Shown here in pieces: positions 1 through 64,000 of a DNA stretch of 64,000 nt. The position numbers and the translations under genes were made by a program. How positions within the stretch are numbered: position 1 is the stretch's first letter; the number at the start of each line of letters is the position of its first letter. The notes under the pieces were generated by a model that had not been told where the DNA came from, did no database searches, and saw only the letters and a list, made by a program, of their open reading frames with translations. Origin of the DNA: Candidatus Latescibacterota bacterium (GTDB lineage: Bacteria; Latescibacterota; UBA2968; GCA-2709665); contig OZ250150.1 of the NCBI GenBank assembly GCA_965237675.1, positions 4,832,001-4,896,000 of the forward strand, given 5' to 3'.

Positions 1-582
1 TTTACCGAAGCGGGGTGGCAAAAGGAAAAACCATACCGAAAGTCACACTGCGCCGGTTGCCCTTATAAGGACATCCTCGCCGCACTGCGGGAAGAAGCGG
101 CTGTTCTGGGCCAGAACCCGTTCCTCACCGCCGACCCCGGCTGCGTCGTCATTGCCTCCGAATACCTCGACACAAAGCTTTGTATGGGATCCGCCGTCGG
201 CGCCGCTCTCGGACTCCAGAAAGCCGGTGTGCGGGAGCGCGTTGTGGCCATTACAGGCGACTCGGCTTTCTACCACAGCAGCATCAACGCACTGATCCAC
301 GCCAGATCCACCGGCGCCAACCTGCTCCTGTTGGTCCTCGACAACACGGGCGCACTCACAACCGGAGGCCAACCCACCCCGGATCATGGCGTTCTGGTCG
401 CCGGAAATCCGGGGCCGGTCGTCGCAATCAACGACCTGGCAGCGGCCTGCGGCGTCGACTCGATCTGGACGGTTGAAGAAACAGACCCGGAGGAACTCAT
501 GCGCGGTATCTTCCGTGAAGCCCTGCAGATCGAAGGTCTCGGCCTGGTGACGATTCGAAAACGTTGTGAAGCGGTGGATTAA
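1..582 (+). CDS. iorA: Indolepyruvate ferredoxin oxidoreductase alpha-like subunit, TPP-binding C-terminal part (5' truncated by window)
   Basis: Frame 1 is open from base 1: HCAGCPY, TADPGC, CMGS, TPP motif GDSAFYHS and LDNTGALTTGGQP. Confidence 0.75.
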   Translation, partial: FTEAGWQKEKPYRKSHCAGCPYKDILAALREEAAVLGQNPFLTADPGCVVIASEYLDTKLCMGSAVGAALGLQKAGVRERVVAITGDSAFYHSSINALIHARSTGANLLLLVLDNTGALTTGGQPTPDHGVLVAGNPGPVVAINDLAAACGVDSIWTVEETDPEELMRGIFREALQIEGLGLVTIRKRCEAVD

Positions 583-630
583 AAAAAGGGCTCGCCCGGG
601 CATATTAAGAAATTCCGGAGGAGCCTTTTT
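581..630. terminator. Probable bidirectional intrinsic terminator
   Basis: AAAAAAAGGGCTC...GAGCCTTTTT inverted repeat with A/T tails between convergent genes. Confidence 0.6.
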
Positions 631-775
631 AAGGCCGTAATCGCAGCGCGGTGCATTGCCCGACTGGCGGCTGCGGGGAGATTCCCCTGCGACACACACA
701 CAACAACCACGCCCGCTTAATTGAGGCGTCTGAAAAACCGCTCGAGTGTCTATTTGCTCATTCTGTTGTCTGATT

Positions 776-1357
776 CTATCGGAATTCGAGGGAGGACGCG
801 ATGGACCGGTACTCTTCAAGGGGAAAGCTGGAAGACATCCCGTTGCCCATCATCAGATACGCCTTCCGCCCATCCAACACGACCGTTACGATATACCGGT
901 CTCCCCGTCGGCGCAGAAATACGGTCTGGAATATCCACTCGATGCCTTCACGCCCCGATATCTGGAAAGTGCGCTTCTCCTCAGCCCGGTATCCCAGATT
1001 GGTGGACTTCAACTCCTCCTCGAGTTGGGCCGTAACCGTCTGAAGTGTCGCATTTTCTGGAAGCGCCCGGGGCCTCAGCGTCATCACCGCCACGAATCCC
1101 GAAATCGGCTCTCGCCGCATCACCACTTCGACCCGGGGCAATCCGTTTGACTCCCGGGTCTGAAAGTTGGTTTGCGACGTCCAGCCCCACACATCCGGGA
1201 TCGAAATCCGGAATCCCCATTCATCGTTCGAATACACCCGGTCGCCGTCGGAGCCGGCGGTCGGATTGTTGGCGGTGTCATCTGGGATAGGACCACAACT
1301 CAGCAACGCGCCGATACACACTAGGCAGGACCAGATGCTGGTTTGATGTCTGGACAT
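776..1357 (-). CDS. Putative lipoprotein, PsbP/DcrB-like fold
   Basis: Signal peptide with lipobox ALLSC; YSNDEWGFRISIPDVW and C-terminal YRSIASSLEF resemble PsbP-like proteins; SD GGAAGGTGG. Confidence 0.55.
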   Translation of the reverse strand: MSRHQTSIWSCLVCIGALLSCGPIPDDTANNPTAGSDGDRVYSNDEWGFRISIPDVWGWTSQTNFQTRESNGLPRVEVVMRREPISGFVAVMTLRPRALPENATLQTVTAQLEEELKSTNLGYRAEEKRTFQISGREGIEWIFQTVFLRRRGDRYIVTVVLDGRKAYLMMGNGMSSSFPLEEYRSIASSLEFR

Positions 1358-1393
1358 AGTGCCCACCTTCCTTTCGGATTCCTTCAGAGACGG

Positions 1394-2071
1394 TCAGCGC
1401 ACAATGCCCAGCCGTCTCCATCGAATTTTCCTGAACGGATTCCAAAGCGGAGCGCCGGCGTTCCACGAGAAATATATCAGCAGCGGATGCGCTTTCACTT
1501 TGTCGAGCGACACCGGCCCCCAGAACCTGCTGTCGTCGCTGTTGTCCCGATTGTCTCCCATCACGAACACATAGCCCGGCGGCACCGTATAGGGTCCGTA
1601 GTTGTCACGCGCGCTATACCGCTTGGGCTGGGTCCGCCGGTCCATAAACTTTACGCCCGTGGGATTCGTAAACGCTTTGCCGTCTACGTAAATCACCTTG
1701 TTTCTGATCTCAATCGTCTGGCCTCCGACGGCAATACACCGCTTGATGAAGTCCCGTGATGCATCTTGTGGAAATTCAAAAATCACCAGATCGCCCGGCT
1801 TCGGAGAACGAAAACCCGGTAACCGAAAGGAAGGCAGTTTGTAATTCAGGACAGGCAGACGATCCGGAACCTGCGTGCCGAAAGTCAGCTTGTCGCCAAG
1901 AACGTAATCGCCCTCCATCAATGTGTTCTCCATGGAACCCGATGGTATATGATAGGCCTGCACCAGCGTTGCCCGGATCAATACAGCCAGAAAGACCGCA
2001 AAAATGATCGATTTCAGGTAGTCGACCAGAATACGGCCGGTACGTGGCTGCCGCGGGCGTTGTGATTTCAT
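1394..2071 (-). CDS. lepB: Signal peptidase I
   Basis: IPSGSM, DFIKR and MGDNRDNSDDSRFWG motifs. Confidence 0.95.
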   Translation of the reverse strand: MKSQRPRQPRTGRILVDYLKSIIFAVFLAVLIRATLVQAYHIPSGSMENTLMEGDYVLGDKLTFGTQVPDRLPVLNYKLPSFRLPGFRSPKPGDLVIFEFPQDASRDFIKRCIAVGGQTIEIRNKVIYVDGKAFTNPTGVKFMDRRTQPKRYSARDNYGPYTVPPGYVFVMGDNRDNSDDSRFWGPVSLDKVKAHPLLIYFSWNAGAPLWNPFRKIRWRRLGIVR

Positions 2072-2148
2072 AGGTCAACCTCCAGGACGTCTCCCAGGAC
2101 GTCTCTATGTAAAGATATAACAGGAATCGACATTGCAAACACGTATGC

Positions 2149-3165
2149 TTAAACGCGGAAAGAAGCTGACGGTTCCCGCGCGCCGGAGCCGTAATTCGAG
2201 AAGCAGGGCGTCTCAGGTTGCCCGCTGGCGGCAGATCGGTTGGCCGCAAGGGTCACGTCCAACGAACGGACACCGTCCTCGTAGTCCGATAGAACGGCCG
2301 ACCCATCGCCCTTGCGAATCGCATTGATGAACACCTCGTCAATATCGCCGGAATCCTCCGGAACCGGCCCCGGGTCGGCCGCGGATTCAGGATATACCGC
2401 CAGACCCTCCGGCCCGAATTCCGCTCGCATGTCTTTCAATACGAACGACATAAGCCCGGTCCCGCCGCCTTTCCGAAACGTACACGTGGACGTCAATGAA
2501 CCAATTGCCCCCGTCTCGAACTTCAAATTGACTGCGTGTACATCCGGAATATCCAGGCTTTCTTCGTCATCCAACGTACGCAACGCGTAGTAGGCGTGCA
2601 CTTCCGCCACCTCACCCGCAAGATAGCGAAGCAGGTCCACCTGGTGGGTCGTCTGCTCAACGATCTGGCCGCCCGATTGCGACATCACACGCCACCACGG
2701 TGTTCCCGGAAGCCCGCCCCATCTGTGAACCGCAGCCATCCCGATCGTTCGACCCGTCAAAAACGCCCTCGCCTGCTGTACGATACCCGAATAGCGCAAC
2801 TGATAGCCCACGCACGTCAACACGCCCGCCTTCCGGACGGCCTCCATAATTTCGAGGGCCTTCTCCATCGTGTCCGCCACGGGTTTTTCCACGAACAGAT
2901 GCACACCCTGCCGCACCGCCAGAATCTCCGCATCGGTATGTGCAAAGGTGGGAACGCTCACATACAGCGCCGTCAGAGATTCGCTGTCGAGCATCTTCCG
3001 ATGGTCGGTATACGCCCTGGCGCCATACTCGCCGGCCACACGTTCGGCGGTTTCCCCCAATACATCGCAAATCGCCACAATGTTCACATCCTCGATCCCG
3101 TGCAACACCCTCATATGGGATTTCGCGCGACCCCCGGCGCCCACAAATCCTACCTGAATTGCCAC
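2149..3165 (-). CDS. Gfo/Idh/MocA family oxidoreductase
   Basis: GFVGAGG, HLFVEKP, SGGQIVEQTTHQVD; GTG start after GGAGG. Confidence 0.9.
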   Translation of the reverse strand: MAIQVGFVGAGGRAKSHMRVLHGIEDVNIVAICDVLGETAERVAGEYGARAYTDHRKMLDSESLTALYVSVPTFAHTDAEILAVRQGVHLFVEKPVADTMEKALEIMEAVRKAGVLTCVGYQLRYSGIVQQARAFLTGRTIGMAAVHRWGGLPGTPWWRVMSQSGGQIVEQTTHQVDLLRYLAGEVAEVHAYYALRTLDDEESLDIPDVHAVNLKFETGAIGSLTSTCTFRKGGGTGLMSFVLKDMRAEFGPEGLAVYPESAADPGPVPEDSGDIDEVFINAIRKGDGSAVLSDYEDGVRSLDVTLAANRSAASGQPETPCFSNYGSGAREPSASFRV

Positions 3166-3353
3166 ACTCACCTCCCGGTTTTTATCGTTTGAACATAAAA
3201 TCAAACTTAACCAGCCACGACATGCGCTGTCAAGCGAATTCAACAACACCTGGTGGGTCACGCACCTGCTTTTGTCTTTGAATATTCCGGTTCGGGGTCT
3301 TAACTTACCCGTTGAAATCCCAATTCAACCCAGAGCCGAAGAGGGTATTTCCC

Positions 3354-4394
3354 ATGCGAGTCGAGGACCTGGACACGCCGGCATTGACCATAGATCTCGA
3401 CATTCTTTCCAAGAATATCCACGATCTGGCTGAATCCTGCCGACGGCACGAGATTGCGCTGCGCGTACATACCAAAACCCACAAGATTCCGGAAATAGCC
3501 CGCCTGCAACTCGAGGCCGGCGCCAATGGAATTGTCTGTCAGAAGTTAGGCGAAGCGGAAGTCATGGTCGATGCTGGAATCACCGACATCCTCATTCCCT
3601 ACAATATCGTCGGCGCCACAAAGGTGGATCGCCTGGTCCGCCTGCGGAAACGGGCTAGCATCACCGTTGCCCTGGACTCTGAAACGACTGCGCGCGGTAT
3701 ATCGGAACAGGCCGGCGAGCCCGAAATCGATGTCTTGATCGAACTGGACACCGGCGGCAATCGCTGCGGCGTCCAGACTCCCGAAGCCGCCCTCGAACTT
3801 GCGCGTAAAATCGTCGCTCTACCCGGCCTCCGCTTCGAGGGTATTATGACGTACCCCAGCCGGCCCCAAGCCGAACCCTTTTTGACACGAACACGAACGC
3901 TGCTGGAAAACGCAGGTATTTCCGTGCATACTGTCAGCGGCGGCGGGACCGGAACCGAAGCCGTATCCAAACAGATCGGCTGCACTGAAACCCGCATCGG
4001 CTCCTACGTGTTCGAGGGGATGCGCCGTATCAATCATACCGACAACAGGCCCAACCCCATTACCTGCGCCGAACGGGTGATCGTGACCGTTGTCAGCATC
4101 CCGACCCGGGAACGCGTGATCGTGGACGGCGGCCAGAAAACCTTTACCAGTTATCCACCCACCCCGTATGGCTGCATCGTCGAATACCCCGACGCCGAAA
4201 TATACAGTATGTCCGTGGAACATGGCCACGTGGACGTCAGTGCCAGCGACCATACGTTCCAGGTCGGCGAACGCCTCTCTGTTGTTCCCCAGCACCAGGG
4301 CATGACCACAAACCTGCACGATACCGCCTATGCCGTGAGGAATGGCGTTGTGGTGGCCGTCTGGGCTGTTGCCGGCCGCGGCAAAGCACAATAG
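3354..4394 (+). CDS. DSD1/D-threonine aldolase family PLP enzyme
   Basis: DTPAL, RVHTKTHK (PLP lysine), DTGGNRCGV, SGGGT, SVEHGH. Confidence 0.85.
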   Translation: MRVEDLDTPALTIDLDILSKNIHDLAESCRRHEIALRVHTKTHKIPEIARLQLEAGANGIVCQKLGEAEVMVDAGITDILIPYNIVGATKVDRLVRLRKRASITVALDSETTARGISEQAGEPEIDVLIELDTGGNRCGVQTPEAALELARKIVALPGLRFEGIMTYPSRPQAEPFLTRTRTLLENAGISVHTVSGGGTGTEAVSKQIGCTETRIGSYVFEGMRRINHTDNRPNPITCAERVIVTVVSIPTRERVIVDGGQKTFTSYPPTPYGCIVEYPDAEIYSMSVEHGHVDVSASDHTFQVGERLSVVPQHQGMTTNLHDTAYAVRNGVVVAVWAVAGRGKAQ

Positions 4395-4505
4395 ATGCGC
4401 GGAGAACGAGACCGGAGACTCGTGCCCTCATTTCGCAGCTGAATTCCGTCTTGGATTCCGCGGTCCGGTCCATCCGACGTGGCGATTTCTCAAAAGGAGT
4501 TCGAT

Positions 4506-5399
4506 ATGCGTCAAGTTCAGTGGGAACGCATGTTCCCCGACCAACTGGAAGCCGCCTTCGACAATTGCCCGCTCGTCTACTTCTCCTACGGCCTTTGCGA
4601 ACCTCACGGCCCGCACGACGCCGTAGGCCTTGATGGTCTTAAAGCGCACGGCATTGCCTGCGAGGCCGCCCGCACACACGGGGGTATTGTGGCCCCGCCG
4701 GACTTCTGGCACATACACGAACTCGGCGGGTATGCCCTTTGGTTGGAGCGCACGGTGGGCCAGGCGAAACGCTCCTGGATGACCTGCATGCCTCCATGGC
4801 AGCATTTCAAGAACATCTGCTACCACATCCGCATGGCCGACCACCTTCGCTTCCAGGCCGCCATTTTCCTTACGGGTCACTACGGCCCCAACTGGAAGGA
4901 CCTCAAAACGCTCATCGAACTGGTGCAACCCCACGTGGGCACCCGGCTGTACGGCCTGCCGGACCACGAAGCCAACCAGCCCGGTTTCGACAACGACGGC
5001 AGGAGCGGCGGCGACCACGCCGGAAAGGTGGAAACCTCACTTCTCTGGGCGCTCCAACCCGACTGCGTGGACCTCTCCCGGGTGCCGCCCGAAGACGCAC
5101 CCGGACCTCATTTCGCGATGGGCCCAACGGTTCGCCTGTCCGACCGACGCGTCGGCGAGCGCATGGTGGCCGACGAAGTCCGTTGGATGGGCGAAAAAGC
5201 AAAAGAACTGCTCAAGGAATACAAGGACAATAACCCGGACCACAAACTGCAGACCTACGAAGATGTGGAAGTCCTCTGGGAAACCGTGGTTGGCCCCGCA
5301 CTGCCCGGGTTCGAGACCATGCAGGACAGCTGGACATCGGAAACCCTATCCGAATCCTCGACCTGGTATCCCAACTGGCGCGTGCCTGATCGGGGATAG
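4506..5399 (+). CDS. Creatininase-like amidohydrolase
   Basis: GLCEPHGPH..GLD, TGHYGPN, DHAGKVETS motifs; SD AAGGAG. Confidence 0.85.
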   Translation: MRQVQWERMFPDQLEAAFDNCPLVYFSYGLCEPHGPHDAVGLDGLKAHGIACEAARTHGGIVAPPDFWHIHELGGYALWLERTVGQAKRSWMTCMPPWQHFKNICYHIRMADHLRFQAAIFLTGHYGPNWKDLKTLIELVQPHVGTRLYGLPDHEANQPGFDNDGRSGGDHAGKVETSLLWALQPDCVDLSRVPPEDAPGPHFAMGPTVRLSDRRVGERMVADEVRWMGEKAKELLKEYKDNNPDHKLQTYEDVEVLWETVVGPALPGFETMQDSWTSETLSESSTWYPNWRVPDRG

Positions 5400-5480
5400 A
5401 CGAACCGCCTTCGAATCCCATTGTCTCCGGTCCGGAAGTCGGCAGATGCGGCTTCGATCGTTGCGGGTTCGCTGCTCCAA

Positions 5481-5864
5481 TCAGTCCGCCCTTTCCAGCA
5501 GTTCAACCTCGTAACCGTCCGGATCGTCCACAAAAGCCATCTTCCTTCCCATCGGAAACGTCTTACGCCACTCGCCCGGCCAGATTTCGATTCCTTTCTT
5601 CTCAAGACCGTCGCAAAACGCGATCAGGTCCGGCACGCCGATCGCAAAATGCATCAAATCCTCCGGCACATTCAGTTCGTAATCGTCGGAATAGGTCAGT
5701 TCGAGCGTATGGGCGTTGCCAGGCAACTCCAGGTGCATGATCTGGTTTCCCGCCGGGGACTTCTCCGACCTGCTCTTTACCACGAATCCAAAATGATCGC
5801 AATAGAATGCCGCCGACTGATCCAGGTTGCTTACCCGAATCCTGGTATGGAGAAATACCGCCAT
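5481..5864 (-). CDS. VOC/glyoxalase family protein (lactoylglutathione lyase-like)
   Basis: LHTRIRV, LELTY, HFAIGV, FVDDPDGYEVEL. Confidence 0.9.
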   Translation of the reverse strand: MAVFLHTRIRVSNLDQSAAFYCDHFGFVVKSRSEKSPAGNQIMHLELPGNAHTLELTYSDDYELNVPEDLMHFAIGVPDLIAFCDGLEKKGIEIWPGEWRKTFPMGRKMAFVDDPDGYEVELLERAD

Positions 5865-5919
5865 CGCACGCTCCTTTCTTCAAGTCAGTGTCCGCTGGAC
5901 CAACCCGTGGCGGCCCAAC

Positions 5920-5950
5920 AAAAAAAGACAGCCTGTAGCTGCCCGTCTTC
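5920..5950 (-). terminator. Intrinsic terminator after the HTH gene
   Basis: Minus strand AAGACGG...CTGTCTTTTTTT: hairpin followed by a T tract. Confidence 0.55.
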
Positions 5951-5971
5951 CTATGCCTTCATTCCGTCATT

Positions 5972-6352
5972 CTACGCCGTTACTGACGAAACTGGATTGC
6001 TCCCTTCCTTTCTGACAGGCGACCAGTCTGTTTTCGTTTCGATACCCAGCGCCTGGCGCACCTGGCGTATCCCCTGAAGGTAATAATTCCGTACCGTACT
6101 CTTGGAGACGGAAAGCAGCAGCGCAATTTCCGCCATGGACTTGCCCTGTGAGCGCAGCAGCAAAACCTCGTACTTGCGGCCGGTCAACGTGGGCTCAATC
6201 ACGGACTTGACGGCTTCCAATTTTTCGTCATCCAAGTCCATCTTTGCATATGGATCGGGATCGAGCGAATGCCGGAGTATGAATGACAACGGGACGGTCT
6301 CCGTTTGGGGATGACACCGTTCCGTCACCGTGTTGTATCGGGGTCCTCGCAT
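5972..6352 (-). CDS. Small LuxR/sigma-70 region 4-type HTH protein
   Basis: LTGRKYEVLLLRSQGKSMAEIALLLSVSKSTVRNY. Confidence 0.7.
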   Translation of the reverse strand: MRGPRYNTVTERCHPQTETVPLSFILRHSLDPDPYAKMDLDDEKLEAVKSVIEPTLTGRKYEVLLLRSQGKSMAEIALLLSVSKSTVRNYYLQGIRQVRQALGIETKTDWSPVRKEGSNPVSSVTA

Positions 6353-6600
6353 ATCGGATCCACGTTCCTGTGATTGACCGTTGGATTCTTGCACCCTACC
6401 GGATGCATTCTCACGTGTCGACAATTTAGCCTGTTCTCCCGTGCCACGCAAGCGAAAACTCGCCGCGCGCACTTTCCATAGTTTCAACCGTCGTGATCCA
6501 GCCACACCGCCCGGATCGATTTCCGCACCACGACAGCCATCGTTCCTTTACCCGATCGGGCGCACGCCGAGCGTTCATCCCCGGGCGGTACCGTCGTTCG

Positions 6601-7533
6601 TTAACCCAGGGGGCGCCGCGCAAAGCCCGACCGGTCCGCCACCTGTAACACGCGTTCGTTCAACCGGTCCGCATGCAATATTGTCTCCCGATCTGGCGTC
6701 AACGCCAGGCTCCGCACCTGTGAATGCCCAATAATACCCCGTGCGGTCAACAACCGCTTTTCCACCACCAGGTACAGTTCCATATTTTGCAGAGAGAAGA
6801 CGATCTGCGCCAGGATCCCGTCGAACACATCAAGTGCGCCGTCAAGTTCGCCCGCCGACCCCAGTTCCCAGATCCGATTCATCACATCCGCGTGCCCAAG
6901 ACCGGGCATTACGCCCGCGACGCCCCACTCGAACAGGTCCGGCATATACATTCCTCCCCAACCCTCCAGAACAGCCACCTGGTCACCCGTTGCCTCCCGG
7001 ATCCCCCGAAGCTTGCGACCCAACAGCGGCTCCTCCAGTTTAATGTACCTGAAGTTATCACAAATCTCGCGAAGTCGTCTGCAGAACACGCCGTCGACGG
7101 TCGGACCGCCCGGATTGAAATCCTGAATCAGTATCGGAACCTCCACCGCGTCACAGATGGTCCGACAGTACGCGAGCAGGTCCGCTTCCGTTGTGCCAAA
7201 CTGCCTTGGGATTGCAAAACTGATGACATCGGCGCCGGCATCAGCGTTTGCCCGGGCAAAATTCGCCGCTTGCCGCGCAGAAGGGTGGTTCGACTGGCCC
7301 ACCACCGGAATCCTTCCCGCGGCGGCCGACACCGCGGTCCGGACAACCGCGAGCCGCTCCTGCTCCGATTGCTTGTAAAACTCGCTTGCATAAGCTGGCA
7401 AACACACCGCTCCAATGCCGAACGCCACCGCCGCCTCAACCTGCCGGGCGATATCTTCAAATACAATCTCCTCCCGGTCATCAAAAGGTGTTACCAGCAC
7501 CGCCGCGACCCCTCGAATATCTTCTCCGGCCAT
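6601..7533 (-). CDS. Dihydrodipicolinate synthase family protein
   Basis: LVTPFD, AYASEF, ILIQD, YIKLE (Schiff-base Lys); SD GGAGGA. Confidence 0.9.
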   Translation of the reverse strand: MAGEDIRGVAAVLVTPFDDREEIVFEDIARQVEAAVAFGIGAVCLPAYASEFYKQSEQERLAVVRTAVSAAAGRIPVVGQSNHPSARQAANFARANADAGADVISFAIPRQFGTTEADLLAYCRTICDAVEVPILIQDFNPGGPTVDGVFCRRLREICDNFRYIKLEEPLLGRKLRGIREATGDQVAVLEGWGGMYMPDLFEWGVAGVMPGLGHADVMNRIWELGSAGELDGALDVFDGILAQIVFSLQNMELYLVVEKRLLTARGIIGHSQVRSLALTPDRETILHADRLNERVLQVADRSGFARRPLG

Positions 7534-8142
7534 GTCGATCCTCCACGATCTGAAATAGTGAGCGGCCAGGACTGTCGGAATTCGTCTGGCATTTATCCGC
7601 AACTGCCGATCCACCAACAAGACGCTCTCCAATACGGTCGTTGAATGGCGGTCATCAGCCTTCGCGGGTGGCCGGGGACGGAGGAGGTTGCGGGGAATCC
7701 CGTCAACGCCAGCGACCCTATCCGCCCGCTGGCTGTCGTCGTCAGAGACGGGCGGAACTTCCGCGCAAGGGAACGAAAACCAGGTGCCGACATGGTGCAC
7801 GCGACACCGATTGCCCGCCTTGGCGGCCGGCGGCGGCGGTTGACTCCAGTATGGCGATATGTTAAATTGTATTCCCGAAAGGTTTTCGCGACAAGACTGT
7901 CTGGAATATGTGACTTCGACTGATTGTGACGATTCAGCCGGCAACAAACGGCGTGGCTTTCCATTGCAGGATGGGGCTGTCCCAATCCCGTGGGAAGGAT
8001 GTCGCATCGCACGGTAATGCGTTCAAGGTCAACCCTGAACGCAGAATCGTCGGATGTCTGCGTCCATCGTAAAGACAGCCGAGGTATGATAGCTGCGGCT
8101 CGTACCGGCAGCGTGGCCCAATCAAACCCATTGGAGGTCTCC

Positions 8143-10347
8143 GTGGCCTTACAAACGGCTGGCTCCAAAACCCTCCCGGCCGTCGAAGCCTTCGTCGAAC
8201 GTGAGTCAGATTTTCCCGATCTGCAGAACCTGCTCCGGTCAACCTTCGACGTGCGTCCGAACCAGAATCTTCAGCTCATCTCCAAAGCCTACCGTTTTGC
8301 GGAACTGGCCCATCGCAACCAGCACCGCAAATCAGGCGATCCCGCCATTTCTCACGCCGTGGCCGTCTGCCGCATCCTTATCGACCTCGGCCTGGACGCC
8401 ACGACCATCGCCGTCGGCCTGTTACACGACGTTGTCGACGAAACCCGTGTTCCACTTTCTCAGATCGAATCTCATTTCGGGGCTGAAATTGCCGGGCTGG
8501 TGGATGGTGTGTCCAAAATCACGGATTTTTCCTTCCAGAGCCCCGAAGCCGAACAGGCCGAAAATTTCCGCAAGATGTTGCTCTCCATGGCCCGAGATAT
8601 CCGCGTGGTTCTCATCAAACTTGCGGACCGCCTCCACAACATGCGCACCCTGCAGTATATGCGTTTGGAGAGCCAGGAGCGAATGGTTTACGAAAGTCGC
8701 GATATCTACGCGCCTCTTGCCCACCGGCTGGGCATGTCCAGAATCCGGGCGGAACTGGAAGATCTCAGTCTCAAGTGGCTGGAACCGAAAGCGTACCGGT
8801 ATATCCAGGAAAAGATCAACCTGACGCGGGAAGAACGCGAAGCCTGCATTGAAGCCGTGCAGGAGCCGCTTGGCGAGGCCCTCAAAAAAGCGGGGATTCA
8901 GGCTGACATGACAGGCCGCTCGAAAAATTTCAGCAGCATTTACAAGAAAATGAACGTGCGCGGAAAGGCTTTTGAGGAAATTTACGACCTCCTGGCGCTT
9001 CGCGTTCTGGTCGATACCGTTCCTGAATGCTATAACGTTCTGGGCCTGGTCCATGCCCTGTACCCGCCCGTCATCTCCCGCTTCAAAGACTTCATTGCTA
9101 CCCCCAAGAGCAATATGTACCAGTCTCTTCATACCACGATAATCGGCCCGGAAGGCATGATGCTCGAGGTGCAGACCCGCACCCGGGAAATGCACCAGAC
9201 CGCGGAGGTCGGCATTGCGGCCCACTGGCTTTACAAGGAGGGTAAACGCGGCCCATCCGAGATGGATCGTCACATGGCCTGGTTGCGCAGCCTGCTGGAG
9301 TGGCAGCGGGAAACCACGAATCCGCAAGAATTCATGGAAATTCTGAAGGTCGATCTCTTTCCGAACGAAATCTACGTTTTCACCCCCAAAGGGGACCTCA
9401 TCCAGCTTCCGGAAGACGCCACGCCTCTTGACTTTGCATTTGCGGTGCACACCGATGTCGGCCTGCGTTGTGTCGGCAGCCGGGTGGACGACCAAATGGT
9501 ATCTCTGTCCACCCCGCTGCAAACGGGCAGTACCGTTGAAGTGGTTACCTCACCCCACCAGAGGCCCAACAGGACCTGGCTCGATTTTGTCAAGAGCGCC
9601 AAGGCCCGCAGCCGCATCAGGCGCTGGTTACGCGAGGAAGAACATTCCCAAAGCGTTCGGCTTGGCCACGACATGCTGGACCGCGAACTCAAACGCAGAA
9701 GAAAACGTACGGCCGAAGAGAAACTGGAAGAGGCAGCCGATCACTTCAGCCTACCGGACGTTGAACATCTTTACGCCAGCCTGGGCAACGGGACCCTCTC
9801 CCTTGAACGGGTCATGCATCAGATTTTTCCCACAGCCCGCCCAACACCCAGACGCCAGCGTCCGGAACCCAAAAAAAAGGGCCTCAAGAACCCTATTGTC
9901 ATACACAGCCTGAACCACCTGATGATCCAGTTCGCCCGCTGCTGCCAGCCCATATACGGCGATGCCGTTCTCGGTGTGGTTACGCGGGGAAAAGGCATAT
10001 CCGTCCACCGGAGGGACTGTCGCAATATTGCGAACCTCAAGGAAGGCCGCGACCGCCTGGTCGACGTTGACTGGAACGCGGAAGAAGGGTCGACCTTCAC
10101 CGTGCAGATACGCGTCAGCGGCGTCGACCGCCCCAATTTCCTGCGCGATATCAGCCAGGTCATATCGGGTCTGGACATCCCGGTCATCGAAGGAAGGCTG
10201 AGCACAGCCGGCGGCCAGGTCGGCAACCGGTTCACCGTCGAAGTCACAAACGCCGACCAACTCCTCGTCCTGCGAAAGAAAATACTTTCCGTGCCGGGCG
10301 TCTCATCCGTTCAGCGCATAAACGACAGTTCCGACAACGTCTTGTAA
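8143..10347 (+). CDS. rel: Long RelA/SpoT (p)ppGpp synthetase/hydrolase (HD-SYNTH-TGS-ZFD-ACT)
   Basis: KLADRLHNMRTL, RFKD, YQSLHTT, EVQTRT, TGS and ACT domains; GTG start after GGAGG. Confidence 0.95.
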   Translation: MALQTAGSKTLPAVEAFVERESDFPDLQNLLRSTFDVRPNQNLQLISKAYRFAELAHRNQHRKSGDPAISHAVAVCRILIDLGLDATTIAVGLLHDVVDETRVPLSQIESHFGAEIAGLVDGVSKITDFSFQSPEAEQAENFRKMLLSMARDIRVVLIKLADRLHNMRTLQYMRLESQERMVYESRDIYAPLAHRLGMSRIRAELEDLSLKWLEPKAYRYIQEKINLTREEREACIEAVQEPLGEALKKAGIQADMTGRSKNFSSIYKKMNVRGKAFEEIYDLLALRVLVDTVPECYNVLGLVHALYPPVISRFKDFIATPKSNMYQSLHTTIIGPEGMMLEVQTRTREMHQTAEVGIAAHWLYKEGKRGPSEMDRHMAWLRSLLEWQRETTNPQEFMEILKVDLFPNEIYVFTPKGDLIQLPEDATPLDFAFAVHTDVGLRCVGSRVDDQMVSLSTPLQTGSTVEVVTSPHQRPNRTWLDFVKSAKARSRIRRWLREEEHSQSVRLGHDMLDRELKRRRKRTAEEKLEEAADHFSLPDVEHLYASLGNGTLSLERVMHQIFPTARPTPRRQRPEPKKKGLKNPIVIHSLNHLMIQFARCCQPIYGDAVLGVVTRGKGISVHRRDCRNIANLKEGRDRLVDVDWNAEEGSTFTVQIRVSGVDRPNFLRDISQVISGLDIPVIEGRLSTAGGQVGNRFTVEVTNADQLLVLRKKILSVPGVSSVQRINDSSDNVL

Positions 10348-10428
10348 ACGCCCGCATACGGATCTCCTTGCTCGTCATCGCGTTCTTCGAGACGTTCACC
10401 GTTCTCACACAGAGCGTGGCCCCTCGCG

Positions 10429-13071
10429 TCAGCACCTGTCGTTCCTGTCTTCGATCACCTTCTTCCATCGATCCAGGGTCACCAGCGCCTCAAGGGGTGT
10501 GGTATTCCCCATGTCCAGATCGCGCAACTCGGCCACAATCGGATCTTCCGGGGGCCGGTCGAACAGATTCATCTGCCCGTTACCGGCGGCGGGCTCACGG
10601 ATAACCGAGGCCTGCGTTTTGTTGCCGGCCGGCGTCAACTCGTTCTCTTCCAGCCTGCGCAGCACTTCGCGGGCCCGTCCGATCAATTCGCGGGGCATTC
10701 CGGCAAGCCTTGCCACCTCGATGCCGTAGCTGTGATCGCACCCCCCGGGCACCAACCGGTGCAGAAACATCACGTTGTCACCTTCCTTCCTGACCGCCAC
10801 GCTGTAATTCTTCACCCGCGGCAGCAATTCCTCCAGTTCCGTCAATTCATGATAGTGCGTGGCGAACAACGTGCGCGGCTGTATGGCCGCGGTATTGTGC
10901 AAATATTCCGTCATGGCCCAGGCAATGCTGAGCCCGTCAAATGTACTGGTGCCGCGGCCGATTTCATCCAGAAGCACGAGGCTTTTGGGGGTGGCGTTGT
11001 TCAGGATGTTGGCCGCTTCGTTCATCTCGACAAGAAATGTGGACTCGCCGCGGGCGAGGTTGTCCGACGCCCCCACCCGTGTGAAGATGCGATCCACCAC
11101 GCCGACGCGCGCGGCCCCGGCCGGAACAAAGCTACCCAGTTGTGCCAGCAAAACAATCAGACCGACCTGTCTCAACATCGTGGATTTTCCGGCCATATTG
11201 GGGCCAGTAATAATCAGCACCTGTTCGTGTTCACCATCCACGAAAAAATCGTTGGGTACAAACTTGCCGGTCGGCAGCAACCCTTCAACAACCGGATGGC
11301 GCCCACCCCGAATATCGATTCCCGTGGAATCGTCCACCTCGGGACGGACGTAATCGTTCGCCGCCGCCACATCTGCCAGACATGCCAGCACGTCCACGAC
11401 CGCCACGGCACGCGCTGTGCATTGCACCTCGTCCACCCAGGCCTCGACTTTGACCCTGAGTTGCTGAAATAACTCCTTTTCCAGTTCCTTCGCACGTTCG
11501 TCGGCGCCAAGGATCTTTGCTTCCCACTCTTTCAGCGCCGGTGTAATAAATCGCTCCGCATTCACCAGGGTCTGCTTGCGCAGGTAATCATCAGGGGCCC
11601 TATCCATATTCGCCCTTGTGATTTCTATATAATATCCGAACGCCTTGTTGTACCCGACCTTAAGCGACGGAATGCCTGTACGCTCCCTCTCTTTGGCCTG
11701 TAATTCAGCCACCCACCGGCGGCCTCCGGACGCCGCGTCGCGGAGTTCGTCCAATTCCCTGTTATGACCCTCCCTGATGATGCCTCCTTCGCTCAACTGA
11801 AACGGCGGCTCATCCGCCACCGTACGGCCGATCAGGTCAATCAACTCGCTCAATTCCGGCATCCCCTGACACCGCGTTTTTGCCAACAGATCCGCCGTGG
11901 CCGCCTTCAGCGAATCCCGCAGACCGGGAATGGCCTCCAGCGACGCCTTCAGCGCCACGAGATCCCGCGGGCTGCAGCGTCCGCAGCAGATGCGTGACAT
12001 CAACCGTTCGAGATCCCCCACATGCTTCAGGACCGAACGAACCGGCTCCCGTCGCGCCGGATGCCGTAACAGATCTTCCACGGCGTCCTGCCTCGCTTCA
12101 ATTCTTGAAATATCCAGAAGCGGCAGGGACAGCCAGGACCTCAGCATCCGTGCCCCCATCGCGGTGCACGTGCGGTCCAATAGGGACAGCAGCGTTCCTT
12201 CCCGCCTGCCTTCCTGTATTGACGTAATCAGTTCCAGGTTCCGCTGGGTAACCAGGTCCAGTCCCATGTATGCGGCCGTATGCTCCGGTGATAAGCGCGT
12301 GATGTGAGAAACCGCGCCCTTTTGATTCTGCTTCAGATACCCCAACACCGCCCCGGCCGCGCTGATGCCCACCGTCATCTGATCGCAGCCGAATCCCTTT
12401 AACGAATTCACCCGAAAATGCTCCAACAACAAATCGTGCGCATACGCGAATCCAAAGTGCCAGTCTTCCGCTCGCACGAGGAGCGTACCCGGCATGCGGT
12501 GCGCCATCGCAGCCTCATTAGCTTCCGCCCAGGACTCGGGCGTAAGCATCTCCGCCGGCCCGATGCGCTCCAGCACGTCCCACAGATCCTCCACATCCTG
12601 TTCCAGAACGCGAAAATCACCGGTCGACAAATCCGTTACCGCCGCGCCCAGGCGGTTCGATTCAACCCATAGCCCCAGCAGATAGTTGTTTCGATTCTGA
12701 TCCAGCAAGTTGTCCGAGAGAGCGGTGCCCGGAGACACCACCTGCACGACCTCGCGCCGCACGACCGCCTTGCCTTTCTGCGGCGGCTCCATCTGCTCGC
12801 AAATGGCCACCTTGCGACCAGCCTTGATTAATCGGGCAAGATAGGTATCCAGTGCGTGATGCGGCACACCGGCCATTGGCACTCTTTCGCCTCCCCGGCC
12901 ATTGTTGCGGGAAGTCAACGTCAGCCCGAGAAGGCCCGAAACCTCTTTGGCGTCGTCATAAAAAGTCTCGTAGAAGTCCCCCATTCTGAATAGCAGTACG
13001 GCATCCCTGTGTTCATCCTTAAAACGCAGGTACTGTTCCATCGCCGGGGTGACATCTCTTGGCTTTGCCAT
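10429..13071 (-). CDS. mutS: DNA mismatch repair protein MutS
   Basis: FRMGDFYETF, TGPNMAGKST, DEIGRGTST, FATHYHEL. Confidence 0.97.
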   Translation of the reverse strand: MAKPRDVTPAMEQYLRFKDEHRDAVLLFRMGDFYETFYDDAKEVSGLLGLTLTSRNNGRGGERVPMAGVPHHALDTYLARLIKAGRKVAICEQMEPPQKGKAVVRREVVQVVSPGTALSDNLLDQNRNNYLLGLWVESNRLGAAVTDLSTGDFRVLEQDVEDLWDVLERIGPAEMLTPESWAEANEAAMAHRMPGTLLVRAEDWHFGFAYAHDLLLEHFRVNSLKGFGCDQMTVGISAAGAVLGYLKQNQKGAVSHITRLSPEHTAAYMGLDLVTQRNLELITSIQEGRREGTLLSLLDRTCTAMGARMLRSWLSLPLLDISRIEARQDAVEDLLRHPARREPVRSVLKHVGDLERLMSRICCGRCSPRDLVALKASLEAIPGLRDSLKAATADLLAKTRCQGMPELSELIDLIGRTVADEPPFQLSEGGIIREGHNRELDELRDAASGGRRWVAELQAKERERTGIPSLKVGYNKAFGYYIEITRANMDRAPDDYLRKQTLVNAERFITPALKEWEAKILGADERAKELEKELFQQLRVKVEAWVDEVQCTARAVAVVDVLACLADVAAANDYVRPEVDDSTGIDIRGGRHPVVEGLLPTGKFVPNDFFVDGEHEQVLIITGPNMAGKSTMLRQVGLIVLLAQLGSFVPAGAARVGVVDRIFTRVGASDNLARGESTFLVEMNEAANILNNATPKSLVLLDEIGRGTSTFDGLSIAWAMTEYLHNTAAIQPRTLFATHYHELTELEELLPRVKNYSVAVRKEGDNVMFLHRLVPGGCDHSYGIEVARLAGMPRELIGRAREVLRRLEENELTPAGNKTQASVIREPAAGNGQMNLFDRPPEDPIVAELRDLDMGNTTPLEALVTLDRWKKVIEDRNDRC

Positions 13072-13268
13072 CTGCGGTTTCCTAACGTCGTTCAACAATC
13101 AAGCAGTTCACCACCCCGCCCTCTCGCTCTACGCGGGGTAATTCCCGTGCCGCGGCGGCCCGGTGGCGGCGTTATGGGGTTGGATGTGAACGAATATAGT
13201 CAGATATTTCGAAACTCACCAGGTACAACGGCCTGGACGCCAAACGCGCCCGTGGGCAGGGGGACTGC

Positions 13269-14597
13269 CTAAAGTCGGGACTGTGGGCTGTCATCCACAA
13301 GTTTACCGATGACCCGGTCGGGACGCACATCCAACAGCCGTACAGGTGCGATCGAATTCTTCGTGTTTTCGGGACCCGGGGCGAACACACGGATGTAATT
13401 GTCGGTAACACCCTGCAAATATCCGGTGCCGGGCTCGCGTCTGTCTTCAAAAAGCACGTTCATCGTTCGCCCCGAAAAACGACGACGGAAGGCATCTGTT
13501 TTACGTGCGCCCAGACTCCTGAGCACTGCACCTCGCCGCTTTTTCACGGCGGCATCCACCTCGCCGTCCATTCGCGCGGCCGGTGTGCCGCTGCGCGGCG
13601 AAAAGGGAAACACGTGCAGGAACGTCAGTGGGCCTCTGTCGATGAGATCATACGTATTGGCAAATGCACCATCGGTTTCTCCCGGAAATCCGACCATCAC
13701 ATCCGCGCCAAGGCCGATTTCGGGAATCCTGTCCGCGAGCGTCTCAATGAGCGAAAGATACCGCGCCCGGGTATACGGCCTGCGCATTGATCTCAGAATC
13801 CCATCGTCTCCGCTCTGGAGCGGAATATGCAGATGCCTGCAGAACTTCGACGAGGTGGAAAAGAAATCGACCATTGCATCAATTATGAACGACGCTTCAA
13901 TCGAACTCACCCGAAATCGCTTCAGACCCTCAATCCGGTCCATAGCCTCAAGCAGGTCGAGTAGCGTGGGGCCGTCCAGGTCCGCGCCGTAGTCTCCAAT
14001 ATGCACGCCTGCCAGGACGACCTCCTGGTAACCGACATCGACGAGCCGTTGCACCTGGTCAAGACAGCTTTGCAGACCGCGGCTCCGGCTCCGGCCCCTT
14101 GCAAATGGAATGATGCAGAATGAGCAAAATTCGTTACATCCCTCCTGGATCTTCACGAACGCCCGCGCCCTGCCACCGAAGTTGAAAATATCCATTTCCT
14201 GAAATTCTGCGGTTCGACGTCGCGTCACGTAACTTCGTCCGATGGAGCAGGTATCGTTGATCAGATCCAGAAGGCGGGTCTTTTCCGCCGTACCGACAAC
14301 AAGATCGACCTCCGGCATCTCGATCAACACATCGGGATCGGTCTGTGCATAACACCCCATGGCCACCACCGTGCCTTCGGGCGATATCCGATGCGCCCGC
14401 CTCAGCATCTGCCTGGACTGTGCGGCGCCCTGCCCCGTCACCGTGCAAGTATTCACCACCGTCACATCCGCTGGCCGGCCGAACGCCACCTCCCTGTACC
14501 CCTCGTGTATGAACTGCTCGCGGTACCATTCCGAATCGTACGTATTCAACTTGCAGCCCAGTGTATAAAACGATACGGTTTTGTCGTTCCCGTTCAT
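13269..14597 (-). CDS. mtaB: tRNA t6A37 methylthiotransferase
   Basis: TLGCKLN, NTCTVT, radical SAM motif CNEFCSFC, HVFPFSPRSGT. Confidence 0.9.
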   Translation of the reverse strand: MNGNDKTVSFYTLGCKLNTYDSEWYREQFIHEGYREVAFGRPADVTVVNTCTVTGQGAAQSRQMLRRAHRISPEGTVVAMGCYAQTDPDVLIEMPEVDLVVGTAEKTRLLDLINDTCSIGRSYVTRRRTAEFQEMDIFNFGGRARAFVKIQEGCNEFCSFCIIPFARGRSRSRGLQSCLDQVQRLVDVGYQEVVLAGVHIGDYGADLDGPTLLDLLEAMDRIEGLKRFRVSSIEASFIIDAMVDFFSTSSKFCRHLHIPLQSGDDGILRSMRRPYTRARYLSLIETLADRIPEIGLGADVMVGFPGETDGAFANTYDLIDRGPLTFLHVFPFSPRSGTPAARMDGEVDAAVKKRRGAVLRSLGARKTDAFRRRFSGRTMNVLFEDRREPGTGYLQGVTDNYIRVFAPGPENTKNSIAPVRLLDVRPDRVIGKLVDDSPQSRL

Positions 14598-14776
14598 CCC
14601 GTCATTTCCTCGTATTCACCGCCGCCCGCTTCAAGTCGATCCGACACGGCCTGCCGCGTAAAAATAACCGGCCGTTTTCTTGCCCGGATCTCGCGTTACC
14701 GGTTGGGACCATACGACAAAGAGTTGAGGACAACTCCCCAACTCTTTGTATCGAACGGACCGGTTGTCTCAAAATT

Positions 14777-16708
14777 CTAAACGTCCGATTTCAACGCGGC
14801 ATCCGGTGTATCTGTCGTACTGGAAGTCTCCACGGAAGGCGGGCTGTCCTGGCTGGCAACATCCTCCGTAGACTCGGCCTCACCCTCTTCGGCGGGTTCA
14901 GCCGGCTTTTCGGAGAGGGCTTTGGAATCCGCAACGGAATCCGCATCCTCGCCTGATTCCTCTGAATCCCCGGCAACGCCCACCACCTCGCCCACCGTGA
15001 CGGGTTTTGGCTTGTGGCTCTCGATATAGGCATCGATCTCGGCCTGTTCGACGTCGCGCAGGTATTCCTTCACGCTCAGCACGATCTTGCGCTGCTCTTC
15101 ATCGAATTCAACGACCTTGAGCGGCAACTCGTCCTGTTCCGAGAAGTGGGTCTGAGGGGTCTGAAGATCCGACAGCCCCAACTGAGATACCGGTATGAAG
15201 CCCTCGACGTCGCCTTCCAGGTCGACCACGACCCCGCGTTCCAGCAACCGGGTAATTCTGCCCTCTGTCGTATTGCCTACCGCGTATTGAACGGCCAGTT
15301 CCGACCAGGGGTTTTCGATGGTCTGCTTGTGGCCTAGCGAGATGCGCCGACGTTTCTTGTCGATATTGAGCACAACCACATCGACTTGTTCTCCCTTTTT
15401 GACGACGTCGCTGGGATGGCGCACACGCCGGGTCCACGACATATCGGATATATGGACCAGGCCGTCGATGCCCTCCTCGATTTCCACAAACGCGCCGAAA
15501 TTGACCAGGTTGCGCACAAGGCCCATCAGCCGGGTACCCACGGGATATTTCTCGTCCAGTGAAAGCCAGGGATCGTCGGTTGTTTGCTTCAGGCCAAGCG
15601 AAATCTTCTGACCCTCTTTGTCCACGTTCAGAATCAGAACCTTCAACTGGTCAGCGATAGAAACAAGCTTGGATGGATGACGGATGTGCTGAGTCCAGGA
15701 CATCTCAGAAATGTGGACCAGGCCTTCCACGCCCTGCTCCAATTCGACAAACGCTCCGTAGTCCGTGATGCTCACGACCTTGCCGTCCACCCGGACTCCG
15801 ACGGGGTATTTGTCCTCGATATCTTCCCAGGGATGCGGCGTAAGTTGCTTCATCCCAAGAGAGATCCGCTCGCGCTCCTCGTCGTAGTTGAGCACCTTCA
15901 CCCGGATATTGTCGCCAATGGAGAGCACTTCCGAAGGATGTCCGATCCGGCCCCAGGAAATATCCGTAATGTGCAGCAGACCGTCCAGGCCACCCAGGTC
16001 GATAAACGCACCAAAATCGGTGATGTTTTTCACCGCGCCTTCGCGCACCTGGCCGACTTCCAGCGTTTGGAGAATCTGTTTGCGCAAGCGCTCCCGCTCG
16101 GCTTCCAGCACCACCCGCCTGGAAACGACAATATTGCGCCGGTTCTTGTTGAGTTTGATGATGCGAAAGGGAAACACCTCGCCAATGAACTGATCGAAAT
16201 TCTTCACCTGCTTGAGGTCGATCTGAGATCCGGGCAAGAAAGCGTCTACTCCGAACAGATCTACCACAATACCACCCTTGATACGGCGCACCAGCCGGCC
16301 CTCGACGATCTGATCGCTGTCGTAGGCGTCTTTGATGCGATCCCACACCCGCATAAAGTCGGCCTTCTGTTTGGACAGCACGATTTGACCTTCCTGGTCT
16401 TCCACATCTTCGAGATAAACCTCGATTTCCTGCCCCACTTCGACTTCCGAAGCGTCGGCAAACTCGGAAAGCGGTATGGCGCCTTCGGATTTGAATCCGA
16501 TATCGACGACGACCACGTTCTCCGCGATGGCCAGTACGGTTCCGGACACAATTTCACCCTGGGTGATATTGCTCATCGTTTCTTCATACAGACTCATCAT
16601 CGAGGCGAATTCCTCTTCCGAGTATTCACGCTCGTCCAACGCTTGCAATGCTTCCTCGCTCGAAAGTTGGGAGACGGTCTGTGGTGCGGTGTTGTCTTGT
16701 TCCGACAT
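14777..16708 (-). CDS. rpsA: 30S ribosomal protein S1
   Basis: Six S1 repeats (FGAFVE..GLVHISEMSW); SD AAGGAGG. Confidence 0.97.
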   Translation of the reverse strand: MSEQDNTAPQTVSQLSSEEALQALDEREYSEEEFASMMSLYEETMSNITQGEIVSGTVLAIAENVVVVDIGFKSEGAIPLSEFADASEVEVGQEIEVYLEDVEDQEGQIVLSKQKADFMRVWDRIKDAYDSDQIVEGRLVRRIKGGIVVDLFGVDAFLPGSQIDLKQVKNFDQFIGEVFPFRIIKLNKNRRNIVVSRRVVLEAERERLRKQILQTLEVGQVREGAVKNITDFGAFIDLGGLDGLLHITDISWGRIGHPSEVLSIGDNIRVKVLNYDEERERISLGMKQLTPHPWEDIEDKYPVGVRVDGKVVSITDYGAFVELEQGVEGLVHISEMSWTQHIRHPSKLVSIADQLKVLILNVDKEGQKISLGLKQTTDDPWLSLDEKYPVGTRLMGLVRNLVNFGAFVEIEEGIDGLVHISDMSWTRRVRHPSDVVKKGEQVDVVVLNIDKKRRRISLGHKQTIENPWSELAVQYAVGNTTEGRITRLLERGVVVDLEGDVEGFIPVSQLGLSDLQTPQTHFSEQDELPLKVVEFDEEQRKIVLSVKEYLRDVEQAEIDAYIESHKPKPVTVGEVVGVAGDSEESGEDADSVADSKALSEKPAEPAEEGEAESTEDVASQDSPPSVETSSTTDTPDAALKSDV

Positions 16709-16838
16709 GAAACAGCGACCTCCTTGGCCGTTCCGCAATAGGCAGTTGCCTCCGGACTTGCGGTTCGGCGCAAAATTACCGGGAAAAGACGGAGAATGGA
16801 TCTCCGCAGGGACCTTACCGACGCTCAAGCATGGAACC

Positions 16839-17516
16839 CTACGCGGGCGGGCCGGTATTGCGCCTGCGCGGCCTCAAGTTACCTATTCTGTGCATCACCT
16901 CGCTACTGATAGTATGGTACGCCGCCCGCCGCCTGGCGGGCAATCCGGCTGGAGATACTCGAATCGGTTTACCGAACCGCACAGTCACGCGGCTCAGACC
17001 GATCAGACTCGTCCAGATATTGACCGTTCCGGAAATATAGACCGGCACCACGGGAACCCGCGCCCGGTATGCCAACATACCGACGCCGTCCTTGGGCGGC
17101 CTCAGTTCTGACGCCTTGTTTCGCGTGCCCTCCGGCGAAAGAAACATCGCACCGCCGGACGTGAGACGCTGTTCGATAGCCCGCAGCGCGCCCCGATCCC
17201 CGCGGGACCGGTCGATTGGCAACGCGTTGAGTTTCCGAATCAGCCAGCCAAGAAACGGAACGGGAAATGCCTCCTGCTTGGTAACATACGAAAGTTCCCG
17301 GCCTGCCGCAACCCCGATAAATACGGCATCTGTATAGGACACGTGGTTGCTGGCCAGAATGACGCCGCCCCGACGCGGTACAAAATGACGGCCGGCGACG
17401 CGAAGCCGAAACAGGCACGTGCAGGCTCCGGAGCCAAGCGTCCAGATGAGCCGGTAAAAGAGATTGCCGGGGCGTCCCGTGTAAATGTCGGTCCGCATCG
17501 TTCGCCTGTGGATCAT
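16839..17516 (-). CDS. plsC: 1-acyl-sn-glycerol-3-phosphate acyltransferase
   Basis: NHVSYTD and PEGTRN motifs; ATGA overlap with the cmk stop. Confidence 0.85.
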   Translation of the reverse strand: MIHRRTMRTDIYTGRPGNLFYRLIWTLGSGACTCLFRLRVAGRHFVPRRGGVILASNHVSYTDAVFIGVAAGRELSYVTKQEAFPVPFLGWLIRKLNALPIDRSRGDRGALRAIEQRLTSGGAMFLSPEGTRNKASELRPPKDGVGMLAYRARVPVVPVYISGTVNIWTSLIGLSRVTVRFGKPIRVSPAGLPARRRAAYHTISSEVMHRIGNLRPRRRNTGPPA

Positions 17517-18196
17517 TCTAAATGCCGCGCGCGCGCAAGTTCCACCACGCGGGCGACCTGTGCATCGATACTCAGGCCGGTGGAATCCACCTTTATTGCA
17601 TCCAAAGCCGGCCACGATCCCCATCGCCTTTGCGTGGCTTCGTCGCGCGCGTCTCGCTTACGAATCTGAGCCACCAACACATCCAGATGCGTCCGGTCGT
17701 CGCGATCGAGCAACGCCCGTTGTTGCCGCCGCGCCCGCTCTGCGACATCGGCCACAAGGAACACTTTCAGATCCGCGCCTGGAAAAACAGCCGTTCCCGT
17801 GTCCCGGCCTTCAAGCACGATACCTCCGTCGGCGCCGATCTCCTGCTGGCGCGCCACGAGAATCTTCCGAACCGCGGGATGCACGGCCACCCGAGAGGCG
17901 GCGTCGGCAACCTCCGACGTGCGGATCCTGCCGGTCACGTCCCCACCGTCCAGCAGGACCCGTTGACGGCCATCCTCCAGCCGGAAATCAAATTCCAATG
18001 CTGCGGCCGTCTGGGCCGCAGCGGCCGCATCGTCCGGGCAGACACCCTTGCTTATCAGGGCCCAACCCAGCGCGCGGTACATGGCGCCGGTATCCAGATA
18101 AAGATATCCCAGCCTCCGGGCGACACATCGAGCCGTTGTGCTTTTTCCCGACGCCGCGGGACCGTCGATGGCAATCACGATGCCCCTTTTGCCCAT
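17513..18196 (-). CDS. cmk: Cytidylate kinase
   Basis: IDGPAASGKST, LDTGAMYR, EGRD. Confidence 0.95.
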   Translation of the reverse strand: MGKRGIVIAIDGPAASGKSTTARCVARRLGYLYLDTGAMYRALGWALISKGVCPDDAAAAAQTAAALEFDFRLEDGRQRVLLDGGDVTGRIRTSEVADAASRVAVHPAVRKILVARQQEIGADGGIVLEGRDTGTAVFPGADLKVFLVADVAERARRQQRALLDRDDRTHLDVLVAQIRKRDARDEATQRRWGSWPALDAIKVDSTGLSIDAQVARVVELARARHLE

Positions 18197-18217
18197 AACA
18201 AGCCTCGACCCCGATTG

Positions 18218-18985
18218 CTACGGAATCGGGGTCCCTCCATCCGCGTCGAGGTGGCGCACCCCTTGCGCGGCGCCCTCCCCACCGATGCCAGAGACCGATC
18301 CGGACCCGTCTCCGGAGGCGCCTTCCGGGTTCCCCGCCTCCGCCGTTGTGCGGGCCATCGCCTCCAGGAGGTCGCCTGGAGACGATACAACGGCTTCCCT
18401 GTCCTCCAGCAACTCGTCCAATTCCCTAACCTTGGGCAGGTCCGACAACGTCTTCAGTCCAAAGTGCTTCAAGAAATCCCGTGTCGTCCCGTAAAGCAGC
18501 GGCCTCCCCGGGGCGTCCGCCCGACCGGCGATTCGGATCAATCCCTTCTCGAGCAGGTGCCGAACCACTCCGTCAACCGAGACACCGCGAATATGTTCCA
18601 TCTCGGCCTTCATGACCGGTTGCTTGAATACGATAATCGCAAGCGTCTCCAGGGCTGCCGACGACAGCCGGACTGGCGCCTTTTCTTTCAGCAGCCGCCG
18701 GATCCATGCGCCATATTCAGAATGTACCATGAACTGAAAACCGCCGGCAATTTCCGAGATTTTGAAACTGCGTCCGGACCGGCCGTACTGCTCGTTCAGA
18801 TCCTCCACATACACGCGCACGTCTCCGGGTCGCACCCCACCCAGAATCGAAGCGATCTGGCTGGCGCCAAGGGGTCTGTCCGAAGCCATCAACAATGCCT
18901 CCAGAATACCCAGATTGCGCGCTTCTCCATCCGACGCTACCGGGTCTATGCCATACGATTCGCCCATATAAAACGATTCGCCCAT
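18218..18985 (-). CDS. scpB: Segregation and condensation protein B
   Basis: LSSAALETLAII, PGRPLLYGTTRDFLKHFGL. Confidence 0.93.
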   Translation of the reverse strand: MGESFYMGESYGIDPVASDGEARNLGILEALLMASDRPLGASQIASILGGVRPGDVRVYVEDLNEQYGRSGRSFKISEIAGGFQFMVHSEYGAWIRRLLKEKAPVRLSSAALETLAIIVFKQPVMKAEMEHIRGVSVDGVVRHLLEKGLIRIAGRADAPGRPLLYGTTRDFLKHFGLKTLSDLPKVRELDELLEDREAVVSSPGDLLEAMARTTAEAGNPEGASGDGSGSVSGIGGEGAAQGVRHLDADGGTPIP

Positions 18986-18990
18986 ATAAA
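18955..18990. repeat. Perfect 18-nt tandem duplication spanning the scpB start
   Basis: (ACGATTCGCCCATATAAA)x2, read as MGESFY-MGESY. Confidence 0.9.
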
Positions 18991-19067
18991 AAACTCGAGT
19001 GGATCGAATATCCGAATGCCCGAAACAGCATCAAACCTGTGACAAGCCGCCGATGAACGCCATGCGG

Positions 19068-19865
19068 TCAATGTTCGGATTCCGATTGTGAGCCTGGTTC
19101 CGTGTTATCCCGTTTGTAGATCCAGATTTCACCTTCCGGACCGCCCTGTCTGGCAAGGGCTCGTCCGGTCTTGATTAACTCGAGCATCGCAATGAAAGTG
19201 ACAATGAGGACAATTCGCGGAAGCCCGGAAACCAGATCCGAGAACTGAACCCGATGCCTTTTTTCCAGAACGTCGAGGACGATCTCCATCCGTTCCTCGG
19301 TCGTTACTTCCACCTGATGCACCTCGTGGAAGTCCACTTTCGGCGCAGCGGCGAGGGCCGCCCTGAACGCCGCCATCAGATCGAACAAACTCACCGAACG
19401 ATAGGCTGCCGACGGATCCTCTTCGGCCTCTTCGATTTCTCCCTTATCCAGAGCGGCACCCCTGTAAAAACTATCTCGATGTAAATGCTGCTTGTCTTCG
19501 AGCCAATTGGCCACTTCCTTGAATTGCTGGTATTCCAGCAGACGCCGAACGAGCTCTTCCCTGGGATCTTCGGCCTCCTCGTCCGTATCGGGATCGGCTG
19601 GCAGCAACATGCGTGACTTGATCTTCATCAGTGTGGCCGCCATGACCAGAAAATCTCCGGCAGTTTCCAGATTGAGCGTCTGCATCATTTCGACAAACTC
19701 CAGAAACTGCCGTGTGACATCTGCGATCGGAATATCGTAAATGTCGATCTCATCCTTCCGAATCAGAAAAAGCAACAGATCCAGCGGGCCCTCGAAAACC
19801 TCCAGCTTCACTCCATAGGCATTGCCGCCGAAGTTTCCCTGAACTGCAGGCGATTCGGCACTCAT
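19068..19865 (-). CDS. scpA: Segregation and condensation protein A
   Basis: FEGPLDLLLFLI, IKSRMLLP, TFIAMLEL. Confidence 0.95.
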   Translation of the reverse strand: MSAESPAVQGNFGGNAYGVKLEVFEGPLDLLLFLIRKDEIDIYDIPIADVTRQFLEFVEMMQTLNLETAGDFLVMAATLMKIKSRMLLPADPDTDEEAEDPREELVRRLLEYQQFKEVANWLEDKQHLHRDSFYRGAALDKGEIEEAEEDPSAAYRSVSLFDLMAAFRAALAAAPKVDFHEVHQVEVTTEERMEIVLDVLEKRHRVQFSDLVSGLPRIVLIVTFIAMLELIKTGRALARQGGPEGEIWIYKRDNTEPGSQSESEH

Positions 19866-19968
19866 TGATGTAATCTCCCCTGACGTCCTGCCGAGTCCCG
19901 AACGCGGTCGATACGCGGGGCAATGTGAGATGACTGCCCGCGGGTCTCCGGCGTCTGAAGCCGGCGTT

Positions 19969-20478
19969 TCAATCCATAAACAGATACGGCCGCCATCGCT
20001 GGTCCGGCACCCCGATCAACTGGCTGATGGAGGTGACCGTGCTGGGCCTGCGGGGTCGGCGCAACAGGTTGATTCCGGCCTGTTCCAGCGTTTGATTACC
20101 CTTGAGATTGTTGCACGTCAAACAGGCACATACCAGGTTCTCCCAGGTGTCCCGACCGTTCCCGGTACGGGGAACCACGTGGTCGACTGTCATTGGACCC
20201 TTTCGGGTACCGCAATACTGGCACCGGTGCCCATCTCGTTTCAAGACATTTTTCTTGGACAGCGCGAGTTGCTTGGGGGCAACGCGCACGTAAAGCCCCA
20301 GGCGTACGACACTGGGCACCGGGAATCGGTCGGACACCGTTCGGATATACAGATCGAGCGCTTCAATGACCTCTGCGCGCCCCCGAAACACGAGCACAAT
20401 CGCCCGCCGTACGCTACACACCTGGATGGGTTCGTAACTCTGGTTCAGGACCAGCACCGGCTGGTTTAGCAATGGCAC
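19969..20478 (-). CDS. HNH endonuclease (McrA-like)
   Basis: VLVLNQSYEP, RDGHRCQYCG, DHVVP, CLTCNNLKG. Confidence 0.9.
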   Translation of the reverse strand: MPLLNQPVLVLNQSYEPIQVCSVRRAIVLVFRGRAEVIEALDLYIRTVSDRFPVPSVVRLGLYVRVAPKQLALSKKNVLKRDGHRCQYCGTRKGPMTVDHVVPRTGNGRDTWENLVCACLTCNNLKGNQTLEQAGINLLRRPRRPSTVTSISQLIGVPDQRWRPYLFMD

Positions 20479-20926
20479 ACACCCCCTTTTGCGACAGCCC
20501 GGGGTAAAGAAGGATGAACACAGCGGAAGCGATCCGCCCGCATTGCAGATGACCCAGTCCTTCGCCGTCAGGAGACCGGCCGTGCGTTACAAAATATCGC
20601 GATGATTTCTCGACTGAACGACGGGTCGGCCCGTGTTCTGTACCGGAGATAAATTGCCGGGACAGGACACCAGGATCGAATCTGAGGTGGACCCCGCTCG
20701 AGATGTCACGCCGGGAAGCCTCGGAAACCAGGGTTGGCCACGAGCGTGGAATTTCTCTTAACAGAAACAAAATAAAGCCTTTATGAAACGGATGTCAAGC
20801 GCATACCGCGCCGTGAAAGTTAAAATCGCGCGTGACGGCTGTACCAGATCGGCACACGGTGAACGGGTCATTGGAACCGAGGTCGTCGAGCCCAATCGGT
20901 GATGGATCCGAGGGCTCGATCGGCTG

Positions 20927-21313
20927 CTATGGCTCTCCGATAAGCTCGCCATAGGCCTGCGGACTGAGAAGCGATTCGAGTTCGTCAACACGGGTCATCC
21001 GAACGACAATCATCCATCCCTCACCGTAGGGATCTGAGTTGATATGAGCCGCATCTTCGGTGAGTTCCCGATGGACCTCGAGCACTTCGCCCGACACGGG
21101 CGCATAGAGGTCTTCGACCGTCTTCACCGCCTCGATCGTCCCGAAAACCTGGCCCTGGTCGACCTGTCCTCCGGTTTCCGGCAATTCGGCAAAAACGATA
21201 TCGCCCAACTCGCCCTGTGCATAGTCTGTAATGCCAATCGTGGCCCGTTCTCCGTCGATACGAATCCATTCGTGCTCCAACGTGAACAAAAGGCCTTCCG
21301 GAATCTCCGACAT
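20927..21313 (-). CDS. gcvH: Glycine cleavage system H protein
   Basis: GITDYAQGELGD, EAVKTV (lipoyl Lys), NSDPYGEGW. Confidence 0.95.
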   Translation of the reverse strand: MSEIPEGLLFTLEHEWIRIDGERATIGITDYAQGELGDIVFAELPETGGQVDQGQVFGTIEAVKTVEDLYAPVSGEVLEVHRELTEDAAHINSDPYGEGWMIVVRMTRVDELESLLSPQAYGELIGEP

Positions 21314-21412
21314 GTCAGATGACTCCTGATTGTAAAGAAAGGGATATGTCCGGCGAGGGTCGCTCGCGTTACCGAAAGTTGTCGTTTTACGTTGCGGGGG
21401 TCTTGTAGACGC

Positions 21413-22771
21413 TCATCCACCATATCCCAACTTGGCCACGAATTCCGTGTCGAACCGACCCTCTTGAAATTCGGAATGTCGCATCGCGCTGAGATGAAAG
21501 GGAATGGTTGTAGGGATTCCCTCGATCACGAATTCCTCGAGCGCGCGGACCATTCGCGCCGTTGCCTCCTCACGGGTGTCGCCATACGCGAGCAACTTCG
21601 CAAGGAGCGAATCATAGTGGGAAGGGACACGATAGCCGGCATAAGCATGGGAATCGATCCGGATGCCCGGACCGCCCGGCGCATGGTAAGTGCGGATTTC
21701 CCCCGCGGAAGGACGAAAGTTGTGTTCGGGATCCTCGGCGTTAATGCGGCATTCGATGGCGTGCCCCGTCGGCTGTATGTCTTCCTGGGTAAACGGAAGC
21801 GGTTCCCCCGCAGCCACCCGGATCTGGGCTTTCACCAGATCGATTCCCGTCACCATCTCCGTGACCGGATGCTCGACCTGGATGCGGGTGTTCATTTCAA
21901 GAAAATAAAAACTCCCCGATGCATCGAGCAGAAATTCCACGGTTCCGGCGCCCGAATAACCCACCGCCCTGGCCCCCGAAACGGCTTCTTTACCCATCCG
22001 CCTGCGCAGATCCTCGTCGACCACTGGCGAGGGAGACTCTTCGATCAGCTTCTGATGACGCCGCTGTATGGAACACTCGCGCTCACCCAGATGCACGATG
22101 TTGCCGGCCTGGTCGCCCATAACCTGGATCTCTACGTGCCGGGGCGCCACGACTTCCTTTTCCAGGTACAGCGTACCCGACGTGAACGCGGCAGAAGCCT
22201 CGGCCTGCGCGGCAGCCCAGGCCCGCTCGAGGCCGTCCGGCGAGGTCACGGTGCGCATCCCCCTTCCGCCACCCCCGGCAACGGCTTTCAGGCGAATAGG
22301 GTATCCGATCTCTTCGGCGGCCCGTTCCGCCTCTGCGAGGGCATGCAATACCCCGGTGCCTGGCACAACCGGCACGGTTGCGGCCATCATCGTTTCCCGG
22401 GCGACGGCTTTGTCACCCATCCTGCGAATGGCTTCCGGCGATGGTCCGATGAACACAATGCCGCACGAAGCGCACATCTCGGCAAAATCGGCATTCTCGG
22501 CCAATGGACCGTACCCGGGGTGAATCGCGTCGGCGTTGGTCACTTCCGCGGCGCTCAGAATCCGCGGGATGTTCCGATAGCTCTGGTCTCCTGGAGGCGG
22601 ACCTATACAGACATCCTCGTCAGCAACACCAATATGCAGGGAATTGGCATCGGCTTCGGAATGAACCGCAATCGTCCGGATACCGAGTTCCTTACATGCC
22701 CGGATGACACGCACGGCGATTTCGCCGCGGTCGGCAACAAGGATCTTATTAAATAAGGGAGTGGATGACAC
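21413..22771 (-). CDS. accC: Acetyl-CoA carboxylase biotin carboxylase
   Basis: [37 protein letters not shown]. Confidence 0.95.
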
Positions 22772-22824
22772 GACTGATTCGGTGGGATCGCGGCCAGTAC
22801 CGCCGCAGGGGTGAAAGAAGCGCC

Positions 22825-23298
22825 TTATAGCGGTTCGATGAGGAAAAGAGGTGTGTTGTACTCGACGGGATTGCCATTCTCAACAAGAACTCGAACCACC
22901 CTGCCGCTTGCATCCGCTTCGATTTCGTTCATAATTTTCATGGCTTCAATAATACATAAAGTCTGTCCGACCGACACGACATCGCCTTCCTCCACAAAGG
23001 CCGGCGAGTCAGGGTTGGGCGCGCGATAGAACATGCCGACCATGGGCGAACAAATACTGTGCAACCCCTCGGTCTCGTCGGGTTCGGCGGAAGGGGCTGT
23101 GTCATCGGCATCGGGCGGCCGCGAAGCGGTGTGAAACTGGGCAACCGGCTGGACCGCGGCCGCATCGATGCCCGTGGCGACACGTATTCTTCGAAGTCCC
23201 AGAAAACCACGCTCGATTTCAATCTCCCGGACCTTCTCTTCGCCAACCAGTCCGATCAACGTCTGAAGGGTCTCCATCATGTCTTTGGAGAGTTTCAC
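22825..23298 (-). CDS. accB: Biotin carboxyl carrier protein
   Basis: SPMVGMFY and EAMKIMNEI. Confidence 0.95.
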
Positions 23299-23390
23299 GC
23301 GCGCTCCTTCGGAAAATCAACGACCGGCAATAAGGGATCGGGGCACGCCGGCCGACAGGCTCCCCGAACCCGATTCCCATCGCCTCTCGA

Positions 23391-23948
23391 TCAAATTCGC
23401 TCCACGTACGTTTCCGTTCGGGTATCTATTTTCAGAACGTCGCCCCGTTCCACGAAAAGGGGCACCTGGACCGAAGCCCCTGTTTCGAGAACGGCCGGTT
23501 TGCTTCCACCGCTGGCGGTGTCTCCCCGAAGCCCGGGGTCCGTCTCCGTGACCGCCAGTTCCACAAAAATGGGCAACACCACGCTCACGGCGTTTTGCTC
23601 AGCGACCAGAATATCCAGAATCTCGTTCTCTTTCAAATACTTGACTGCGTTTCCCATCACCTCGGGAGACAGTTCATACTGGTCGTATGTTTCGTTATCC
23701 ATAAAACAGTACAGATCGCCGGACTTGTAAAGGAATTGCATCTTCCGCCGTTCCAGCCGGACATCGTCCACCTTGTCGCCCGAACGATACGTCCGGTCTA
23801 TCATTGCTCCCGTCTTCACTCCTTTGAGCCGGGTACGCACGACAGCCGCGCCCTTGCCAGGTTTAAAATGCTCGAACTCGACCATAAAATAAAGATCGCC
23901 GTCGAGGCGCAAGACCATACCATTTCTGAAATCAGACGTTGAGACCAT
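23391..23948 (-). CDS. efp: Elongation factor P
   Basis: KPGKGAA, PGLRGDT, VPLFV. Confidence 0.97.
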   Translation of the reverse strand: MVSTSDFRNGMVLRLDGDLYFMVEFEHFKPGKGAAVVRTRLKGVKTGAMIDRTYRSGDKVDDVRLERRKMQFLYKSGDLYCFMDNETYDQYELSPEVMGNAVKYLKENEILDILVAEQNAVSVVLPIFVELAVTETDPGLRGDTASGGSKPAVLETGASVQVPLFVERGDVLKIDTRTETYVERI

Positions 23949-23957
23949 AGTTCGGAA

Positions 23958-24710
23958 TTATCCTCCAGCGCACGTTCTATCCATCTTCTGAAGTTCCTTC
24001 AGCCGTTTCTTTATCAGTCCATTCCGGGGTTCAAGCTCTCGAACCTGCTCCAGGATGGCCACCGCCTCCTGTATCAGTCCTTGCGTCACGTACAGCTCGG
24101 CAAGGGTGGAAGTCGCGATTGGCGCGTTATCAGAGTCGGAATCGGTAATCGCGGCGGTCTTGTTGTGCGAATCACCGTGGACCAGAAGGTCCCGCAACAG
24201 TTGGGACAGACCCTCGCGTTCTGCCTGGACCTCGTTTGTACCGGTGGTATCGTCTGCCGCCAGGGGCTCCGGCTCGTCGCCGGACCTGGACTCGGAGGCC
24301 CGTTCGTTTTCCGGCTGAGCAACAGCACCGATCTCTGTAACCAGCATCCGGCTCAACGGATCAACCACTCCGGCACACCGGAAACGCTGCAGGGCCTGTT
24401 CCTCGAGGCCCATCCTCCGTTCGATCCTGCCGAGCAACCAGTAGGCCGCCGGATTGTCCGGATCCAGTGCGAGCGTGTCGTAAAGTGCCTGACGGGCTTC
24501 TCCAAGCCGTTCGGCCGCCAGGTGGCATCTGCCCAGGACCAGATGGCCGGTCGGATAGAAGGGACGATATCTTAGCCCCTTCCGACAGATTTCCGTGGCG
24601 CGGTCCACGTTGCCCGATCGCAGCATCTCATCGGCGAGGCGCGCAAACAGGATAGACGTGGGATTCTTGCGACAGATGCTCTCAAGCTTTGCAGGAGATG
24701 TGGTCGTCAT
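23958..24710 (-). CDS. Tetratricopeptide repeat protein
   Basis: TPR-like helices; C-terminal TLAELYVTQG. Confidence 0.75.
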   Translation of the reverse strand: MTTTSPAKLESICRKNPTSILFARLADEMLRSGNVDRATEICRKGLRYRPFYPTGHLVLGRCHLAAERLGEARQALYDTLALDPDNPAAYWLLGRIERRMGLEEQALQRFRCAGVVDPLSRMLVTEIGAVAQPENERASESRSGDEPEPLAADDTTGTNEVQAEREGLSQLLRDLLVHGDSHNKTAAITDSDSDNAPIATSTLAELYVTQGLIQEAVAILEQVRELEPRNGLIKKRLKELQKMDRTCAGG

Positions 24711-25186
24711 CGTCTCACCAACCCATCAAAACCGGACGTGAAGTATAGGAAAAAGACCAAAGCTTGTCAAGGCCGCGACAACAGGCCCGCGCGTCGCGTT
24801 CCGCGCCGACGGCCCGGTTGCATTGCAACACGGCAGGAAAAGGCCGTTTTGTGGCCGCCCTGCAATCGGAATCCCGTCTCAAGCCGTACGACCGCGTCCA
24901 AATCGTCTCCTGGGGTCATCTGTCCGGTTGAAAACCCGAGCCGCGGCATCCAATGTAAAAAACTCTGCGAAAAATACGCCATCAAATCTTGGCTGTCGCC
25001 GGCCGGTTTCCACATTCCCCTGAATTGAACGAGTTTCGGAACCATGCCTGAGGCGAACCGTCTTGATTTTACCATTGCCCGCAGGGTTGAAATTTCCCTG
25101 GAATTGCCTTGTGCGAATATGGGCGATGTGCTATATTCTAACCCGTTTCAGGCTCAATCTCGCATCTGCTTTATCCGCTTGAGGAG

Positions 25187-25714
25187 GTGGTTTTGGAACT
25201 CATCAAGCTATTCGTATCGTTTACGAAGGTCGGCATATTCGCTTATGGGGGCGGGCCATCCATGATCCCGCTGGTCCAGGAGGAAGTGGTCGACGTTCAC
25301 GGCTGGATGACCATTGAGGAATTTACCGACGCGCTCGCGATGGGATATGCCCTTCCCGGTCCTATCGCCACAAAAATGGCCGCCTATATCGGTTACCAGG
25401 TCGCACAGACCCCAGGGCTGATCGTCGCGCTTCTGGGCACAGTCTTTCCGTCGCTCCTCCTGATGATGATTCTGGGACTCTTCTTCATGGCGTATAAGGG
25501 CGCCCCGGCCGTCCAGGCGATGCTCAAGGCTGTCCGGCCGGCGGTTGTCGGCCTTCTTCTCGTCGTGGTCTGGCAGATGGCGCCCAAGTCCGTTAACTCA
25601 TGGCATACGGGCCTGATCGCCCTCGCGGCGTTTGTCGCCATCCATTTCTTGAACCTCCACCCGGCCGTTGCGATCGTCGGCACGGCGGTCCTGGGCCTCG
25701 CCGTCTACCGGTAG
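25187..25714 (+). CDS. Short-chain chromate transporter (CHR family)
   Basis: AYGGG and LPGP motifs; several TM segments. Confidence 0.85.
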   Translation: MVLELIKLFVSFTKVGIFAYGGGPSMIPLVQEEVVDVHGWMTIEEFTDALAMGYALPGPIATKMAAYIGYQVAQTPGLIVALLGTVFPSLLLMMILGLFFMAYKGAPAVQAMLKAVRPAVVGLLLVVVWQMAPKSVNSWHTGLIALAAFVAIHFLNLHPAVAIVGTAVLGLAVYR

Positions 25715-25757
25715 GATTGGTAAAACGGGTATTTCTCTCCGGGGAGCCTGATTCCGC

Positions 25758-26771
25758 ATGATGGACTACTCGATCCTTGAACACAATTCGTTAAAAAATA
25801 GACGTTTAACCGAAAAAGAGATGTTGGCGGTACTCGATACGCCAACCGAAGACCTGCTCCCGCTGATCCACGCGGCCTATCGCGTCCGCTATCACTATTT
25901 CGGGAACAAAGTGCGCCTACACGTGTTGCAGAACGCCAAAAGCGGTCTCTGTCCGGAAGATTGCGCCTACTGTTCCCAATCTGCCGTGTCGACCGCTAAC
26001 ATCAGCAAGTATCCGCTGTTGCCACGGGAACAGATCCTGGACGGCGCCAGAAAAGCCAAGGCAGGACGCGCCTTGCGCTATTGTATTGTCACCAGCGGCC
26101 GAGGCCCCACGGACAGAGAAGTGGAGACCGTTGCCGACACCGTGCGTGAAATCAAACAGACCGTCGATATCGACATCTGCTGCTGTATGGGGCTGCTGGA
26201 CGAAACACAGGCCCGAACGTTGAAAGCGGCCGGTGTGGACCGGATCAATCATAACCTCAACACCAGCGCCCGGCACCATATTAATATCTGCACCACCCAC
26301 ACCTACACGGACCGGCTGAAGACCCTTCAGGCCGTCAAGGCCGCCGGGCTGGAGACCTGTTGCGGGGGCATCATCGGAATGGGCGAGTCCCGACAGGACA
26401 TCGTGGACCTGGCCGTGGCCGTCCGGGAACTCGACATCGATTCGATCCCGGTCAACTTTCTACATCCCATAGAGGGCACGCCGCTCGCCGGGCGAAAACC
26501 GACGACGCCGCAGGACGGTCTGAAGGCACTCTGCCTGTTCCGCTTTGTCAACCCGAATAAAGAAATCCGCATCGCGGGCGGGCGCGAACACACGCTCCGG
26601 TCCCTTCAAGCCCTGGCCCTCTATCCGGCGAACTCCGTCTTTATGGAGGGCTACCTGACTACCGGGGGGCAATCCGTTACGGAAACCCATCGTCTGATCG
26701 AAGATATGGGATTTGAAGTCGAAGAGAAGTGGAAGCCAGAGGACAAAGCAAACGTACTGGTTTGCGATTAA
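25758..26771 (+). CDS. bioB: Biotin synthase
   Basis: CPEDCAYCSQS, NHNLNT, IPVNFL, RIAGGRE, YLTTGG. Confidence 0.95.
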   Translation: MMDYSILEHNSLKNRRLTEKEMLAVLDTPTEDLLPLIHAAYRVRYHYFGNKVRLHVLQNAKSGLCPEDCAYCSQSAVSTANISKYPLLPREQILDGARKAKAGRALRYCIVTSGRGPTDREVETVADTVREIKQTVDIDICCCMGLLDETQARTLKAAGVDRINHNLNTSARHHINICTTHTYTDRLKTLQAVKAAGLETCCGGIIGMGESRQDIVDLAVAVRELDIDSIPVNFLHPIEGTPLAGRKPTTPQDGLKALCLFRFVNPNKEIRIAGGREHTLRSLQALALYPANSVFMEGYLTTGGQSVTETHRLIEDMGFEVEEKWKPEDKANVLVCD

Positions 26772-26804
26772 GAGCGCCGGGTCGCGACAATACACCGGAA
26801 CCTT

Positions 26805-28685
26805 ATGTGGACCTACGATAAACATTACGATATCATTGTTGTGGGTGCGGGGCACGCGGGAACCGAGGCCGCCCTGGCGGGCGCCCGCATGGGATGCAAG
26901 ACCCTGCTGCTGACCATGAATCTCGACACAGTCGCCCAGATGTCCTGCAATCCCGCGGTCGGGGGCATTGCCAAAGGCCACATGGTGCGCGAAATTGATG
27001 CGTTGGGCGGCGAAATGGCGCAGAACATCGATGCTACGGGCCTGCAATTCCGCCTGCTCAACCGACGCAAAGGGCCGGCAGTGCAGGCGCCACGGGCACA
27101 GGCCGACAAAAAAGCGTATCAATTCCGCATGAAATATGTCGTGGAAAGCCAGGCGAACCTGGACCTCAAGCAGGGCCTGATCGAGGATCTGCTGGTTGAC
27201 GACGGGCGAATCAAGGGCATTGTGACCAAATCCAGAACGGTCTTCCTGGCGCAGACCGTCATTCTGACCACCGGCACTTTCCTTAAGGGCCTCATTCACG
27301 TGGGCGACCTGTCCTATAACGCAGGTCGTGCCGGCGAGCAATCCGCCGAACGAGCATCAGACGGGCTCCGGCGGTTGGGGTTTGAACTGGGAAGGCTGAA
27401 AACAGGCACGCCACCACGAATCAACTCCCGCAGCGTGGATTACAGTGTGATGGAAATCCAGCCAGGTGACGAGCAACCGTGCCCTTTCTCCTTCCGTACC
27501 GAGGCCATCACACAGGAACAACTCAACTGCCACATCACTTACACCACGCCAGAAACCCACGATATCATCCGCCGAAATCTGGATCGCTCGGCAATGTACA
27601 GCGGCCGTATCCAGTCCGTGGGACCACGGTACTGCCCTTCGATCGAAGACAAGATCGTTAAATTTGCAGACAAGCAAAAGCACCAGCTCTTTGTGGAGCC
27701 GGAAGGCTACAACACGCTCGAAGTCTATCTCAACGGTCTGTCAATGAGCCTGCCTGAAGATGTTCAGGTCGAAGTTGTCCGCAGCATTCCCGGCCTTGAA
27801 ATGGCGGAAATCATGCGACCGGGTTATGCCGTTGAATACGACTACGTCCCTCCAACCCAGATCCTTCCCACCCTGGAAACCAAACCGGTCCGCGGCCTGT
27901 TTTTCGCCGGACAAATCAACGGCACCACCGGCTACGAAGAAGCGGCCGGACAGGGCCTGATGGCGGGCATCAATGCCGCTTTGCAGGTCAGGAACGAGGA
28001 AGCCCTCATTCTGGACCGCGCCCAGGCTTATATCGGCGTTCTGATTGACGACCTCACCACGAAGGGTACCGAAGAGCCGTATCGAATGTTTACCGCGTTG
28101 GCGGAATACCGTCTGTTGTTGCGGCACGACAACGCCGACCTGCGCCTGACCGAAATCGGTCACAAGATCGGGCTGATTCCTGAAAGCGCCTACGAATCCT
28201 TCAAGCGCCGCGCGGACGCTATTGCCGCCGAACAACGCCGCCTGCAAAGCGTGAGAGTCACGCCCTCAAACCGGGTTCAGAAGACCCTTCTTGAAGCGGG
28301 CACCTCCCCTCTGGCGCAGTCCACACCTCTGATTGATCTGCTGCGCAGACCCCAGCTCGACTACCGGTTTGTTCAGGCAGTGGCGCCCCCACCGGAACCG
28401 CTGCCACCTGATGTATGCCAATCCGTCGAGGTCGAACTCAAATACGAAGGTTATATCCAACGCCAGAAGGCGCAGGTGGCCAGGTTTCAGGATCTGGAGA
28501 CAAAGCGCCTTCCAGACAACATCAATTACCTGGACCTACCCGCCATCTCCCGCGAGGCTGCCGAAAAGCTCTCGCGGGTACGCCCTCGCTCCCTAGGCCA
28601 GGCTTCGCGAATTCCGGGTGTTTCGCCCGCGGACATCTCGACCCTGATCGTCCTCCTGAAAGTCCGCGCCAAGGGCGCGGCATGA
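26805..28685 (+). CDS. mnmG: tRNA uridine-5-carboxymethylaminomethyl modification enzyme
   Basis: [39 protein letters not shown]. Confidence 0.97.
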
Positions 28686-29542
28686 GTGTTAGCGCGGAAC
28701 AGGTGCAGGCCATTCTCTCGTTGCTGGCCGACCAGGACGGCGATATTGTGGCCATCGTGAGGGGCAAACTGTTCAGATTGGGCGAGCCGGTTGTTCGCGA
28801 GGTCCTGGAGGCCGCGCCCCGCGGGTCGGCGGCCCAACGGGAGGCGGGACGGGTCCTGCTGTCCCTGAAGGAACCCCCGCTGGAAGCGCAGTTCCGAGAT
28901 CTTCAGGAGGGTCCTACCGGCGACGTCGATCTGGAAACGGCGTCGTTCACCCTGGCCAAGCTCGAATACCCCGCCCTCGACATTCAACGTTACAGAAGCC
29001 GACTCAATAGGATGGCCGAGGATCTGGCACCCTCCATTGCCCCGGACGACCATCCGCTCAGAATTATTCAGACCCTGAACCACTACCTTTTTGAGTTACA
29101 GGGCTTCAGAAGACAAAAAAACGAACCCGTCCTTCCGGCCGCCAGTTACTTGAACCGGGTTCTGGAACGCAAAACGGGGCTGCCCATCTCGATATCGGCG
29201 CTCTTCATTTTTCTGGGCCGCCGGCTCGACCTGCCAATTCTGGGCATCGGGATGCCCTTTCACTTCATCGCCAAATACAAGTCATCGGACGGCATGGAGT
29301 TCCTTTTCGACCCCTACAACAAGGGTCAACTCTTAACGGCGAATGAATGCGCGGAATATCTCTCCAGGTTCGACCTGGAGTTTGAGCCATCCATGCTGCG
29401 TCAATCATCCGACCGGCAAATTCTCACCCGCATGATGTTAAACCTCTGTGCCGCCTACCGATATAAAAAGGATGCGCGAAAGGTCGACACCCTCAACCGT
29501 CTGGTTCGGATCCTCCTCAAGCATTCTCCTTTGCAGGAGTAA
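28682..29542 (+). CDS. SirB1/transglutaminase-like protein
   Basis: [30 protein letters not shown]; ATGA overlap with mnmG. Confidence 0.8.
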
Positions 29543-29721
29543 CCGGTTCGTTTCATTCTGAAATCCTCGGCCAGAAGCCAGTGCCGTTGTTCCTTCGCGC
29601 TGCTTTACCGCCGGGATTTCAGAATCCTACACTGAACATCTACCTCATCCCGTCCATGGGCGGCGCACTGGAAGGTCACAATTCCGTCTGCCAGCGCAAA
29701 ATCTGTTACCGTGCTCAAGTC

Positions 29722-30195
29722 ATGCCCGAAAACATCAAAATCGTCGTACAGAACCGCAAGGCCCGGCGAGACTATTTTCTGGTCGACACCTACGAAGCCG
29801 GCGTCGAACTCAAAGGAACCGAGGTGAAGTCACTTCGCCTCGGCAATGCAAACCTGGCAGACAGCCACGCCCGCGTGGAAAACAACGAAGTCTACCTGCA
29901 CAACCTCCACATTGGCGAATACACCGAGGCCAACCGCTTCAATCATGATCCCGTTCGTAAACGCCGGCTGTTGCTGCACAGATACGAAATCAACCGGCTC
30001 AGAGTTCGAACCGAAGAAAAAGGTCTCACGCTTGTTGCCCTGAAGCTCTATTTCAAACGCGGCAGGGCCAAGGTCGAACTGGCCCTTGCCCGGGGTAAAC
30101 GCGAATATGACCGGCGCCGTGACATTGCCGAACGCGACGCGCAGCGCGAGATGCGGCGAGAACTCAAGATACGGCACACGGGATCCGGGATCTAG
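29722..30195 (+). CDS. smpB: SsrA-binding protein
   Basis: NRKAR, EAGVELKGTEVKSLR, GKREYDRR. Confidence 0.95.
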   Translation: MPENIKIVVQNRKARRDYFLVDTYEAGVELKGTEVKSLRLGNANLADSHARVENNEVYLHNLHIGEYTEANRFNHDPVRKRRLLLHRYEINRLRVRTEEKGLTLVALKLYFKRGRAKVELALARGKREYDRRRDIAERDAQREMRRELKIRHTGSGI

Positions 30196-30254
30196 TGTCA
30201 GGGGCGGCTCGATTCCGATCCGGATTCGTCATCTCCATCCTGTCGGGTAGGTCC

Positions 30255-31027
30255 ATGAAAAACGAGTATCGGCGCCGGGCCTTGCTCCCGGCCTGCGTCC
30301 TGGGTGTCTGTCTTGTACTATCGCCGTTTTGTCTTCCCGTGAACGCGGGGACAGCCGACGCGCCCATACTCATTTCCACGTTTCGCATAGACGGTGGCGC
30401 CTACGTTTCCCTTGATGACCTCGCTGAAATATTGAACGGTCGACTCCATCCCTATCCATCAAAGGGGAAAATCGGTTTCCGGACGGGTGGCACCGGTTGA
30501 AAAACCGGTCGAGGCCGTGGGCGCGTCCGTTCGCGAAACACGGCAGTCCAGACCGGGAACGCCGGTAGCACGGACGAATGTCGACCCCGAACGCTGGACG
30601 ATCGACACCATCATCATAGACCCTGGGCACGGCGGCAGGGATCCCGGCACCATGGGAAAACGCCGTCCTCCGCCTGGAAAAGCACGATGCATCAGAGGAA
30701 AAGGACGAAATTGAAGGGATCCAGTTCGGGCTTCTTTCGACGCAGTTCCTGAGAGAAAGCCAGGATCTGGCGGCCGAAATTCGCACCGAGGTCGTGAAGA
30801 ACCTGAGCCCATTGCCCGACCGCGGGGTGCGGCAGGCCAATTTTTACGTGATGCGAGGCACGATGGGGCACATGCCGTCGGTACTGGTTGAAATGGGCTT
30901 CATCTCCAACCCAGGAGAAGAAAAACAGATGAGAACGCGGACGTTTCAGAATGAAATGGCCGAAGCCATCTTCAGCGGTATTCGAAGTTTCAAACGCCGA
31001 TATGAACGACAACTCACCAAAAACTGA
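30255..31027 (+). pseudogene. Fragmented N-acetylmuramoyl-L-alanine amidase (Amidase_3/AmiC-like)
   Basis: Separate ORF pieces: signal peptide + YVSLDDLAEILNG; IIIDPGHGGRDPG; RGVRQANFYV..PSVLVEMGFISN. The central catalytic part (E and SIH motifs) is absent. Confidence 0.75.
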
Positions 31028-31895
31028 TTCGCCGTTGCGGATCGACCTTCCAGGCAGCGATCCGGGATACTATTACGATCCGCGGGTTATGGCCGGTCTG
31101 CACGGCGAGATCAAACTCTCTCCCAGGGTCGAAAGGCATTGCCGTTGTGGCGGCAAGCCTCCTTATCAGGTTTTTCGACGGCCGGATGCCGAACCCTTCT
31201 GGTGCCCATGCCGGCGCTACCGGGCGAAGACTCGCGAGATCAACCGGCTCATCAGGAACTCCGGCATCCCCGGCCCGTTTCGATACCGATTCCTGGACGA
31301 TTTCTACGAAAACTATGAAGGGAAACCGATCGCAGGCGCAGACCAACTCAAACGCCACCTGCGCTCCTTGATCGAAAAGGCCCGCAAACCGAGCGCCGTG
31401 CGCGAGCGCGGCGCCCAGACCAACGCGCTCCCCTCAATGAGAGGATACTTCCTGTCGGGGAAACCCGGTGTGGGAAAGACCTACTTCGCCTATGTCGCGC
31501 TGAACGAGCTCATCTTCCACTCCGTGCGTCCCGGGAAATTCATCAGCCTGTCAAAAGCATTCTTCCAGAGACTGCGATTTGCGTTTGACGAGAACAGCCC
31601 GATGCACGGCAAGTCCGAGGCCTTCTTGCGAACACTCGCCAACGTCCCCTACCTGGTCATCGACGACTTTGGCGTGCAGCGCAATACCGAATGGGAGCTG
31701 GAAATGCTTTACAACCTGGTGGATACAAGATATGCCAACCGGCGTTTCACGATTGTAACCACCAATCAGGACATCGAAAGCGTGAAAGATCTGGCGGAAG
31801 GCAGGCTCTATTCAAGGTTCATTGAAATGTGTTATATCATCCGCATCCAGGCTCCGGACTTCCGGGAACACGCCAGGAAGGAATATGAAATATGA
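31002..31895 (+). CDS. DnaC/IstB-like AAA+ ATPase with Cys-containing N-terminus
   Basis: CRC...CPC, Walker A GKPGVGKT, Walker B LVIDDFG, TIVTTN, RLYSRF. Confidence 0.8.
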   Translation: MNDNSPKTDSPLRIDLPGSDPGYYYDPRVMAGLHGEIKLSPRVERHCRCGGKPPYQVFRRPDAEPFWCPCRRYRAKTREINRLIRNSGIPGPFRYRFLDDFYENYEGKPIAGADQLKRHLRSLIEKARKPSAVRERGAQTNALPSMRGYFLSGKPGVGKTYFAYVALNELIFHSVRPGKFISLSKAFFQRLRFAFDENSPMHGKSEAFLRTLANVPYLVIDDFGVQRNTEWELEMLYNLVDTRYANRRFTIVTTNQDIESVKDLAEGRLYSRFIEMCYIIRIQAPDFREHARKEYEI

Positions 31896-31989
31896 GAGCC
31901 GGGTTCAGGAACCGAAATTGAACGCGGACTCTTCAACCCCCGAACGCTTCACCGGTTTCACACGATTCGCCGTCTTTCGCAGGTTTCCC

Positions 31990-32580
31990 ATGTTGCAACT
32001 GGTGGTCGCCACAAAAAACCCCGGCAAGCTCAGAGAGATCCGGGAAATACTGGGTACGGACGTCAGCGTCCGTTCACTGGCCGATTTCCCTGACATCGGG
32101 GATATCGTGGAGGACGGCAGGACTTTCGAGGCCAACGCAGTCAAAAAAGCGCTTACGGTAGCCTCCCGTACCGGCCACGTGTCCCTGGCCGATGACTCCG
32201 GCCTGGAGGTGGACGCACTTCACGGCGCTCCGGGCGTTTATTCCGCGCGATTCGCCGGCGAAAACGCCACCGACGAACAGAACAACCGCAAGCTCCTCCG
32301 GCTCCTCGAAGGCACCTCGGACGCAGAGCGTACCGCCCGTTTCCGCTGCGTGATTGCCATCGGTGCACCCGACAGCGCGGTACGGACAGCCGAGGGCACG
32401 GCCGATGGCCTGATCCTGTGCAGCCCGCGTGGAACGGGTGGATTCGGCTACGATCCCCTATTCCTGGTTTCCGGCCTCTGCCTTACGTTTGCCGAACTGC
32501 CACCCGAAGAAAAAAACAGAGTCAGCCATCGGGGAAAAGCCCTGCGTGCCATGTCTCTCCTGCTGAACCAGACGCTCTGA
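31990..32580 (+). CDS. rdgB: Non-canonical purine NTP pyrophosphatase
   Basis: ATKNPGKLRE, ADDSGL, GFGYDPLF, SHRGKA. Confidence 0.95.
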   Translation: MLQLVVATKNPGKLREIREILGTDVSVRSLADFPDIGDIVEDGRTFEANAVKKALTVASRTGHVSLADDSGLEVDALHGAPGVYSARFAGENATDEQNNRKLLRLLEGTSDAERTARFRCVIAIGAPDSAVRTAEGTADGLILCSPRGTGGFGYDPLFLVSGLCLTFAELPPEEKNRVSHRGKALRAMSLLLNQTL

Positions 32581-32641
32581 TCCGGGTATTCCGGCGCTCT
32601 GGCAATAGCGGCACTCACTGCAATCGTGCGGGTTCAACTGT

Positions 32642-32857
32642 TCAGCCCGTTTCCGAATCGTCCACCTTGGCACGTCTTTGATACCTCCTTACGCGCCGCG
32701 CGAAGATCCAGACCAGCCCCGCCACCGCCAGATATTTCAATATTACCCACACCCATCCCTCCCATCCCAGAATCACGGGCCAAAGCGCAAGAATCGACAA
32801 CAGGATGAACAAGTCCTCCAGCGCCGCCCAAATCCGCCGTTCACCGCCATTTGACAT
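32642..32857 (-). CDS. Small two-TM membrane protein, unknown function
   Basis: SD GGAGG; two hydrophobic helices followed by a basic tail. Confidence 0.6.
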   Translation of the reverse strand: MSNGGERRIWAALEDLFILLSILALWPVILGWEGWVWVILKYLAVAGLVWIFARRVRRYQRRAKVDDSETG

Positions 32858-33050
32858 GGATCTATCCTCCGCTCAAGTCTTTCAGGCCTTGATCGCGGCT
32901 GCCAATTCCCGGACAGACGCCGGGCCGACCTCGCCCCCGAAGCGACGTGAAGACCCCCGAATGCGGTTCCGGACCGCCCGTTGAAGAACACCGCCCTCGG
33001 ATCGTTTCCGCGTAGACACCGGGGGCACGGTTGGCCATGTCGTCGGGGGT

Positions 33051-35231
33051 CTATCCCCCCGCATCCGTTTCGTGCTGCAGATACGAATACACCTGATAAT
33101 TCCGATACACCAGCTTCACGTAATTGCGTGTTTCTCGATACGGTATGCTCTCCACGAACTCGTCCACATCATGCTCCGGGAGCCGACTCGACCACTTCCG
33201 CGCTACATCCAACCCGGCGTTATACGCGGACAACGCCAGGCCAAGCTGTCTTTCTTCGCTGCTCCTGAATGCCCTGAAGTGATCGGCCAGGTGCCGGGCC
33301 CCCAGCCGAATGGACGTCTGCGGCTCCCACAGGTCTTCCGTTGAATAGTCCCTCAGACGCAGCTTGCGCGCCATCTGCCGTCCCGTTGCCGGCATCACCT
33401 GCATCAACCCGCGGGCACCAGCCCGGGACAACGCCATTTCATCGAATGCGCTCTCCTGGCGAATGATCGCAAGGACGAGATTGGGGTCGAGGCTGAAATC
33501 CTGAGCGGTCCGGTTAATCTCGCCCCAGTAATAGGTAGGATACAATCGGCGAAATGAAGCCAGTGTCATCGGCATCCCCCGTTCACGTTCCAGATTGACG
33601 ATCAGGCCGGATAATCGAAGCGCCTGGTTCACGGCACCAATGCGCTCAAATCGTCTTTGCAGTTCACCCAGGGCGTAAATCTCCTTTCTATGCGCCCAAC
33701 CCGCGTGCCTGTATTCCTGTTCCGCTTCATCGTAAAGCCCCAGGTCCGCCAACCTGTCTCCTTTCAGCAGATAGGGAGACGGTTCATACTTCGGTTGCCG
33801 CTCGTTGGCCCCGCGCGATTTCGGCGCGGGAGGGTAGGCCCTATCCTTCAATGCCAGAATCGCCCACGCCCGGGAGGCGTAGTACGAGGTTGGAAACCCG
33901 GCTGCTGCCCGCCGAATCCAACTGGCGCCCAACTCCGTCCGTCCAGCTCGTTGAAAGGACTTGCCGGCCCAGTAGTAGCCCTGGTCCAGCATGTAGTTTT
34001 CGGACGTCTGATCCGCCAGCTTCAGAAAAACCCGTGCAGCCTCTTCGAATCGGCCCAGACCGTAGAGTGCATATCCCGCCCGCCACCTGGCGCGGTCGGC
34101 CAGATGGCTCTCGGGATATCGTGCGGCCAGATTCAGAAACCCGCCGCGCGCCTGTGTGCGCCGTCCCCTTCTCTCATAGGCCATTGCGGCCTGCCACAGC
34201 GCCTCGGCCGCCCCCGGCGTAGCAGGATTCTGGCGCGCGAACGATTGAAACTGCCCAGCCGCCTTTAAGTCGCGACCCAATCGGACAGAGCAGCGGCCCA
34301 GATGAAATAATGCCTTTGGCACCCGGTACCGGCGATGCGCCTCCTGAAACGCCCGCTCCGCCGCCCGGTAGTCCTTTCGATTGTAGTAGGCCAGTCCCAG
34401 TTCCAGTTGCGCCCGACGCTGCCACGCGGCATCACCGGACTGCTTGACGATTTGACGAAACATTCGAAGCGCCTCCCTGAAACGCCCCTGTCTTGAATAG
34501 GCTGCCGCCCCATAAAACGATTCCTGTACGGTTCGCAATTGCCCCATCGAAACCAACGCGCCGACCGCCTCCGGTGACCTCGGATGATCGCGCACAAGGC
34601 GTAGTTGAGTTCGCCGCGCCTGAACGGAATCCCCTGAGACCACCAACGCGCCTGCAAGGCCCGCCAGCGCCCTGGCCTCCTGTTGGCTCCCATCCGCCAA
34701 GCGCCGGTACATCCGGGCCGCCTCATGTGCCTGTCCCGCCCGCATATGGAGTTCGGCCGCCCGAAGCGCCGCATTCTCCAGCAGCCGTCCCGATTGCCGC
34801 TTGTCCACCACCCGTGCAAAATACACCCGTGCGCTGTCCGCACGGCCAAGCCCCTCGTGACATTCCGCTTGCCAGAAATCGACATAATCACGAATTCGCG
34901 AAAACGCCTTCCCGACTGCGCGGAACCCTGTCAATGCATCCTCGAAGCGCCCGAGCCCCTTCAAACACAACGCCCGCTGAAGTCGCGCCCTGCGAATCGC
35001 CCAATCGTCCAGTCCGGCAAGGTCCACTTCGGACAATATTCGCAATGCGTTCCGGTACGCGGCACGGGCGATCATGCCTTCGGCCTGCGCCAGCGGATCG
35101 AGGGGCAGGACCCTTGCCAGGCGCCCCGGGATCGCCAGGACAGCCGCCGTCACGAGCGCCAGGGTGATTCCGGCCAGCCAGACCTCCCCCAGCCTGACCC
35201 CCGACAGGGCGTTTTCGGAATCGGACTTCAT
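33051..35231 (-). CDS. TPR-containing soluble lytic murein transglycosylase
   Basis: IIRQESAF, GARGLMQVMP, AYNAG, IPYRETRNYV; N-terminal TM and TPRs. Confidence 0.9.
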   Translation of the reverse strand: MKSDSENALSGVRLGEVWLAGITLALVTAAVLAIPGRLARVLPLDPLAQAEGMIARAAYRNALRILSEVDLAGLDDWAIRRARLQRALCLKGLGRFEDALTGFRAVGKAFSRIRDYVDFWQAECHEGLGRADSARVYFARVVDKRQSGRLLENAALRAAELHMRAGQAHEAARMYRRLADGSQQEARALAGLAGALVVSGDSVQARRTQLRLVRDHPRSPEAVGALVSMGQLRTVQESFYGAAAYSRQGRFREALRMFRQIVKQSGDAAWQRRAQLELGLAYYNRKDYRAAERAFQEAHRRYRVPKALFHLGRCSVRLGRDLKAAGQFQSFARQNPATPGAAEALWQAAMAYERRGRRTQARGGFLNLAARYPESHLADRARWRAGYALYGLGRFEEAARVFLKLADQTSENYMLDQGYYWAGKSFQRAGRTELGASWIRRAAAGFPTSYYASRAWAILALKDRAYPPAPKSRGANERQPKYEPSPYLLKGDRLADLGLYDEAEQEYRHAGWAHRKEIYALGELQRRFERIGAVNQALRLSGLIVNLERERGMPMTLASFRRLYPTYYWGEINRTAQDFSLDPNLVLAIIRQESAFDEMALSRAGARGLMQVMPATGRQMARKLRLRDYSTEDLWEPQTSIRLGARHLADHFRAFRSSEERQLGLALSAYNAGLDVARKWSSRLPEHDVDEFVESIPYRETRNYVKLVYRNYQVYSYLQHETDAGG

Positions 35232-35495
35232 GGTTGGTGGACAATCGGCGTCATCTGAAGTGTGGGCGAAGTTATCGGTGTGTCGGGTGCAAGAGTCAAG
35301 AACCGGAGCAACCGGGATCAGACCCGCCATGACACATACCCGGCACCCGGACCCGCTTCCAAAAATCGGACTTCGGCAAGTTCGCTGAAGCCCGGCAAGA
35401 GTAGGTAGAAATACCAATATCGTGGAGATCCGAAACGCGGCTTCTCTGCCGTCACGGCCCCAAAAGAACCGGCCCGCTCCAACGCACGACCTTCG

Positions 35496-36968
35496 CTATC
35501 GGAAAAACGGCTTCAAATCCTCAGCGACGGCCAGAACGCCAAAGCAGGTAAACACGAGGCCGCAAAGAATATTGAGCGCGACGAGGAAAGAACTCATCCG
35601 GAACGGTTTGGGGAGGTATTTCCGATCGATCCATACCATGGCGAAGCACCAGGGCCCGGCCAACAACACCCCCGTAATATGGAGTGGAATCGTCATCATT
35701 GAAATCGGGTTCCATCCCACACCCCTCGGATCGCGGGTTGCCGTCCACCAGGCGTAGATGACGAATCCGATCGCCCCGATGCCGGAATAGAGAAGCGTCC
35801 ACAGCCGCATTTTATCCAGGGTCAGATTCCGCCATTTCACCGCCATGGACCGGACGCATTCGTGCGCCGTTCGCACGTAGAGTTCAAATGCGCCGTAGAC
35901 CGTGCCGAATATTGCGAAGAATACACCGGCCTTGTAAAGCGCCGACAACAGTATTTGCGCGGTCCTTCCGGGATGCAGTCGCGTGAGAAAGACCACCTGT
36001 TTGTTGTAGAGATCCATTCCCGTAGGGACGATCCGATTCGTATGTAGAAGCGTTGCCCCGAGGATGAGAAACGTCGCGGTGAACACGAGCACACTGCCGA
36101 ACGACACCGTACAATCGATAAGGGGTGCCTTCAGCCACCTCAGCCCCAGTTGGACATTCTTCTCATCCACGGCCAGCGGCGGCTTCCGGCTACCGCCCGT
36201 CACCCTTCCGATCAGCCCCCAGGCCTTCTCTCTCATCATGCCCACGTAACCCACGTAGTCCTGCACACCACCACCCATAACGCCCATATACGCGACCATC
36301 TCCACGATCAGCGTACGATCGGCGAATGCCGGGTTCGCCTTGACCCATTGCGGGTAATCCGGCAGTGCAGGCGTAACCGCGCCGGCGAGTACAGCAAGCC
36401 AGTCCGGATTCACCGCAAACGTCGCGACAAGCATCACCACCAGCATCGAGCCAACCAGCGCCAACTGCATCCGTTCCAAAAACCCGTAACTCTGCATCAG
36501 GGTCAGCGCGGCAAGCAGCACGATGAACACAATCGCTATCGCATGCGGGTACAACCCCGGGTTTCCGAACACCACCCAGGACGTGATCGTGCCGAGCATA
36601 ATTGGCAGACTCGAAAGATAGAACGGAAATGCCACGATAACCACCACCCCGATGACGCCCGGAAACAGCCCGCGCGGACCGGGTAGAGTCGCCCACCGTT
36701 CCATCGGATGTTCGCCCGTCAGCGTCATGTACCGCGCCGCGGTATAGACCTGCAGCCCCTTCGTGAGACAGAATAGACTGAACGCCCAGAACATCGCATA
36801 GCCAAAGATCGCTCCGCTGCGCGACGCCCACACCGTTTCCCCGCTTCCAATGGTCACCGACGCGATGACGGCGCCGGGTCCGAAGAACTTCAGGAAGTCC
36901 ATCGCTTTTCGGGAGCGCAACGCCGGTGCCAATTCGGGAAAACGCTGCTGCTCTTCCTCAGAATTCAC
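35496..36968 (-). CDS. Nramp-like membrane transporter
   Basis: FGPGAVIASVTIGSGE N-terminal motif; many TM helices. Confidence 0.75.
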   Translation of the reverse strand: MNSEEEQQRFPELAPALRSRKAMDFLKFFGPGAVIASVTIGSGETVWASRSGAIFGYAMFWAFSLFCLTKGLQVYTAARYMTLTGEHPMERWATLPGPRGLFPGVIGVVVIVAFPFYLSSLPIMLGTITSWVVFGNPGLYPHAIAIVFIVLLAALTLMQSYGFLERMQLALVGSMLVVMLVATFAVNPDWLAVLAGAVTPALPDYPQWVKANPAFADRTLIVEMVAYMGVMGGGVQDYVGYVGMMREKAWGLIGRVTGGSRKPPLAVDEKNVQLGLRWLKAPLIDCTVSFGSVLVFTATFLILGATLLHTNRIVPTGMDLYNKQVVFLTRLHPGRTAQILLSALYKAGVFFAIFGTVYGAFELYVRTAHECVRSMAVKWRNLTLDKMRLWTLLYSGIGAIGFVIYAWWTATRDPRGVGWNPISMMTIPLHITGVLLAGPWCFAMVWIDRKYLPKPFRMSSFLVALNILCGLVFTCFGVLAVAEDLKPFFR

Positions 36969-37065
36969 AATAGCCCCCTGCAGGTCTGTGCTCTCACGAG
37001 CAAAAAAGGACTCAGCTTCTATTCCCGGCGCGAACGCCGGAGTCCGTCGTCGATTCGTGAGTGGA

Positions 37066-38031
37066 TTACCTGATTGCGAATGGATTTCCCGGCGATCCGG
37101 TGGCGCCCTTCAGCCGCAGCGGCGCAAAGACGAACGCGAACTCAAACACGCCGTCTGCCGCCAGTCCGTCCAGGTCGAGATTCTCTATAATATGTACGCC
37201 GTTACGCTGGATCAGCAACTCGTGGACCTCGAACGCCCTGTCCGGATCTTCTCCCGGCACGGCCTCGACCGCCCACGTATCGGCGCCGACCATAACGATT
37301 TTCCTTTTCAGCAGCCACCGCGCGGCTTCCAGCCCGATGCCCGGCTGACCCGAGTTGTAGGTCTCGTTGTCCACTTTCCATAAACTTCCATGGCCGGTAC
37401 GGAACAGTACGACGTCCCCTTCCGTGACCTCGACACCCTGTTTTTTCAAGGCCCCCTCGATGTCGGCCGCGGTAATCACATACCCCACCTCCAACCGCGC
37501 CAGCCCCTTGTGGCCCGCCACGTCGACCAGAACGCCTCGGGTGAAAAACACCCCCACGTTTTCAACGCCCAGTTTCTCCAGTCCGTAGGCCGTGCCAACC
37601 TCCGAACGCGTAAATCCATTGTAAAAGATGTCCACATCGCCGTTACGCGTACCGATGTGCCCCAATCCATCGAATTGGGTTCCCACCTGTCCGATCTCGC
37701 CGCTGAACATTTCGTCGTACCAGATCAGCTGGTTCTCTCCGACGGGCCCTCCGGTTGGCGAACCGGGAATGGTCAGACTGTAATGCCGGTTGCCGAAGAG
37801 CGGGATTCCCGGCTCGTAAACCCGTCCAAGCTGGTAGGTCTTGCCCGCTTTGATCAATCCCGCCGCACGCAGCACATTCTGCGGCGTCAGCCGGTTCATC
37901 GCGCCTCTCTGATCTCCCGCCCCCCACTCGGATGGCCACCATTTATCGCCGCCGCCCCCCTCTTGCGCAAGGGCCGGAGTCATCACGATCAGGCCTCCGA
38001 CAAACATCGCACATAGATATCTATTTTGCAT
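37066..38031 (-). CDS. Secreted cyclase-family metallohydrolase (kynurenine formamidase-like)
   Basis: Signal peptide; GTQFDGLGH, RGVLVD, LFRTG, GATGSPGNP. Confidence 0.85.
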   Translation of the reverse strand: MQNRYLCAMFVGGLIVMTPALAQEGGGGDKWWPSEWGAGDQRGAMNRLTPQNVLRAAGLIKAGKTYQLGRVYEPGIPLFGNRHYSLTIPGSPTGGPVGENQLIWYDEMFSGEIGQVGTQFDGLGHIGTRNGDVDIFYNGFTRSEVGTAYGLEKLGVENVGVFFTRGVLVDVAGHKGLARLEVGYVITAADIEGALKKQGVEVTEGDVVLFRTGHGSLWKVDNETYNSGQPGIGLEAARWLLKRKIVMVGADTWAVEAVPGEDPDRAFEVHELLIQRNGVHIIENLDLDGLAADGVFEFAFVFAPLRLKGATGSPGNPFAIR

Positions 38032-38254
38032 TCCGGCCTCCTCTCAGGCGTAGGGTTGACACGGCATGGGCACGTACCGGGATTATGATAATGCCCCGAG
38101 TGATCAAAGGCAAGCGCGGATTGCCTGTATATGCCCAACGAACAGAAGGGTATTGCGCCCGGACCATGCGCATGCTATTTTAGAAACTGTCTTTGACGCC
38201 GACCGGTAAGCGTGGCGCCGCTACTGCACTCCGAGTCTTTTCCGAGGCCCGCCA

Positions 38255-39274
38255 TTGAAGACCAAAACGCTAGGCAGGACCGGCCTGGAGATCCCCATTG
38301 TGGGTCTGGGTACCGGCTTTATCGGCATCGCGGATCCTAACCGCGCGGCAGCGGAATACGACTTCATGGACGCGTCGACCTGGGGACGGCCGGGACCTTC
38401 CGCCGAAGGCGCCGGGCGGACCAGCCATATGGATATCGAACTGGGAATGGCAACGGTGCACGCGGCCATCGAAGCGGGCTCTACGCTGATCGATACCGCC
38501 CCGCTGTACGGTTCGGGCAACAGCGAATCCATCATCGGCCGGGCCCTCGGGCAACGTTCCGACCTTGCGAAACGGTGCATCGTCACCACAAAAGTCGGGC
38601 AGACGGCCGACGGACGGGACTATTCCTACGACGCCGTTATGCGGCAGGTCGAGGAGAGCCAGGACCGGCTGGGCGTCGACGCCTTCGAAGTTCTCTACAT
38701 CCACGACGCCATGGACATACCCGTCGAAGACGTTATGGGAAAGAACCGCGCCCTCGGCGCCCTTCGAAAACTCCAGGATACGGGCGTCACACGTTGTGTC
38801 GGCACCGCCGCCAACGACCCCCACACCAACGCCTGGTACATCGAAACGGGGGAATTCGATGCCGCCGTCGTTCCGGAGGCGCTCAGCCTGATCAACCAGC
38901 TTGCCGCCGACCGCATCCTGCCAGCGGCGGTCAGACACGACGTGGGCCTCGTGATCGCCACACCCGTAGAACGGGGGCTGCTCGCCACCGGTCCCGTGGC
39001 TGGCATCGACTACCTGGCCCGAAACTTCAGCCAGACCTGCCTGGACCACGTCGCCACAATACAGGCCGTTTGCGCGAGCTACGGCGTCCCGATGGTTGCG
39101 GCCGCCCTTCAATGGTGCACCCGCCATCCACAGGTAGCCGCTACCATTCCCGGGGCCCGGATTCCCGCTGAAGCCCGAGCCAACGCCAACGCCGGCGCCA
39201 CCGATATACCTGAGGCATTCTGGGAAGAACTCGCCCCGCTCATCCGCCACTTTGAAGTCGACGTGGACCGGTAG
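38255..39274 (+). CDS. Aldo/keto reductase
   Basis: LGRTGL, IDTAPLYG, TTKVG, LYIHD, IPGAR. Confidence 0.9.
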   Translation: MKTKTLGRTGLEIPIVGLGTGFIGIADPNRAAAEYDFMDASTWGRPGPSAEGAGRTSHMDIELGMATVHAAIEAGSTLIDTAPLYGSGNSESIIGRALGQRSDLAKRCIVTTKVGQTADGRDYSYDAVMRQVEESQDRLGVDAFEVLYIHDAMDIPVEDVMGKNRALGALRKLQDTGVTRCVGTAANDPHTNAWYIETGEFDAAVVPEALSLINQLAADRILPAAVRHDVGLVIATPVERGLLATGPVAGIDYLARNFSQTCLDHVATIQAVCASYGVPMVAAALQWCTRHPQVAATIPGARIPAEARANANAGATDIPEAFWEELAPLIRHFEVDVDR

Positions 39275-39327
39275 GACCGAATCGCGCCGGCGCCGCACGC
39301 AATTGAAGTATCAGGGCTCTCCATCTT

Positions 39328-40218
39328 ATGTCTCTAAAACTGACCCTCCTGGGCACCGGAACCCCCACCCCTCTTTTCCACCGCGCAGGTTCCGGCTACC
39401 TCGTCACCTTCGACGAGGAAGTCCTGCTGTTCGACTGCGGCCCGGGTGTCGCACGACGCCTCCTCGAAGAGGCGGTCCCGCCACAGGCGTTGACGCGCCT
39501 CTTCCTTACCCACCTCCACTACGATCACTGCGTGGACTACGCGTGTATCGTACTCACCCGCTGGGACCAGGGTGCGGGAAAGATCCCAGAGCTTGAGGTA
39601 TACGGTCCGGCTCCGTTGAAACGCATGACCGAAAGGCTCTTGGGCTCTGACGGCGCCTTCGGGCCGGACCTCGACGCGAGAACACAGCACCCCGGCAGCG
39701 AGTTCGTCTACGAACGGCGGGGCGGAATTCTGCCCCGGAAACGCCCCGACCCCCTCGTCACCGAAGTTGCAGACGGCTCATGCATTCCGGGTGGAAACTG
39801 GCGAGTCGAAACCGCCGAAGTCATCCATGTTCAACCGCAGCTCACTTGCCTGGCCTACCGGCTGGACACACCCTACGGGACCATCGTCTTCGGAGGAGAC
39901 ACGGCGCCGACCCGCCGCCTGACGGACCTGGCGCGGAATGCGGACATCCTGATCCACATGTGCCACTTCATCAACGATGTGGAACTCGACCCGCGCATTA
40001 CAGGCTGCTGCTCCGGACACCTGGACGCCGCCCGGACCGCCAGAGAAGCAGACGTCGGCACCCTGATCCTGACCCACGTTACCGAACAATTGGAACCGCC
40101 CGGCGTCCGCGAGCGCCTCGTGGCCGAAGCCGCGCGCATATTCGGCGGCCACATCGTCTTCGCGGAGGACCTCACGGATGTGCCCGTGGGTCCCATCGAT
40201 CCGGAGCCCATTCAGTAG
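39328..40218 (+). CDS. MBL-fold hydrolase, RNase Z/arylsulfatase-like
   Basis: LLGTGTP, FDCGPG, THLHYDH, GDT, LTH. Confidence 0.85.
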   Translation: MSLKLTLLGTGTPTPLFHRAGSGYLVTFDEEVLLFDCGPGVARRLLEEAVPPQALTRLFLTHLHYDHCVDYACIVLTRWDQGAGKIPELEVYGPAPLKRMTERLLGSDGAFGPDLDARTQHPGSEFVYERRGGILPRKRPDPLVTEVADGSCIPGGNWRVETAEVIHVQPQLTCLAYRLDTPYGTIVFGGDTAPTRRLTDLARNADILIHMCHFINDVELDPRITGCCSGHLDAARTAREADVGTLILTHVTEQLEPPGVRERLVAEAARIFGGHIVFAEDLTDVPVGPIDPEPIQ

Positions 40219-40299
40219 CCGGTGTCGGGCGCGCGGCGTCCGCCCCGCTTCGCGAATTCCCGCTTTCAGACTCACGATTTACACTCCAGGAGTTTCCAG

Positions 40300-41664
40300 G
40301 TGAAAGCCATTATCCTGGCCGCCGGGAAAGGCGACCGATTCTACCCCTTCAACCACTACCGGCCCAAACCCATGTTTCCCGTATGCAACCGGCCCCTTCT
40401 GGAGTGGATCGTGGATCGCATCGTTGCCGTGGGCATCACAGACGTCGGCATCGTCGTCGGCCATCGACAGGGTCGGATACGAAACCACTTTTCCGACGGC
40501 CGCCGGTTTGGATGCAGAATTACTTATATTGAACAGTCGGAGCAACTCGGCACGGCCCACGCCGTCTGCGCCGCAGACGCCTTTATCGGCAACGACGACT
40601 TTCTGGTCATATACGGCGACCTCTTCTTCGAAACGATAGTCCTTTCACAACTCCTGGGTGCATTCTCCGACCGCTCCGTTGCCGCGGTACACCATAGCGA
40701 GCAGCTCAACCGGCGCATTCGCGTGGAAACCGATGGCCGCGAAAACATCGTCAACTACACGTGGAAGCCCCGGTCATCCACGGGCACGGCGCTGTCAGGC
40801 CTTTTCATATTCAGGAACGACGCGCTTCAGGACCTGGCCAGTACGTCCGATTTTGTAACGAATGTACAAAACGGTGTCACACCGCCCGAGGGCCACGAAA
40901 TCGCCGATGCCCTGCCGCTCATGTTCCGGGAAGGCCGGCCCGCCGCCGCCGTCCGCACGGACGGCGCCTGTTTCGACATGGACATGCCCTGGGAACCCCT
41001 GGCTGGCTGTCGTCTGGCCTTGCGTGAAATGGCCGGTGGCCTGCAGGACTCTCAGATAGCCGACACCGCGCGGGTCGATCCCAACGCGCATATCGACGGT
41101 CCGGTGTTTGTCGACGATGGCGCGACAATCTCAGCCGGAGCCCGTATCAGCGGACCGGTCTGGATCGGCAGAAACACGCATGTTTTCGAAGGCTCCCAGA
41201 TCGCGTCGGGCACTGTCATCGGAGACGAGTGCCGGATTGGGCCCTTCGCGAAGGTCTCCGGTTTCGTCGACCGCGACAACCACATCACCTTTCTCGGAGA
41301 ATTCAGTGGCGTCATTCTGGCGGGTGGCCGGATCACACACCAGATGCAAATTGCCGGTATCTACGGGGAAGGTGCGGAATTCGGCGCCGGCACCCAGGTG
41401 GGCACGCTCCGATTCGACGATGGACCCACGCAGGTGGAAGTGAAGGGTATCCGTCATCCGGCGCCCGGTTTCTCCGGCGCCCTCTTCGGCGACTACGCGC
41501 GCACCGGTGTGGGAACCATCCTCATGCCCGGCCGTATTGTCGGCCCTGGCGCCATGGTCGGTCCCGGCGTCGTTCTGATGAACAACGCGCCAGCTCACAA
41601 GGCCGTGATCCTGAAGCAGGAGCATCAGGAAATCGACTGGGGGCCGGAAATCTACGATCGTTAA
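40300..41664 (+). CDS. Sugar-1-phosphate nucleotidyltransferase with left-handed beta-helix (GlmU-like)
   Basis: ILAAGKGDR..PKP, QLGTAHA, YGD; hexapeptide repeats; FGAGT. Confidence 0.8.
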   Translation: MKAIILAAGKGDRFYPFNHYRPKPMFPVCNRPLLEWIVDRIVAVGITDVGIVVGHRQGRIRNHFSDGRRFGCRITYIEQSEQLGTAHAVCAADAFIGNDDFLVIYGDLFFETIVLSQLLGAFSDRSVAAVHHSEQLNRRIRVETDGRENIVNYTWKPRSSTGTALSGLFIFRNDALQDLASTSDFVTNVQNGVTPPEGHEIADALPLMFREGRPAAAVRTDGACFDMDMPWEPLAGCRLALREMAGGLQDSQIADTARVDPNAHIDGPVFVDDGATISAGARISGPVWIGRNTHVFEGSQIASGTVIGDECRIGPFAKVSGFVDRDNHITFLGEFSGVILAGGRITHQMQIAGIYGEGAEFGAGTQVGTLRFDDGPTQVEVKGIRHPAPGFSGALFGDYARTGVGTILMPGRIVGPGAMVGPGVVLMNNAPAHKAVILKQEHQEIDWGPEIYDR

Positions 41665-41676
41665 AGTGGAGTGTCG

Positions 41677-43428
41677 ATGCAACGGGACCAAATCGAAACC
41701 GAGATTCGGCGGCGCGCCGATGGTTACAAGCCCCAGACCCATCTGATTGCCGACTATTACAGGATTCGGCGGAAAATCGCCTACCCCCTTCCGGTCCGCA
41801 AGATCGATCTGCCCGGACTGCCGATCCCCGGCATCGCTGCGTATCCATGGTCCATTTGGATGACCTGGAGCCTGGAAGAGCGAATCCTCAGCCTCGGTTG
41901 GGCGGGGTCCTGGTTCCGCGACGAACAGGCGCGCCGGTTGGCCGTTTCCGACCTGGACGCCCTGGCCGAATGGCCGTGCTACCGCCAGTTTCCGATGCCC
42001 GACCTGAGTTCGGGTCACGCACTGCGCATCCTGTGGCTGGCCTGCACCCGGTGGGACTGGCTGCCCCGGAGCCTGCCGGGGAAGATCGAACGGGCGTTTC
42101 ACCGCCACATTGAAGACACGCTCCCGCTGTCCGACGCCAGGCACGGCGCGTTTGAGAGCAAGGACGATATCCTCGCCCTGGACGAACCCCACACCGTGCT
42201 CCACAACATCCCGTTTATCGGCACGGTCGGCCTCGCCCTGGCCGCCAACTGCGTTTCACATCCCGCCGCTGAATCGTTGAACCGCAGGCTGGAGGCGCTC
42301 CTTGGCGCGATCCTGGACCTGCGCGAAACCGGTCATTCGGAGGGGATCGGTTACGACGGGTACACCCTGGACTTCGCCGCCGATTGGCTGGGGACACTTT
42401 CCGGGACCAGACGGACGGCCCTTATGGACCATCCGCGCTTCGGCGACGTCCTGGATGAGTCCATCGCGCTCGGAGCTCCCGGCAACATCGCAAATGTAGC
42501 CCAGTTAAGCGACGCGGAACCCCGGGAGATGCCGTTCCACGTCTCCTGCCACGCCAAACTTTACCCATACGGGCCCTCGCCCCGTATGGGCTGGTACCTG
42601 AAACGCTGCCGCCCGCCCTGGTTGCGCGCCGACGCCCTGGGTGCGCTCCACGAGGTAGCCGAAGATCTTAAATGTGAGCCGCCGGAAGCCGGAGCTATCG
42701 ATGCGCACTATGCGGTCGTGCTCAGGAGCGGATGGGAGCCGGACGACCTGGCGGCGGCCATGGCGGCAAGCAACTCGAAGATGAGCCACGTCCACAACGA
42801 CAACGGCTCCATCGTCGTCGGCGCCGGAGGCCGCTGGCCGATATCCGACCCCGGCTATCAACAGTATATGAAGAAAAGGGAACGTGAATTCACCCTGGGG
42901 CTCACGGCACACAATGCGCCGGTCATCAATGGTATGGCACAGACAGGGAAGCCGGCGGATCGCCCGATCGCCCTGCGGCAATGCGACGGAACCACGCATA
43001 TGGCCGAACTGGACCTGACCGGGTGTTATCCCGCCAGGCTGGCGTTGAAACGGGTCGTTCGAACGCTATGGCTTTCGGAAAAAAACCTGGTTGTCCTCGC
43101 CGACCGCGTGCGAGGCGCCTCCGTCGAGTCTATCACCTATCACTGGCACGGGCACCCCGACGCCGCCTGGTGGGTGGAGGACGACATGGCCCGGATCTAC
43201 GCGCCCGACCTTACCCTCTGGCTTGGCTCGCCGCAGGCCCGGATCACAGACGAAAATGTAGACCGGCTCCCCGGTTCCAGGGGCCATCTCACGCTTCGCG
43301 CGAGCGCCGATTCATCCGCGCCTTTCGTCTGGTGGATATTCGCGAAAGGCGATACCCGGCCCAACGTGACTTTGCACGAACGGGGGTGCGAGATTCGCGT
43401 GGACGGCCGCAGTTTTCAGGTTTCATGA
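41677..43428 (+). CDS. Heparinase II/III-like protein, no signal peptide
   Basis: EGIGY, LRSGW, HVHNDNGS, DPGY, AHNAP motifs. Confidence 0.7.
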   Translation: MQRDQIETEIRRRADGYKPQTHLIADYYRIRRKIAYPLPVRKIDLPGLPIPGIAAYPWSIWMTWSLEERILSLGWAGSWFRDEQARRLAVSDLDALAEWPCYRQFPMPDLSSGHALRILWLACTRWDWLPRSLPGKIERAFHRHIEDTLPLSDARHGAFESKDDILALDEPHTVLHNIPFIGTVGLALAANCVSHPAAESLNRRLEALLGAILDLRETGHSEGIGYDGYTLDFAADWLGTLSGTRRTALMDHPRFGDVLDESIALGAPGNIANVAQLSDAEPREMPFHVSCHAKLYPYGPSPRMGWYLKRCRPPWLRADALGALHEVAEDLKCEPPEAGAIDAHYAVVLRSGWEPDDLAAAMAASNSKMSHVHNDNGSIVVGAGGRWPISDPGYQQYMKKREREFTLGLTAHNAPVINGMAQTGKPADRPIALRQCDGTTHMAELDLTGCYPARLALKRVVRTLWLSEKNLVVLADRVRGASVESITYHWHGHPDAAWWVEDDMARIYAPDLTLWLGSPQARITDENVDRLPGSRGHLTLRASADSSAPFVWWIFAKGDTRPNVTLHERGCEIRVDGRSFQVS

Positions 43429-43548
43429 TCGTACGCATCGGACACAAACCTAAGCCAGCCGTCCCGCTACGGGACGCGGTTACCGGCCAGGACCGATTCC
43501 AGGATATATCCAGGCCTCCGTCAGCGCTCGAATGGAAGGAACTTTGGA

Positions 43549-45480
43549 ATGAACGCTTCCAAAATCTGCGACGTCCCTTTCCTGGCGCCCTCCAATTCCC
43601 CGGGGGAACTCATCTTCGACCCCAAACTGGGCCGCCGTGTGCTTTACCAATCCATGTTCTCCGCGGTTCCGGGGCGTCCGCCCGCCCTGGTACGCACCGA
43701 CTTCGAACGCCACGAATACGCGTCATTCGCCCAGCCGGACGGCCGCGGGACCTGGAAGGTCCGTCTTCTGTCCGACAACAAAATCTGGTTCGGCATGAAC
43801 GGACCGGGGCAACTCGCCTGTTTCAACCCGGTCACCGAGTCCTACGAAGACGTCCCGCCCCATAACCCGGCAACGAAAAACTCCCACCTCACGGACGTCG
43901 TCGAAGGACCGGACGGACGGCTGTACATGCCCGGCTTTCCCTCCGGCGACTGTGTGGCCTACGACCGGGACACCGGCGAATACGGGGAAGTCGCGGTCGA
44001 GGAGAGAAACCACCAGCTTTTCGCCGCCTGTCTCACCGACGGCGGACACATCGGCATTCTGAACGGCCTTCAGCACGGCGTCTACGCCCTCGACCCGCGC
44101 ACCGACGAAGTTAACGTGGTGTCACCGTCCCACCTTACCGGTCGGCCGGACGCTTACAGCGGCTTCCTGCGCATTGGCGATCAGTTCCTGGCCACCCTCG
44201 GGCATCCCGAAGGCGGCATTGAAGTCTGTCGTTTCTCCGCGCTCGACCTCAGCTTTCTCGGTTCCTTCGTTGTCACGACCGTGGTTACCTCCGGACGAAA
44301 CCTCATGGCCTCGCCGGGCGGACGCGTTTATATGAGCGTGGACGACGGCTACATTTACGCCATTGACCTGGAAACGGAAACCGCCGAACTGGCCTGCCGT
44401 ATCCATGGCGTTCCCAGCCGGGGCCACTACCACTTTCTGGACGAGAATCGGGCTATCTTCGCCGGCCATTCCCAGTATTACGGCATCTGCGACATCCGGA
44501 CCGCCGAAATCGACCTCCACCGGACCGAGATCGAAAACCCCCCTATCGGCATCTTCTCCATCCTGCAGGCCTCTTCCGGAGATATATACTGCTCGGCCCA
44601 TCTGGGCCTTTCCCTCTCACGCGTGGATCCGAAATCAGGACGGGAGGATATATTGGGCCTGACGTACAACGGATCCGGCGAAATCTACGGCAGCGCCGAA
44701 GCCTGCGGCAACATCTACAGTATCTCCTACACCCACAACGTCCTAACCGTATACAATCCGAATCGACCCTGGCGCCCAGGCCCCGACGCCGGCGACAACC
44801 CCCGGAATCTCGGACCAGTGGGAGACGAACAGTACCGCCCCGTCACCGGCATTCTCAACGGACCGGGAGAAAGACTCTACATCGGATCCATGCCGGAGTA
44901 TGGGTCCCGGGGCGGCGCGCTTACCGTTGTCGATCCTGCCGACAACAGTCAGAGATCTTACCGCCACCTGGTCCCGGACCATTCCATTCTGGGCCTGGCC
45001 GTCGGCCCCGAACACGTGTATCTCGGCACCAGCATCATTGCCGACGGCTTTATCCGGCCCGCCGAAGGCGACGCCTGTTTTCTGATTTTCGATCCCGAAT
45101 GCGAAAGCGTTCTGTTCGAACAGGAAATCGAGGGCGCCCGCAGCCTCGTTACAATGGGATACAGCACGGACCGTGTCTTTTTCTGGACCGACGACCACGC
45201 AGGCGGCAACCGCTTTTTCGTCTGCCGCCTTGCGGACCGCGCCTTCCGCACGCCCAACACCTCGCTCACCGGCGGCAGACCGCACAACCGGCCCATGGTA
45301 ACCGGAGCGGACGGCAACCTCTACTTCACCCACGGAAACCGCATAGTTCGCCTCGATCCCCAAACCGAAGCGCTCGCCATTGCCCACACCGCGGTCCCTG
45401 GCGAGACGCCGATTCTGGCCGCGATCGGCAACGGTATCCTGTTCTCCCAACGCCACGAACTCTGGCTTGGTACTATATAG
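43549..45480 (+). CDS. Beta-propeller repeat protein
   Basis: Repeated GPDGRLY/GADGNLY blade motifs. Confidence 0.65.
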   Translation: MNASKICDVPFLAPSNSPGELIFDPKLGRRVLYQSMFSAVPGRPPALVRTDFERHEYASFAQPDGRGTWKVRLLSDNKIWFGMNGPGQLACFNPVTESYEDVPPHNPATKNSHLTDVVEGPDGRLYMPGFPSGDCVAYDRDTGEYGEVAVEERNHQLFAACLTDGGHIGILNGLQHGVYALDPRTDEVNVVSPSHLTGRPDAYSGFLRIGDQFLATLGHPEGGIEVCRFSALDLSFLGSFVVTTVVTSGRNLMASPGGRVYMSVDDGYIYAIDLETETAELACRIHGVPSRGHYHFLDENRAIFAGHSQYYGICDIRTAEIDLHRTEIENPPIGIFSILQASSGDIYCSAHLGLSLSRVDPKSGREDILGLTYNGSGEIYGSAEACGNIYSISYTHNVLTVYNPNRPWRPGPDAGDNPRNLGPVGDEQYRPVTGILNGPGERLYIGSMPEYGSRGGALTVVDPADNSQRSYRHLVPDHSILGLAVGPEHVYLGTSIIADGFIRPAEGDACFLIFDPECESVLFEQEIEGARSLVTMGYSTDRVFFWTDDHAGGNRFFVCRLADRAFRTPNTSLTGGRPHNRPMVTGADGNLYFTHGNRIVRLDPQTEALAIAHTAVPGETPILAAIGNGILFSQRHELWLGTI

Positions 45481-45521
45481 GTTGGGTCACACGCACCGTA
45501 CTCTCAAGAACGGAACCCGAC

Positions 45522-47648
45522 GTGAAAGGCAATCCCCATTGGAAAAACCGGATACGCCCCGACCACCCCCGGCTGTTCCTTAACGGCGATACGTTGCCGG
45601 CGATCCGCGCCCGCGCGTTGAGCGTCTGCAACGACCACTACCTCGAGGTCAAGTCGTTCGCCGAGGCGTCTCCACCCGACCTCGAATGGGCCGTTGTCAA
45701 CCGGCCGCCACCGATGCCCGACGGCACGGAAGTGCGCGATTGGGGCCATCGGATGATGGGCTCGGCCATCGTCTATCTCGTGGAACCCACCGCCGCACGC
45801 CTGGCCCGACTCACATCGGAACTGCACGCAAGCGCTGAATACTACCACGCCTGTTACGCCGAGAACGAATCCGTCAACTGGTACGCCGCCAGTCGCGCCG
45901 CCTGCCTGGTTGCCCTGGACTGGATCTGGAATGAATTATCCGCGGAAGACCGCCGCGTGATTGCCCTCCGCCTGCTCGACCACGTGGACGAAGCCCTTCA
46001 TAAGCCCGGCATCCGTCGCCGCAACGGTTCCGACCACCGCAGCGGATTCTACGGCGCGCCCAGCCTGGCCTGGTTCGCGGGGCTCCTGCTCCACGGGGAA
46101 GGTATCGACGATAGCCGGGCGGACCGTTTTCTCGAACGGGGCTACGACGACCACGTAAAGCTGCTGGTTCACCGCGCGTCCGCGTGCGGCGACGACGGCG
46201 GCGAAGCCTCGCCCACGCTCGGGTACGCGTTCGGCGAATACCCGCTCGCGCAATGGAACTTCATCCATACGTTCCGATCGGCAACCGGCGAAGACATTTC
46301 CGCGAACTGGCCGCACATCCGGATGTTTCCCAACTACGTTATCTGGAACTGGCTTCCTGGCGACCTCGAGTTCGGTTATGGCGACAACACGCATACGGAC
46401 AACAGCATGCGGACAAACTGGATGTACACCCATATGTCCCACATTATGCACTTTTTCGGTCAATCCCATCCCGAGTGGGCCGGACTGGCGCGATATATCC
46501 GGAACATGGCCGGCGGCGGCTTTCCGCTGGACAAGTGGCCCATCTACCCGTTTCTGCTCGACGGACTCGACAGCGCGCCGCAGGCTGCGGGCCCGGACGT
46601 CCTGCCGCCCGCGCGCCACTTCGAAAACCTGGGTCAGATATTCATGCGTTCCGGCTCCGGCGACGACGATACGTATGCCCTGTTTTGCGGCGGCGGGAGC
46701 CTGAGAAGCCACCGCCACTACGACGCCACGCACTTCACCATCTACAAGAAGGGCTTCCTTGCCCTTGACAGCGGCACCCGCATGGGCAACACCGACAACC
46801 TGCAGAACTACTACGCGCAGACCGTCGCCCACAATTGTATATTGATCAAGATGCCCGGCGAGGCGCCATCGCCTTACTGGAACGGCGAGGTCTACGGGCA
46901 GGCCGGCGGCCAGAATAAAACCATCGGCTCAGACATTATCGCCTTCGAAACCAACCCCCACTTCACCTACGTCGCCGCTGACGCCACCCCAGTCTACAAT
47001 GCCGAAAAATGCGCCTTCATGGTCCGCCAGTTCATTTTCGTGCCGCCGGATCATTTCGTCGTGTTCGACAGAGTCGCAGCAACCAGCCCCGACTACGCCA
47101 AAACCTGGCTCATGCACCATGCCAACGAACCCTGGGTTGAGGACCGCACATGGAGGTCGGATCAGGACCGGGGACGCATTTTCGTCCGGACACTCTTACC
47201 CGAAGACGCCGTTCTCGACAGGGTTGGCGGACCCGGTAAGGAGTTCCTCGCCGACGGCGTCAACTATGCGATCGACGCCGGTCCTTCGAAGCTCATCGTT
47301 GAGAACAAATATCCGATCGGAAGGATGCACTACGAAGAGGTTCCCGAGTTTATGGGCCGCTGGCGCATGGAAATCAGACCGGGCGCGGCCCGGAAAGAGG
47401 ATCTCTTCCTGCACCTCATACAGGTCGGCGATCAATCGCTCTGCGCGATGAGCGACGCAAACGTCACCGTGAAAGGGGCTCAAGTCGAACTCAGCTTCAG
47501 CGGAACCGATGAGGAGACTTTCGTCTCATTCGCGGCAAGAGGTGAGGCTGGCGGCCACATCAGGCGCGTTCGGAAGGGAGAACCGGTCGTCGACAAAAGC
47601 CTCGCCCGGGATGTTCAGGCCCAGGCCGGTCTTGCCAGATCCGAATAG
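45522..47648 (+). CDS. Heparinase II/III-like lyase (start codon uncertain)
   Basis: HPRLFL, FMRSG, HRHYD..HFTIYKKGFLALDSG, NYYAQTVAHNC resemble heparinase II active-site segments. Confidence 0.8.
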   Translation: MKGNPHWKNRIRPDHPRLFLNGDTLPAIRARALSVCNDHYLEVKSFAEASPPDLEWAVVNRPPPMPDGTEVRDWGHRMMGSAIVYLVEPTAARLARLTSELHASAEYYHACYAENESVNWYAASRAACLVALDWIWNELSAEDRRVIALRLLDHVDEALHKPGIRRRNGSDHRSGFYGAPSLAWFAGLLLHGEGIDDSRADRFLERGYDDHVKLLVHRASACGDDGGEASPTLGYAFGEYPLAQWNFIHTFRSATGEDISANWPHIRMFPNYVIWNWLPGDLEFGYGDNTHTDNSMRTNWMYTHMSHIMHFFGQSHPEWAGLARYIRNMAGGGFPLDKWPIYPFLLDGLDSAPQAAGPDVLPPARHFENLGQIFMRSGSGDDDTYALFCGGGSLRSHRHYDATHFTIYKKGFLALDSGTRMGNTDNLQNYYAQTVAHNCILIKMPGEAPSPYWNGEVYGQAGGQNKTIGSDIIAFETNPHFTYVAADATPVYNAEKCAFMVRQFIFVPPDHFVVFDRVAATSPDYAKTWLMHHANEPWVEDRTWRSDQDRGRIFVRTLLPEDAVLDRVGGPGKEFLADGVNYAIDAGPSKLIVENKYPIGRMHYEEVPEFMGRWRMEIRPGAARKEDLFLHLIQVGDQSLCAMSDANVTVKGAQVELSFSGTDEETFVSFAARGEAGGHIRRVRKGEPVVDKSLARDVQAQAGLARSE

Positions 47649-47708
47649 GTCCGTTTGCACGCGTGGCGCGCGGATTCCCGCCTATTGGATTTAACGGAGA
47701 AACATCAA

Positions 47709-48611
47709 ATGAACGAATTTCGCGGCATCTACCCCGCGCTGATCACACCGATGACGCGTCAAGGCGACTTTAACGAAGATGCCTTCCGTCGGCTCGTGGA
47801 ATACAATATAAAATCGGGCGCCCACGGTTTCTGGGTTGCCGGCGGCGCCGGTGAAAGCGTTCTGCTGGAAGACGAAGAAAATGCCCGCATTGCCGAAGCC
47901 GCCGCCGACCAGGCCGCCGACCGCGCCAGAATCATCATGCACGTGGGGGCGGCCACCACCGTACGTGCCGCCAGAATGGCCGAGAACGCCGCAAAGGCCG
48001 GGGTTGATGCCATCTGCGCCGTACCTCCCTTCTTCTATCGGACCGGACCGGACGAAATCGCCGAACACTACCGGGTCATCGGCGCAGCGGCAGACCTTCC
48101 CCTGTTCATCTATAACCTTCCAGGCGCCACGGGTGTAGAGATCACCCTCGAATTGGCCGAGAAGATCCGGGAGCACGTACCGCAACTCGCCGGACTGAAA
48201 CATTCCGCTCCGGCATTCGCGAACACGCGCCACTTCACCAGGATGGGCCTTTCGTGCCTCATCGGCAGCGCCGCGCTGCTCCTCCCCGCGCTCACCATTG
48301 GCGCATCAGGCTGCGTGGACGGCCCCCTTTCACTGTCTCCGGATGTGTGGGTTAATATCTGGTCGGCGTACCACGCCGGCGACATTAAGTCTGCCGAAGC
48401 GGAACAGGAACGGGCCGCAGAGCTCTATACGATCTTCAACCGAGCCGGATATATCGCGTCCATGAAGGCCCTGCTATCCGAGAAACTCGGCATCGACTGC
48501 GGCGACCCCCGCCTCCCGCAACGTCCGCTTACCCGCGAGGAGAGAGACTTCGTCATCCGGACGGCGACGGCACTGGGGATGATGGAAATCGATAGTCGGG
48601 ATGGCCGCTGA
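47709..48611 (+). CDS. DHDPS/N-acetylneuraminate lyase family aldolase
   Basis: PALITP, GGAGE, IYNLP, GLKHS. Confidence 0.88.
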   Translation: MNEFRGIYPALITPMTRQGDFNEDAFRRLVEYNIKSGAHGFWVAGGAGESVLLEDEENARIAEAAADQAADRARIIMHVGAATTVRAARMAENAAKAGVDAICAVPPFFYRTGPDEIAEHYRVIGAAADLPLFIYNLPGATGVEITLELAEKIREHVPQLAGLKHSAPAFANTRHFTRMGLSCLIGSAALLLPALTIGASGCVDGPLSLSPDVWVNIWSAYHAGDIKSAEAEQERAAELYTIFNRAGYIASMKALLSEKLGIDCGDPRLPQRPLTREERDFVIRTATALGMMEIDSRDGR

Positions 48612-48688
48612 CCGTTCCGGCCCATGCCGATATCCATTGCCGACGCTTTGTGCGGCACCTTTGAACCCTTTTAACGGAGAACGCCCGT

Positions 48689-49597
48689 ATGATTCCCTTA
48701 CTCAGCAGCCTTTGCTACGGACCGCTTGAAGTCTGCCATCTTCCCAGGACCTGGTGGAAAGTCCTGCTTCGGAACGCGGGCCTGCTCGACGAAGAATACC
48801 CCGACGTCAGCGAAGGCCTGGACAAATCCGTCCTGGAAGTGCTGAACCTGGACAGAGAGACGACCCTGGCGTATTTGCGTGAGAATATGCCCGGCTACCT
48901 CCAGTTCGAAGCCTGGGTCCTCAGACAAAACCACGGAAAGCTCGATCGAAGGGCAATCGATACCTGGAATGAATCCGTGCGCACGCGCGTTCACACCCGG
49001 CCCGATAAGCTGCAGGAAACCACGAGTGACATCGGCATTCCCAACGACGGTACGATCACTTCAGCCGTGATCCTCAACAGCCTCCAGGACTGGTCGCTTT
49101 TCTACAGGCGGGACGTGATGGGGGGATTCGCAACCCTGGGCGGTCGTGTGGTACCCCTCGTCTCCAGCCTGGACTACGGACCACTCAACGTCTGCCAACT
49201 CCCGCGTACCTGGCTGAAGATACTGCTCAGAGCCCGAAATCTGCTTCATCCCGACTATCCCGACATGACCGATAACGGCCTGGATCCCCTGGCGCTGCGC
49301 GCTGTCAACATCCAGCCGCATGACGCCGTTTGTTTCGTCCGGGAAAACGCGCCCTCATATCTTGACTTCGAAGCCTGGATTCTGCGACAGAACGACGGAT
49401 GTGTCGACCCCGGCCCCGTCGACGAATGGAACACATTCGTGCGAACCCGAATCCATTCAAATGAAAAAATCGTGGATATTCACAATACACTCGGCCTGGA
49501 AAACGACGGCAGCCTGACCTCCGCCGTCGTCCTCAATCACGTTGAAGACTGGCACTTCGCGCATGCCGACCTGACGGGCGGGGGCGACAGTTCGTGA
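48689..49597 (+). CDS. Protein with two tandem DUF5069-like domains
   Basis: Internal duplication PL.SSL.YGPL.VC.LPRTW.K ... LTSAV.LN...DW; resembles the DUF5069 LPR..DK motif. Confidence 0.65.
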   Translation: MIPLLSSLCYGPLEVCHLPRTWWKVLLRNAGLLDEEYPDVSEGLDKSVLEVLNLDRETTLAYLRENMPGYLQFEAWVLRQNHGKLDRRAIDTWNESVRTRVHTRPDKLQETTSDIGIPNDGTITSAVILNSLQDWSLFYRRDVMGGFATLGGRVVPLVSSLDYGPLNVCQLPRTWLKILLRARNLLHPDYPDMTDNGLDPLALRAVNIQPHDAVCFVRENAPSYLDFEAWILRQNDGCVDPGPVDEWNTFVRTRIHSNEKIVDIHNTLGLENDGSLTSAVVLNHVEDWHFAHADLTGGGDSS

Positions 49598-49640
49598 ACA
49601 CCGCCCGAAAATCCGGACTCTCTACGAGTCGATTTAATTA

Positions 49641-49669
49641 TTGACATAACGCGAGCCATGGATTAAACT
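49641..49669 (+). promoter_or_regulatory. Near-consensus sigma70 promoter at the start of the WD40 region
   Basis: TTGACA-17 nt-TAAACT with AT-rich upstream GATTTAATTA. Confidence 0.7.
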
Positions 49670-49854
49670 ACCACTAAAGTTACGTATTAGTATACATCTT
49701 CCGTAAATAGAACCGGCGTCGCCGATCTTCCAGGTGCAGCCAGGAGCCCCAACGCCACCCGTGGTCACGCGAAGGCGCCAGGCCCTGAATGAGGCCGCAA
49801 GAGGGGATCCGCTTAGCCTGTGGTTGACGCCATTCTCAAACCCGTTAGCGTTTG

Positions 49855-49946
49855 AAAAGGAGGTGATACCGGAATCCACGTCGCCAAACGTTTTGCCGCT
49901 GTAGATGTACATGAGAAACTGTAGTTCGGGACAAGTGCTGAATTGA
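49855..49946 (+). pseudogene. Leader element copy A: extended SD + degenerate micro-ORF
   Basis: AAAAGGAGGTGATA then CCG-ESTSPNVLPL*MYMRNCSSGQVLN-TGA; start lost and internal TAG, terminal stop at the homologous position. Confidence 0.45.
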
Positions 49947-50390
49947 TACGTTGCGCTGTGTGAGTGATCAAGCGAGGCCGCCGGAAACCGTACATCTGGT
50001 TTCGTCATTTCGCCATCACACCCTCCAGATCAATCCCCAACAGTCCGTTGATAAAGTTGCTCTGCAGGCGGGACTCAGTGTCCCGTCCCGGAACATCGTC
50101 ACCGTTCATCCGGCGATTCACGCCGTCTCGCTCCGTTGCTTGCGCTGTTTGTGCTGAGCCTGTCGAAGGATGCCAGCCGGGCGACTAGGCGGCCGAATTT
50201 CGGCAATCTATTTCCGGGACGGAACACTTGCCAATGTGACCGAAGACAAGGCGTGCGTCCGAGCCGAATCGGTGGATTCGGCGAGGGAGCGCGACAAAGT
50301 AACTCGGCTACAAGAGCCGGTCGCACGACCGGATGGGCATTTTCGATGGGCTGCCAGGTCCCATCAAGCACAGTCTCTTCCTACAGAATC

Positions 50391-50802
50391 TTCACAGTAA
50401 TTCACCCCGTAATCACGTGAATCACAGTCCGTGGTATGGCTGGGCGGCGCGCCCTGCGCCTTAGTCTCAGTCAGTCACGGTAATCACGTGAACCGCAGTC
50501 CGGGGTGTGGTTGTGCGACGTGCCTTCCGCTTTAATCTCCCAGTTAAACACTGTAATCATATGAATCACAGTCCGGGTGTGGTTGGCCGGCGCGCTTTGC
50601 GGTTTAATCACGGTCAATCCCTGCAATCATAGTTAATCACAGTCCGGGTGTGGTTGGCCGGCGTGCCTTTCGGTATAGTCACCGCTAATCCCTGCAATCA
50701 TAGTTAATCACAGTCCGGGGCGGTGGCGGGGAAGTGCGCCCTGCGTTCTTAATCACAGTTCATCCCTGTAATCACAGTTAATCCTAGTCCGGGGGGATTC
50801 AG
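50391..50802 (+). repeat. Tandem array of ~71-nt units (about 5.5 copies) abutting WD40 gene 1
   Basis: Approximate unit TAATCACAGTTAATCCCTGTAATCATAGTTAATCACAGTCCGGGTGTGGTTGGCCGGCGCGCCCTGCGCCT; units start near 50391, 50462, 50533, 50605, 50676, 50750. Confidence 0.85.
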
Positions 50803-52101
50803 ATGAAAGGGTCAACGGTTTCGAGCCTCATTCTTCTTTCTACAGCTGTCTTGTGTGCACAGTTCGCCCACGCGCAGGACTACAATCGCTGGCGCTTGCC
50901 CGAAGGGGCCCTATTGCGGCTGGGCAAGGGAGACGTTCGCGCCGTGGTCTGGTCGCCGGACGGCTCGCGCCTGGCCGTGGGGGGCACCGCCGGCATCTGG
51001 CTCTACGACCCCCTCACCGGGGCCGAAGTTTCACTGATCACGGGCCATACGAGAAGAGTCAATTCAATGGTATATTCGACGGATGGGACGATGCTGGCAA
51101 GCGCCGGTCACGACGGTACGTTGCGGTTGTGGGACGTGGCCACAGGACAGGAAAGGAGCACCATCAAAGCCCATTTCGGGTCCGTCACTTCGGTGGCGTT
51201 TTCGCCGGATGGGATGACGGTGGCAAGCGCTGGTTATGAAGGTCCGGTGCGGTTGTGGGACGTGGCCACAGGGCAGGAGAAAAGCACCCTGGAAGGACAT
51301 ACCAATTGGGTCTTGTCGGTCACGTTTTCGCAGGATGGGACAATGCTGGCAAGCGCCAGTCGTGACAGTACGATGCGGTTGTGGGACGTGGCCACAGGGC
51401 AGGAAAAACACACCCTCACAGGACATTCCGCTGGGGTCAGGTCGGTGGCGTTTTCGCCGGATGGGACGACGCTGGTAAGCGGCAGTTACGACCATATGGT
51501 GCGGTTGTGGGACGCGGCCACAGGGCAGGAAAAACACACCCTCACAGGACATACCGCCGGGGTCTATTCGGTGGCGTTCTCGCCGGATGGGACGACGGTG
51601 GCCAGCGCCGGTCGTGACCGTACGGTGCGGTTGTGGGACGCGGCCACCGGGCAGGAAGAAAGGACCCTCACAGGACATATACGGACTGTCGAGTCGGTGG
51701 CGTTTTCGCCGGATGGTAGGACGCTGGTAAGCGGCAGCCCCTACAACAGGATGCTGCTGTGGGACGTGGACACCTGGCAGGAAAAAGGCGCCCTGACAGG
51801 ACATACGTGGTATCTCGTGACGGTGGCGTTTTCGCCGGATGGGAGGACGCTGGCCAGCGGCAGTTACGACGGCACGATTCTGCTGTGGGATGTGTCGCCG
51901 TATGTCGCACATCCCACGCTTGCCGCAGATTTCGACGGTGACGGGATCGTGGGTTTTCCCGACTTTCTGCGGTTCGCGCCGCAGTTCGGTCAGACCCAGG
52001 GTGATGCCGGATTTGACGCGCGATTCGATCTGGACGGAGACGGTACTGTCGGATTCAGCGATTTTGTGATCTTCGCACGCAGCTTCGGCCTGGGTGGATG
52101 A
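50803..52101 (+). CDS. Secreted WD40 protein (8 repeats) with C-terminal dockerin-like/EF-hand pair
   Basis: Signal peptide ending AHA-QDY; GH...WD 42-aa repeats; DFDGDG..DF twice. Confidence 0.9.
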   Translation: MKGSTVSSLILLSTAVLCAQFAHAQDYNRWRLPEGALLRLGKGDVRAVVWSPDGSRLAVGGTAGIWLYDPLTGAEVSLITGHTRRVNSMVYSTDGTMLASAGHDGTLRLWDVATGQERSTIKAHFGSVTSVAFSPDGMTVASAGYEGPVRLWDVATGQEKSTLEGHTNWVLSVTFSQDGTMLASASRDSTMRLWDVATGQEKHTLTGHSAGVRSVAFSPDGTTLVSGSYDHMVRLWDAATGQEKHTLTGHTAGVYSVAFSPDGTTVASAGRDRTVRLWDAATGQEERTLTGHIRTVESVAFSPDGRTLVSGSPYNRMLLWDVDTWQEKGALTGHTWYLVTVAFSPDGRTLASGSYDGTILLWDVSPYVAHPTLAADFDGDGIVGFPDFLRFAPQFGQTQGDAGFDARFDLDGDGTVGFSDFVIFARSFGLGG

Positions 52102-52264
52102 CACGAAAGCACCATGGCAGAAACTGGTCGCTCAAGGTCTGCATGATTGCCGGGAACCCGCCGCTCGTGCGTGATCGCGGCTCGCCAATGGTACCGTTGG
52201 CGGATATCTGTATTGACATTCTATCGATCTCCTGATAAGACGGCCCCTGAGAAGGAGGTGATAA

Positions 52265-52339
52265 CTGAAATCAACACTGATAAACGTCTGGCAGTCGTAC
52301 GTCTACTTCAATGCGATGACCGGTTGTACAGTTCGTTAA
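52265..52339 (+). CDS. Candidate 24-aa micro-ORF, type II: (M)KSTLINVWQSYVYFNAMTGCTVR
   Basis: GAAGGAGGTGATAA then CTG; same length and stop position as the homologue at 59625. Confidence 0.4.
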   Translation: MKSTLINVWQSYVYFNAMTGCTVR

Positions 52340-52364
52340 CGCCGGTCTACTGCGTGTTCGCGTT

Positions 52365-52478
52365 AGAAAGGTGGTGATATTCGGATCCACGTCGCTAAAC
52401 GTATTGCCGCTGTACATCTACGTGAGAAACTGTGACTCGGGGCAAGTTGCTGCAATGAACCTTGCGCTGTGCAAGTGA
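52365..52478 (+). pseudogene. Leader element copy B2: degenerate type I micro-ORF
   Basis: AAAGGTGGTGATA then TTC-GSTSLNVLPLYIYVRNCDSGQV; start lost; a 1-nt insertion shifts the homologous TGA (52456) out of frame. Confidence 0.4.
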
Positions 52479-52579
52479 TCGAGCGATATATCTGAAATAT
52501 CTTCACAAGGTCTCTACATATCGCCATCACCCTCCAGGTCAATTCCTGAATTCCATCAAGCACAGTCTCTTCATACGTT

Positions 52580-53126
52580 TAATCAAACGTTCCACTCCGT
52601 AACCACGTGAATCCCGGGGCTGAGTGTGAATGGGCGGCGCGCCTTGCGCCACGATTCCGGTCATTCACGCTGCTCTCGTGAATCGACGCCCGGGGTGTGG
52701 CTGCATAGTGTGCCTTGAGCGTAAATCACAGTTAATCATTGGTACCATACGTTTTCCACAGTCCCGGGTGTGGTGGGTCGGCGCGCCCTGCGCCTTCACC
52801 ACAGTCTGTCCCCTGTAATATGTGATTCGCAGTCCGTGTGTGTGGCCGAGCGGCGCGCCCTGCGCCTGATGCCCGGCCAGGTACGGGAATCACGTGAGCC
52901 ACTGTTCGGGGTGTGGTTCGGCGACGTGTCTTCCGCTTCAATTTCCCAGTAGTACAACATAATCACGGGCGTTACGTTCCGGGTACGGCCGAGCGGCGTG
53001 TCTTGCGCTCGATTCCGCCGGCTGATGCCGTTAAATGCGAGAACTACAGTCCCGGGTATGGCAGTGCGGTTTGATTGATGTCAATACGTTCAGTCACAGT
53101 CATTCCTGGTCTGGGAGGGTATCCAG
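52580..53126 (+). repeat. Diverged tandem array of ~71-nt units (about 7.5 copies) abutting WD40 gene 2
   Basis: CCGGG(G)TGTGG...GGCGCGCCCTGCGCC core recurs every 71-73 nt; homologous to the array at 50391. Confidence 0.75.
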
Positions 53127-55178
53127 ATGAAAAGATCTACAATTCTGAGCCTCACTTTTGTATTTACCACCGTCTTATTTTCGGATGAAATCCACGCACA
53201 GGACTACAATCGCTGGAGCCTGCCTGAACGCGCCACGATGCGTCTGGGCAAAGGATACGTGCGCGACGTGGCCTGGTCGCCGGACGGAACGCGCCTGGCG
53301 GTTGGCACGAGCCCCGGCATCTGGCTCTACGATGCCGACACCGGCGCCGAAATTTCCCTGATCACGGGTCATACGGGAAGACTCAATTCGATGGTGTTTT
53401 CGCCGGACGGGACCACACTGGCAAGTGCAGGTCGCGACGGAACGTTGCGATTGTGGGACGTGGCCACCGGGCAGGAAAAAGGCAATATCAGAGCACATCC
53501 GCGGTCTGTCGAAACGGTGGCGTTTTCGCCGGATGGAACGACGCTGGCAAGCGACAGTTACGACGATAAGGTGCGGGTGTGGGACGTGGCCACCGGGCAG
53601 GAGAAAAGCAGCCTGGGGGGACATACGAGGGCTGTCCGTTCGGTGGTGTTTTCTCCGGATGGTCTGACGCTGGCAAGCGCGGGTTACGACAGTACGGTGC
53701 GGATGTGGGACGTGGCCACCGGACAGGAAAAACACATCCTCACAGAACACACGAATCGGGTCAATTCGGTGGTGTTTTCGCCGGATGGCCTGACGCTGGC
53801 AAGCGCCAGTCAGGACAGTACGGTACGGGTGTGGGACGTGGCCACCGGACAGGAAAAACACATCCTCACGGGAGGTACCGGGACGGTCTATTCGGTGACG
53901 TTCTCGCCTGACGGCATGACGCTGGCAAGCGGCTGCGGCGACGATACGGTGCGGCTGTGGGACGTGGCGGCAGGACGGGAGAAGGGCATCCTGGAAGGAC
54001 ATACCGGTTCGGTCATCTCGGTGGCGTTTTCGCCGGACGGGACGACGCTCGCAACCGGCAGTTACGACAGTACGGTGCGTGTGTGGGACGTGGCCACCAG
54101 GCAGGAAAAGCACACCCTCACAGGATATACGTCGCTGGTCAATTCTGTTGCGTTTTCGCCGGATGGGGCGACGCTGGCAAGCGGCATCAGCCGTACGGTG
54201 CGGTTGTGGAACGTGGAAACCGGACAGGAGAAGAGCACCCTTTCAGGACATAAGAATCGCGTCAGGTCGGTGGCGTATTCTCCGGATGGTCAGTCCCTGG
54301 CCAGTGGCGGCGATGATCGTACGGTGCGGGTCTGGGACGTCGCCACGGGGCAAGAAAAACACATCCTCACTGGAGACACCGGCCGCGTCTATTCGATCGT
54401 GTTTTCTCCGGACGGTCAGTTCTTGGCCAGTGGCGGCGATGATCGTACGGTGCGGATTTGGGACGTAGCTACGGGGGAGGAAGAACAAACCCTTACGGGA
54501 CATACCCAATGGGTCTTGTCGGTGGCGTTTTCTCCGGATGGGAAGATGCTGGCAAGTGGCAGTTGGGACGGTGCCGTTCTGCTGTGGGACGTGGCCACCG
54601 GCCAGCAGATAGACATCCTCACGGGACATACCCGTCCGGTCTGGTCACTGTCGTTTACGCTGGATGGGACAACGCTGGCAAGCGCCAGTTCTGACCGTAC
54701 GGTTCGGGTGTGGGACGTGGCCACCGGGCAGGAGATAAGCAGCCTGGAAGGACATAAGTTATTTGTCCGATCCGTGGCGTTTTCGCCAGATGGGACGACC
54801 CTTGCAAGCGGTAGCGACGACGGTACAGTTCGGGTGTGGGGCGTGGCCGCGGGGCAGGAAATAGGCGTCCTCGCTGGACATACCGATATTGTCTATTCGG
54901 TGGCGTTTTCGCCGGACGGGACGACCCTTGCAAGCGGCAGTAACGACGGCACGATTCTGCTGTGGGATGTGTCTCAGTATGTCGCACCTCAACCCCTTGT
55001 TACGGACTTCGATGGCGACGGAACCGTGGCTTTTCCCGACTTTCTGCAGTTCGCGGCGCAGTTCGGGCAAAGCCAGGGGAATGTGGGGTTTGATACCCGA
55101 TTCGATCTGGACGACGACGGTACCGTCGGGTTCAGCGATTTCGTTATCTTCGCACGCAGCTTCGGCCAGGGTGGATGA
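53127..55178 (+). CDS. Secreted WD40 protein (14 repeats) with dockerin-like/EF-hand pair
   Basis: Signal peptide; 14 FSPDG-type repeats; DFDGDG tail. Confidence 0.9.
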   Translation: MKRSTILSLTFVFTTVLFSDEIHAQDYNRWSLPERATMRLGKGYVRDVAWSPDGTRLAVGTSPGIWLYDADTGAEISLITGHTGRLNSMVFSPDGTTLASAGRDGTLRLWDVATGQEKGNIRAHPRSVETVAFSPDGTTLASDSYDDKVRVWDVATGQEKSSLGGHTRAVRSVVFSPDGLTLASAGYDSTVRMWDVATGQEKHILTEHTNRVNSVVFSPDGLTLASASQDSTVRVWDVATGQEKHILTGGTGTVYSVTFSPDGMTLASGCGDDTVRLWDVAAGREKGILEGHTGSVISVAFSPDGTTLATGSYDSTVRVWDVATRQEKHTLTGYTSLVNSVAFSPDGATLASGISRTVRLWNVETGQEKSTLSGHKNRVRSVAYSPDGQSLASGGDDRTVRVWDVATGQEKHILTGDTGRVYSIVFSPDGQFLASGGDDRTVRIWDVATGEEEQTLTGHTQWVLSVAFSPDGKMLASGSWDGAVLLWDVATGQQIDILTGHTRPVWSLSFTLDGTTLASASSDRTVRVWDVATGQEISSLEGHKLFVRSVAFSPDGTTLASGSDDGTVRVWGVAAGQEIGVLAGHTDIVYSVAFSPDGTTLASGSNDGTILLWDVSQYVAPQPLVTDFDGDGTVAFPDFLQFAAQFGQSQGNVGFDTRFDLDDDGTVGFSDFVIFARSFGQGG

Positions 55179-55366
55179 GGCGGCGCACGGTCGGTGCCTC
55201 CCACTTGCCGATTTTGTTACCGTTGGGGAAACACGATGCGGAAGCAGTTGGAGTGCAAGAAGAGGGACACCAGGGCTAAGCGGGAGAGCAATGCCGCCTA
55301 ACGACGTCCACAAAGTCTCTCCATGCTGTTTAATCGGAGTTTATCGCAGTCAGGGAGGGCATTCAG

Positions 55367-56960
55367 ATGAAAAGGTCTACGATTTCGAGCGTGATTTTTG
55401 TTTTGACGGCTGTCTTGTTCGCCCAGGACAGCCGCGCACAGGAGTACAATCGCTGGCGCTTGCCCGAAGGCGCCATTATGCGTCTGGGCAAAGGATACGT
55501 GTGGGACGTGGCCTGGTCGCCGGATCGCACGCGCCTGGCCGTCGGGGGCACCGTCGGCATCTGGGTCTACGATGCCAGCACCGGAGCGGAAGTTTCCCTG
55601 ATCACCGGACATTCCTTCAGAGTCAATGCGGTTGCATTTTCACCCGATGGTCTGACGCTGGCAAGCGGCAGTCGGGACCATACGGTGCGGTTGTGGGACG
55701 TGGCCACCGGAGAGGAAAAAAGCATCCTCACGGGACACAGGTACGACGTCGAGGCGGTGGCATTTTCGCCGGATGGGACAATGCTGGCAAGCGGCAGTCG
55801 CGACGGCACGGGTGTGGGACGTGGCCACAGGCCAGCAAAAACACAGGCTTATCAATGAAAAGTACCCGGATAGGTTGATTAATCCATGGGTCAGGGCGGT
55901 GGCATTCTCGCCGGATGGTCTGACACTGGCCAGCGCCGGAAACGACTCTACGGTGCGGGTGTGGGACGTGGAAACGGGACGGGAAAAGAGCACCCTGGAT
56001 GAACATACCCATTGGGTGTATTCGGTGGCGTTTTCTCCCGATGGGTTGACGCTGGCAAGCGCCAGCCGGGACAGTACCGTGCGGGTGTGGGACGTGGACA
56101 CAGGGCAGGAGAAGAGTACCCTCATAGGACATACGTCCGGCGTCCGATCGGTTGTGTATTCGCAGGATGGGGTGACGCTGGCAACCCGCAGTTTCGACAC
56201 CTCCGCGCGGGCGTGGACGGTGCGGGAGTGGGATTTGGAAACGGGGCGGGAGCAAAGCACCCTCACCCTCACAGGGCATACGTGGTCTGCCAATTCGGTC
56301 GTGTATTCGCCGGATGGGACAATGCTGGCAAGCGGCAGTAACGATCGTACGGTGCGGTTGTGGGACGTGGCCACAGGGCAGCATATACGCACCTTCGCAG
56401 GACATACCCGTGGGGTCGGTCCGGTGGCGTTTTCGCCGGATGGGACAACTGTGGCAGGCGGTGGCGGCTATCGGGACGCAACGGTGCGGTTGTGGGACGT
56501 GGCCACAGGGCAGGAGAAACACACCCTCACAGTACGTGGAGAGAATTTCTTTTCGGTGGCGTTTTCGCCGGATGGCATGACGCTGGCAACCAGCAGTCCG
56601 TACAAGGCGGTTTGGCTGTGGGACGTGGCCACAGGGAGAAACATACGCGCCCTCAAAGGACATACCGATCCAATCTGGTCGGTAGCGTTTTCGCCGGACG
56701 GCAGGACGCTGGCAAGCGCCAGCTACGACTGCACGATTCTGCTATGGGATGTCTCCTCACGTGACGCGTTGCAACCTCTTGCTGCCGACTTCGACGGCGA
56801 CGGGGTCGTGGGCTTTTCCGATTACCTGCAATTCGTCGCGAAGTACGGGCTGCGCTGGGGAGATCCGGGATATGACGCGCGCTTCGATCTGGACGGGGAC
56901 GGTGAAATCGGGTCCCGCGATTGGTGGATCTTCGGGAAAAGCTTCGGCCGGGGTACCTGA
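55367..56960 (+). pseudogene. Frameshifted secreted WD40 protein (10 repeats) with dockerin-like tail
   Basis: Split into ORFs 55367-55858 and 55773-56960; 5-nt deletion at ~55810 (CACGGGTGTGG versus paralogue CACGGTGCGGGTGTGG). Confidence 0.85.
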
Positions 56961-57008
56961 GGCGAACGAACGGTGTCGGAAACAGGTTGCGCCCAGTCCA
57001 AAAAAGGC

Positions 57009-57038
57009 CGGGAATCCACCCCCTACGGCGGGTTCCCG
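57009..57038 (+). other. Hairpin downstream of WD40 gene 3
   Basis: CGGGAATCC...GGGTTCCCG; homologous hairpin at 59508-59541; no U-tract. Confidence 0.5.
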
Positions 57039-57047
57039 CGATGAGAG

Positions 57048-57076
57048 TTGATGCCTTGACGGACATCTGTTATAAC
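57048..57076 (+). promoter_or_regulatory. Sigma70-like promoter upstream of micro-ORF D
   Basis: TTGATG-17 nt-TATAAC with extended TG motif. Confidence 0.55.
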
Positions 57077-57122
57077 ACCCCATCGATCACCCGATTTGAC
57101 CGCGTCTGTGAAGGAGGTGATA

Positions 57123-57200
57123 TTGGAATCAACGTCGAGAAAAGTCAGGCCGCGGTATGTTTACGTGAGAAGCTATGGCTCGGGGCAAGTGCCGAAATGA
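57123..57200 (+). CDS. Candidate 25-aa micro-ORF, type I: (M)ESTSRKVRPRYVYVRSYGSGQVPK
   Basis: AAGGAGGTGATA then TTG; stop at the same position in homologues. Confidence 0.45.
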   Translation: MESTSRKVRPRYVYVRSYGSGQVPK

Positions 57201-57384
57201 CACGACGCGCAATGGGAGCAGTCCCACGTCGCCGTCGATCAATGCACACAACGTCTCTTCATATCTACATCACTCGCTTCAAGTCACAAAAAAAGGGTCA
57301 CATCAATCACAGTCTCATCACGCGATTAATTCACAGTTAATCCCTGTGATCATAAGTTAATCGCTGTACGAGGAGGATTTACAA

Positions 57385-59460
57385 ATGAAAAGATCTGCGA
57401 TTTTGAGCCTCACTCTTATTTTGACCGCTAGCCTGTATGTACAGAACAGCCACGCGCAGGACTACAATCGCTGGAGTCTGCCCGAAGGCGCCCGCATGCG
57501 TCTGGGCAAAGGAAACGTGCTCGACGTGGCCTGGTCGCCGGACGGCACGCTCCTGGCCGCGGGGGGCACTGCCGGCATCTGGGTCTACGATGCCCACACC
57601 GGCGCGGAAATTTCCCTGATCACAGGACATTCGTTCAGAGTCAATGCGGTTGCGTTTTCACCCGATGGTCTGACGCTGGCAAGTGGCAGTCGGGATGATA
57701 CGGTGCGGTTGTGGGACGTGGAAACGGGACAGGAAAAGAGCATCCTCACGGGACATAGGTACGACGTCGAGGCGGTGGCATTCTCGCAGGATGGAACGAC
57801 GCTGGCAAGCGGCAGTCGCGACGGCACGGTGCGGGTGTGGGACGTGGCCACCGGGCAGGAAAAACATACCCTCCTGAATGAAAAGTACCGGGGATTGCTG
57901 AATAAGCCCTGGGTGTATTCGGTTGCGTTTTCGGCCGATGGTCTGACGCTGGCAAGCGCCAATCGGGACAGTACCGTGCGGGTGTGGGACATCGCCACCG
58001 GACAGGAAAAGCATACGCTCACCGGACACACCCATCGGGTCTGGTCGGTGGCGTTTTCGCCCGACGGTAAGACACTTGCCAGTGCAAGTCTGGACAGTAC
58101 GGTGCGGCTGTGGGACCTGGAAACGGGGCAGGAAAAGAGCACCCTCGAAGGACATACTCATCGGGTGTATTCGGTGGCTTTTTCGCCCGATGGTCTGACG
58201 CTGGCAAGCGCCGGTCGGGACAGTACCGTGCGGGTGTGGGACGTGGCCACCGGGCAGGAGAAACACACCCTCACAGGACATACTCATCGGGTGTATTCCG
58301 TGGTGTTTTCGCAGGACGGGATGATGCTGGCAAGCCGCAGTTACGACAATACGGTCCGGACATGGGACGTGGAAACGGGGCAGGAGAGTAGCATCCTACG
58401 CCTTACAGGGCATACACAATCTGTAAACTCGCTGGCGTTCTCGCCGGACGGGCAGACCCTTGCAAGCAGCGGTAACGACCCCGGCATCCGGTTGTGGGAC
58501 GTGGCCACAGGACAGGTAAAAAGCACTTTCGCAGGACATGGGTCGGTGGCGTTCTCGCCGGATGGGACCACGCTGGCAACCGCCGGCGGCCGGGACGGAC
58601 CGATGCGGTTATGGGACGCGGCCACAGGACAGGAGAAACACACCCTCACAGGACATACGTCACCTGTAGAGTCGGTGGCGTTCTCGCCGGATGGGACCAC
58701 GCTGGCAAGCGCCGACGGTCACGACGAAACGGTGCGGTTGTGGAACGTGACCACAGGGAAGGAGAGACACACCCTCGTAGGACATATTGATAGAGTTGGG
58801 ACGGTGGCGTATTCGCCGGATGGATCGACGCTCGCAAGCGCTGGTGGAGACAGCACGGTGCGGTTGTGGAACCCAGCCACAGGGCAAGAGAAAAACACGC
58901 TCACAGTACATGCCTATTGGATCCACGAGTTGGCGTTTTCGCCCGATGGGGCGACGCTTGCAGGCTCCGATTCTCGGGGTACGTTGCGGTTGTGGGACGC
59001 GGCCACAGGGCAGGAGAAAAACACCCTCACAGTACGTGGCGAGAATTTCTTCTCGGTGGCGTTTTCGCCCGATGGGACGACACTGGCAACCAGCAGTCCG
59101 TACAGGGCGGTATGGCTGTGGGACGTGGCCACCGGGCAGAATATACGCGCCCTCAGAGGACATACAGCTCCGATCTGGTCGGTGGCGTTTTCACCGGACC
59201 GCAGAACGCTGGCAAGCGCCAGTTACGACGGTACGATTCTGCTGTGGGATGTCTCGTCACGTGACGCGCTGCAACCCCTTGCCGCCGACTATGATGGCGA
59301 CGGAACCGTGGGCTTTTCCGACTTTCTGCAATTCGTCGCGAAGTACGGGCTGAGCTGGGGAGATGCGGGATATGACGCGCGCTTCGACCTGGACGGGGAC
59401 GGTGAAATCGGGTCCCGCGATTGGTGGATCTTCGGGAAAAGCTTTGGCCGGGGTAACTGA
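57385..59460 (+). CDS. Secreted WD40 protein (14 repeats) with dockerin-like/EF-hand pair
   Basis: Signal peptide; 14 repeats; DYDGDG/DLDGDG tail. Confidence 0.9.
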   Translation: MKRSAILSLTLILTASLYVQNSHAQDYNRWSLPEGARMRLGKGNVLDVAWSPDGTLLAAGGTAGIWVYDAHTGAEISLITGHSFRVNAVAFSPDGLTLASGSRDDTVRLWDVETGQEKSILTGHRYDVEAVAFSQDGTTLASGSRDGTVRVWDVATGQEKHTLLNEKYRGLLNKPWVYSVAFSADGLTLASANRDSTVRVWDIATGQEKHTLTGHTHRVWSVAFSPDGKTLASASLDSTVRLWDLETGQEKSTLEGHTHRVYSVAFSPDGLTLASAGRDSTVRVWDVATGQEKHTLTGHTHRVYSVVFSQDGMMLASRSYDNTVRTWDVETGQESSILRLTGHTQSVNSLAFSPDGQTLASSGNDPGIRLWDVATGQVKSTFAGHGSVAFSPDGTTLATAGGRDGPMRLWDAATGQEKHTLTGHTSPVESVAFSPDGTTLASADGHDETVRLWNVTTGKERHTLVGHIDRVGTVAYSPDGSTLASAGGDSTVRLWNPATGQEKNTLTVHAYWIHELAFSPDGATLAGSDSRGTLRLWDAATGQEKNTLTVRGENFFSVAFSPDGTTLATSSPYRAVWLWDVATGQNIRALRGHTAPIWSVAFSPDRRTLASASYDGTILLWDVSSRDALQPLAADYDGDGTVGFSDFLQFVAKYGLSWGDAGYDARFDLDGDGEIGSRDWWIFGKSFGRGN

Positions 59461-59507
59461 AGCGAACAAACGGTGTAGGAAACAGGTAGCGCAAGTTCTG
59501 CATTAAG

Positions 59508-59541
59508 GCGGGGAACCCATCCCATTGGTCGGGTTCTCCGC
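59508..59541 (+). other. Hairpin downstream of WD40 gene 4
   Basis: GCGGGGAACCC...GGGTTCTCCGC, 11-bp stem. Confidence 0.55.
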
Positions 59542-59624
59542 ATGAGAGTCAAAGCCTTGACCGACCTCTGTTTTGACATTCCGTCGTTCAACCAATCTGG
59601 CCGCGTCTGGAAAGGAGGTGATAA

Positions 59625-59699
59625 CTGGCATCCACGCTGATAAACCTCTGGGCGTCGTACGGCTATTTTAACGCGATGATCTCCTGCACAAGTGGCTAA
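59625..59699 (+). CDS. Candidate 24-aa micro-ORF, type II: (M)ASTLINLWASYGYFNAMISCTSG
   Basis: AAAGGAGGTGATAA then CTG; 16/24 residues identical to the copy at 52265, no indels. Confidence 0.4.
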   Translation: MASTLINLWASYGYFNAMISCTSG

Positions 59700-59740
59700 T
59701 ACCGGCCACGGATCTGATCGCATTCTGAAAGGAGGTGATA

Positions 59741-59818
59741 TTGGAATCAACGTCGAGAAAAGTCAGACCGTGGTATGTTTACGTGAGTAGCTATGGCTCG
59801 GGGCAGGTGCCGAAATGA
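59741..59818 (+). CDS. Candidate 25-aa micro-ORF, type I: (M)ESTSRKVRPWYVYVSSYGSGQVPK
   Basis: AAAGGAGGTGATA then TTG; near-identical to the copy at 57123. Confidence 0.45.
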   Translation: MESTSRKVRPWYVYVSSYGSGQVPK

Positions 59819-59980
59819 CACGACGCGCAATTGGAGGGGTCGCACGTTGCCGTCGATCAATACACACAACGTCTCTCCATATCTAAATCAATCGCCTCAA
59901 GTCACAAAGAGTGTCACATCAGTCAGAGTCTCATCACGCGATTAATTCATAGTTAATCGCTGCACGGGGAGGATTTACAA

Positions 59981-60919
59981 ATGAAAAAGCGAACGATATT
60001 TGGCACCCTCATTCTGTTGACGGCCGTCTTGATCGCCCAGGACAGCCTCGCGCAGGATTATAATCGCTGGAATCTGCCCCAAGGAGCCCGCATGCGTCTG
60101 GGCAAGGGAAACGTGCTCGACTTGGCCTGGTCGCCGGACCGCACGCGCCTGGCCGCGGGGGGCACCGCCGGCATCTGGCTCTACGATGCCCACACCGGCG
60201 CGGAAATTTCCCTGATCACTGGACATTCGTTCAGGGTCAATGCGGTTGCGTTTTCGCCCGATGGTCTGACGCTGGCAAGTGGCAGTCAGGACGATACGGT
60301 GCGGTTGTGGGACGTGGCCACCGGAGAGGAGAAAAGCATCCTTACGGGACACAGGTACGACGTCGAGGCGGTGGCATTCTCGCATGATGGGACATTGCTG
60401 GCAAGCGGCAGTCGCGACGGCACGGTGCGGGTGTGGGACGTGGCCACAGGGCAGGAAAAAAGTACCCTCGTCAATGAAAAGTACCAGGGTAGGTTTAATA
60501 ACCCCTGGGTCGTGTCGGTTGCGTATTCGCAGGACGGGATAAGCCGCAGCTTCGACAATGCGGTGCGACAGTGGGACGTGGAAACCGGGCTGGAGACGGG
60601 CACCCTCAGACTTCCAGGGCATACCTCCGCCGTCCAGTCGGTTGTGTATTCGCCGGACGGGAAGATGCTGGCAAGCGGCGGTAGCGACGGTACGATTCTG
60701 CTGTGGGATGTCTCGTCACGTGCCGCGCTGCAACCCCTTGCTGCCGATTTCGATGGCGACGGGACCGTGGGCTTTACCGACTTTCTGCAATTCGCCGCGA
60801 AGTTCGGGCTGAACTGGGGAGATGCGGGATATGACTCCCGCTTTGATCTGGACAACGACGGGGATATCGGGTATCCCGATTGGTCCATCTTGCGAAAAAG
60901 CTTTGGCCGGGGTTCCTGA
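59981..60919 (+). CDS. Short secreted WD40 protein (5 repeats) with dockerin-like tail
   Basis: Looks like an internally deleted version of 57385-59460. Confidence 0.85.
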   Translation: MKKRTIFGTLILLTAVLIAQDSLAQDYNRWNLPQGARMRLGKGNVLDLAWSPDRTRLAAGGTAGIWLYDAHTGAEISLITGHSFRVNAVAFSPDGLTLASGSQDDTVRLWDVATGEEKSILTGHRYDVEAVAFSHDGTLLASGSRDGTVRVWDVATGQEKSTLVNEKYQGRFNNPWVVSVAYSQDGISRSFDNAVRQWDVETGLETGTLRLPGHTSAVQSVVYSPDGKMLASGGSDGTILLWDVSSRAALQPLAADFDGDGTVGFTDFLQFAAKFGLNWGDAGYDSRFDLDNDGDIGYPDWSILRKSFGRGS

Positions 60920-61083
60920 AGCGAACAAACCGTGTCGGAAACCGGTCGCGCCAATTATCTCCACGAATCCATCACTCGGTGCAGGTCGTCAACAGACTCA
61001 CATCAATCACTGTCTTTTCGGGCCGTTAAATCATAGTTAATCCCTCGTAATCAAAGTTTATCATAGACAGGGAGGGCATTCAG

Positions 61084-63270
61084 ATGAAAAGGTCAACGAT
61101 TTTCGGCCTCATTCTTCTCTCGACATCTTTCTTGCTTGCACAGGACTCCCTCGCACAGGATTACACTCGCTGGGGACTGCCCGAAGGGGCCCTCATGCGT
61201 CTGGGCAAAGGAGACGTGCGCGCGGTGGTCTGGTCGCCGGACGGCACGCGCCTGGCGGTGGGCAGCAGCCTCGGCATCTGGCTCTACGATCCGCGCACCG
61301 GGGCCGAAGTTTCCCTGATTACGGGCCAGATGTCCATAGTCGGGCCGGTGGTGTTTTCGCCGGATGGGTCGACCCTGGCAAGCAACGGTGCGGACAATAC
61401 GGTGCGGTTGTGGGACGTGGCAACCGGGCAGGAAAAACATATGCTCACAGGACATACGGATAGGGTTCAGTCGGTGGTGATTTCACCGGACGGGATGACG
61501 CTGGCAAGCAGCGGTTCGGACAATACGGTGCGGTTGTGGGACGTGGCCACGGGGCAGGAAAAACACACGCTTACAGGACATACCCGTGGGGTCGGCCCAG
61601 TGGCGTTTTCGCCGGATGGGATCACGCTGGCAAGCGGCAGTAGCGACCATACGGTGCGGTTGTGGGACGTGGCCACAGGCCAGGAAAAACACACCCTCAC
61701 AGGACATACCTGGTTTGTCATTTCGATGGCGTTTTCGCCGGATGGGACCACGCTGGCAAGCGGCAGTTACGACCATACGGTGCGGTTGTGGGACGTGGCC
61801 ACAGGCAACGCAAAGGCAACCCTCGAAGGCCATACGGATTTTGTTACACCGCTGGTGTTTTCTCCGGATGGTCAGACTCTGGCCAGTGCAGCTCAAGGTC
61901 GGGGTAATGACCAAACGGTACGGTTGTGGAACGTGGCCAGCGGCCGGGAAAGACACACCCTCATTGGACATACTGAAACTGTCAACTCGGTGGTGTTTTC
62001 ACCGGATGGGCTGACGCTGGCAAGCGGCAGTCGTGACGATACGGTACGGTTGTGGGACGTGGCCACAGGGCAGGAAAAAATCACCCTCACAGGACATACC
62101 GGTAATGTCGGCTCCGTGGTGTTTTCGCCGGATGGGACCACGCTGGCAAGCGGCAGCAGAAACGATGCGGTGCGGTTGTGGGACGCGGCCACCGGCGAGG
62201 AAAAAAACGTCTTCACCGGACATTCGCCTTTGATCAATTCGGTGGCGTATTCGCCGGATGGGACGACCCTGGCCAGCGGCGGTAATGACCGTACGTTGCT
62301 GTTGTGGGACATCGCTACGGCACAGGTAAGACACACCCTCACTGGACATACCAGTACTGTTGTTGCTTCCGTGGCATTTTCACCGGATGGGACGACGCTG
62401 GCAAGCGGCAGTTGGGACAAAACGGTACGTTTGTGGGACGTGGCCGAGGCGCAGGAGAATATCACCCTGACGGAACATACGAATAGGGTCCAATCGGTGG
62501 CGTTTTCGCCGGATGGGACGACCCTGGCCAGCGGGAGTTGGGACCATACGGTGCGGTTGTGGGACGTGGCAAGCGGCCGGGAAAGACACACCCTCACAGA
62601 ACATACCGATGTCGCCACTTCGGTGGTGTTTTCACCTGACGGGATGACGTTGGCAAGCGGAAGTCGGGACCATACGGTGCGGTTGTGGGACGTGACCACG
62701 GGAGAGATAAGATCCACCCTGACGGGACATTCCCACTGGGTCAATCCGGTGGCGTTATCGCCGGATGGGACGATGCTGGCAAGCGGCGGCCCGGACAATA
62801 CGTTGCTGTTGTGGGACGTGGCTACCGGGCAGGTGAGACACACCCTCGCTGGACATACCTTCTTCGTCGACTCCGTGGCGTTTTCGCCGGATGGGACGAC
62901 GCTGGCAAGCGGCGGCTCGGACAGTACGGTGCGGTTGTGGGACGTGGCCACGGGAGAGGAGAAAGGCATCCTGCCAAGTGGGGCCAAGTCGGTGGTGTTT
63001 TCACCGGACGGGAGGACCCTTGCCAGCGGCAGTTACGACGGCGCGATTCTGTTGTGGGATATATCGCCGTATGTCGCGCCTCCAACCCTTGCTGCCGACT
63101 TCGACGGCGACGGGACCGTGGGTTTTCCAGACTTTCTGCAATTCGCGGCGCAAGTCGGGCTGAGCCAAAGCGATGCCGGGTATGACGCGCGCTTCGATCT
63201 GAACGGCGACGATACCGTCGGGTTCAGCGATTTCGTGATCTTTGCACGCAGCTTCGGTCAAAGTGCATGA
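61084..63270 (+). CDS. Secreted WD40 protein (15 repeats) with dockerin-like/EF-hand pair
   Basis: Signal peptide; 15 repeats; DFDGDG tail. Confidence 0.9.
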   Translation: MKRSTIFGLILLSTSFLLAQDSLAQDYTRWGLPEGALMRLGKGDVRAVVWSPDGTRLAVGSSLGIWLYDPRTGAEVSLITGQMSIVGPVVFSPDGSTLASNGADNTVRLWDVATGQEKHMLTGHTDRVQSVVISPDGMTLASSGSDNTVRLWDVATGQEKHTLTGHTRGVGPVAFSPDGITLASGSSDHTVRLWDVATGQEKHTLTGHTWFVISMAFSPDGTTLASGSYDHTVRLWDVATGNAKATLEGHTDFVTPLVFSPDGQTLASAAQGRGNDQTVRLWNVASGRERHTLIGHTETVNSVVFSPDGLTLASGSRDDTVRLWDVATGQEKITLTGHTGNVGSVVFSPDGTTLASGSRNDAVRLWDAATGEEKNVFTGHSPLINSVAYSPDGTTLASGGNDRTLLLWDIATAQVRHTLTGHTSTVVASVAFSPDGTTLASGSWDKTVRLWDVAEAQENITLTEHTNRVQSVAFSPDGTTLASGSWDHTVRLWDVASGRERHTLTEHTDVATSVVFSPDGMTLASGSRDHTVRLWDVTTGEIRSTLTGHSHWVNPVALSPDGTMLASGGPDNTLLLWDVATGQVRHTLAGHTFFVDSVAFSPDGTTLASGGSDSTVRLWDVATGEEKGILPSGAKSVVFSPDGRTLASGSYDGAILLWDISPYVAPPTLAADFDGDGTVGFPDFLQFAAQVGLSQSDAGYDARFDLNGDDTVGFSDFVIFARSFGQSA

Positions 63271-63356
63271 GGCGACGGCGCCTTGCCAGAAAGAGGTCGC
63301 GCCAGGCGATCGGCCGCGCAAGCGGTTTGCGTTTCTCACGGACCAAACTGACTTCG

Positions 63357-63604
63357 GAAAGGAGGTGATATTGGAATCCATGTCGTTAAGTGTCGGACCG
63401 CAGTACATCTACGTGAGAAACTACGGCCCGGGGCAAGTGCTGAACGGCAAGTTGCGCAATGGGAGCGGTCGAGCAATGCCGCCGACCAACGTACACCAGG
63501 TCTCTTCATTTCGCCTTCACTCGCTCAGGTCATTTCAAGAATCACATCAATCACAGTCTCTCCATTTGGGTTTAATCACAGTCCATCATCGTAATCATAG
63601 TTAA
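63357..63604 (+). other. Leader element copy G: extended SD + type I micro-ORF with lost stop
   Basis: GAAAGGAGGTGATA then TTG(63371)-ESMSLSVGPQYIYVRNYGPGQVLN; GGC replaces the homologous TGA and the frame reads on to 63604. Confidence 0.45.
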
Positions 63605-63636
63605 TCACAGTCAATCTTAGTCCGGGGGGTATTCAG

Positions 63637-64000
63637 ATGATCAAGTTAACGTTTTCGAGCCTCATTCTTCTTTTTGCTTCATTCCTGTTTGCACACGACA
63701 GCCGCGCACAGGATTACCTTCGCTGGGGGCTACCCGAAGGGGCCCTCTTGCGGCTGGGCAAGGGAGACGTGCGCGCCGTGGCCTGGTCGCCGGACGGCAC
63801 GCGTCTGGCCGTGGGGGGCACCGCCGGCATCTGGCTCTACGACCCCCTCACCGGGGCCGAAGTTTCCTTGCTCACGGGTCATACGAGGAGAGTCAATCTG
63901 GTGGTGTATTCGCCGGATGGGACGATGCTGGCAAGCGCCGGTCACGACGGTACGTTGCGGTTGTGGGACGTTGCTATGGGAAAGGAAATAAGCACCATCA
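63637..64000 (+). CDS. Secreted WD40 protein, 3' truncated by window (closest to gene 1)
   Basis: MIKLTFSSLILLFASFLFAHDSRAQDYLRWGLPEGALLRLGKG...; missing from the ORF track because no stop is reached. Confidence 0.85.
   Translation, partial: MIKLTFSSLILLFASFLFAHDSRAQDYLRWGLPEGALLRLGKGDVRAVAWSPDGTRLAVGGTAGIWLYDPLTGAEVSLLTGHTRRVNLVVYSPDGTMLASAGHDGTLRLWDVAMGKEISTI

Follow-up and report, generated by a model that had tools for sequence, protein, structure and literature searches.

In Bacillus, the enzyme blocked by STAB-SD elements is the 5' exonuclease RNase J. For the leader described here, the STAB-SD of Bacillus thuringiensis cry3Aa, as presented in the cited parts of PMC12970973, serves as the comparison system. 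In Escherichia coli, a ribosome bound at an upstream ORF (uORF) hinders scanning by RNase E to a degree proportional to Shine-Dalgarno (SD) strength, an effect that, in the section of PMC9943677 cited, is nearly independent of uORF length and larger when the ribosome is frozen at initiation. With regard to the proteins, the HNWD genes het-D, het-E and het-R of Podospora carry 42-residue WD40 repeats of high internal similarity that are reshuffled by recombination and vary at positions 7, 9, 25 and 27 (cited part of PMC2873952), and the cip-cel operon is a long operon of secreted, dockerin-bearing proteins with regulatory intergenic spacers, in which stem-loops set expression levels (cited part of PMC4423207). 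Highly repetitive prokaryotic WD40 proteins (PMC5587647) represent the same protein class as the one analyzed here, and the WD40 eukaryotic-like proteins of sponge Latescibacterota (PMC12993501) come from the same phylum; the passages cited from both mention neither tandem arrays nor leaders.

The locus reported here was found in a 64,000-nt window of Candidatus Latescibacterota contig OZ250150.1. In contrast to cry3Aa, most genes of its recombining array have the SD element upstream, often as a tandem pair, in a host where RNase J was not found (neither TIGR00649 nor PF17770 was detected in the 99.9% complete genome), and stabilization and a processed 5' end are predictions at this leader. 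The dependence of E. coli uORF roadblocks on SD strength, rather than on uORF length or sequence, matches the selection seen here, and the host has RNase E/G; however, those roadblocks (in the cited section of PMC9943677) are engineered reporters with start codons, while the present elements occur naturally and a canonical start is missing from most copies. The array shares with Podospora HNWD the repeat length, the internal similarity, the reshuffling and the variable positions, but it is bacterial, forms one tandem array, and encodes proteins with a signal-peptide-like start and a dockerin-like end that lack a NACHT or effector domain. It resembles cip-cel in its operon length, cargo and spacers, although here covariation is absent from the hairpins and it is the SD that is conserved.

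Organization of the WD40 array

The array comprises 11 WD40/dockerin-like genes, seven of them inside the window, in agreement with the original prediction; the C-terminal module of these seven is EF-hand/dockerin-like. Beyond the window lie four more WD40 genes, together with two paired transposase genes and a leader that has no gene of its own. The spacers are homologous and ordered and the duplicated unit is leader plus gene, as had been proposed, with SD elements before genes 1, 2, 4, 5 and 7 and no more than 3' remnants upstream of genes 3 and 6. All features given below lie on the plus strand, except for the dispersed repeats of the first spacer, to which no strand was assigned.

A sigma-70-type promoter (TTGACA-17-TAAACT, 49641..49669) heads the array. 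It is the best sigma-70 match in 49500-64000 (10/12) and its layout is the same in all 14 genomes compared; a promoter-like segment had been expected in each leader, but a match of this quality lies only here, and the array is probably read from this single promoter. An imperfect palindrome over the likely transcription start (49667..49691) ends in GTATTAG, which is found in 14/14 first spacers, and represents a possible operator. The first copy of the element (element A, type b, 49856..49947) consists of an extended SD (49856-49867) and a body with CCG instead of a start codon and an internal stop. MITE/REP-like repeats (50041..50353), which are not part of the leader and give more than 100 blastn matches across the chromosome, are inserted in the following segment B, and a 71-bp minisatellite of 5.4 copies (50405..50793) has grown from the TAATCACAGT block; both had been overlooked earlier. 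WD40 gene 1 (50803..52101, 432 aa) encodes a signal-peptide-like N-terminus, an 8-bladed propeller and a dockerin-like end, and its single-sequence structure model has 32 strands (mean pLDDT 79) with the C-terminal module unresolved.

Genes 2 and 5 are each preceded by two SD elements. Upstream of gene 2 (53127..55178, 683 aa), tandem elements a and b (52251..52458; SDs at 52251-52262 for a and, with the variant GGTGG, at 52367-52378 for b) are followed by a C-rich segment B (52480..52577) and a decayed minisatellite that extends to the RBS. A remnant spacer devoid of an SD element (55179..55366) precedes gene 3 (55367..56960), in which a frameshift near 55810 had gone unnoticed. Gene 4 (57385..59460, 691 aa) follows a hairpin in the long upstream segment (57008..57040) and an element b plus segment B (57110..57324), where the SD (57110-57121) is followed by TTG and 25 codons. 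The spacer of gene 5 (59981..60919, 312 aa, with a short repeat tract) carries an 11-bp hairpin read off the sequence in the long upstream segment (59508..59541), and then tandem elements a and b and segment B (59611..59940; SDs at 59611-59622 for a and 59728-59739 for b). The remnant spacer of gene 6 (60920..61083; gene at 61084..63270, 728 aa) retains segment B and the TAATCAC block only, while gene 7 (63637..64000, 682 aa, continuing past the window end) is preceded by an element b, segment B and TAATCAC block (63358..63615), with the seventh SD of the window at 63358-63369. A hairpin had been included in the ordered leader; strong hairpins are present in spacers 2, 4 and 5, but not in the others.

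The secreted WD40 binders form a single locus prone to expansion and collapse; this would occur by unequal recombination between near-identical repeats, with each gene copied together with its leader. Contigs from four public runs, which represent at most 3 samples and 2 studies, match 52061-53077, 55150-55563 and 60694-61420 with 0-1 differences; joints in these contigs, which are short-sided and repeat-driven, were left out. Of 14 Latescibacterota genomes from the same genus, 13 have homologous spacers at this locus. Within the genome, the SD element is restricted to the WD40 array (13 copies), but the 3' part of the leader also occurs at about 10 other sites. Nor is the leader exclusive to WD40 genes, as a copy also precedes an unrelated dockerin-like gene of about 392 aa in 6 relatives; in some relatives, the SD lies 110-130 nt before the dockerin-like gene that closes the locus. 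Persistence of the element independent of WD40 genes was considered for G006, G007 and G011 and dropped, since the WD40 remnants kept in G006 and G007 and the pre-gene minisatellite kept in G011 make these loci look like collapsed arrays. A weak model match in G022 (E 0.0025) has neither SD nor WD40 context. An exact-pattern scan of metagenome contigs gave 0 matches, and a pattern search of genome contigs gave 17, four of them in unrelated taxa.

Variability of the propellers and the C-terminal module

Among 36 distinct repeats that fit a strict pattern, WD40 repeat codons 7, 9, 25 and 27 (also 6 and 18) show an entropy of 2.5-3.0 bits and a pN/pS of 1.5-1.7. These variable positions are those of the fungal HNWD receptors, which supports the view, already put forward in the original prediction, that the propellers represent a diversifying binder repertoire. 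A NACHT or N-terminal effector domain was not found in the translated genes, which are filled by the signal peptide, the WD40 repeats and the C-terminal module. The best PDB match of this module is the cellulosomal dockerin 2y3n_B (E 8e-11, full module), with calmodulins close behind, while its Pfam Dockerin_1 scores (18.4 and 20.8 bits) fall below the cut-off of 22.9. Cohesins are encoded in the genome (6 matches over the cut-off in 5 ORFs), and a complex prediction for the module and a cohesin from one of these five ORFs, supplied without an alignment, scored 0.02. No genome match over the TIGR02249 cut-off was found for an integron integrase.

Conservation of an extended Shine-Dalgarno sequence

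The 12-nt AAAGGAGGTGAT is complementary at every position to the 16S tail of the same genome and is the most conserved 12-mer of the leader, with 17 parsimony steps across 31 compact cassettes compared to 49.5 expected from base-matched leader columns (0 of 20000 draws were as low as 17). Per column, the SD changed 1.4 times, second codon positions 2.1 times, the real WD40 RBS 4.1 times and fourfold sites 5.9 times; the leader as a whole (3.0-4.6 steps per column) is thus non-neutral, as anticipated. G positions of the SD changed 1-3 times and A positions 6-10 times, which fits the expectation for pairing. A profile from which the SD columns were removed recovered the same 72 bodies, 67 of which keep a strong SD, and hence the conservation is not a search bias.

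This strength is kept irrespective of a start codon. The pairing energy of the SD is -17.8 kcal/mol in the 30 copies with an NTG codon and -17.6 kcal/mol in the 42 copies without one, and 50/72 copies have no ATG, GTG or TTG 3-13 nt past the SD core. The WD40 RBS pairs at -11.4 kcal/mol, the median over 4800 long ORFs is -7.8 kcal/mol, and the chromosome has 42 non-coding sites at -17 or stronger, 9 of them in the WD40 array. The SD lies about 160-280 nt before the start codon of the gene (about 0.9 kb in first cassettes); as in a STAB-SD, it is a strong SD in an untranslated leader, far from that codon.

The remainder of the element, whose body holds scattered near-invariant single bases, is less uniform. 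Orthologues of the first-copy element A have a mean identity of 84%, compared to 67% at fourfold sites of flanking genes, which they exceed in 91/91 genome pairs; internal bodies reach 69% versus 66% and exceed the fourfold identity in 58% of 465 pairs. The relatives and paralogs in these comparisons are statistically dependent. Moreover, 22/63 WD40 starts lack the element, which is therefore dispensable.

Support was found for neither a peptide nor a fold. The 24-25-codon elements that had been read as micro-ORFs have a start codon and 22-27 codons in only 13/72 copies, and coding signal was sought in three plus and three minus frames, both pairwise and tree-based, with none beating the shuffled null. 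The micro-ORF pN/pS values (0.75 and 0.89) lie near the shuffled nulls (0.83), in a test that is weak for fast-evolving peptides, as signal peptides also fail to beat their null. The structured leader RNA that had been suggested was likewise not borne out: Rfam gave 0 matches at E <= 5; consensus folding, mutual information and shuffled-energy z-scores for elements a, b+B and the upstream segments gave no supported structure (3 pairs, none compensatory, z near 0); and the upstream-segment hairpin showed no compensatory changes across 18 copies.

A possible ribosome-capture site and alternative explanations

An RBS of unusual perfection that is kept without a conserved small protein or fold suggests parked ribosomes that protect the mRNA, rather than a new peptide system. 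The element may accordingly be a start-independent ribosome-capture site, similar to a STAB-SD or a uORF roadblock, that shields the downstream mRNA from RNase E/G or Rho, a reading to which we assign a probability of roughly 0.4. Regardless of the codon that follows, the SD would capture a 30S subunit or a ribosome that initiates weakly, and the bound ribosome would be a roadblock guarding the downstream untranslated C-rich stretch and the gene, either against RNase E/G scanning after cleavage or against Rho loading; the short ORFs after the SD would be by-products. The genome encodes RNase E/G, Rho and two RNase Y genes, and the segment downstream of the SD has a C/G ratio of 1.8. Cassettes with and without the element would be expected to differ in mRNA level, in which case recombination would also retune expression.

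This capture model leaves the near-invariant body bases, the scarcity of indels and the tandem a and b pairs without explanation. Also counting against it are the starts that lack the element, the lack of a detectable RNase J, internal bodies that are only slightly above neutral, and a consensus of both element types that still reads TTG plus 24-25 open codons.

In an alternative that we judge unlikely, the SD starts a real uORF, at TTG/CTG or at a near-cognate AUC, and the act of translating it, rather than the peptide, governs read-through to the WD40 gene, much as in a Rho-dependent attenuator. In addition to the consensus, 38/72 copies have a stop at codons 24-27, AUC or AUU lies six bases past the SD in 52/72, and in 70/72 the AUC frame runs through 11 or more codons before any stop; extended SDs support non-canonical starts in Staphylococcus aureus (cited part of PMC13009471), and a C-rich segment follows in a genome with Rho. 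However, start codon and ORF length are uncoupled (13/30 versus 14/42, p = 0.46), stop gains in the AUC frame (3 versus 9.7 expected) are not significantly depleted (p = 0.10), the synonymous share equals the null, and ORF lengths after the SD range from 4 to more than 100 codons.

Less probable still, the element may serve as an internal promoter or be recognized, as DNA or RNA, by a sequence-specific protein, with the match to the 16S tail incidental or secondary. The near-invariant body bases, the 10-bp phased TAATCAC repeats and a TTGACA found about 30 nt upstream of the SD in 9/18 long upstream segments would fit such a site, but the most conserved block is the 12/12 complement of the 16S tail, TTGACA takes only rank 24 among the 145 hexamers of the long upstream segment and lacks a good -10, and CsrA was not found in the genome.

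We give little credence to the view that the spacers are passengers, i.e., decaying old gene starts and dispersed repeats copied with the genes and homogenized by conversion. The near-fourfold identity of the internal bodies, the frequent loss of the element, the scattering of the B and T parts over the genome, with dispersed repeats among them, and the resemblance of B to an inverted gene start all favor it, while the conservation of the SD block and of the first copies counts against it.

Pairing between the SD and segment B, a C/U-rich stretch about 150 nt further downstream, which would switch the accessibility of the WD40 RBS, seems very unlikely. Both segments pair in most single-sequence folds (12/13 leaders folded), and cognate duplexes are slightly more stable than non-cognate ones (-14.6 versus -14.0 kcal/mol, permutation p = 0.04, 21 pairs); against this, there are no compensatory changes, the consensus energy is about 0, the mean z is +0.2 to +0.3, shuffled B yields -12.6 +/- 2.8 kcal/mol, and the B motif looks like the RBS and start of another gene family read on the reverse strand. 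It is highly improbable that the functional product is an antisense RNA that mimics the 16S tail, or a small gene that begins in segment B on the minus strand: 30/48 b copies have a minus-strand SD-like motif and ATG, and a 124-codon minus-strand frame is open in the window's first copy, yet the minus strand has no coding signal and many stops, and its sigma-70 matches in the spacers are not above background.

Least credible of all is the proposal that the micro-ORFs encode regulators or cognate ligands of the propellers, given that, although four of the seven window copies are intact (TTG/CTG plus 24-25 codons; the others are the first copy, one with TTC and one of 77 codons), few of the 72 are, their pN/pS is near the null, and leader and gene similarity are weakly correlated (Mantel r 0.21). 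Leader-peptide attenuators of the trpL/tnaC type have a conserved start codon, frame and regulatory residues, and type I toxin-antitoxin systems have a conserved short hydrophobic peptide and an SD sequestered in a stable fold; both were rejected, as these features were not found in the leaders.

Implications of the ribosome-capture reading

Taken with the hypervariable propellers, the ribosome-capture reading leads to a broader and rather doubtful proposal, drawn from sequence comparison, that the array is an adaptive-receptor-like locus. Each secreted WD40 binder would be copied with a modular, start-less ribosome trap. In this host, where RNase J was not found, the trap would set how well its cassette mRNA survives RNase E/G or Rho, and the set of displayed binders would be retuned whenever a trap was gained, doubled or lost by recombination.

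The element is limited to one genus, and its generality is hence limited. If the ribosome-capture reading is right, it would represent a natural, many-copy case of selection on an SD that serves no protein product, in a lineage where RNase J was not found, and its 72 natural variants, some with a start codon and some without, some single and some tandem, would make mRNA protection by a parked ribosome against RNase E or Rho directly testable. The array itself would be a bacterial parallel of the fungal HNWD receptors, secreted rather than cytoplasmic, and may offer a handle on the binding targets of the WD40 eukaryotic-like proteins of Latescibacterota.

The WD40 array and its products

As originally predicted, seven WD40 genes occupy the end of the window; all are co-oriented. 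Their products start with a signal-peptide-like region, carry WD40 repeats of 42 residues and close with an EF-hand/dockerin-like C-terminal module of 62 residues. The whole array, which extends beyond the window, comprises 11 WD40 genes. Of these, gene 3 has a frameshift, gene 9 is interrupted by a transposase pair (window +70000 to +71477), and an orphan leader (the conserved spacer found before WD40 genes) stands after the last gene, with a response-regulator fragment between it and gene 11 (+76621 to +77292; names inferred from sequence). In the predicted structure of the gene 1 product, 32 strands form a propeller of eight blades (mean pLDDT 79). The C-terminal module, which has the cellulosomal dockerin 2y3n_B as its top PDB match (E 8e-11) and scores slightly below the Pfam dockerin cut-off, ends 61 ORFs of this genome by pattern count, and cohesins are encoded elsewhere in the genome.

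Among 36 distinct repeats, a subset of the array's repeats chosen by a strict pattern in which many core residues are fixed, entropies were 2.5-3.2 bits at positions 6, 7, 9, 18, 25 and 27, and pN there was 1.5-1.7 times the pooled pS, a crude estimate near saturation. Positions 7, 9, 25 and 27 coincide with the top-face positions for which positive selection is reported in Podospora HNWD propellers (PMC2873952). These observations support the view that the propellers form a diversifying repertoire of binders.

Organization and distribution of the leader

The spacers proved homologous and ordered, as had been proposed. Each begins with an upstream segment of 100 or 168 nt, the long form of which carries a hairpin, followed by one or two paralogous elements of ~116 nt (types a and b), each opening with AAAGGAGGTGAT. 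After a linker come segment B, which is C-rich, and a block of 10-bp TAATCAC repeats that is followed by the real RBS. In cassettes (leader plus gene) 1 and 2, this block is expanded to a 71-bp minisatellite. The cassette 1 spacer also contains a dispersed repeat known from >100 places, and in one insertion, at 50041-50353, short dispersed repeats of at least three kinds are nested, each with tens of chromosomal copies. Another secreted-gene family has an RBS and gene start with 23 bases in common with the minus strand of segment B, which may therefore be an old inverted gene start. The RBS and first codons of a secreted-looking family of ~700-750 aa with an HExxH motif (G000:C1, in the genome holding the window, at about 337085, 342712, 346210 and 3125066) match reversed segment B.

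Profile searches found 13 element copies in this genome, all inside the array, and one further decayed copy preceding another truncated WD40 gene. Segment B had about ten further good matches; four precede genes that are WD40 or otherwise secreted-looking, and several lack a co-oriented gene downstream. Of the 44 occurrences of TAATCACAGT, 15 lay in the array; segment B and the TAATCAC repeats are less array-specific than the element. Of 14 other genomes in the genus, 13 had the leader, always at the same locus after a DUF5069-like gene; none of the 7 other family members had it, and 31 genomes of another family gave one weak match without context. Relatives holding the element are labeled mostly Candidatus Latescibacterota and some Gemmatimonadota. 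Across the 13 genomes, the WD40 gene count ran from none or a remnant to at least 11, and two collapsed arrays retained WD40 remnants fused to downstream parts. The element was found upstream of 41 of 63 WD40 starts, and in six relatives a type-a copy lies directly 5' of a different gene with a ~392-aa dockerin-like product. This protein (10511-11686 of a relative's locus, L049, with orthologs in G006, G007, G008, G010, G014 and G016) has glycine-rich repeats, the same dockerin-like end and no Pfam family above cut-off; its gene terminates the locus in those relatives and is absent at the locus in the window's genome. The conserved cluster upstream of the array (41671-49597) encodes two heparinase II/III-like proteins, a DHDPS-family gene and a duplicated DUF5069-like gene, and its flanking part is present in the 13 relatives examined.

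Leader and gene similarities were correlated, but weakly (Mantel r 0.21), and the nearest neighbor came from the same genome for only 14 (leader) and 9 (gene) of 31 cassettes, which points to shuffling together with old or exchanged lineages. Both the cassette structure and its turnover are well evidenced. First leader copies of G013/G008 and of G017/G010 are 99% identical while flanking fourfold sites are 72-74% identical, hinting at leader exchange between species.

Selection on the extended SD

The 12-mer opening each element complements the genome's own 16S tail exactly. On a tree for 31 compact cassettes, it took 1.4 parsimony steps per column, below second codon positions (2.1), the rest of the leader (3.0-4.6), the real RBS (4.1) and signal peptides and fourfold sites (5.9); its total was 17 steps versus 49.5 for base-matched columns. 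A search omitting the SD columns recovered 72 element bodies, 67 of which kept a strong SD, with a strength far above that of normal RBSs. Orthologous first element copies were 84% identical, whereas two flanking genes reached 67% at their fourfold sites; the copies scored higher in 91 of 91 pairs, which are not independent. Internal bodies were only 69% identical versus 66%. These counts indicate strong purifying selection on the SD and mild purifying selection on the body. Elsewhere, three tandem ORFs of 67-68 codons, each behind an extra-strong SD, lie on the minus strand of G000:C1 at 276690-277411.

Possible roles of the leader

We tentatively favor, at a probability of about 0.4, a roadblock in which ribosomes are captured at the SD independently of a start codon. 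In this reading, the array would be transcribed from one promoter, a ribosome would be captured at the SD, and it would protect the C-rich untranslated stretch downstream (C/G 1.8). Position 49641 is the sole 10-of-12 sigma-70 match within 49500-64000, its layout kept in 14 of 14 genomes. A palindrome-like box at 49667-49691 spans the likely transcription start; in some genomes both its arms change together (AATACC..GGTATT versus AATACG..CGTATT), and it is a candidate repressor site. The nearest precedents are the cry3Aa STAB-SD (PMC12970973) and uORF roadblocks to RNase E; the effect of the latter is reported to vary with SD strength and little with uORF length (PMC9943677). The genome encodes RNase E/G, two RNase Y and Rho; RNase J and CsrA were not found. 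SD strength is independent of the start codon.

Translation-dependent attenuation by a uORF is a less probable reading, which stays alive because non-canonical initiation is reported under extended SDs (PMC13009471). Some hints of translation remain: the element consensus is open over 24-25 codons, a stop falls within codons 24-27 in 38 of 72 copies, and 70 of 72 keep 11 codons open in an AUC frame (stop deficit p = 0.10). The supposed start codon is TTG in 21 copies, TCG in 15, TTC in 10, CTG in 8, CCG in 4 and others in the remainder. It seems rather unlikely that the element is a protein site or promoter, given its match to the 16S tail, and more so that the spacers are passengers, which would suit the internal bodies and not the SD. 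A switch pairing the SD with segment B is improbable: a long-range helix between them is possible, if weakly supported, and RNAalifold on 42 copies of type b plus segment B found three base pairs, none with a compensatory change. Folding energies match those of shuffles, an Rfam search of the leader found nothing, and the pairs of the upstream hairpin each persist in about 12-17 of 18 copies, with double changes almost absent. The leader showed no conserved fold, and a structured leader RNA is unsupported. An antisense product is very unlikely, coding tests having failed in the minus-strand frames of the element too; a 124-codon minus-strand frame with an SD-like motif crosses the first leader (49634-50008), open in G017 and broken in most other genomes.

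Functional peptides are the least credible reading. The predicted micro-ORFs of 24-25 codons are not conserved as genes: an NTG start with 22-27 codons occurs in 13 of 72 copies, start and length are uncoupled (p = 0.46), and pN/pS is 0.75 (b) and 0.89 (a) versus column-shuffled nulls of 0.83, compared with 0.32 versus 0.90 for mature WD40 N-termini. Signal peptides do not beat their null either, which makes this a weak test for fast peptides, but stops occur in 0 of 64 signal peptides versus 18 of 71 micro-ORFs. Tree-based counts in all plus-strand frames of the element agreed, with no coding signal.

Highly repetitive bacterial WD40s (PMC5587647), WD40s of sponge Latescibacterota (PMC12993501) and spacer-tuned dockerin operons (PMC4423207) have already been described. 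A description of this array and leader was not found in the literature searched, whose coverage mostly leaves out subscription papers. The array and its leader are a new combination of known kinds, confined to one genus, and their signal is clear and testable.

Follow-up and report, generated by a model that had tools for sequence, protein, structure and literature searches.

Results and Discussion

Comparative sequence analysis identifies seven sites in the window (the whole stretch of 64,000 nucleotides that was analyzed) as copies of a predicted non-coding leader or intergenic module, which is specific to one genus of sponge-associated Candidatus Latescibacterota and was multiplied together with tandem genes for secreted WD40 proteins. 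The module is conserved in sequence, is complementary to rRNA, lacks coding and structure signals, and occupies a fixed upstream position. Each module opens with an 11–13-nt perfect complement of the 3′ end of the organism's own 16S rRNA, mostly with no usable start after it. This long 16S match is mostly without a start codon and therefore probably parks ribosomes rather than encoding a peptide. With somewhat less than even confidence, we favor an untranslated leader that would dock the 30S subunit and that would resemble STAB-SD in function.

Seven copies in the spacers of a WD40 gene array

We searched the window for AGGAGGTGATA with at most one mismatch. Seven matches were obtained, all on the + strand (49858, 52253, 52369, 57112, 59613, 59730, and 63360), against a mean of 0.52 in shuffled windows, and none of 100 shuffled windows reached seven. 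The matches fall between the genes of a tandem array that encodes secreted WD40 proteins (Table 1). The array extends past the window, and the genome contains 13 copies of the element, the last at C1:4909446. All copies are oriented as their downstream genes, and the SD is mostly located 251–279 nt before the ATG where a long module directly precedes a WD40 gene.

An initial annotation of this DNA had proposed a family of seven micro-ORFs of 24–25 codons behind an extended Shine-Dalgarno (SD) sequence, and most of its description at the nucleotide level was accurate. The coordinates of the seven sites agreed with ours, with AGGAGGTGATA at no more than one mismatch at each, and the complementarity to the 16S 3′ end was confirmed using the organism's own 16S gene. 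The single mismatch copy (AGGTGGTGATA at 52369), the pairs in which type II precedes type I (52253/52369 and 59613/59730, 116–117 nt apart), and the 1-nt indel placed between the SD and the proposed start (GATAACTG versus GATATTG) were likewise found. The three copies reported as damaged were so in translation: the frame from 63371 has a TTG start and is open for more than 40 codons, that from 52380 has TTC at the start position and runs for 32 codons, and that from 49869 has CCG at the start position and a stop at codon 12. Translation gave a TTG start and 25 aa from 57123 and 59741, and a CTG start and 24 aa from 52265 and 59625. On these seven translations, the reported conservation of the stops is limited to two of the five type I copies and both type II copies, and the other type I copies do not share it.

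Table 1. Modules, leader features, and WD40 genes in the analyzed region
Feature	Coordinates	Strand	Remarks
Long module, copy 1	49843..50033	+	SD block 49857–49868 (AAGGAGGTGATA); CCG at proposed start; closes with block CGCCATCACACCCTCCAGATCAA; SD to ATG at 50803, 945 nt
Secreted WD40-repeat gene, 432 aa	50803..52101	+	
Short unit of ~116 nt, copy 2 (type II)	52238..52353	+	SD 52253–52263, then GATAACTG
Long module, copy 3	52354..52542	+	SD variant AGGTGGTGATA 52369–52379; TTC at proposed start; SD to ATG at 53127, 758 nt
Secreted WD40-repeat gene, 683 aa	53127..55178	+	
G+C-rich hairpin	57007..57040	+	Follows the stop of the preceding WD40 gene, ~75 nt ahead of the SD; from sequence and alignment
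Long module, copy 4	57097..57287	+	SD 57112–57122; TTG at 57123; SD to ATG at 57385, 273 nt
Gene-proximal leader	57288..57384	+	Many AATCACAGT repeats; real RBS (GAGGAGGA) at the end, before the ATG
Secreted WD40-repeat gene, 691 aa	57385..59460	+	EF-hand/dockerin-like C-terminal tail
Short unit, copy 5 (type II)	59598..59714	+	SD 59613–59623
Long module, copy 6	59715..59905	+	SD 59730–59740; TTG at 59741; SD to ATG at 59981, 251 nt
Short WD40-repeat gene, 312 aa	59981..60919	+	
WD40-repeat gene, 728 aa	61084..63270	+	
Long module, copy 7	63345..63533	+	SD 63360–63370; TTG at 63371; without a stop at the "conserved" place; SD to ATG at 63637, 277 nt
Next WD40-repeat gene, start	63637..64000	+	Crosses the window edge; 682 aa in the genome

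Coding capacity of the proposed frames

We collected 72 copies (45 long and 27 short) from 14 genomes of one Candidatus Latescibacterota genus; these copy counts are not independent, because copies sharing a genome are paralogous and the species are related to one another. The aligned start position was ATG, GTG, or TTG in 14 of the 45 long and 8 of the 27 short copies, and a start was absent in 29 and 12 of them, respectively. The start-codon columns were among the most variable in the alignment. In regard to the stops of the 45 long copies, 16 had a stop at codon 26 and 13 had a premature stop (≤17 codons), two stopped at codon 23, and the frame was longer in 14 (a stop at codon 32 in six and none within 40 codons in eight); the ORF length across copies ranged from 5 to more than 40 codons. 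No codon periodicity was observed across copies (column entropy by phase, 0.654/0.748/0.715). The pN/pS value was 0.80 in the proposed frame and 0.68–1.15 in the other five frames, and it was similar in the non-ORF flank. Scans of four micro-ORF peptides against Pfam and NCBIfam at E≤10 gave no match.

These results indicate that the main claim of the initial annotation, a translated micro-ORF family, fails on the 72 homologues, because the start is mostly absent, the stop and frame are not kept, periodicity is missing, and pN/pS is that of wrong frames. The dN/dS-type comparison of homologues that it had suggested as a check therefore went against it. A functional peptide family, comprising 24–25-aa ligands, toxins, or sequence-specific leader peptides, is thus very improbable. 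The pattern E-S-T-S..V.P.Y.Y common to the translations and the stop shared by 16 long copies would suit such a family, but the pattern is a consequence of conservation at the nucleotide level, which is no weaker outside the frame. In annotation, the 24–25-codon frames should not be called genes. The last alternative offered at the time, ribosome-binding RNA elements, is the one that the comparative data leave standing.

Some copies may be translated, as a canonical start is present 4–12 nt after GGAGG, in any frame, in 25 of the 72 copies and in 9 of the 13 in this genome; the SD-to-TTG spacing of 5 nt, read from the sequence, is workable. Cis-acting uORFs, in which the act of translating the TTG and CTG copies and not the peptide would tune the downstream WD40 gene, are compatible with these starts and with the missing amino-acid constraint. 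We consider such uORFs improbable, since the SD block and the remaining module are just as well preserved in the 47 copies without a canonical start, the ORF length is so variable, and attenuator-type alternative structures were looked for and not found. The element resembles leader peptides, uORFs, and small-protein genes in its strong SD and, in some copies, in a TTG or CTG with a short frame upstream of a larger gene, but the start, stop, length, and amino acids are not conserved and a codon-phase signal is lacking. When all six frames were inspected for a longer ORF that might have been missed, a 67-codon ATG frame was seen in the copy at 57112 only, and a minus-strand ORF was open in the consensus only; neither was kept across copies.

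Complementarity to the 16S rRNA

The organism's own 16S gene ends with ...GGATCACCTCCTTTCT, and AAGGAGGTGAT is therefore its exact 11-nt complement; with the usual GA in front, the complement to the 16S tail is 13 nt long. At 3147 roughly called gene starts, no complementarity to the 16S rRNA was longer than 10 nt, and only 14 starts had at least 9 nt. Nine of the 26 genomic AGGAGGTGAT sites fall in the WD40 array.

The SD block was exact in 38 of the 72 copies. Substitutions were counted in the 71 of 72 copies that matched the 11-mer at eight or more positions, and consisted of 23 A>G, 4 G>A, and 3 T>C. The A>G bias leaves G-U pairing with the 16S tail intact, which is a sign of action at the RNA level. 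A stable lineage of six species has GGTGG in the SD block, which weakens the pairing with rRNA, and this lineage counts against the 30S-docking reading.

Read in reverse complement, the block matches the 16S tail perfectly over 13 nt, and a minus-strand RNA carrying AUCACCUCCUUUC could thus mimic the 16S 3′ end and mask the SD sequences of mRNAs. This idea is barely credible: a conserved structure, a terminator, and a promoter were looked for on the minus strand and none was seen, and the orientation of every copy is that of the downstream gene.

Conservation and distribution of the module

The SD block ranked second in conservation among 290 windows of 11 nt (entropy of 0.41 versus a median of 1.05), and its identity between genomes was 0.865 versus 0.605 elsewhere. 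As judged from the alignment, the SD block is under selection. Conservation of the module extends approximately 150 nt beyond the stop and approximately 60 nt upstream. Two further blocks, GAATCCACGTC and TCGGGGCAAGT, were as conserved as the SD block. Against the rRNA operon of approximately 7 kb they gave matches of only 7–8 nt, which we judged to be at chance level (no control), and their conservation, which a 30S docking site alone leaves unexplained, counts against that reading.

These blocks would suit a module acting at the DNA level, in which the conserved blocks (the SD-like one among them) would be transcription factor sites or a promoter/operator for the WD40 genes and the SD likeness would be secondary. 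The conservation lies in several separate blocks of 11–15 bp, two of which equal the SD block with no rRNA match above chance; conserved RNA structure is absent on both strands; several ACGT-core motifs, read from the sequence, recur in the first 60 nt; and TTGACC-17-GATATT fits one copy. We regard a DNA-level module as unlikely. An exact match of 11–13 nt to the organism's own 16S rRNA in more than half of the copies (38/72) is an unlikely by-product, the A>G bias suits RNA pairing, in six relatives a real RBS occupies the homologous position (see below), and the promoter-like match occurs in a single copy only.

In regard to distribution, BLAST detected the element in all 14 genomes of the genus and gave no significant match in the 26 genomes searched from other genera. 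With a sequence-only covariance model, none of 7 genomes from other genera of the family had a match, and 31 genomes of the other family yielded one weak match (E 0.001). In an exact pattern scan of genome contigs, only scattered single matches were found outside Candidatus Latescibacterota/Gemmatimonadota records. Paralogous spacers of one genome were often nearly identical. In six relatives, a 392-aa gene has the short unit 127–130 nt ahead of its ATG, and the real RBS of this gene occupies the SD position of the next unit.

These observations raise the question of relic ribosome-binding sites: a 116-nt stretch of 5′ UTR that contained a real RBS would have been tandemly duplicated, and the upstream copies, start-less and functionless, would have been kept by gene conversion among paralogous spacers. 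The unit length of approximately 116 nt, the position of the real RBS in the six relatives, the near identity of spacers within a genome, and the confinement to one genus are all compatible with this origin. The loss of function that it assumes makes the explanation distinctly doubtful, as a nonfunctional RBS would be expected to diverge as fast as the sequence around it, and the block is instead far more conserved between genomes than that sequence. Furthermore, the block is longer than that at any of the roughly called real gene starts, and the adjoining start-codon columns are among the most variable.

RNA structure, regulators, and nucleases

No Rfam match was found in the whole window at gathering scores or in positions 49500–64000 at E≤1. 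RNAalifold returned an empty consensus structure for 43 long and 25 short copies on both strands, and only scattered pairs under relaxed settings. Single leaders folded no better than shuffled sequences (z of +0.26 and +1.73). The element is similar to structured cis-regulatory leaders (riboswitches and Rfam families) in that a conserved sequence lies in the long leader of related genes, but it differs from them in the lack of an Rfam match at E≤1, a consensus structure, and better-than-shuffle folding.

Other candidates were rejected. Pairing of the SD with the downstream ATCAC.C.CTCC was considered, and single-sequence folds gave the SD varying partners; the two do not covary, because GGTGG and GGAGG copies share the same CCCTCC. 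A leader with GGA motifs bound by CsrA/RsmA was discarded, as PF02599 (CsrA) was unmatched in the organism's own genome. A scan for sigma-70-type promoters and intrinsic terminators yielded TTGACC-17-GATATT in one copy, which was not conserved.

RNase J (TIGR00649) gave no match in this genome, which is 99.9% complete, and the control search was positive in 13 of 14 control genomes. RNase E/G is present.

Comparison with STAB-SD and proposed mechanism

In the account given in PMC4113751, which attributes the primary work to Agaisse and Lereclus 1996 and Mathy et al. 2007, the 5′ UTR of cry3A contains STAB-SD, an SD-like sequence that is bound by 30S with no initiation and that stabilizes the mRNA, and the bound 30S of the classical STAB-SD blocks the 5′–3′ exonuclease RNase J1. 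The present element is similar to this Bacillus thuringiensis sequence in its SD-like character, in its long match to the 16S 3′ end, and in its location far upstream of the real start. As judged by sequence, 47 of the 72 copies lack a canonical start 4–12 nt after GGAGG and 25 have one, and the element may likewise be non-initiating. The distance to the real start, given there as approximately 129 nt for cry3A, is 127–130 nt for the short unit and approximately 250–280 nt for the long module. Unlike STAB-SD, the element is found in a Latescibacterota MAG and not in a Firmicute, its block is set in a module of approximately 190 nt with other conserved blocks, and it occurs in one or two copies per spacer at 13 places in a gene array. 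Mechanistically, the element does not belong to STAB-SD, since the search for RNase J in this genome gave no match.

Bound ribosomes also obstruct scanning by RNase E (PMC9943677). A ribosome bound to the 5′ UTR could protect downstream sites here in the same manner, RNase E/G being present; as presented in that source, however, the principle is a general one in E. coli with engineered obstacles and not a natural dedicated element.

In the docking reading that we favor, the module would be transcribed as part of the WD40 mRNA, and its SD block would capture a 30S subunit that is unable to initiate. The parked ribosome would serve as a roadblock or a standby platform in the long 5′ leader. It may shield the WD40 message from 5′-end-dependent decay, which would involve RNase E/G in this organism, and, alternatively or additionally, it may raise the supply of ribosomes to the real RBS approximately 250–280 nt downstream.

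A more specific version, which we consider possible and hold with clearly greater doubt, is a natural parked-ribosome leader outside Firmicutes. Here, a 13-nt start-less super-Shine-Dalgarno carried in 116-nt units would hold 30S in the leaders of the secreted eukaryote-like WD40 genes of sponge symbionts, protecting or boosting their mRNAs, and would represent a counterpart of STAB-SD that works without RNase J and whose origin lies in the tandem duplication of a real RBS. If the element is indeed a non-initiating docking site, it would extend the STAB-SD principle to an uncultured phylum of the Gram-negative type without RNase J, would provide a testable route to the expression of expanded eukaryote-like WD40 proteins by sponge symbionts, and would show how such elements can originate from duplicated ribosome-binding sites.

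Other features of the array

The C-terminal tail of the 57385..59460 product scored 20.6 bits against Dockerin_1, under the cut-off of 22.9. The hairpin at 57007..57040 is terminator-like but without a U tract and is kept in one spacer class; from its sequence, we infer that it is probably a terminator. The gene-proximal module, as at 57288..57384, also precedes WD40 genes without the SD element, including the gene at 61084..63270, the 165-nt upstream spacer of which contains the proximal module only, and it is present before a few unrelated genes.

Shine-Dalgarno-like sites and their complementarity to 16S rRNA

A search of the window for AGGAGGTGATA with at most one mismatch gave seven matches, all on the + strand, against a mean of 0.52 in shuffled sequences, among which seven was reached in 0 of 100. 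The organism's own 16S gene ends in ...GGATCACCTCCTTTCT, so that AAGGAGGTGAT is exactly complementary to its 3' end over 11 nt, or over 13 nt when the usual GA precedes AAGGAGGTGAT. These results confirm the seven Shine-Dalgarno (SD)-like sites of the initial annotation. The pairs in which a short (type II) copy is followed by a long (type I) copy were also recovered, at a spacing of 116–117 nt, as was the 1-nt difference between the types, which sits between the SD and the proposed start. Translation reproduced the proposed frames. A mimic of the 16S tail produced from the minus strand is another reading of the same complementarity, and one that we regard as scarcely credible.

The sites lie in the spacers, 420–1000 nt long, between paralogous genes arranged as a tandem array. 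The gene products are WD40-repeat proteins with signal-peptide-like N-termini and an EF-hand/dockerin-like C-terminal tail (Dockerin_1, 18.8–20.6 bits, under the cut-off of 22.9). The array extends past the window; nhmmer located 13 copies genome-wide, the last at C1:4909446. In most copies directly preceding a WD40 gene, the SD of the long module lies 251–279 nt before the ATG.

Coordinates of the features. The window corresponds to G000:C1:4832001-4896000 (own genome and its contig); L030 and L032–L036 are sequence pieces from related genomes, and G008 is a related genome.
Feature	Location	Strand	Observation
AGGAGGTGATA matches (at most 1 mismatch)	49858, 52253, 52369, 57112, 59613, 59730, 63360	+	
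Micro-ORF frames	57123, 59741		TTG start, 25 aa
Micro-ORF frames	52265, 59625		CTG start, 24 aa
Micro-ORF frame	63371		open beyond 40 codons
Micro-ORF frame	52380		first codon TTC
Micro-ORF frame	49869		first codon CCG; stop is codon 12
Short element before 392-aa gene	L030:about 1210-1340	-	
Short elements before 392-aa gene	L032:8064-8195, L033:3860-3990, L034:6383-6515, L035:6653-6785, L036:6199-6330		
Full-length long module	G008:C1:1254950-1255072	+	49 bits; far from WD40 array
Lone AAGGAGGTGATACACGT	G000:C1:4758523	+	outside window, ~120 kb upstream of array; missed by element models; CCTCC 20 nt downstream
AATCA(C/T)AGT repeats	63574-63622		10-nt phase; directly 5' of real RBS of WD40 genes, C1-wide
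Proximal module, WD40 gene without SD element	61084 (example)		17–19 nt before ATG
Proximal module, unrelated 691-aa gene	C1:4594220	-	17–19 nt before ATG
71-nt tandem repeats, long spacers	50405-50793, ~52560-53100		5.4 copies in the first
G+C-rich hairpin 3' of WD40 stop	57007-57040, 59505-59540		also at homologous places in relatives

Distribution of the element

BLAST with one element as the query found it in all 14 genomes of the genus and gave no significant match in the 26 genomes searched from other genera. A sequence-only covariance model built from 41 long copies was likewise positive throughout the genus (14 of 14 genomes) and in 0 of 7 genomes from other genera of the family, with one weak match (E 0.001) among 31 genomes of a second family. 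Nothing in Rfam matched at gathering scores or at E ≤ 1. The element is specific to the genus, and Rfam has no entry for it. Records bearing it are titled Candidatus Latescibacterota, with a few Gemmatimonadota, and DNA datasets with matching sequence include sponge metagenomes, at small shares. The clusters of 13 relatives and the own genome gave 72 copies from 14 genomes, 45 long and 27 short (type II-like); one genome, G005, which had weak matches only, was omitted from this set.

Coding potential of the micro-ORFs

The initial annotation proposed a translated family of 24–25-codon micro-ORFs. At the aligned start, the 45 long copies carried ATG, GTG or TTG in 14 cases, CTG in 2 and a non-start codon (TCG, TTC, CCG, GTC and others) in 29. 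In regard to the 27 short copies, 8 were canonical, 7 near-cognate and 12 neither. A canonical start in any frame 4–12 nt after GGAGG was absent from 47 of the 72 copies. Such starts were present in 9 of 13 copies in the own genome versus 16 of 59 elsewhere, and this excess explains the impression of a micro-ORF family. Translation of the TTG/CTG copies as uORFs, independent of the encoded sequence, is improbable in our estimation.

Long-copy stops fell at codon 26 in 16 cases, at or before codon 17 in 13, at codon 23 in 2 and at codon 32 in 6, and 8 copies had none within 40 codons. Start and stop columns ranked among the most variable, and column entropy showed no codon periodicity (0.654/0.748/0.715 by phase). 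The pooled pN/pS of the proposed frame was 0.80, within the range of the other five frames (0.68–1.15); over the 75 nt after the stop it was 0.70–1.06. Conservation reached ~150 nt beyond the stop and ~60 nt upstream of the SD. Searches of the peptides against Pfam and NCBIfam gave no match at E ≤ 10. The peptide family was therefore not supported: across the 72 copies we found the broken frames and lack of coding selection that the initial annotation itself had named as refuting evidence. We consider real peptides highly improbable.

Conservation and predicted ribosome docking

The SD block ranked second among 290 11-nt windows (mean entropy 0.41 versus a median of 1.05), with a between-genome identity of 0.865 versus 0.605 elsewhere. 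Substitutions within it, counted on the 71 of 72 copies in which the 11-mer matched at 8 or more positions, were A>G 23, A>T 9, A>C 4, G>A 4, T>C 3 and others 5. Of these changes, A>G alone leaves the block able to pair, through G-U, with the U-rich 16S tail; the copies are related, so this bias may be taken as a hint of rRNA pairing and not as a test.

SD-led initiation operates in this organism, as a 4-nt core precedes 38% of 3147 roughly called long ORFs versus 15% of random places. Because complementarity at these starts never exceeded 10 nt (at least 9 nt in only 14), the elements are the strongest predicted ribosome-docking sequences of the genome. The fallback interpretation of the initial annotation, ribosome-binding RNA elements, is thus supported in putative form by 16S complementarity and conservation.

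The blocks GAATCCACGTC and TCGGGGCAAGT match the SD block in conservation. Against the rRNA operon they gave 7-nt complements only, which we take to be chance level as judged without a control. Their equal conservation counts against a purely ribosomal reading, and a DNA-level operator or promoter module is a conceivable, though unlikely, alternative.

For neither the long nor the short set did RNAalifold return a consensus structure on either strand, and relaxed settings yielded scattered pairs only. Two whole leaders folded no better than shuffles (z +0.26 and +1.73). A conserved downstream block, ATCAC.C.CTCC, resembles an anti-SD with an insert; it showed no covariation with the GGTGG form of the SD.

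Possible origin and function

The repeating unit measures ~116 nt. Six relatives have a short unit 127–130 nt upstream of the ATG of a gene for a 392-aa protein, which begins MDRDDLKGRMEALEE... and has repeats in its middle part and, as in the array proteins, an EF-hand/dockerin-like C-terminal tail. In these relatives the real RBS and ATG of that gene fill the place that the next SD takes in the pairs. The simplest history would be tandem duplication of a 5' UTR piece including the RBS; the upstream duplicate would have lost its start codon and then been refined towards full rRNA complementarity. Alternatively, the sites may be functionless relic RBSs maintained by gene conversion, for which we see little likelihood.

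The closest known device is the STAB-SD of cry3A, an SD-like sequence ~129 nt upstream of the start which, as a passage of PMC4113751 describes, binds 30S without initiation and, by blocking RNase J1, makes the mRNA more stable. RNase J was not found in the own genome, and the element therefore falls outside STAB-SD in its mechanism. The genome encodes RNase E/G and lacks CsrA. According to a passage of PMC9943677, ribosomes bound to the 5' UTR obstruct RNase E scanning. On the basis of this obstruction, the STAB-SD precedent and the presence of RNase E/G, the reading that we favour, with a probability somewhat short of even, is that a 30S subunit would park on the SD block of the putative WD40 mRNA leader without initiating, as a roadblock to RNase E/G scanning or as a standby site. 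An untranslated SD in a leader is of a kind already known, and the element would be a variant of that kind.

Other features of the spacers

The last ~100 nt before the ATG form a proximal module separate from the long module and rich in AATCACAGT; the same module stands in front of WD40 genes that have no SD element, and of a few unrelated genes. On C1, the + strand has 75 occurrences of the 9-mer AATCACAGT and the - strand 18, with ~21 expected. Where the SD stands 945 and 758 nt from the ATG, in the two long spacers, each 71-nt unit contains AATCACAGT motifs as well as a hairpin rich in G+C (GGCGGCGCGCC..GCGC), and nhmmer showed these units to be confined, in the own genome, to these spacers.

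In one class of spacers, a long G+C-rich hairpin (GCCGGGAACCC...GGGTTCCCGGC) stands after the WD40 stop, and downstream of it comes a conserved stretch that contains two TTGAC motifs, spaced 16 nt apart, as well as GATCACCC, the latter ~25 nt 5' of the SD; spacers of the second class have none of these. Neither the SD element nor the proximal module occurs between the ORFs at 53127-55178 and 55773-56960 (WD40, 395 aa), and the overlapping ORFs (54889-55878) near 55178-56960 suggest a broken or recombined paralogue.
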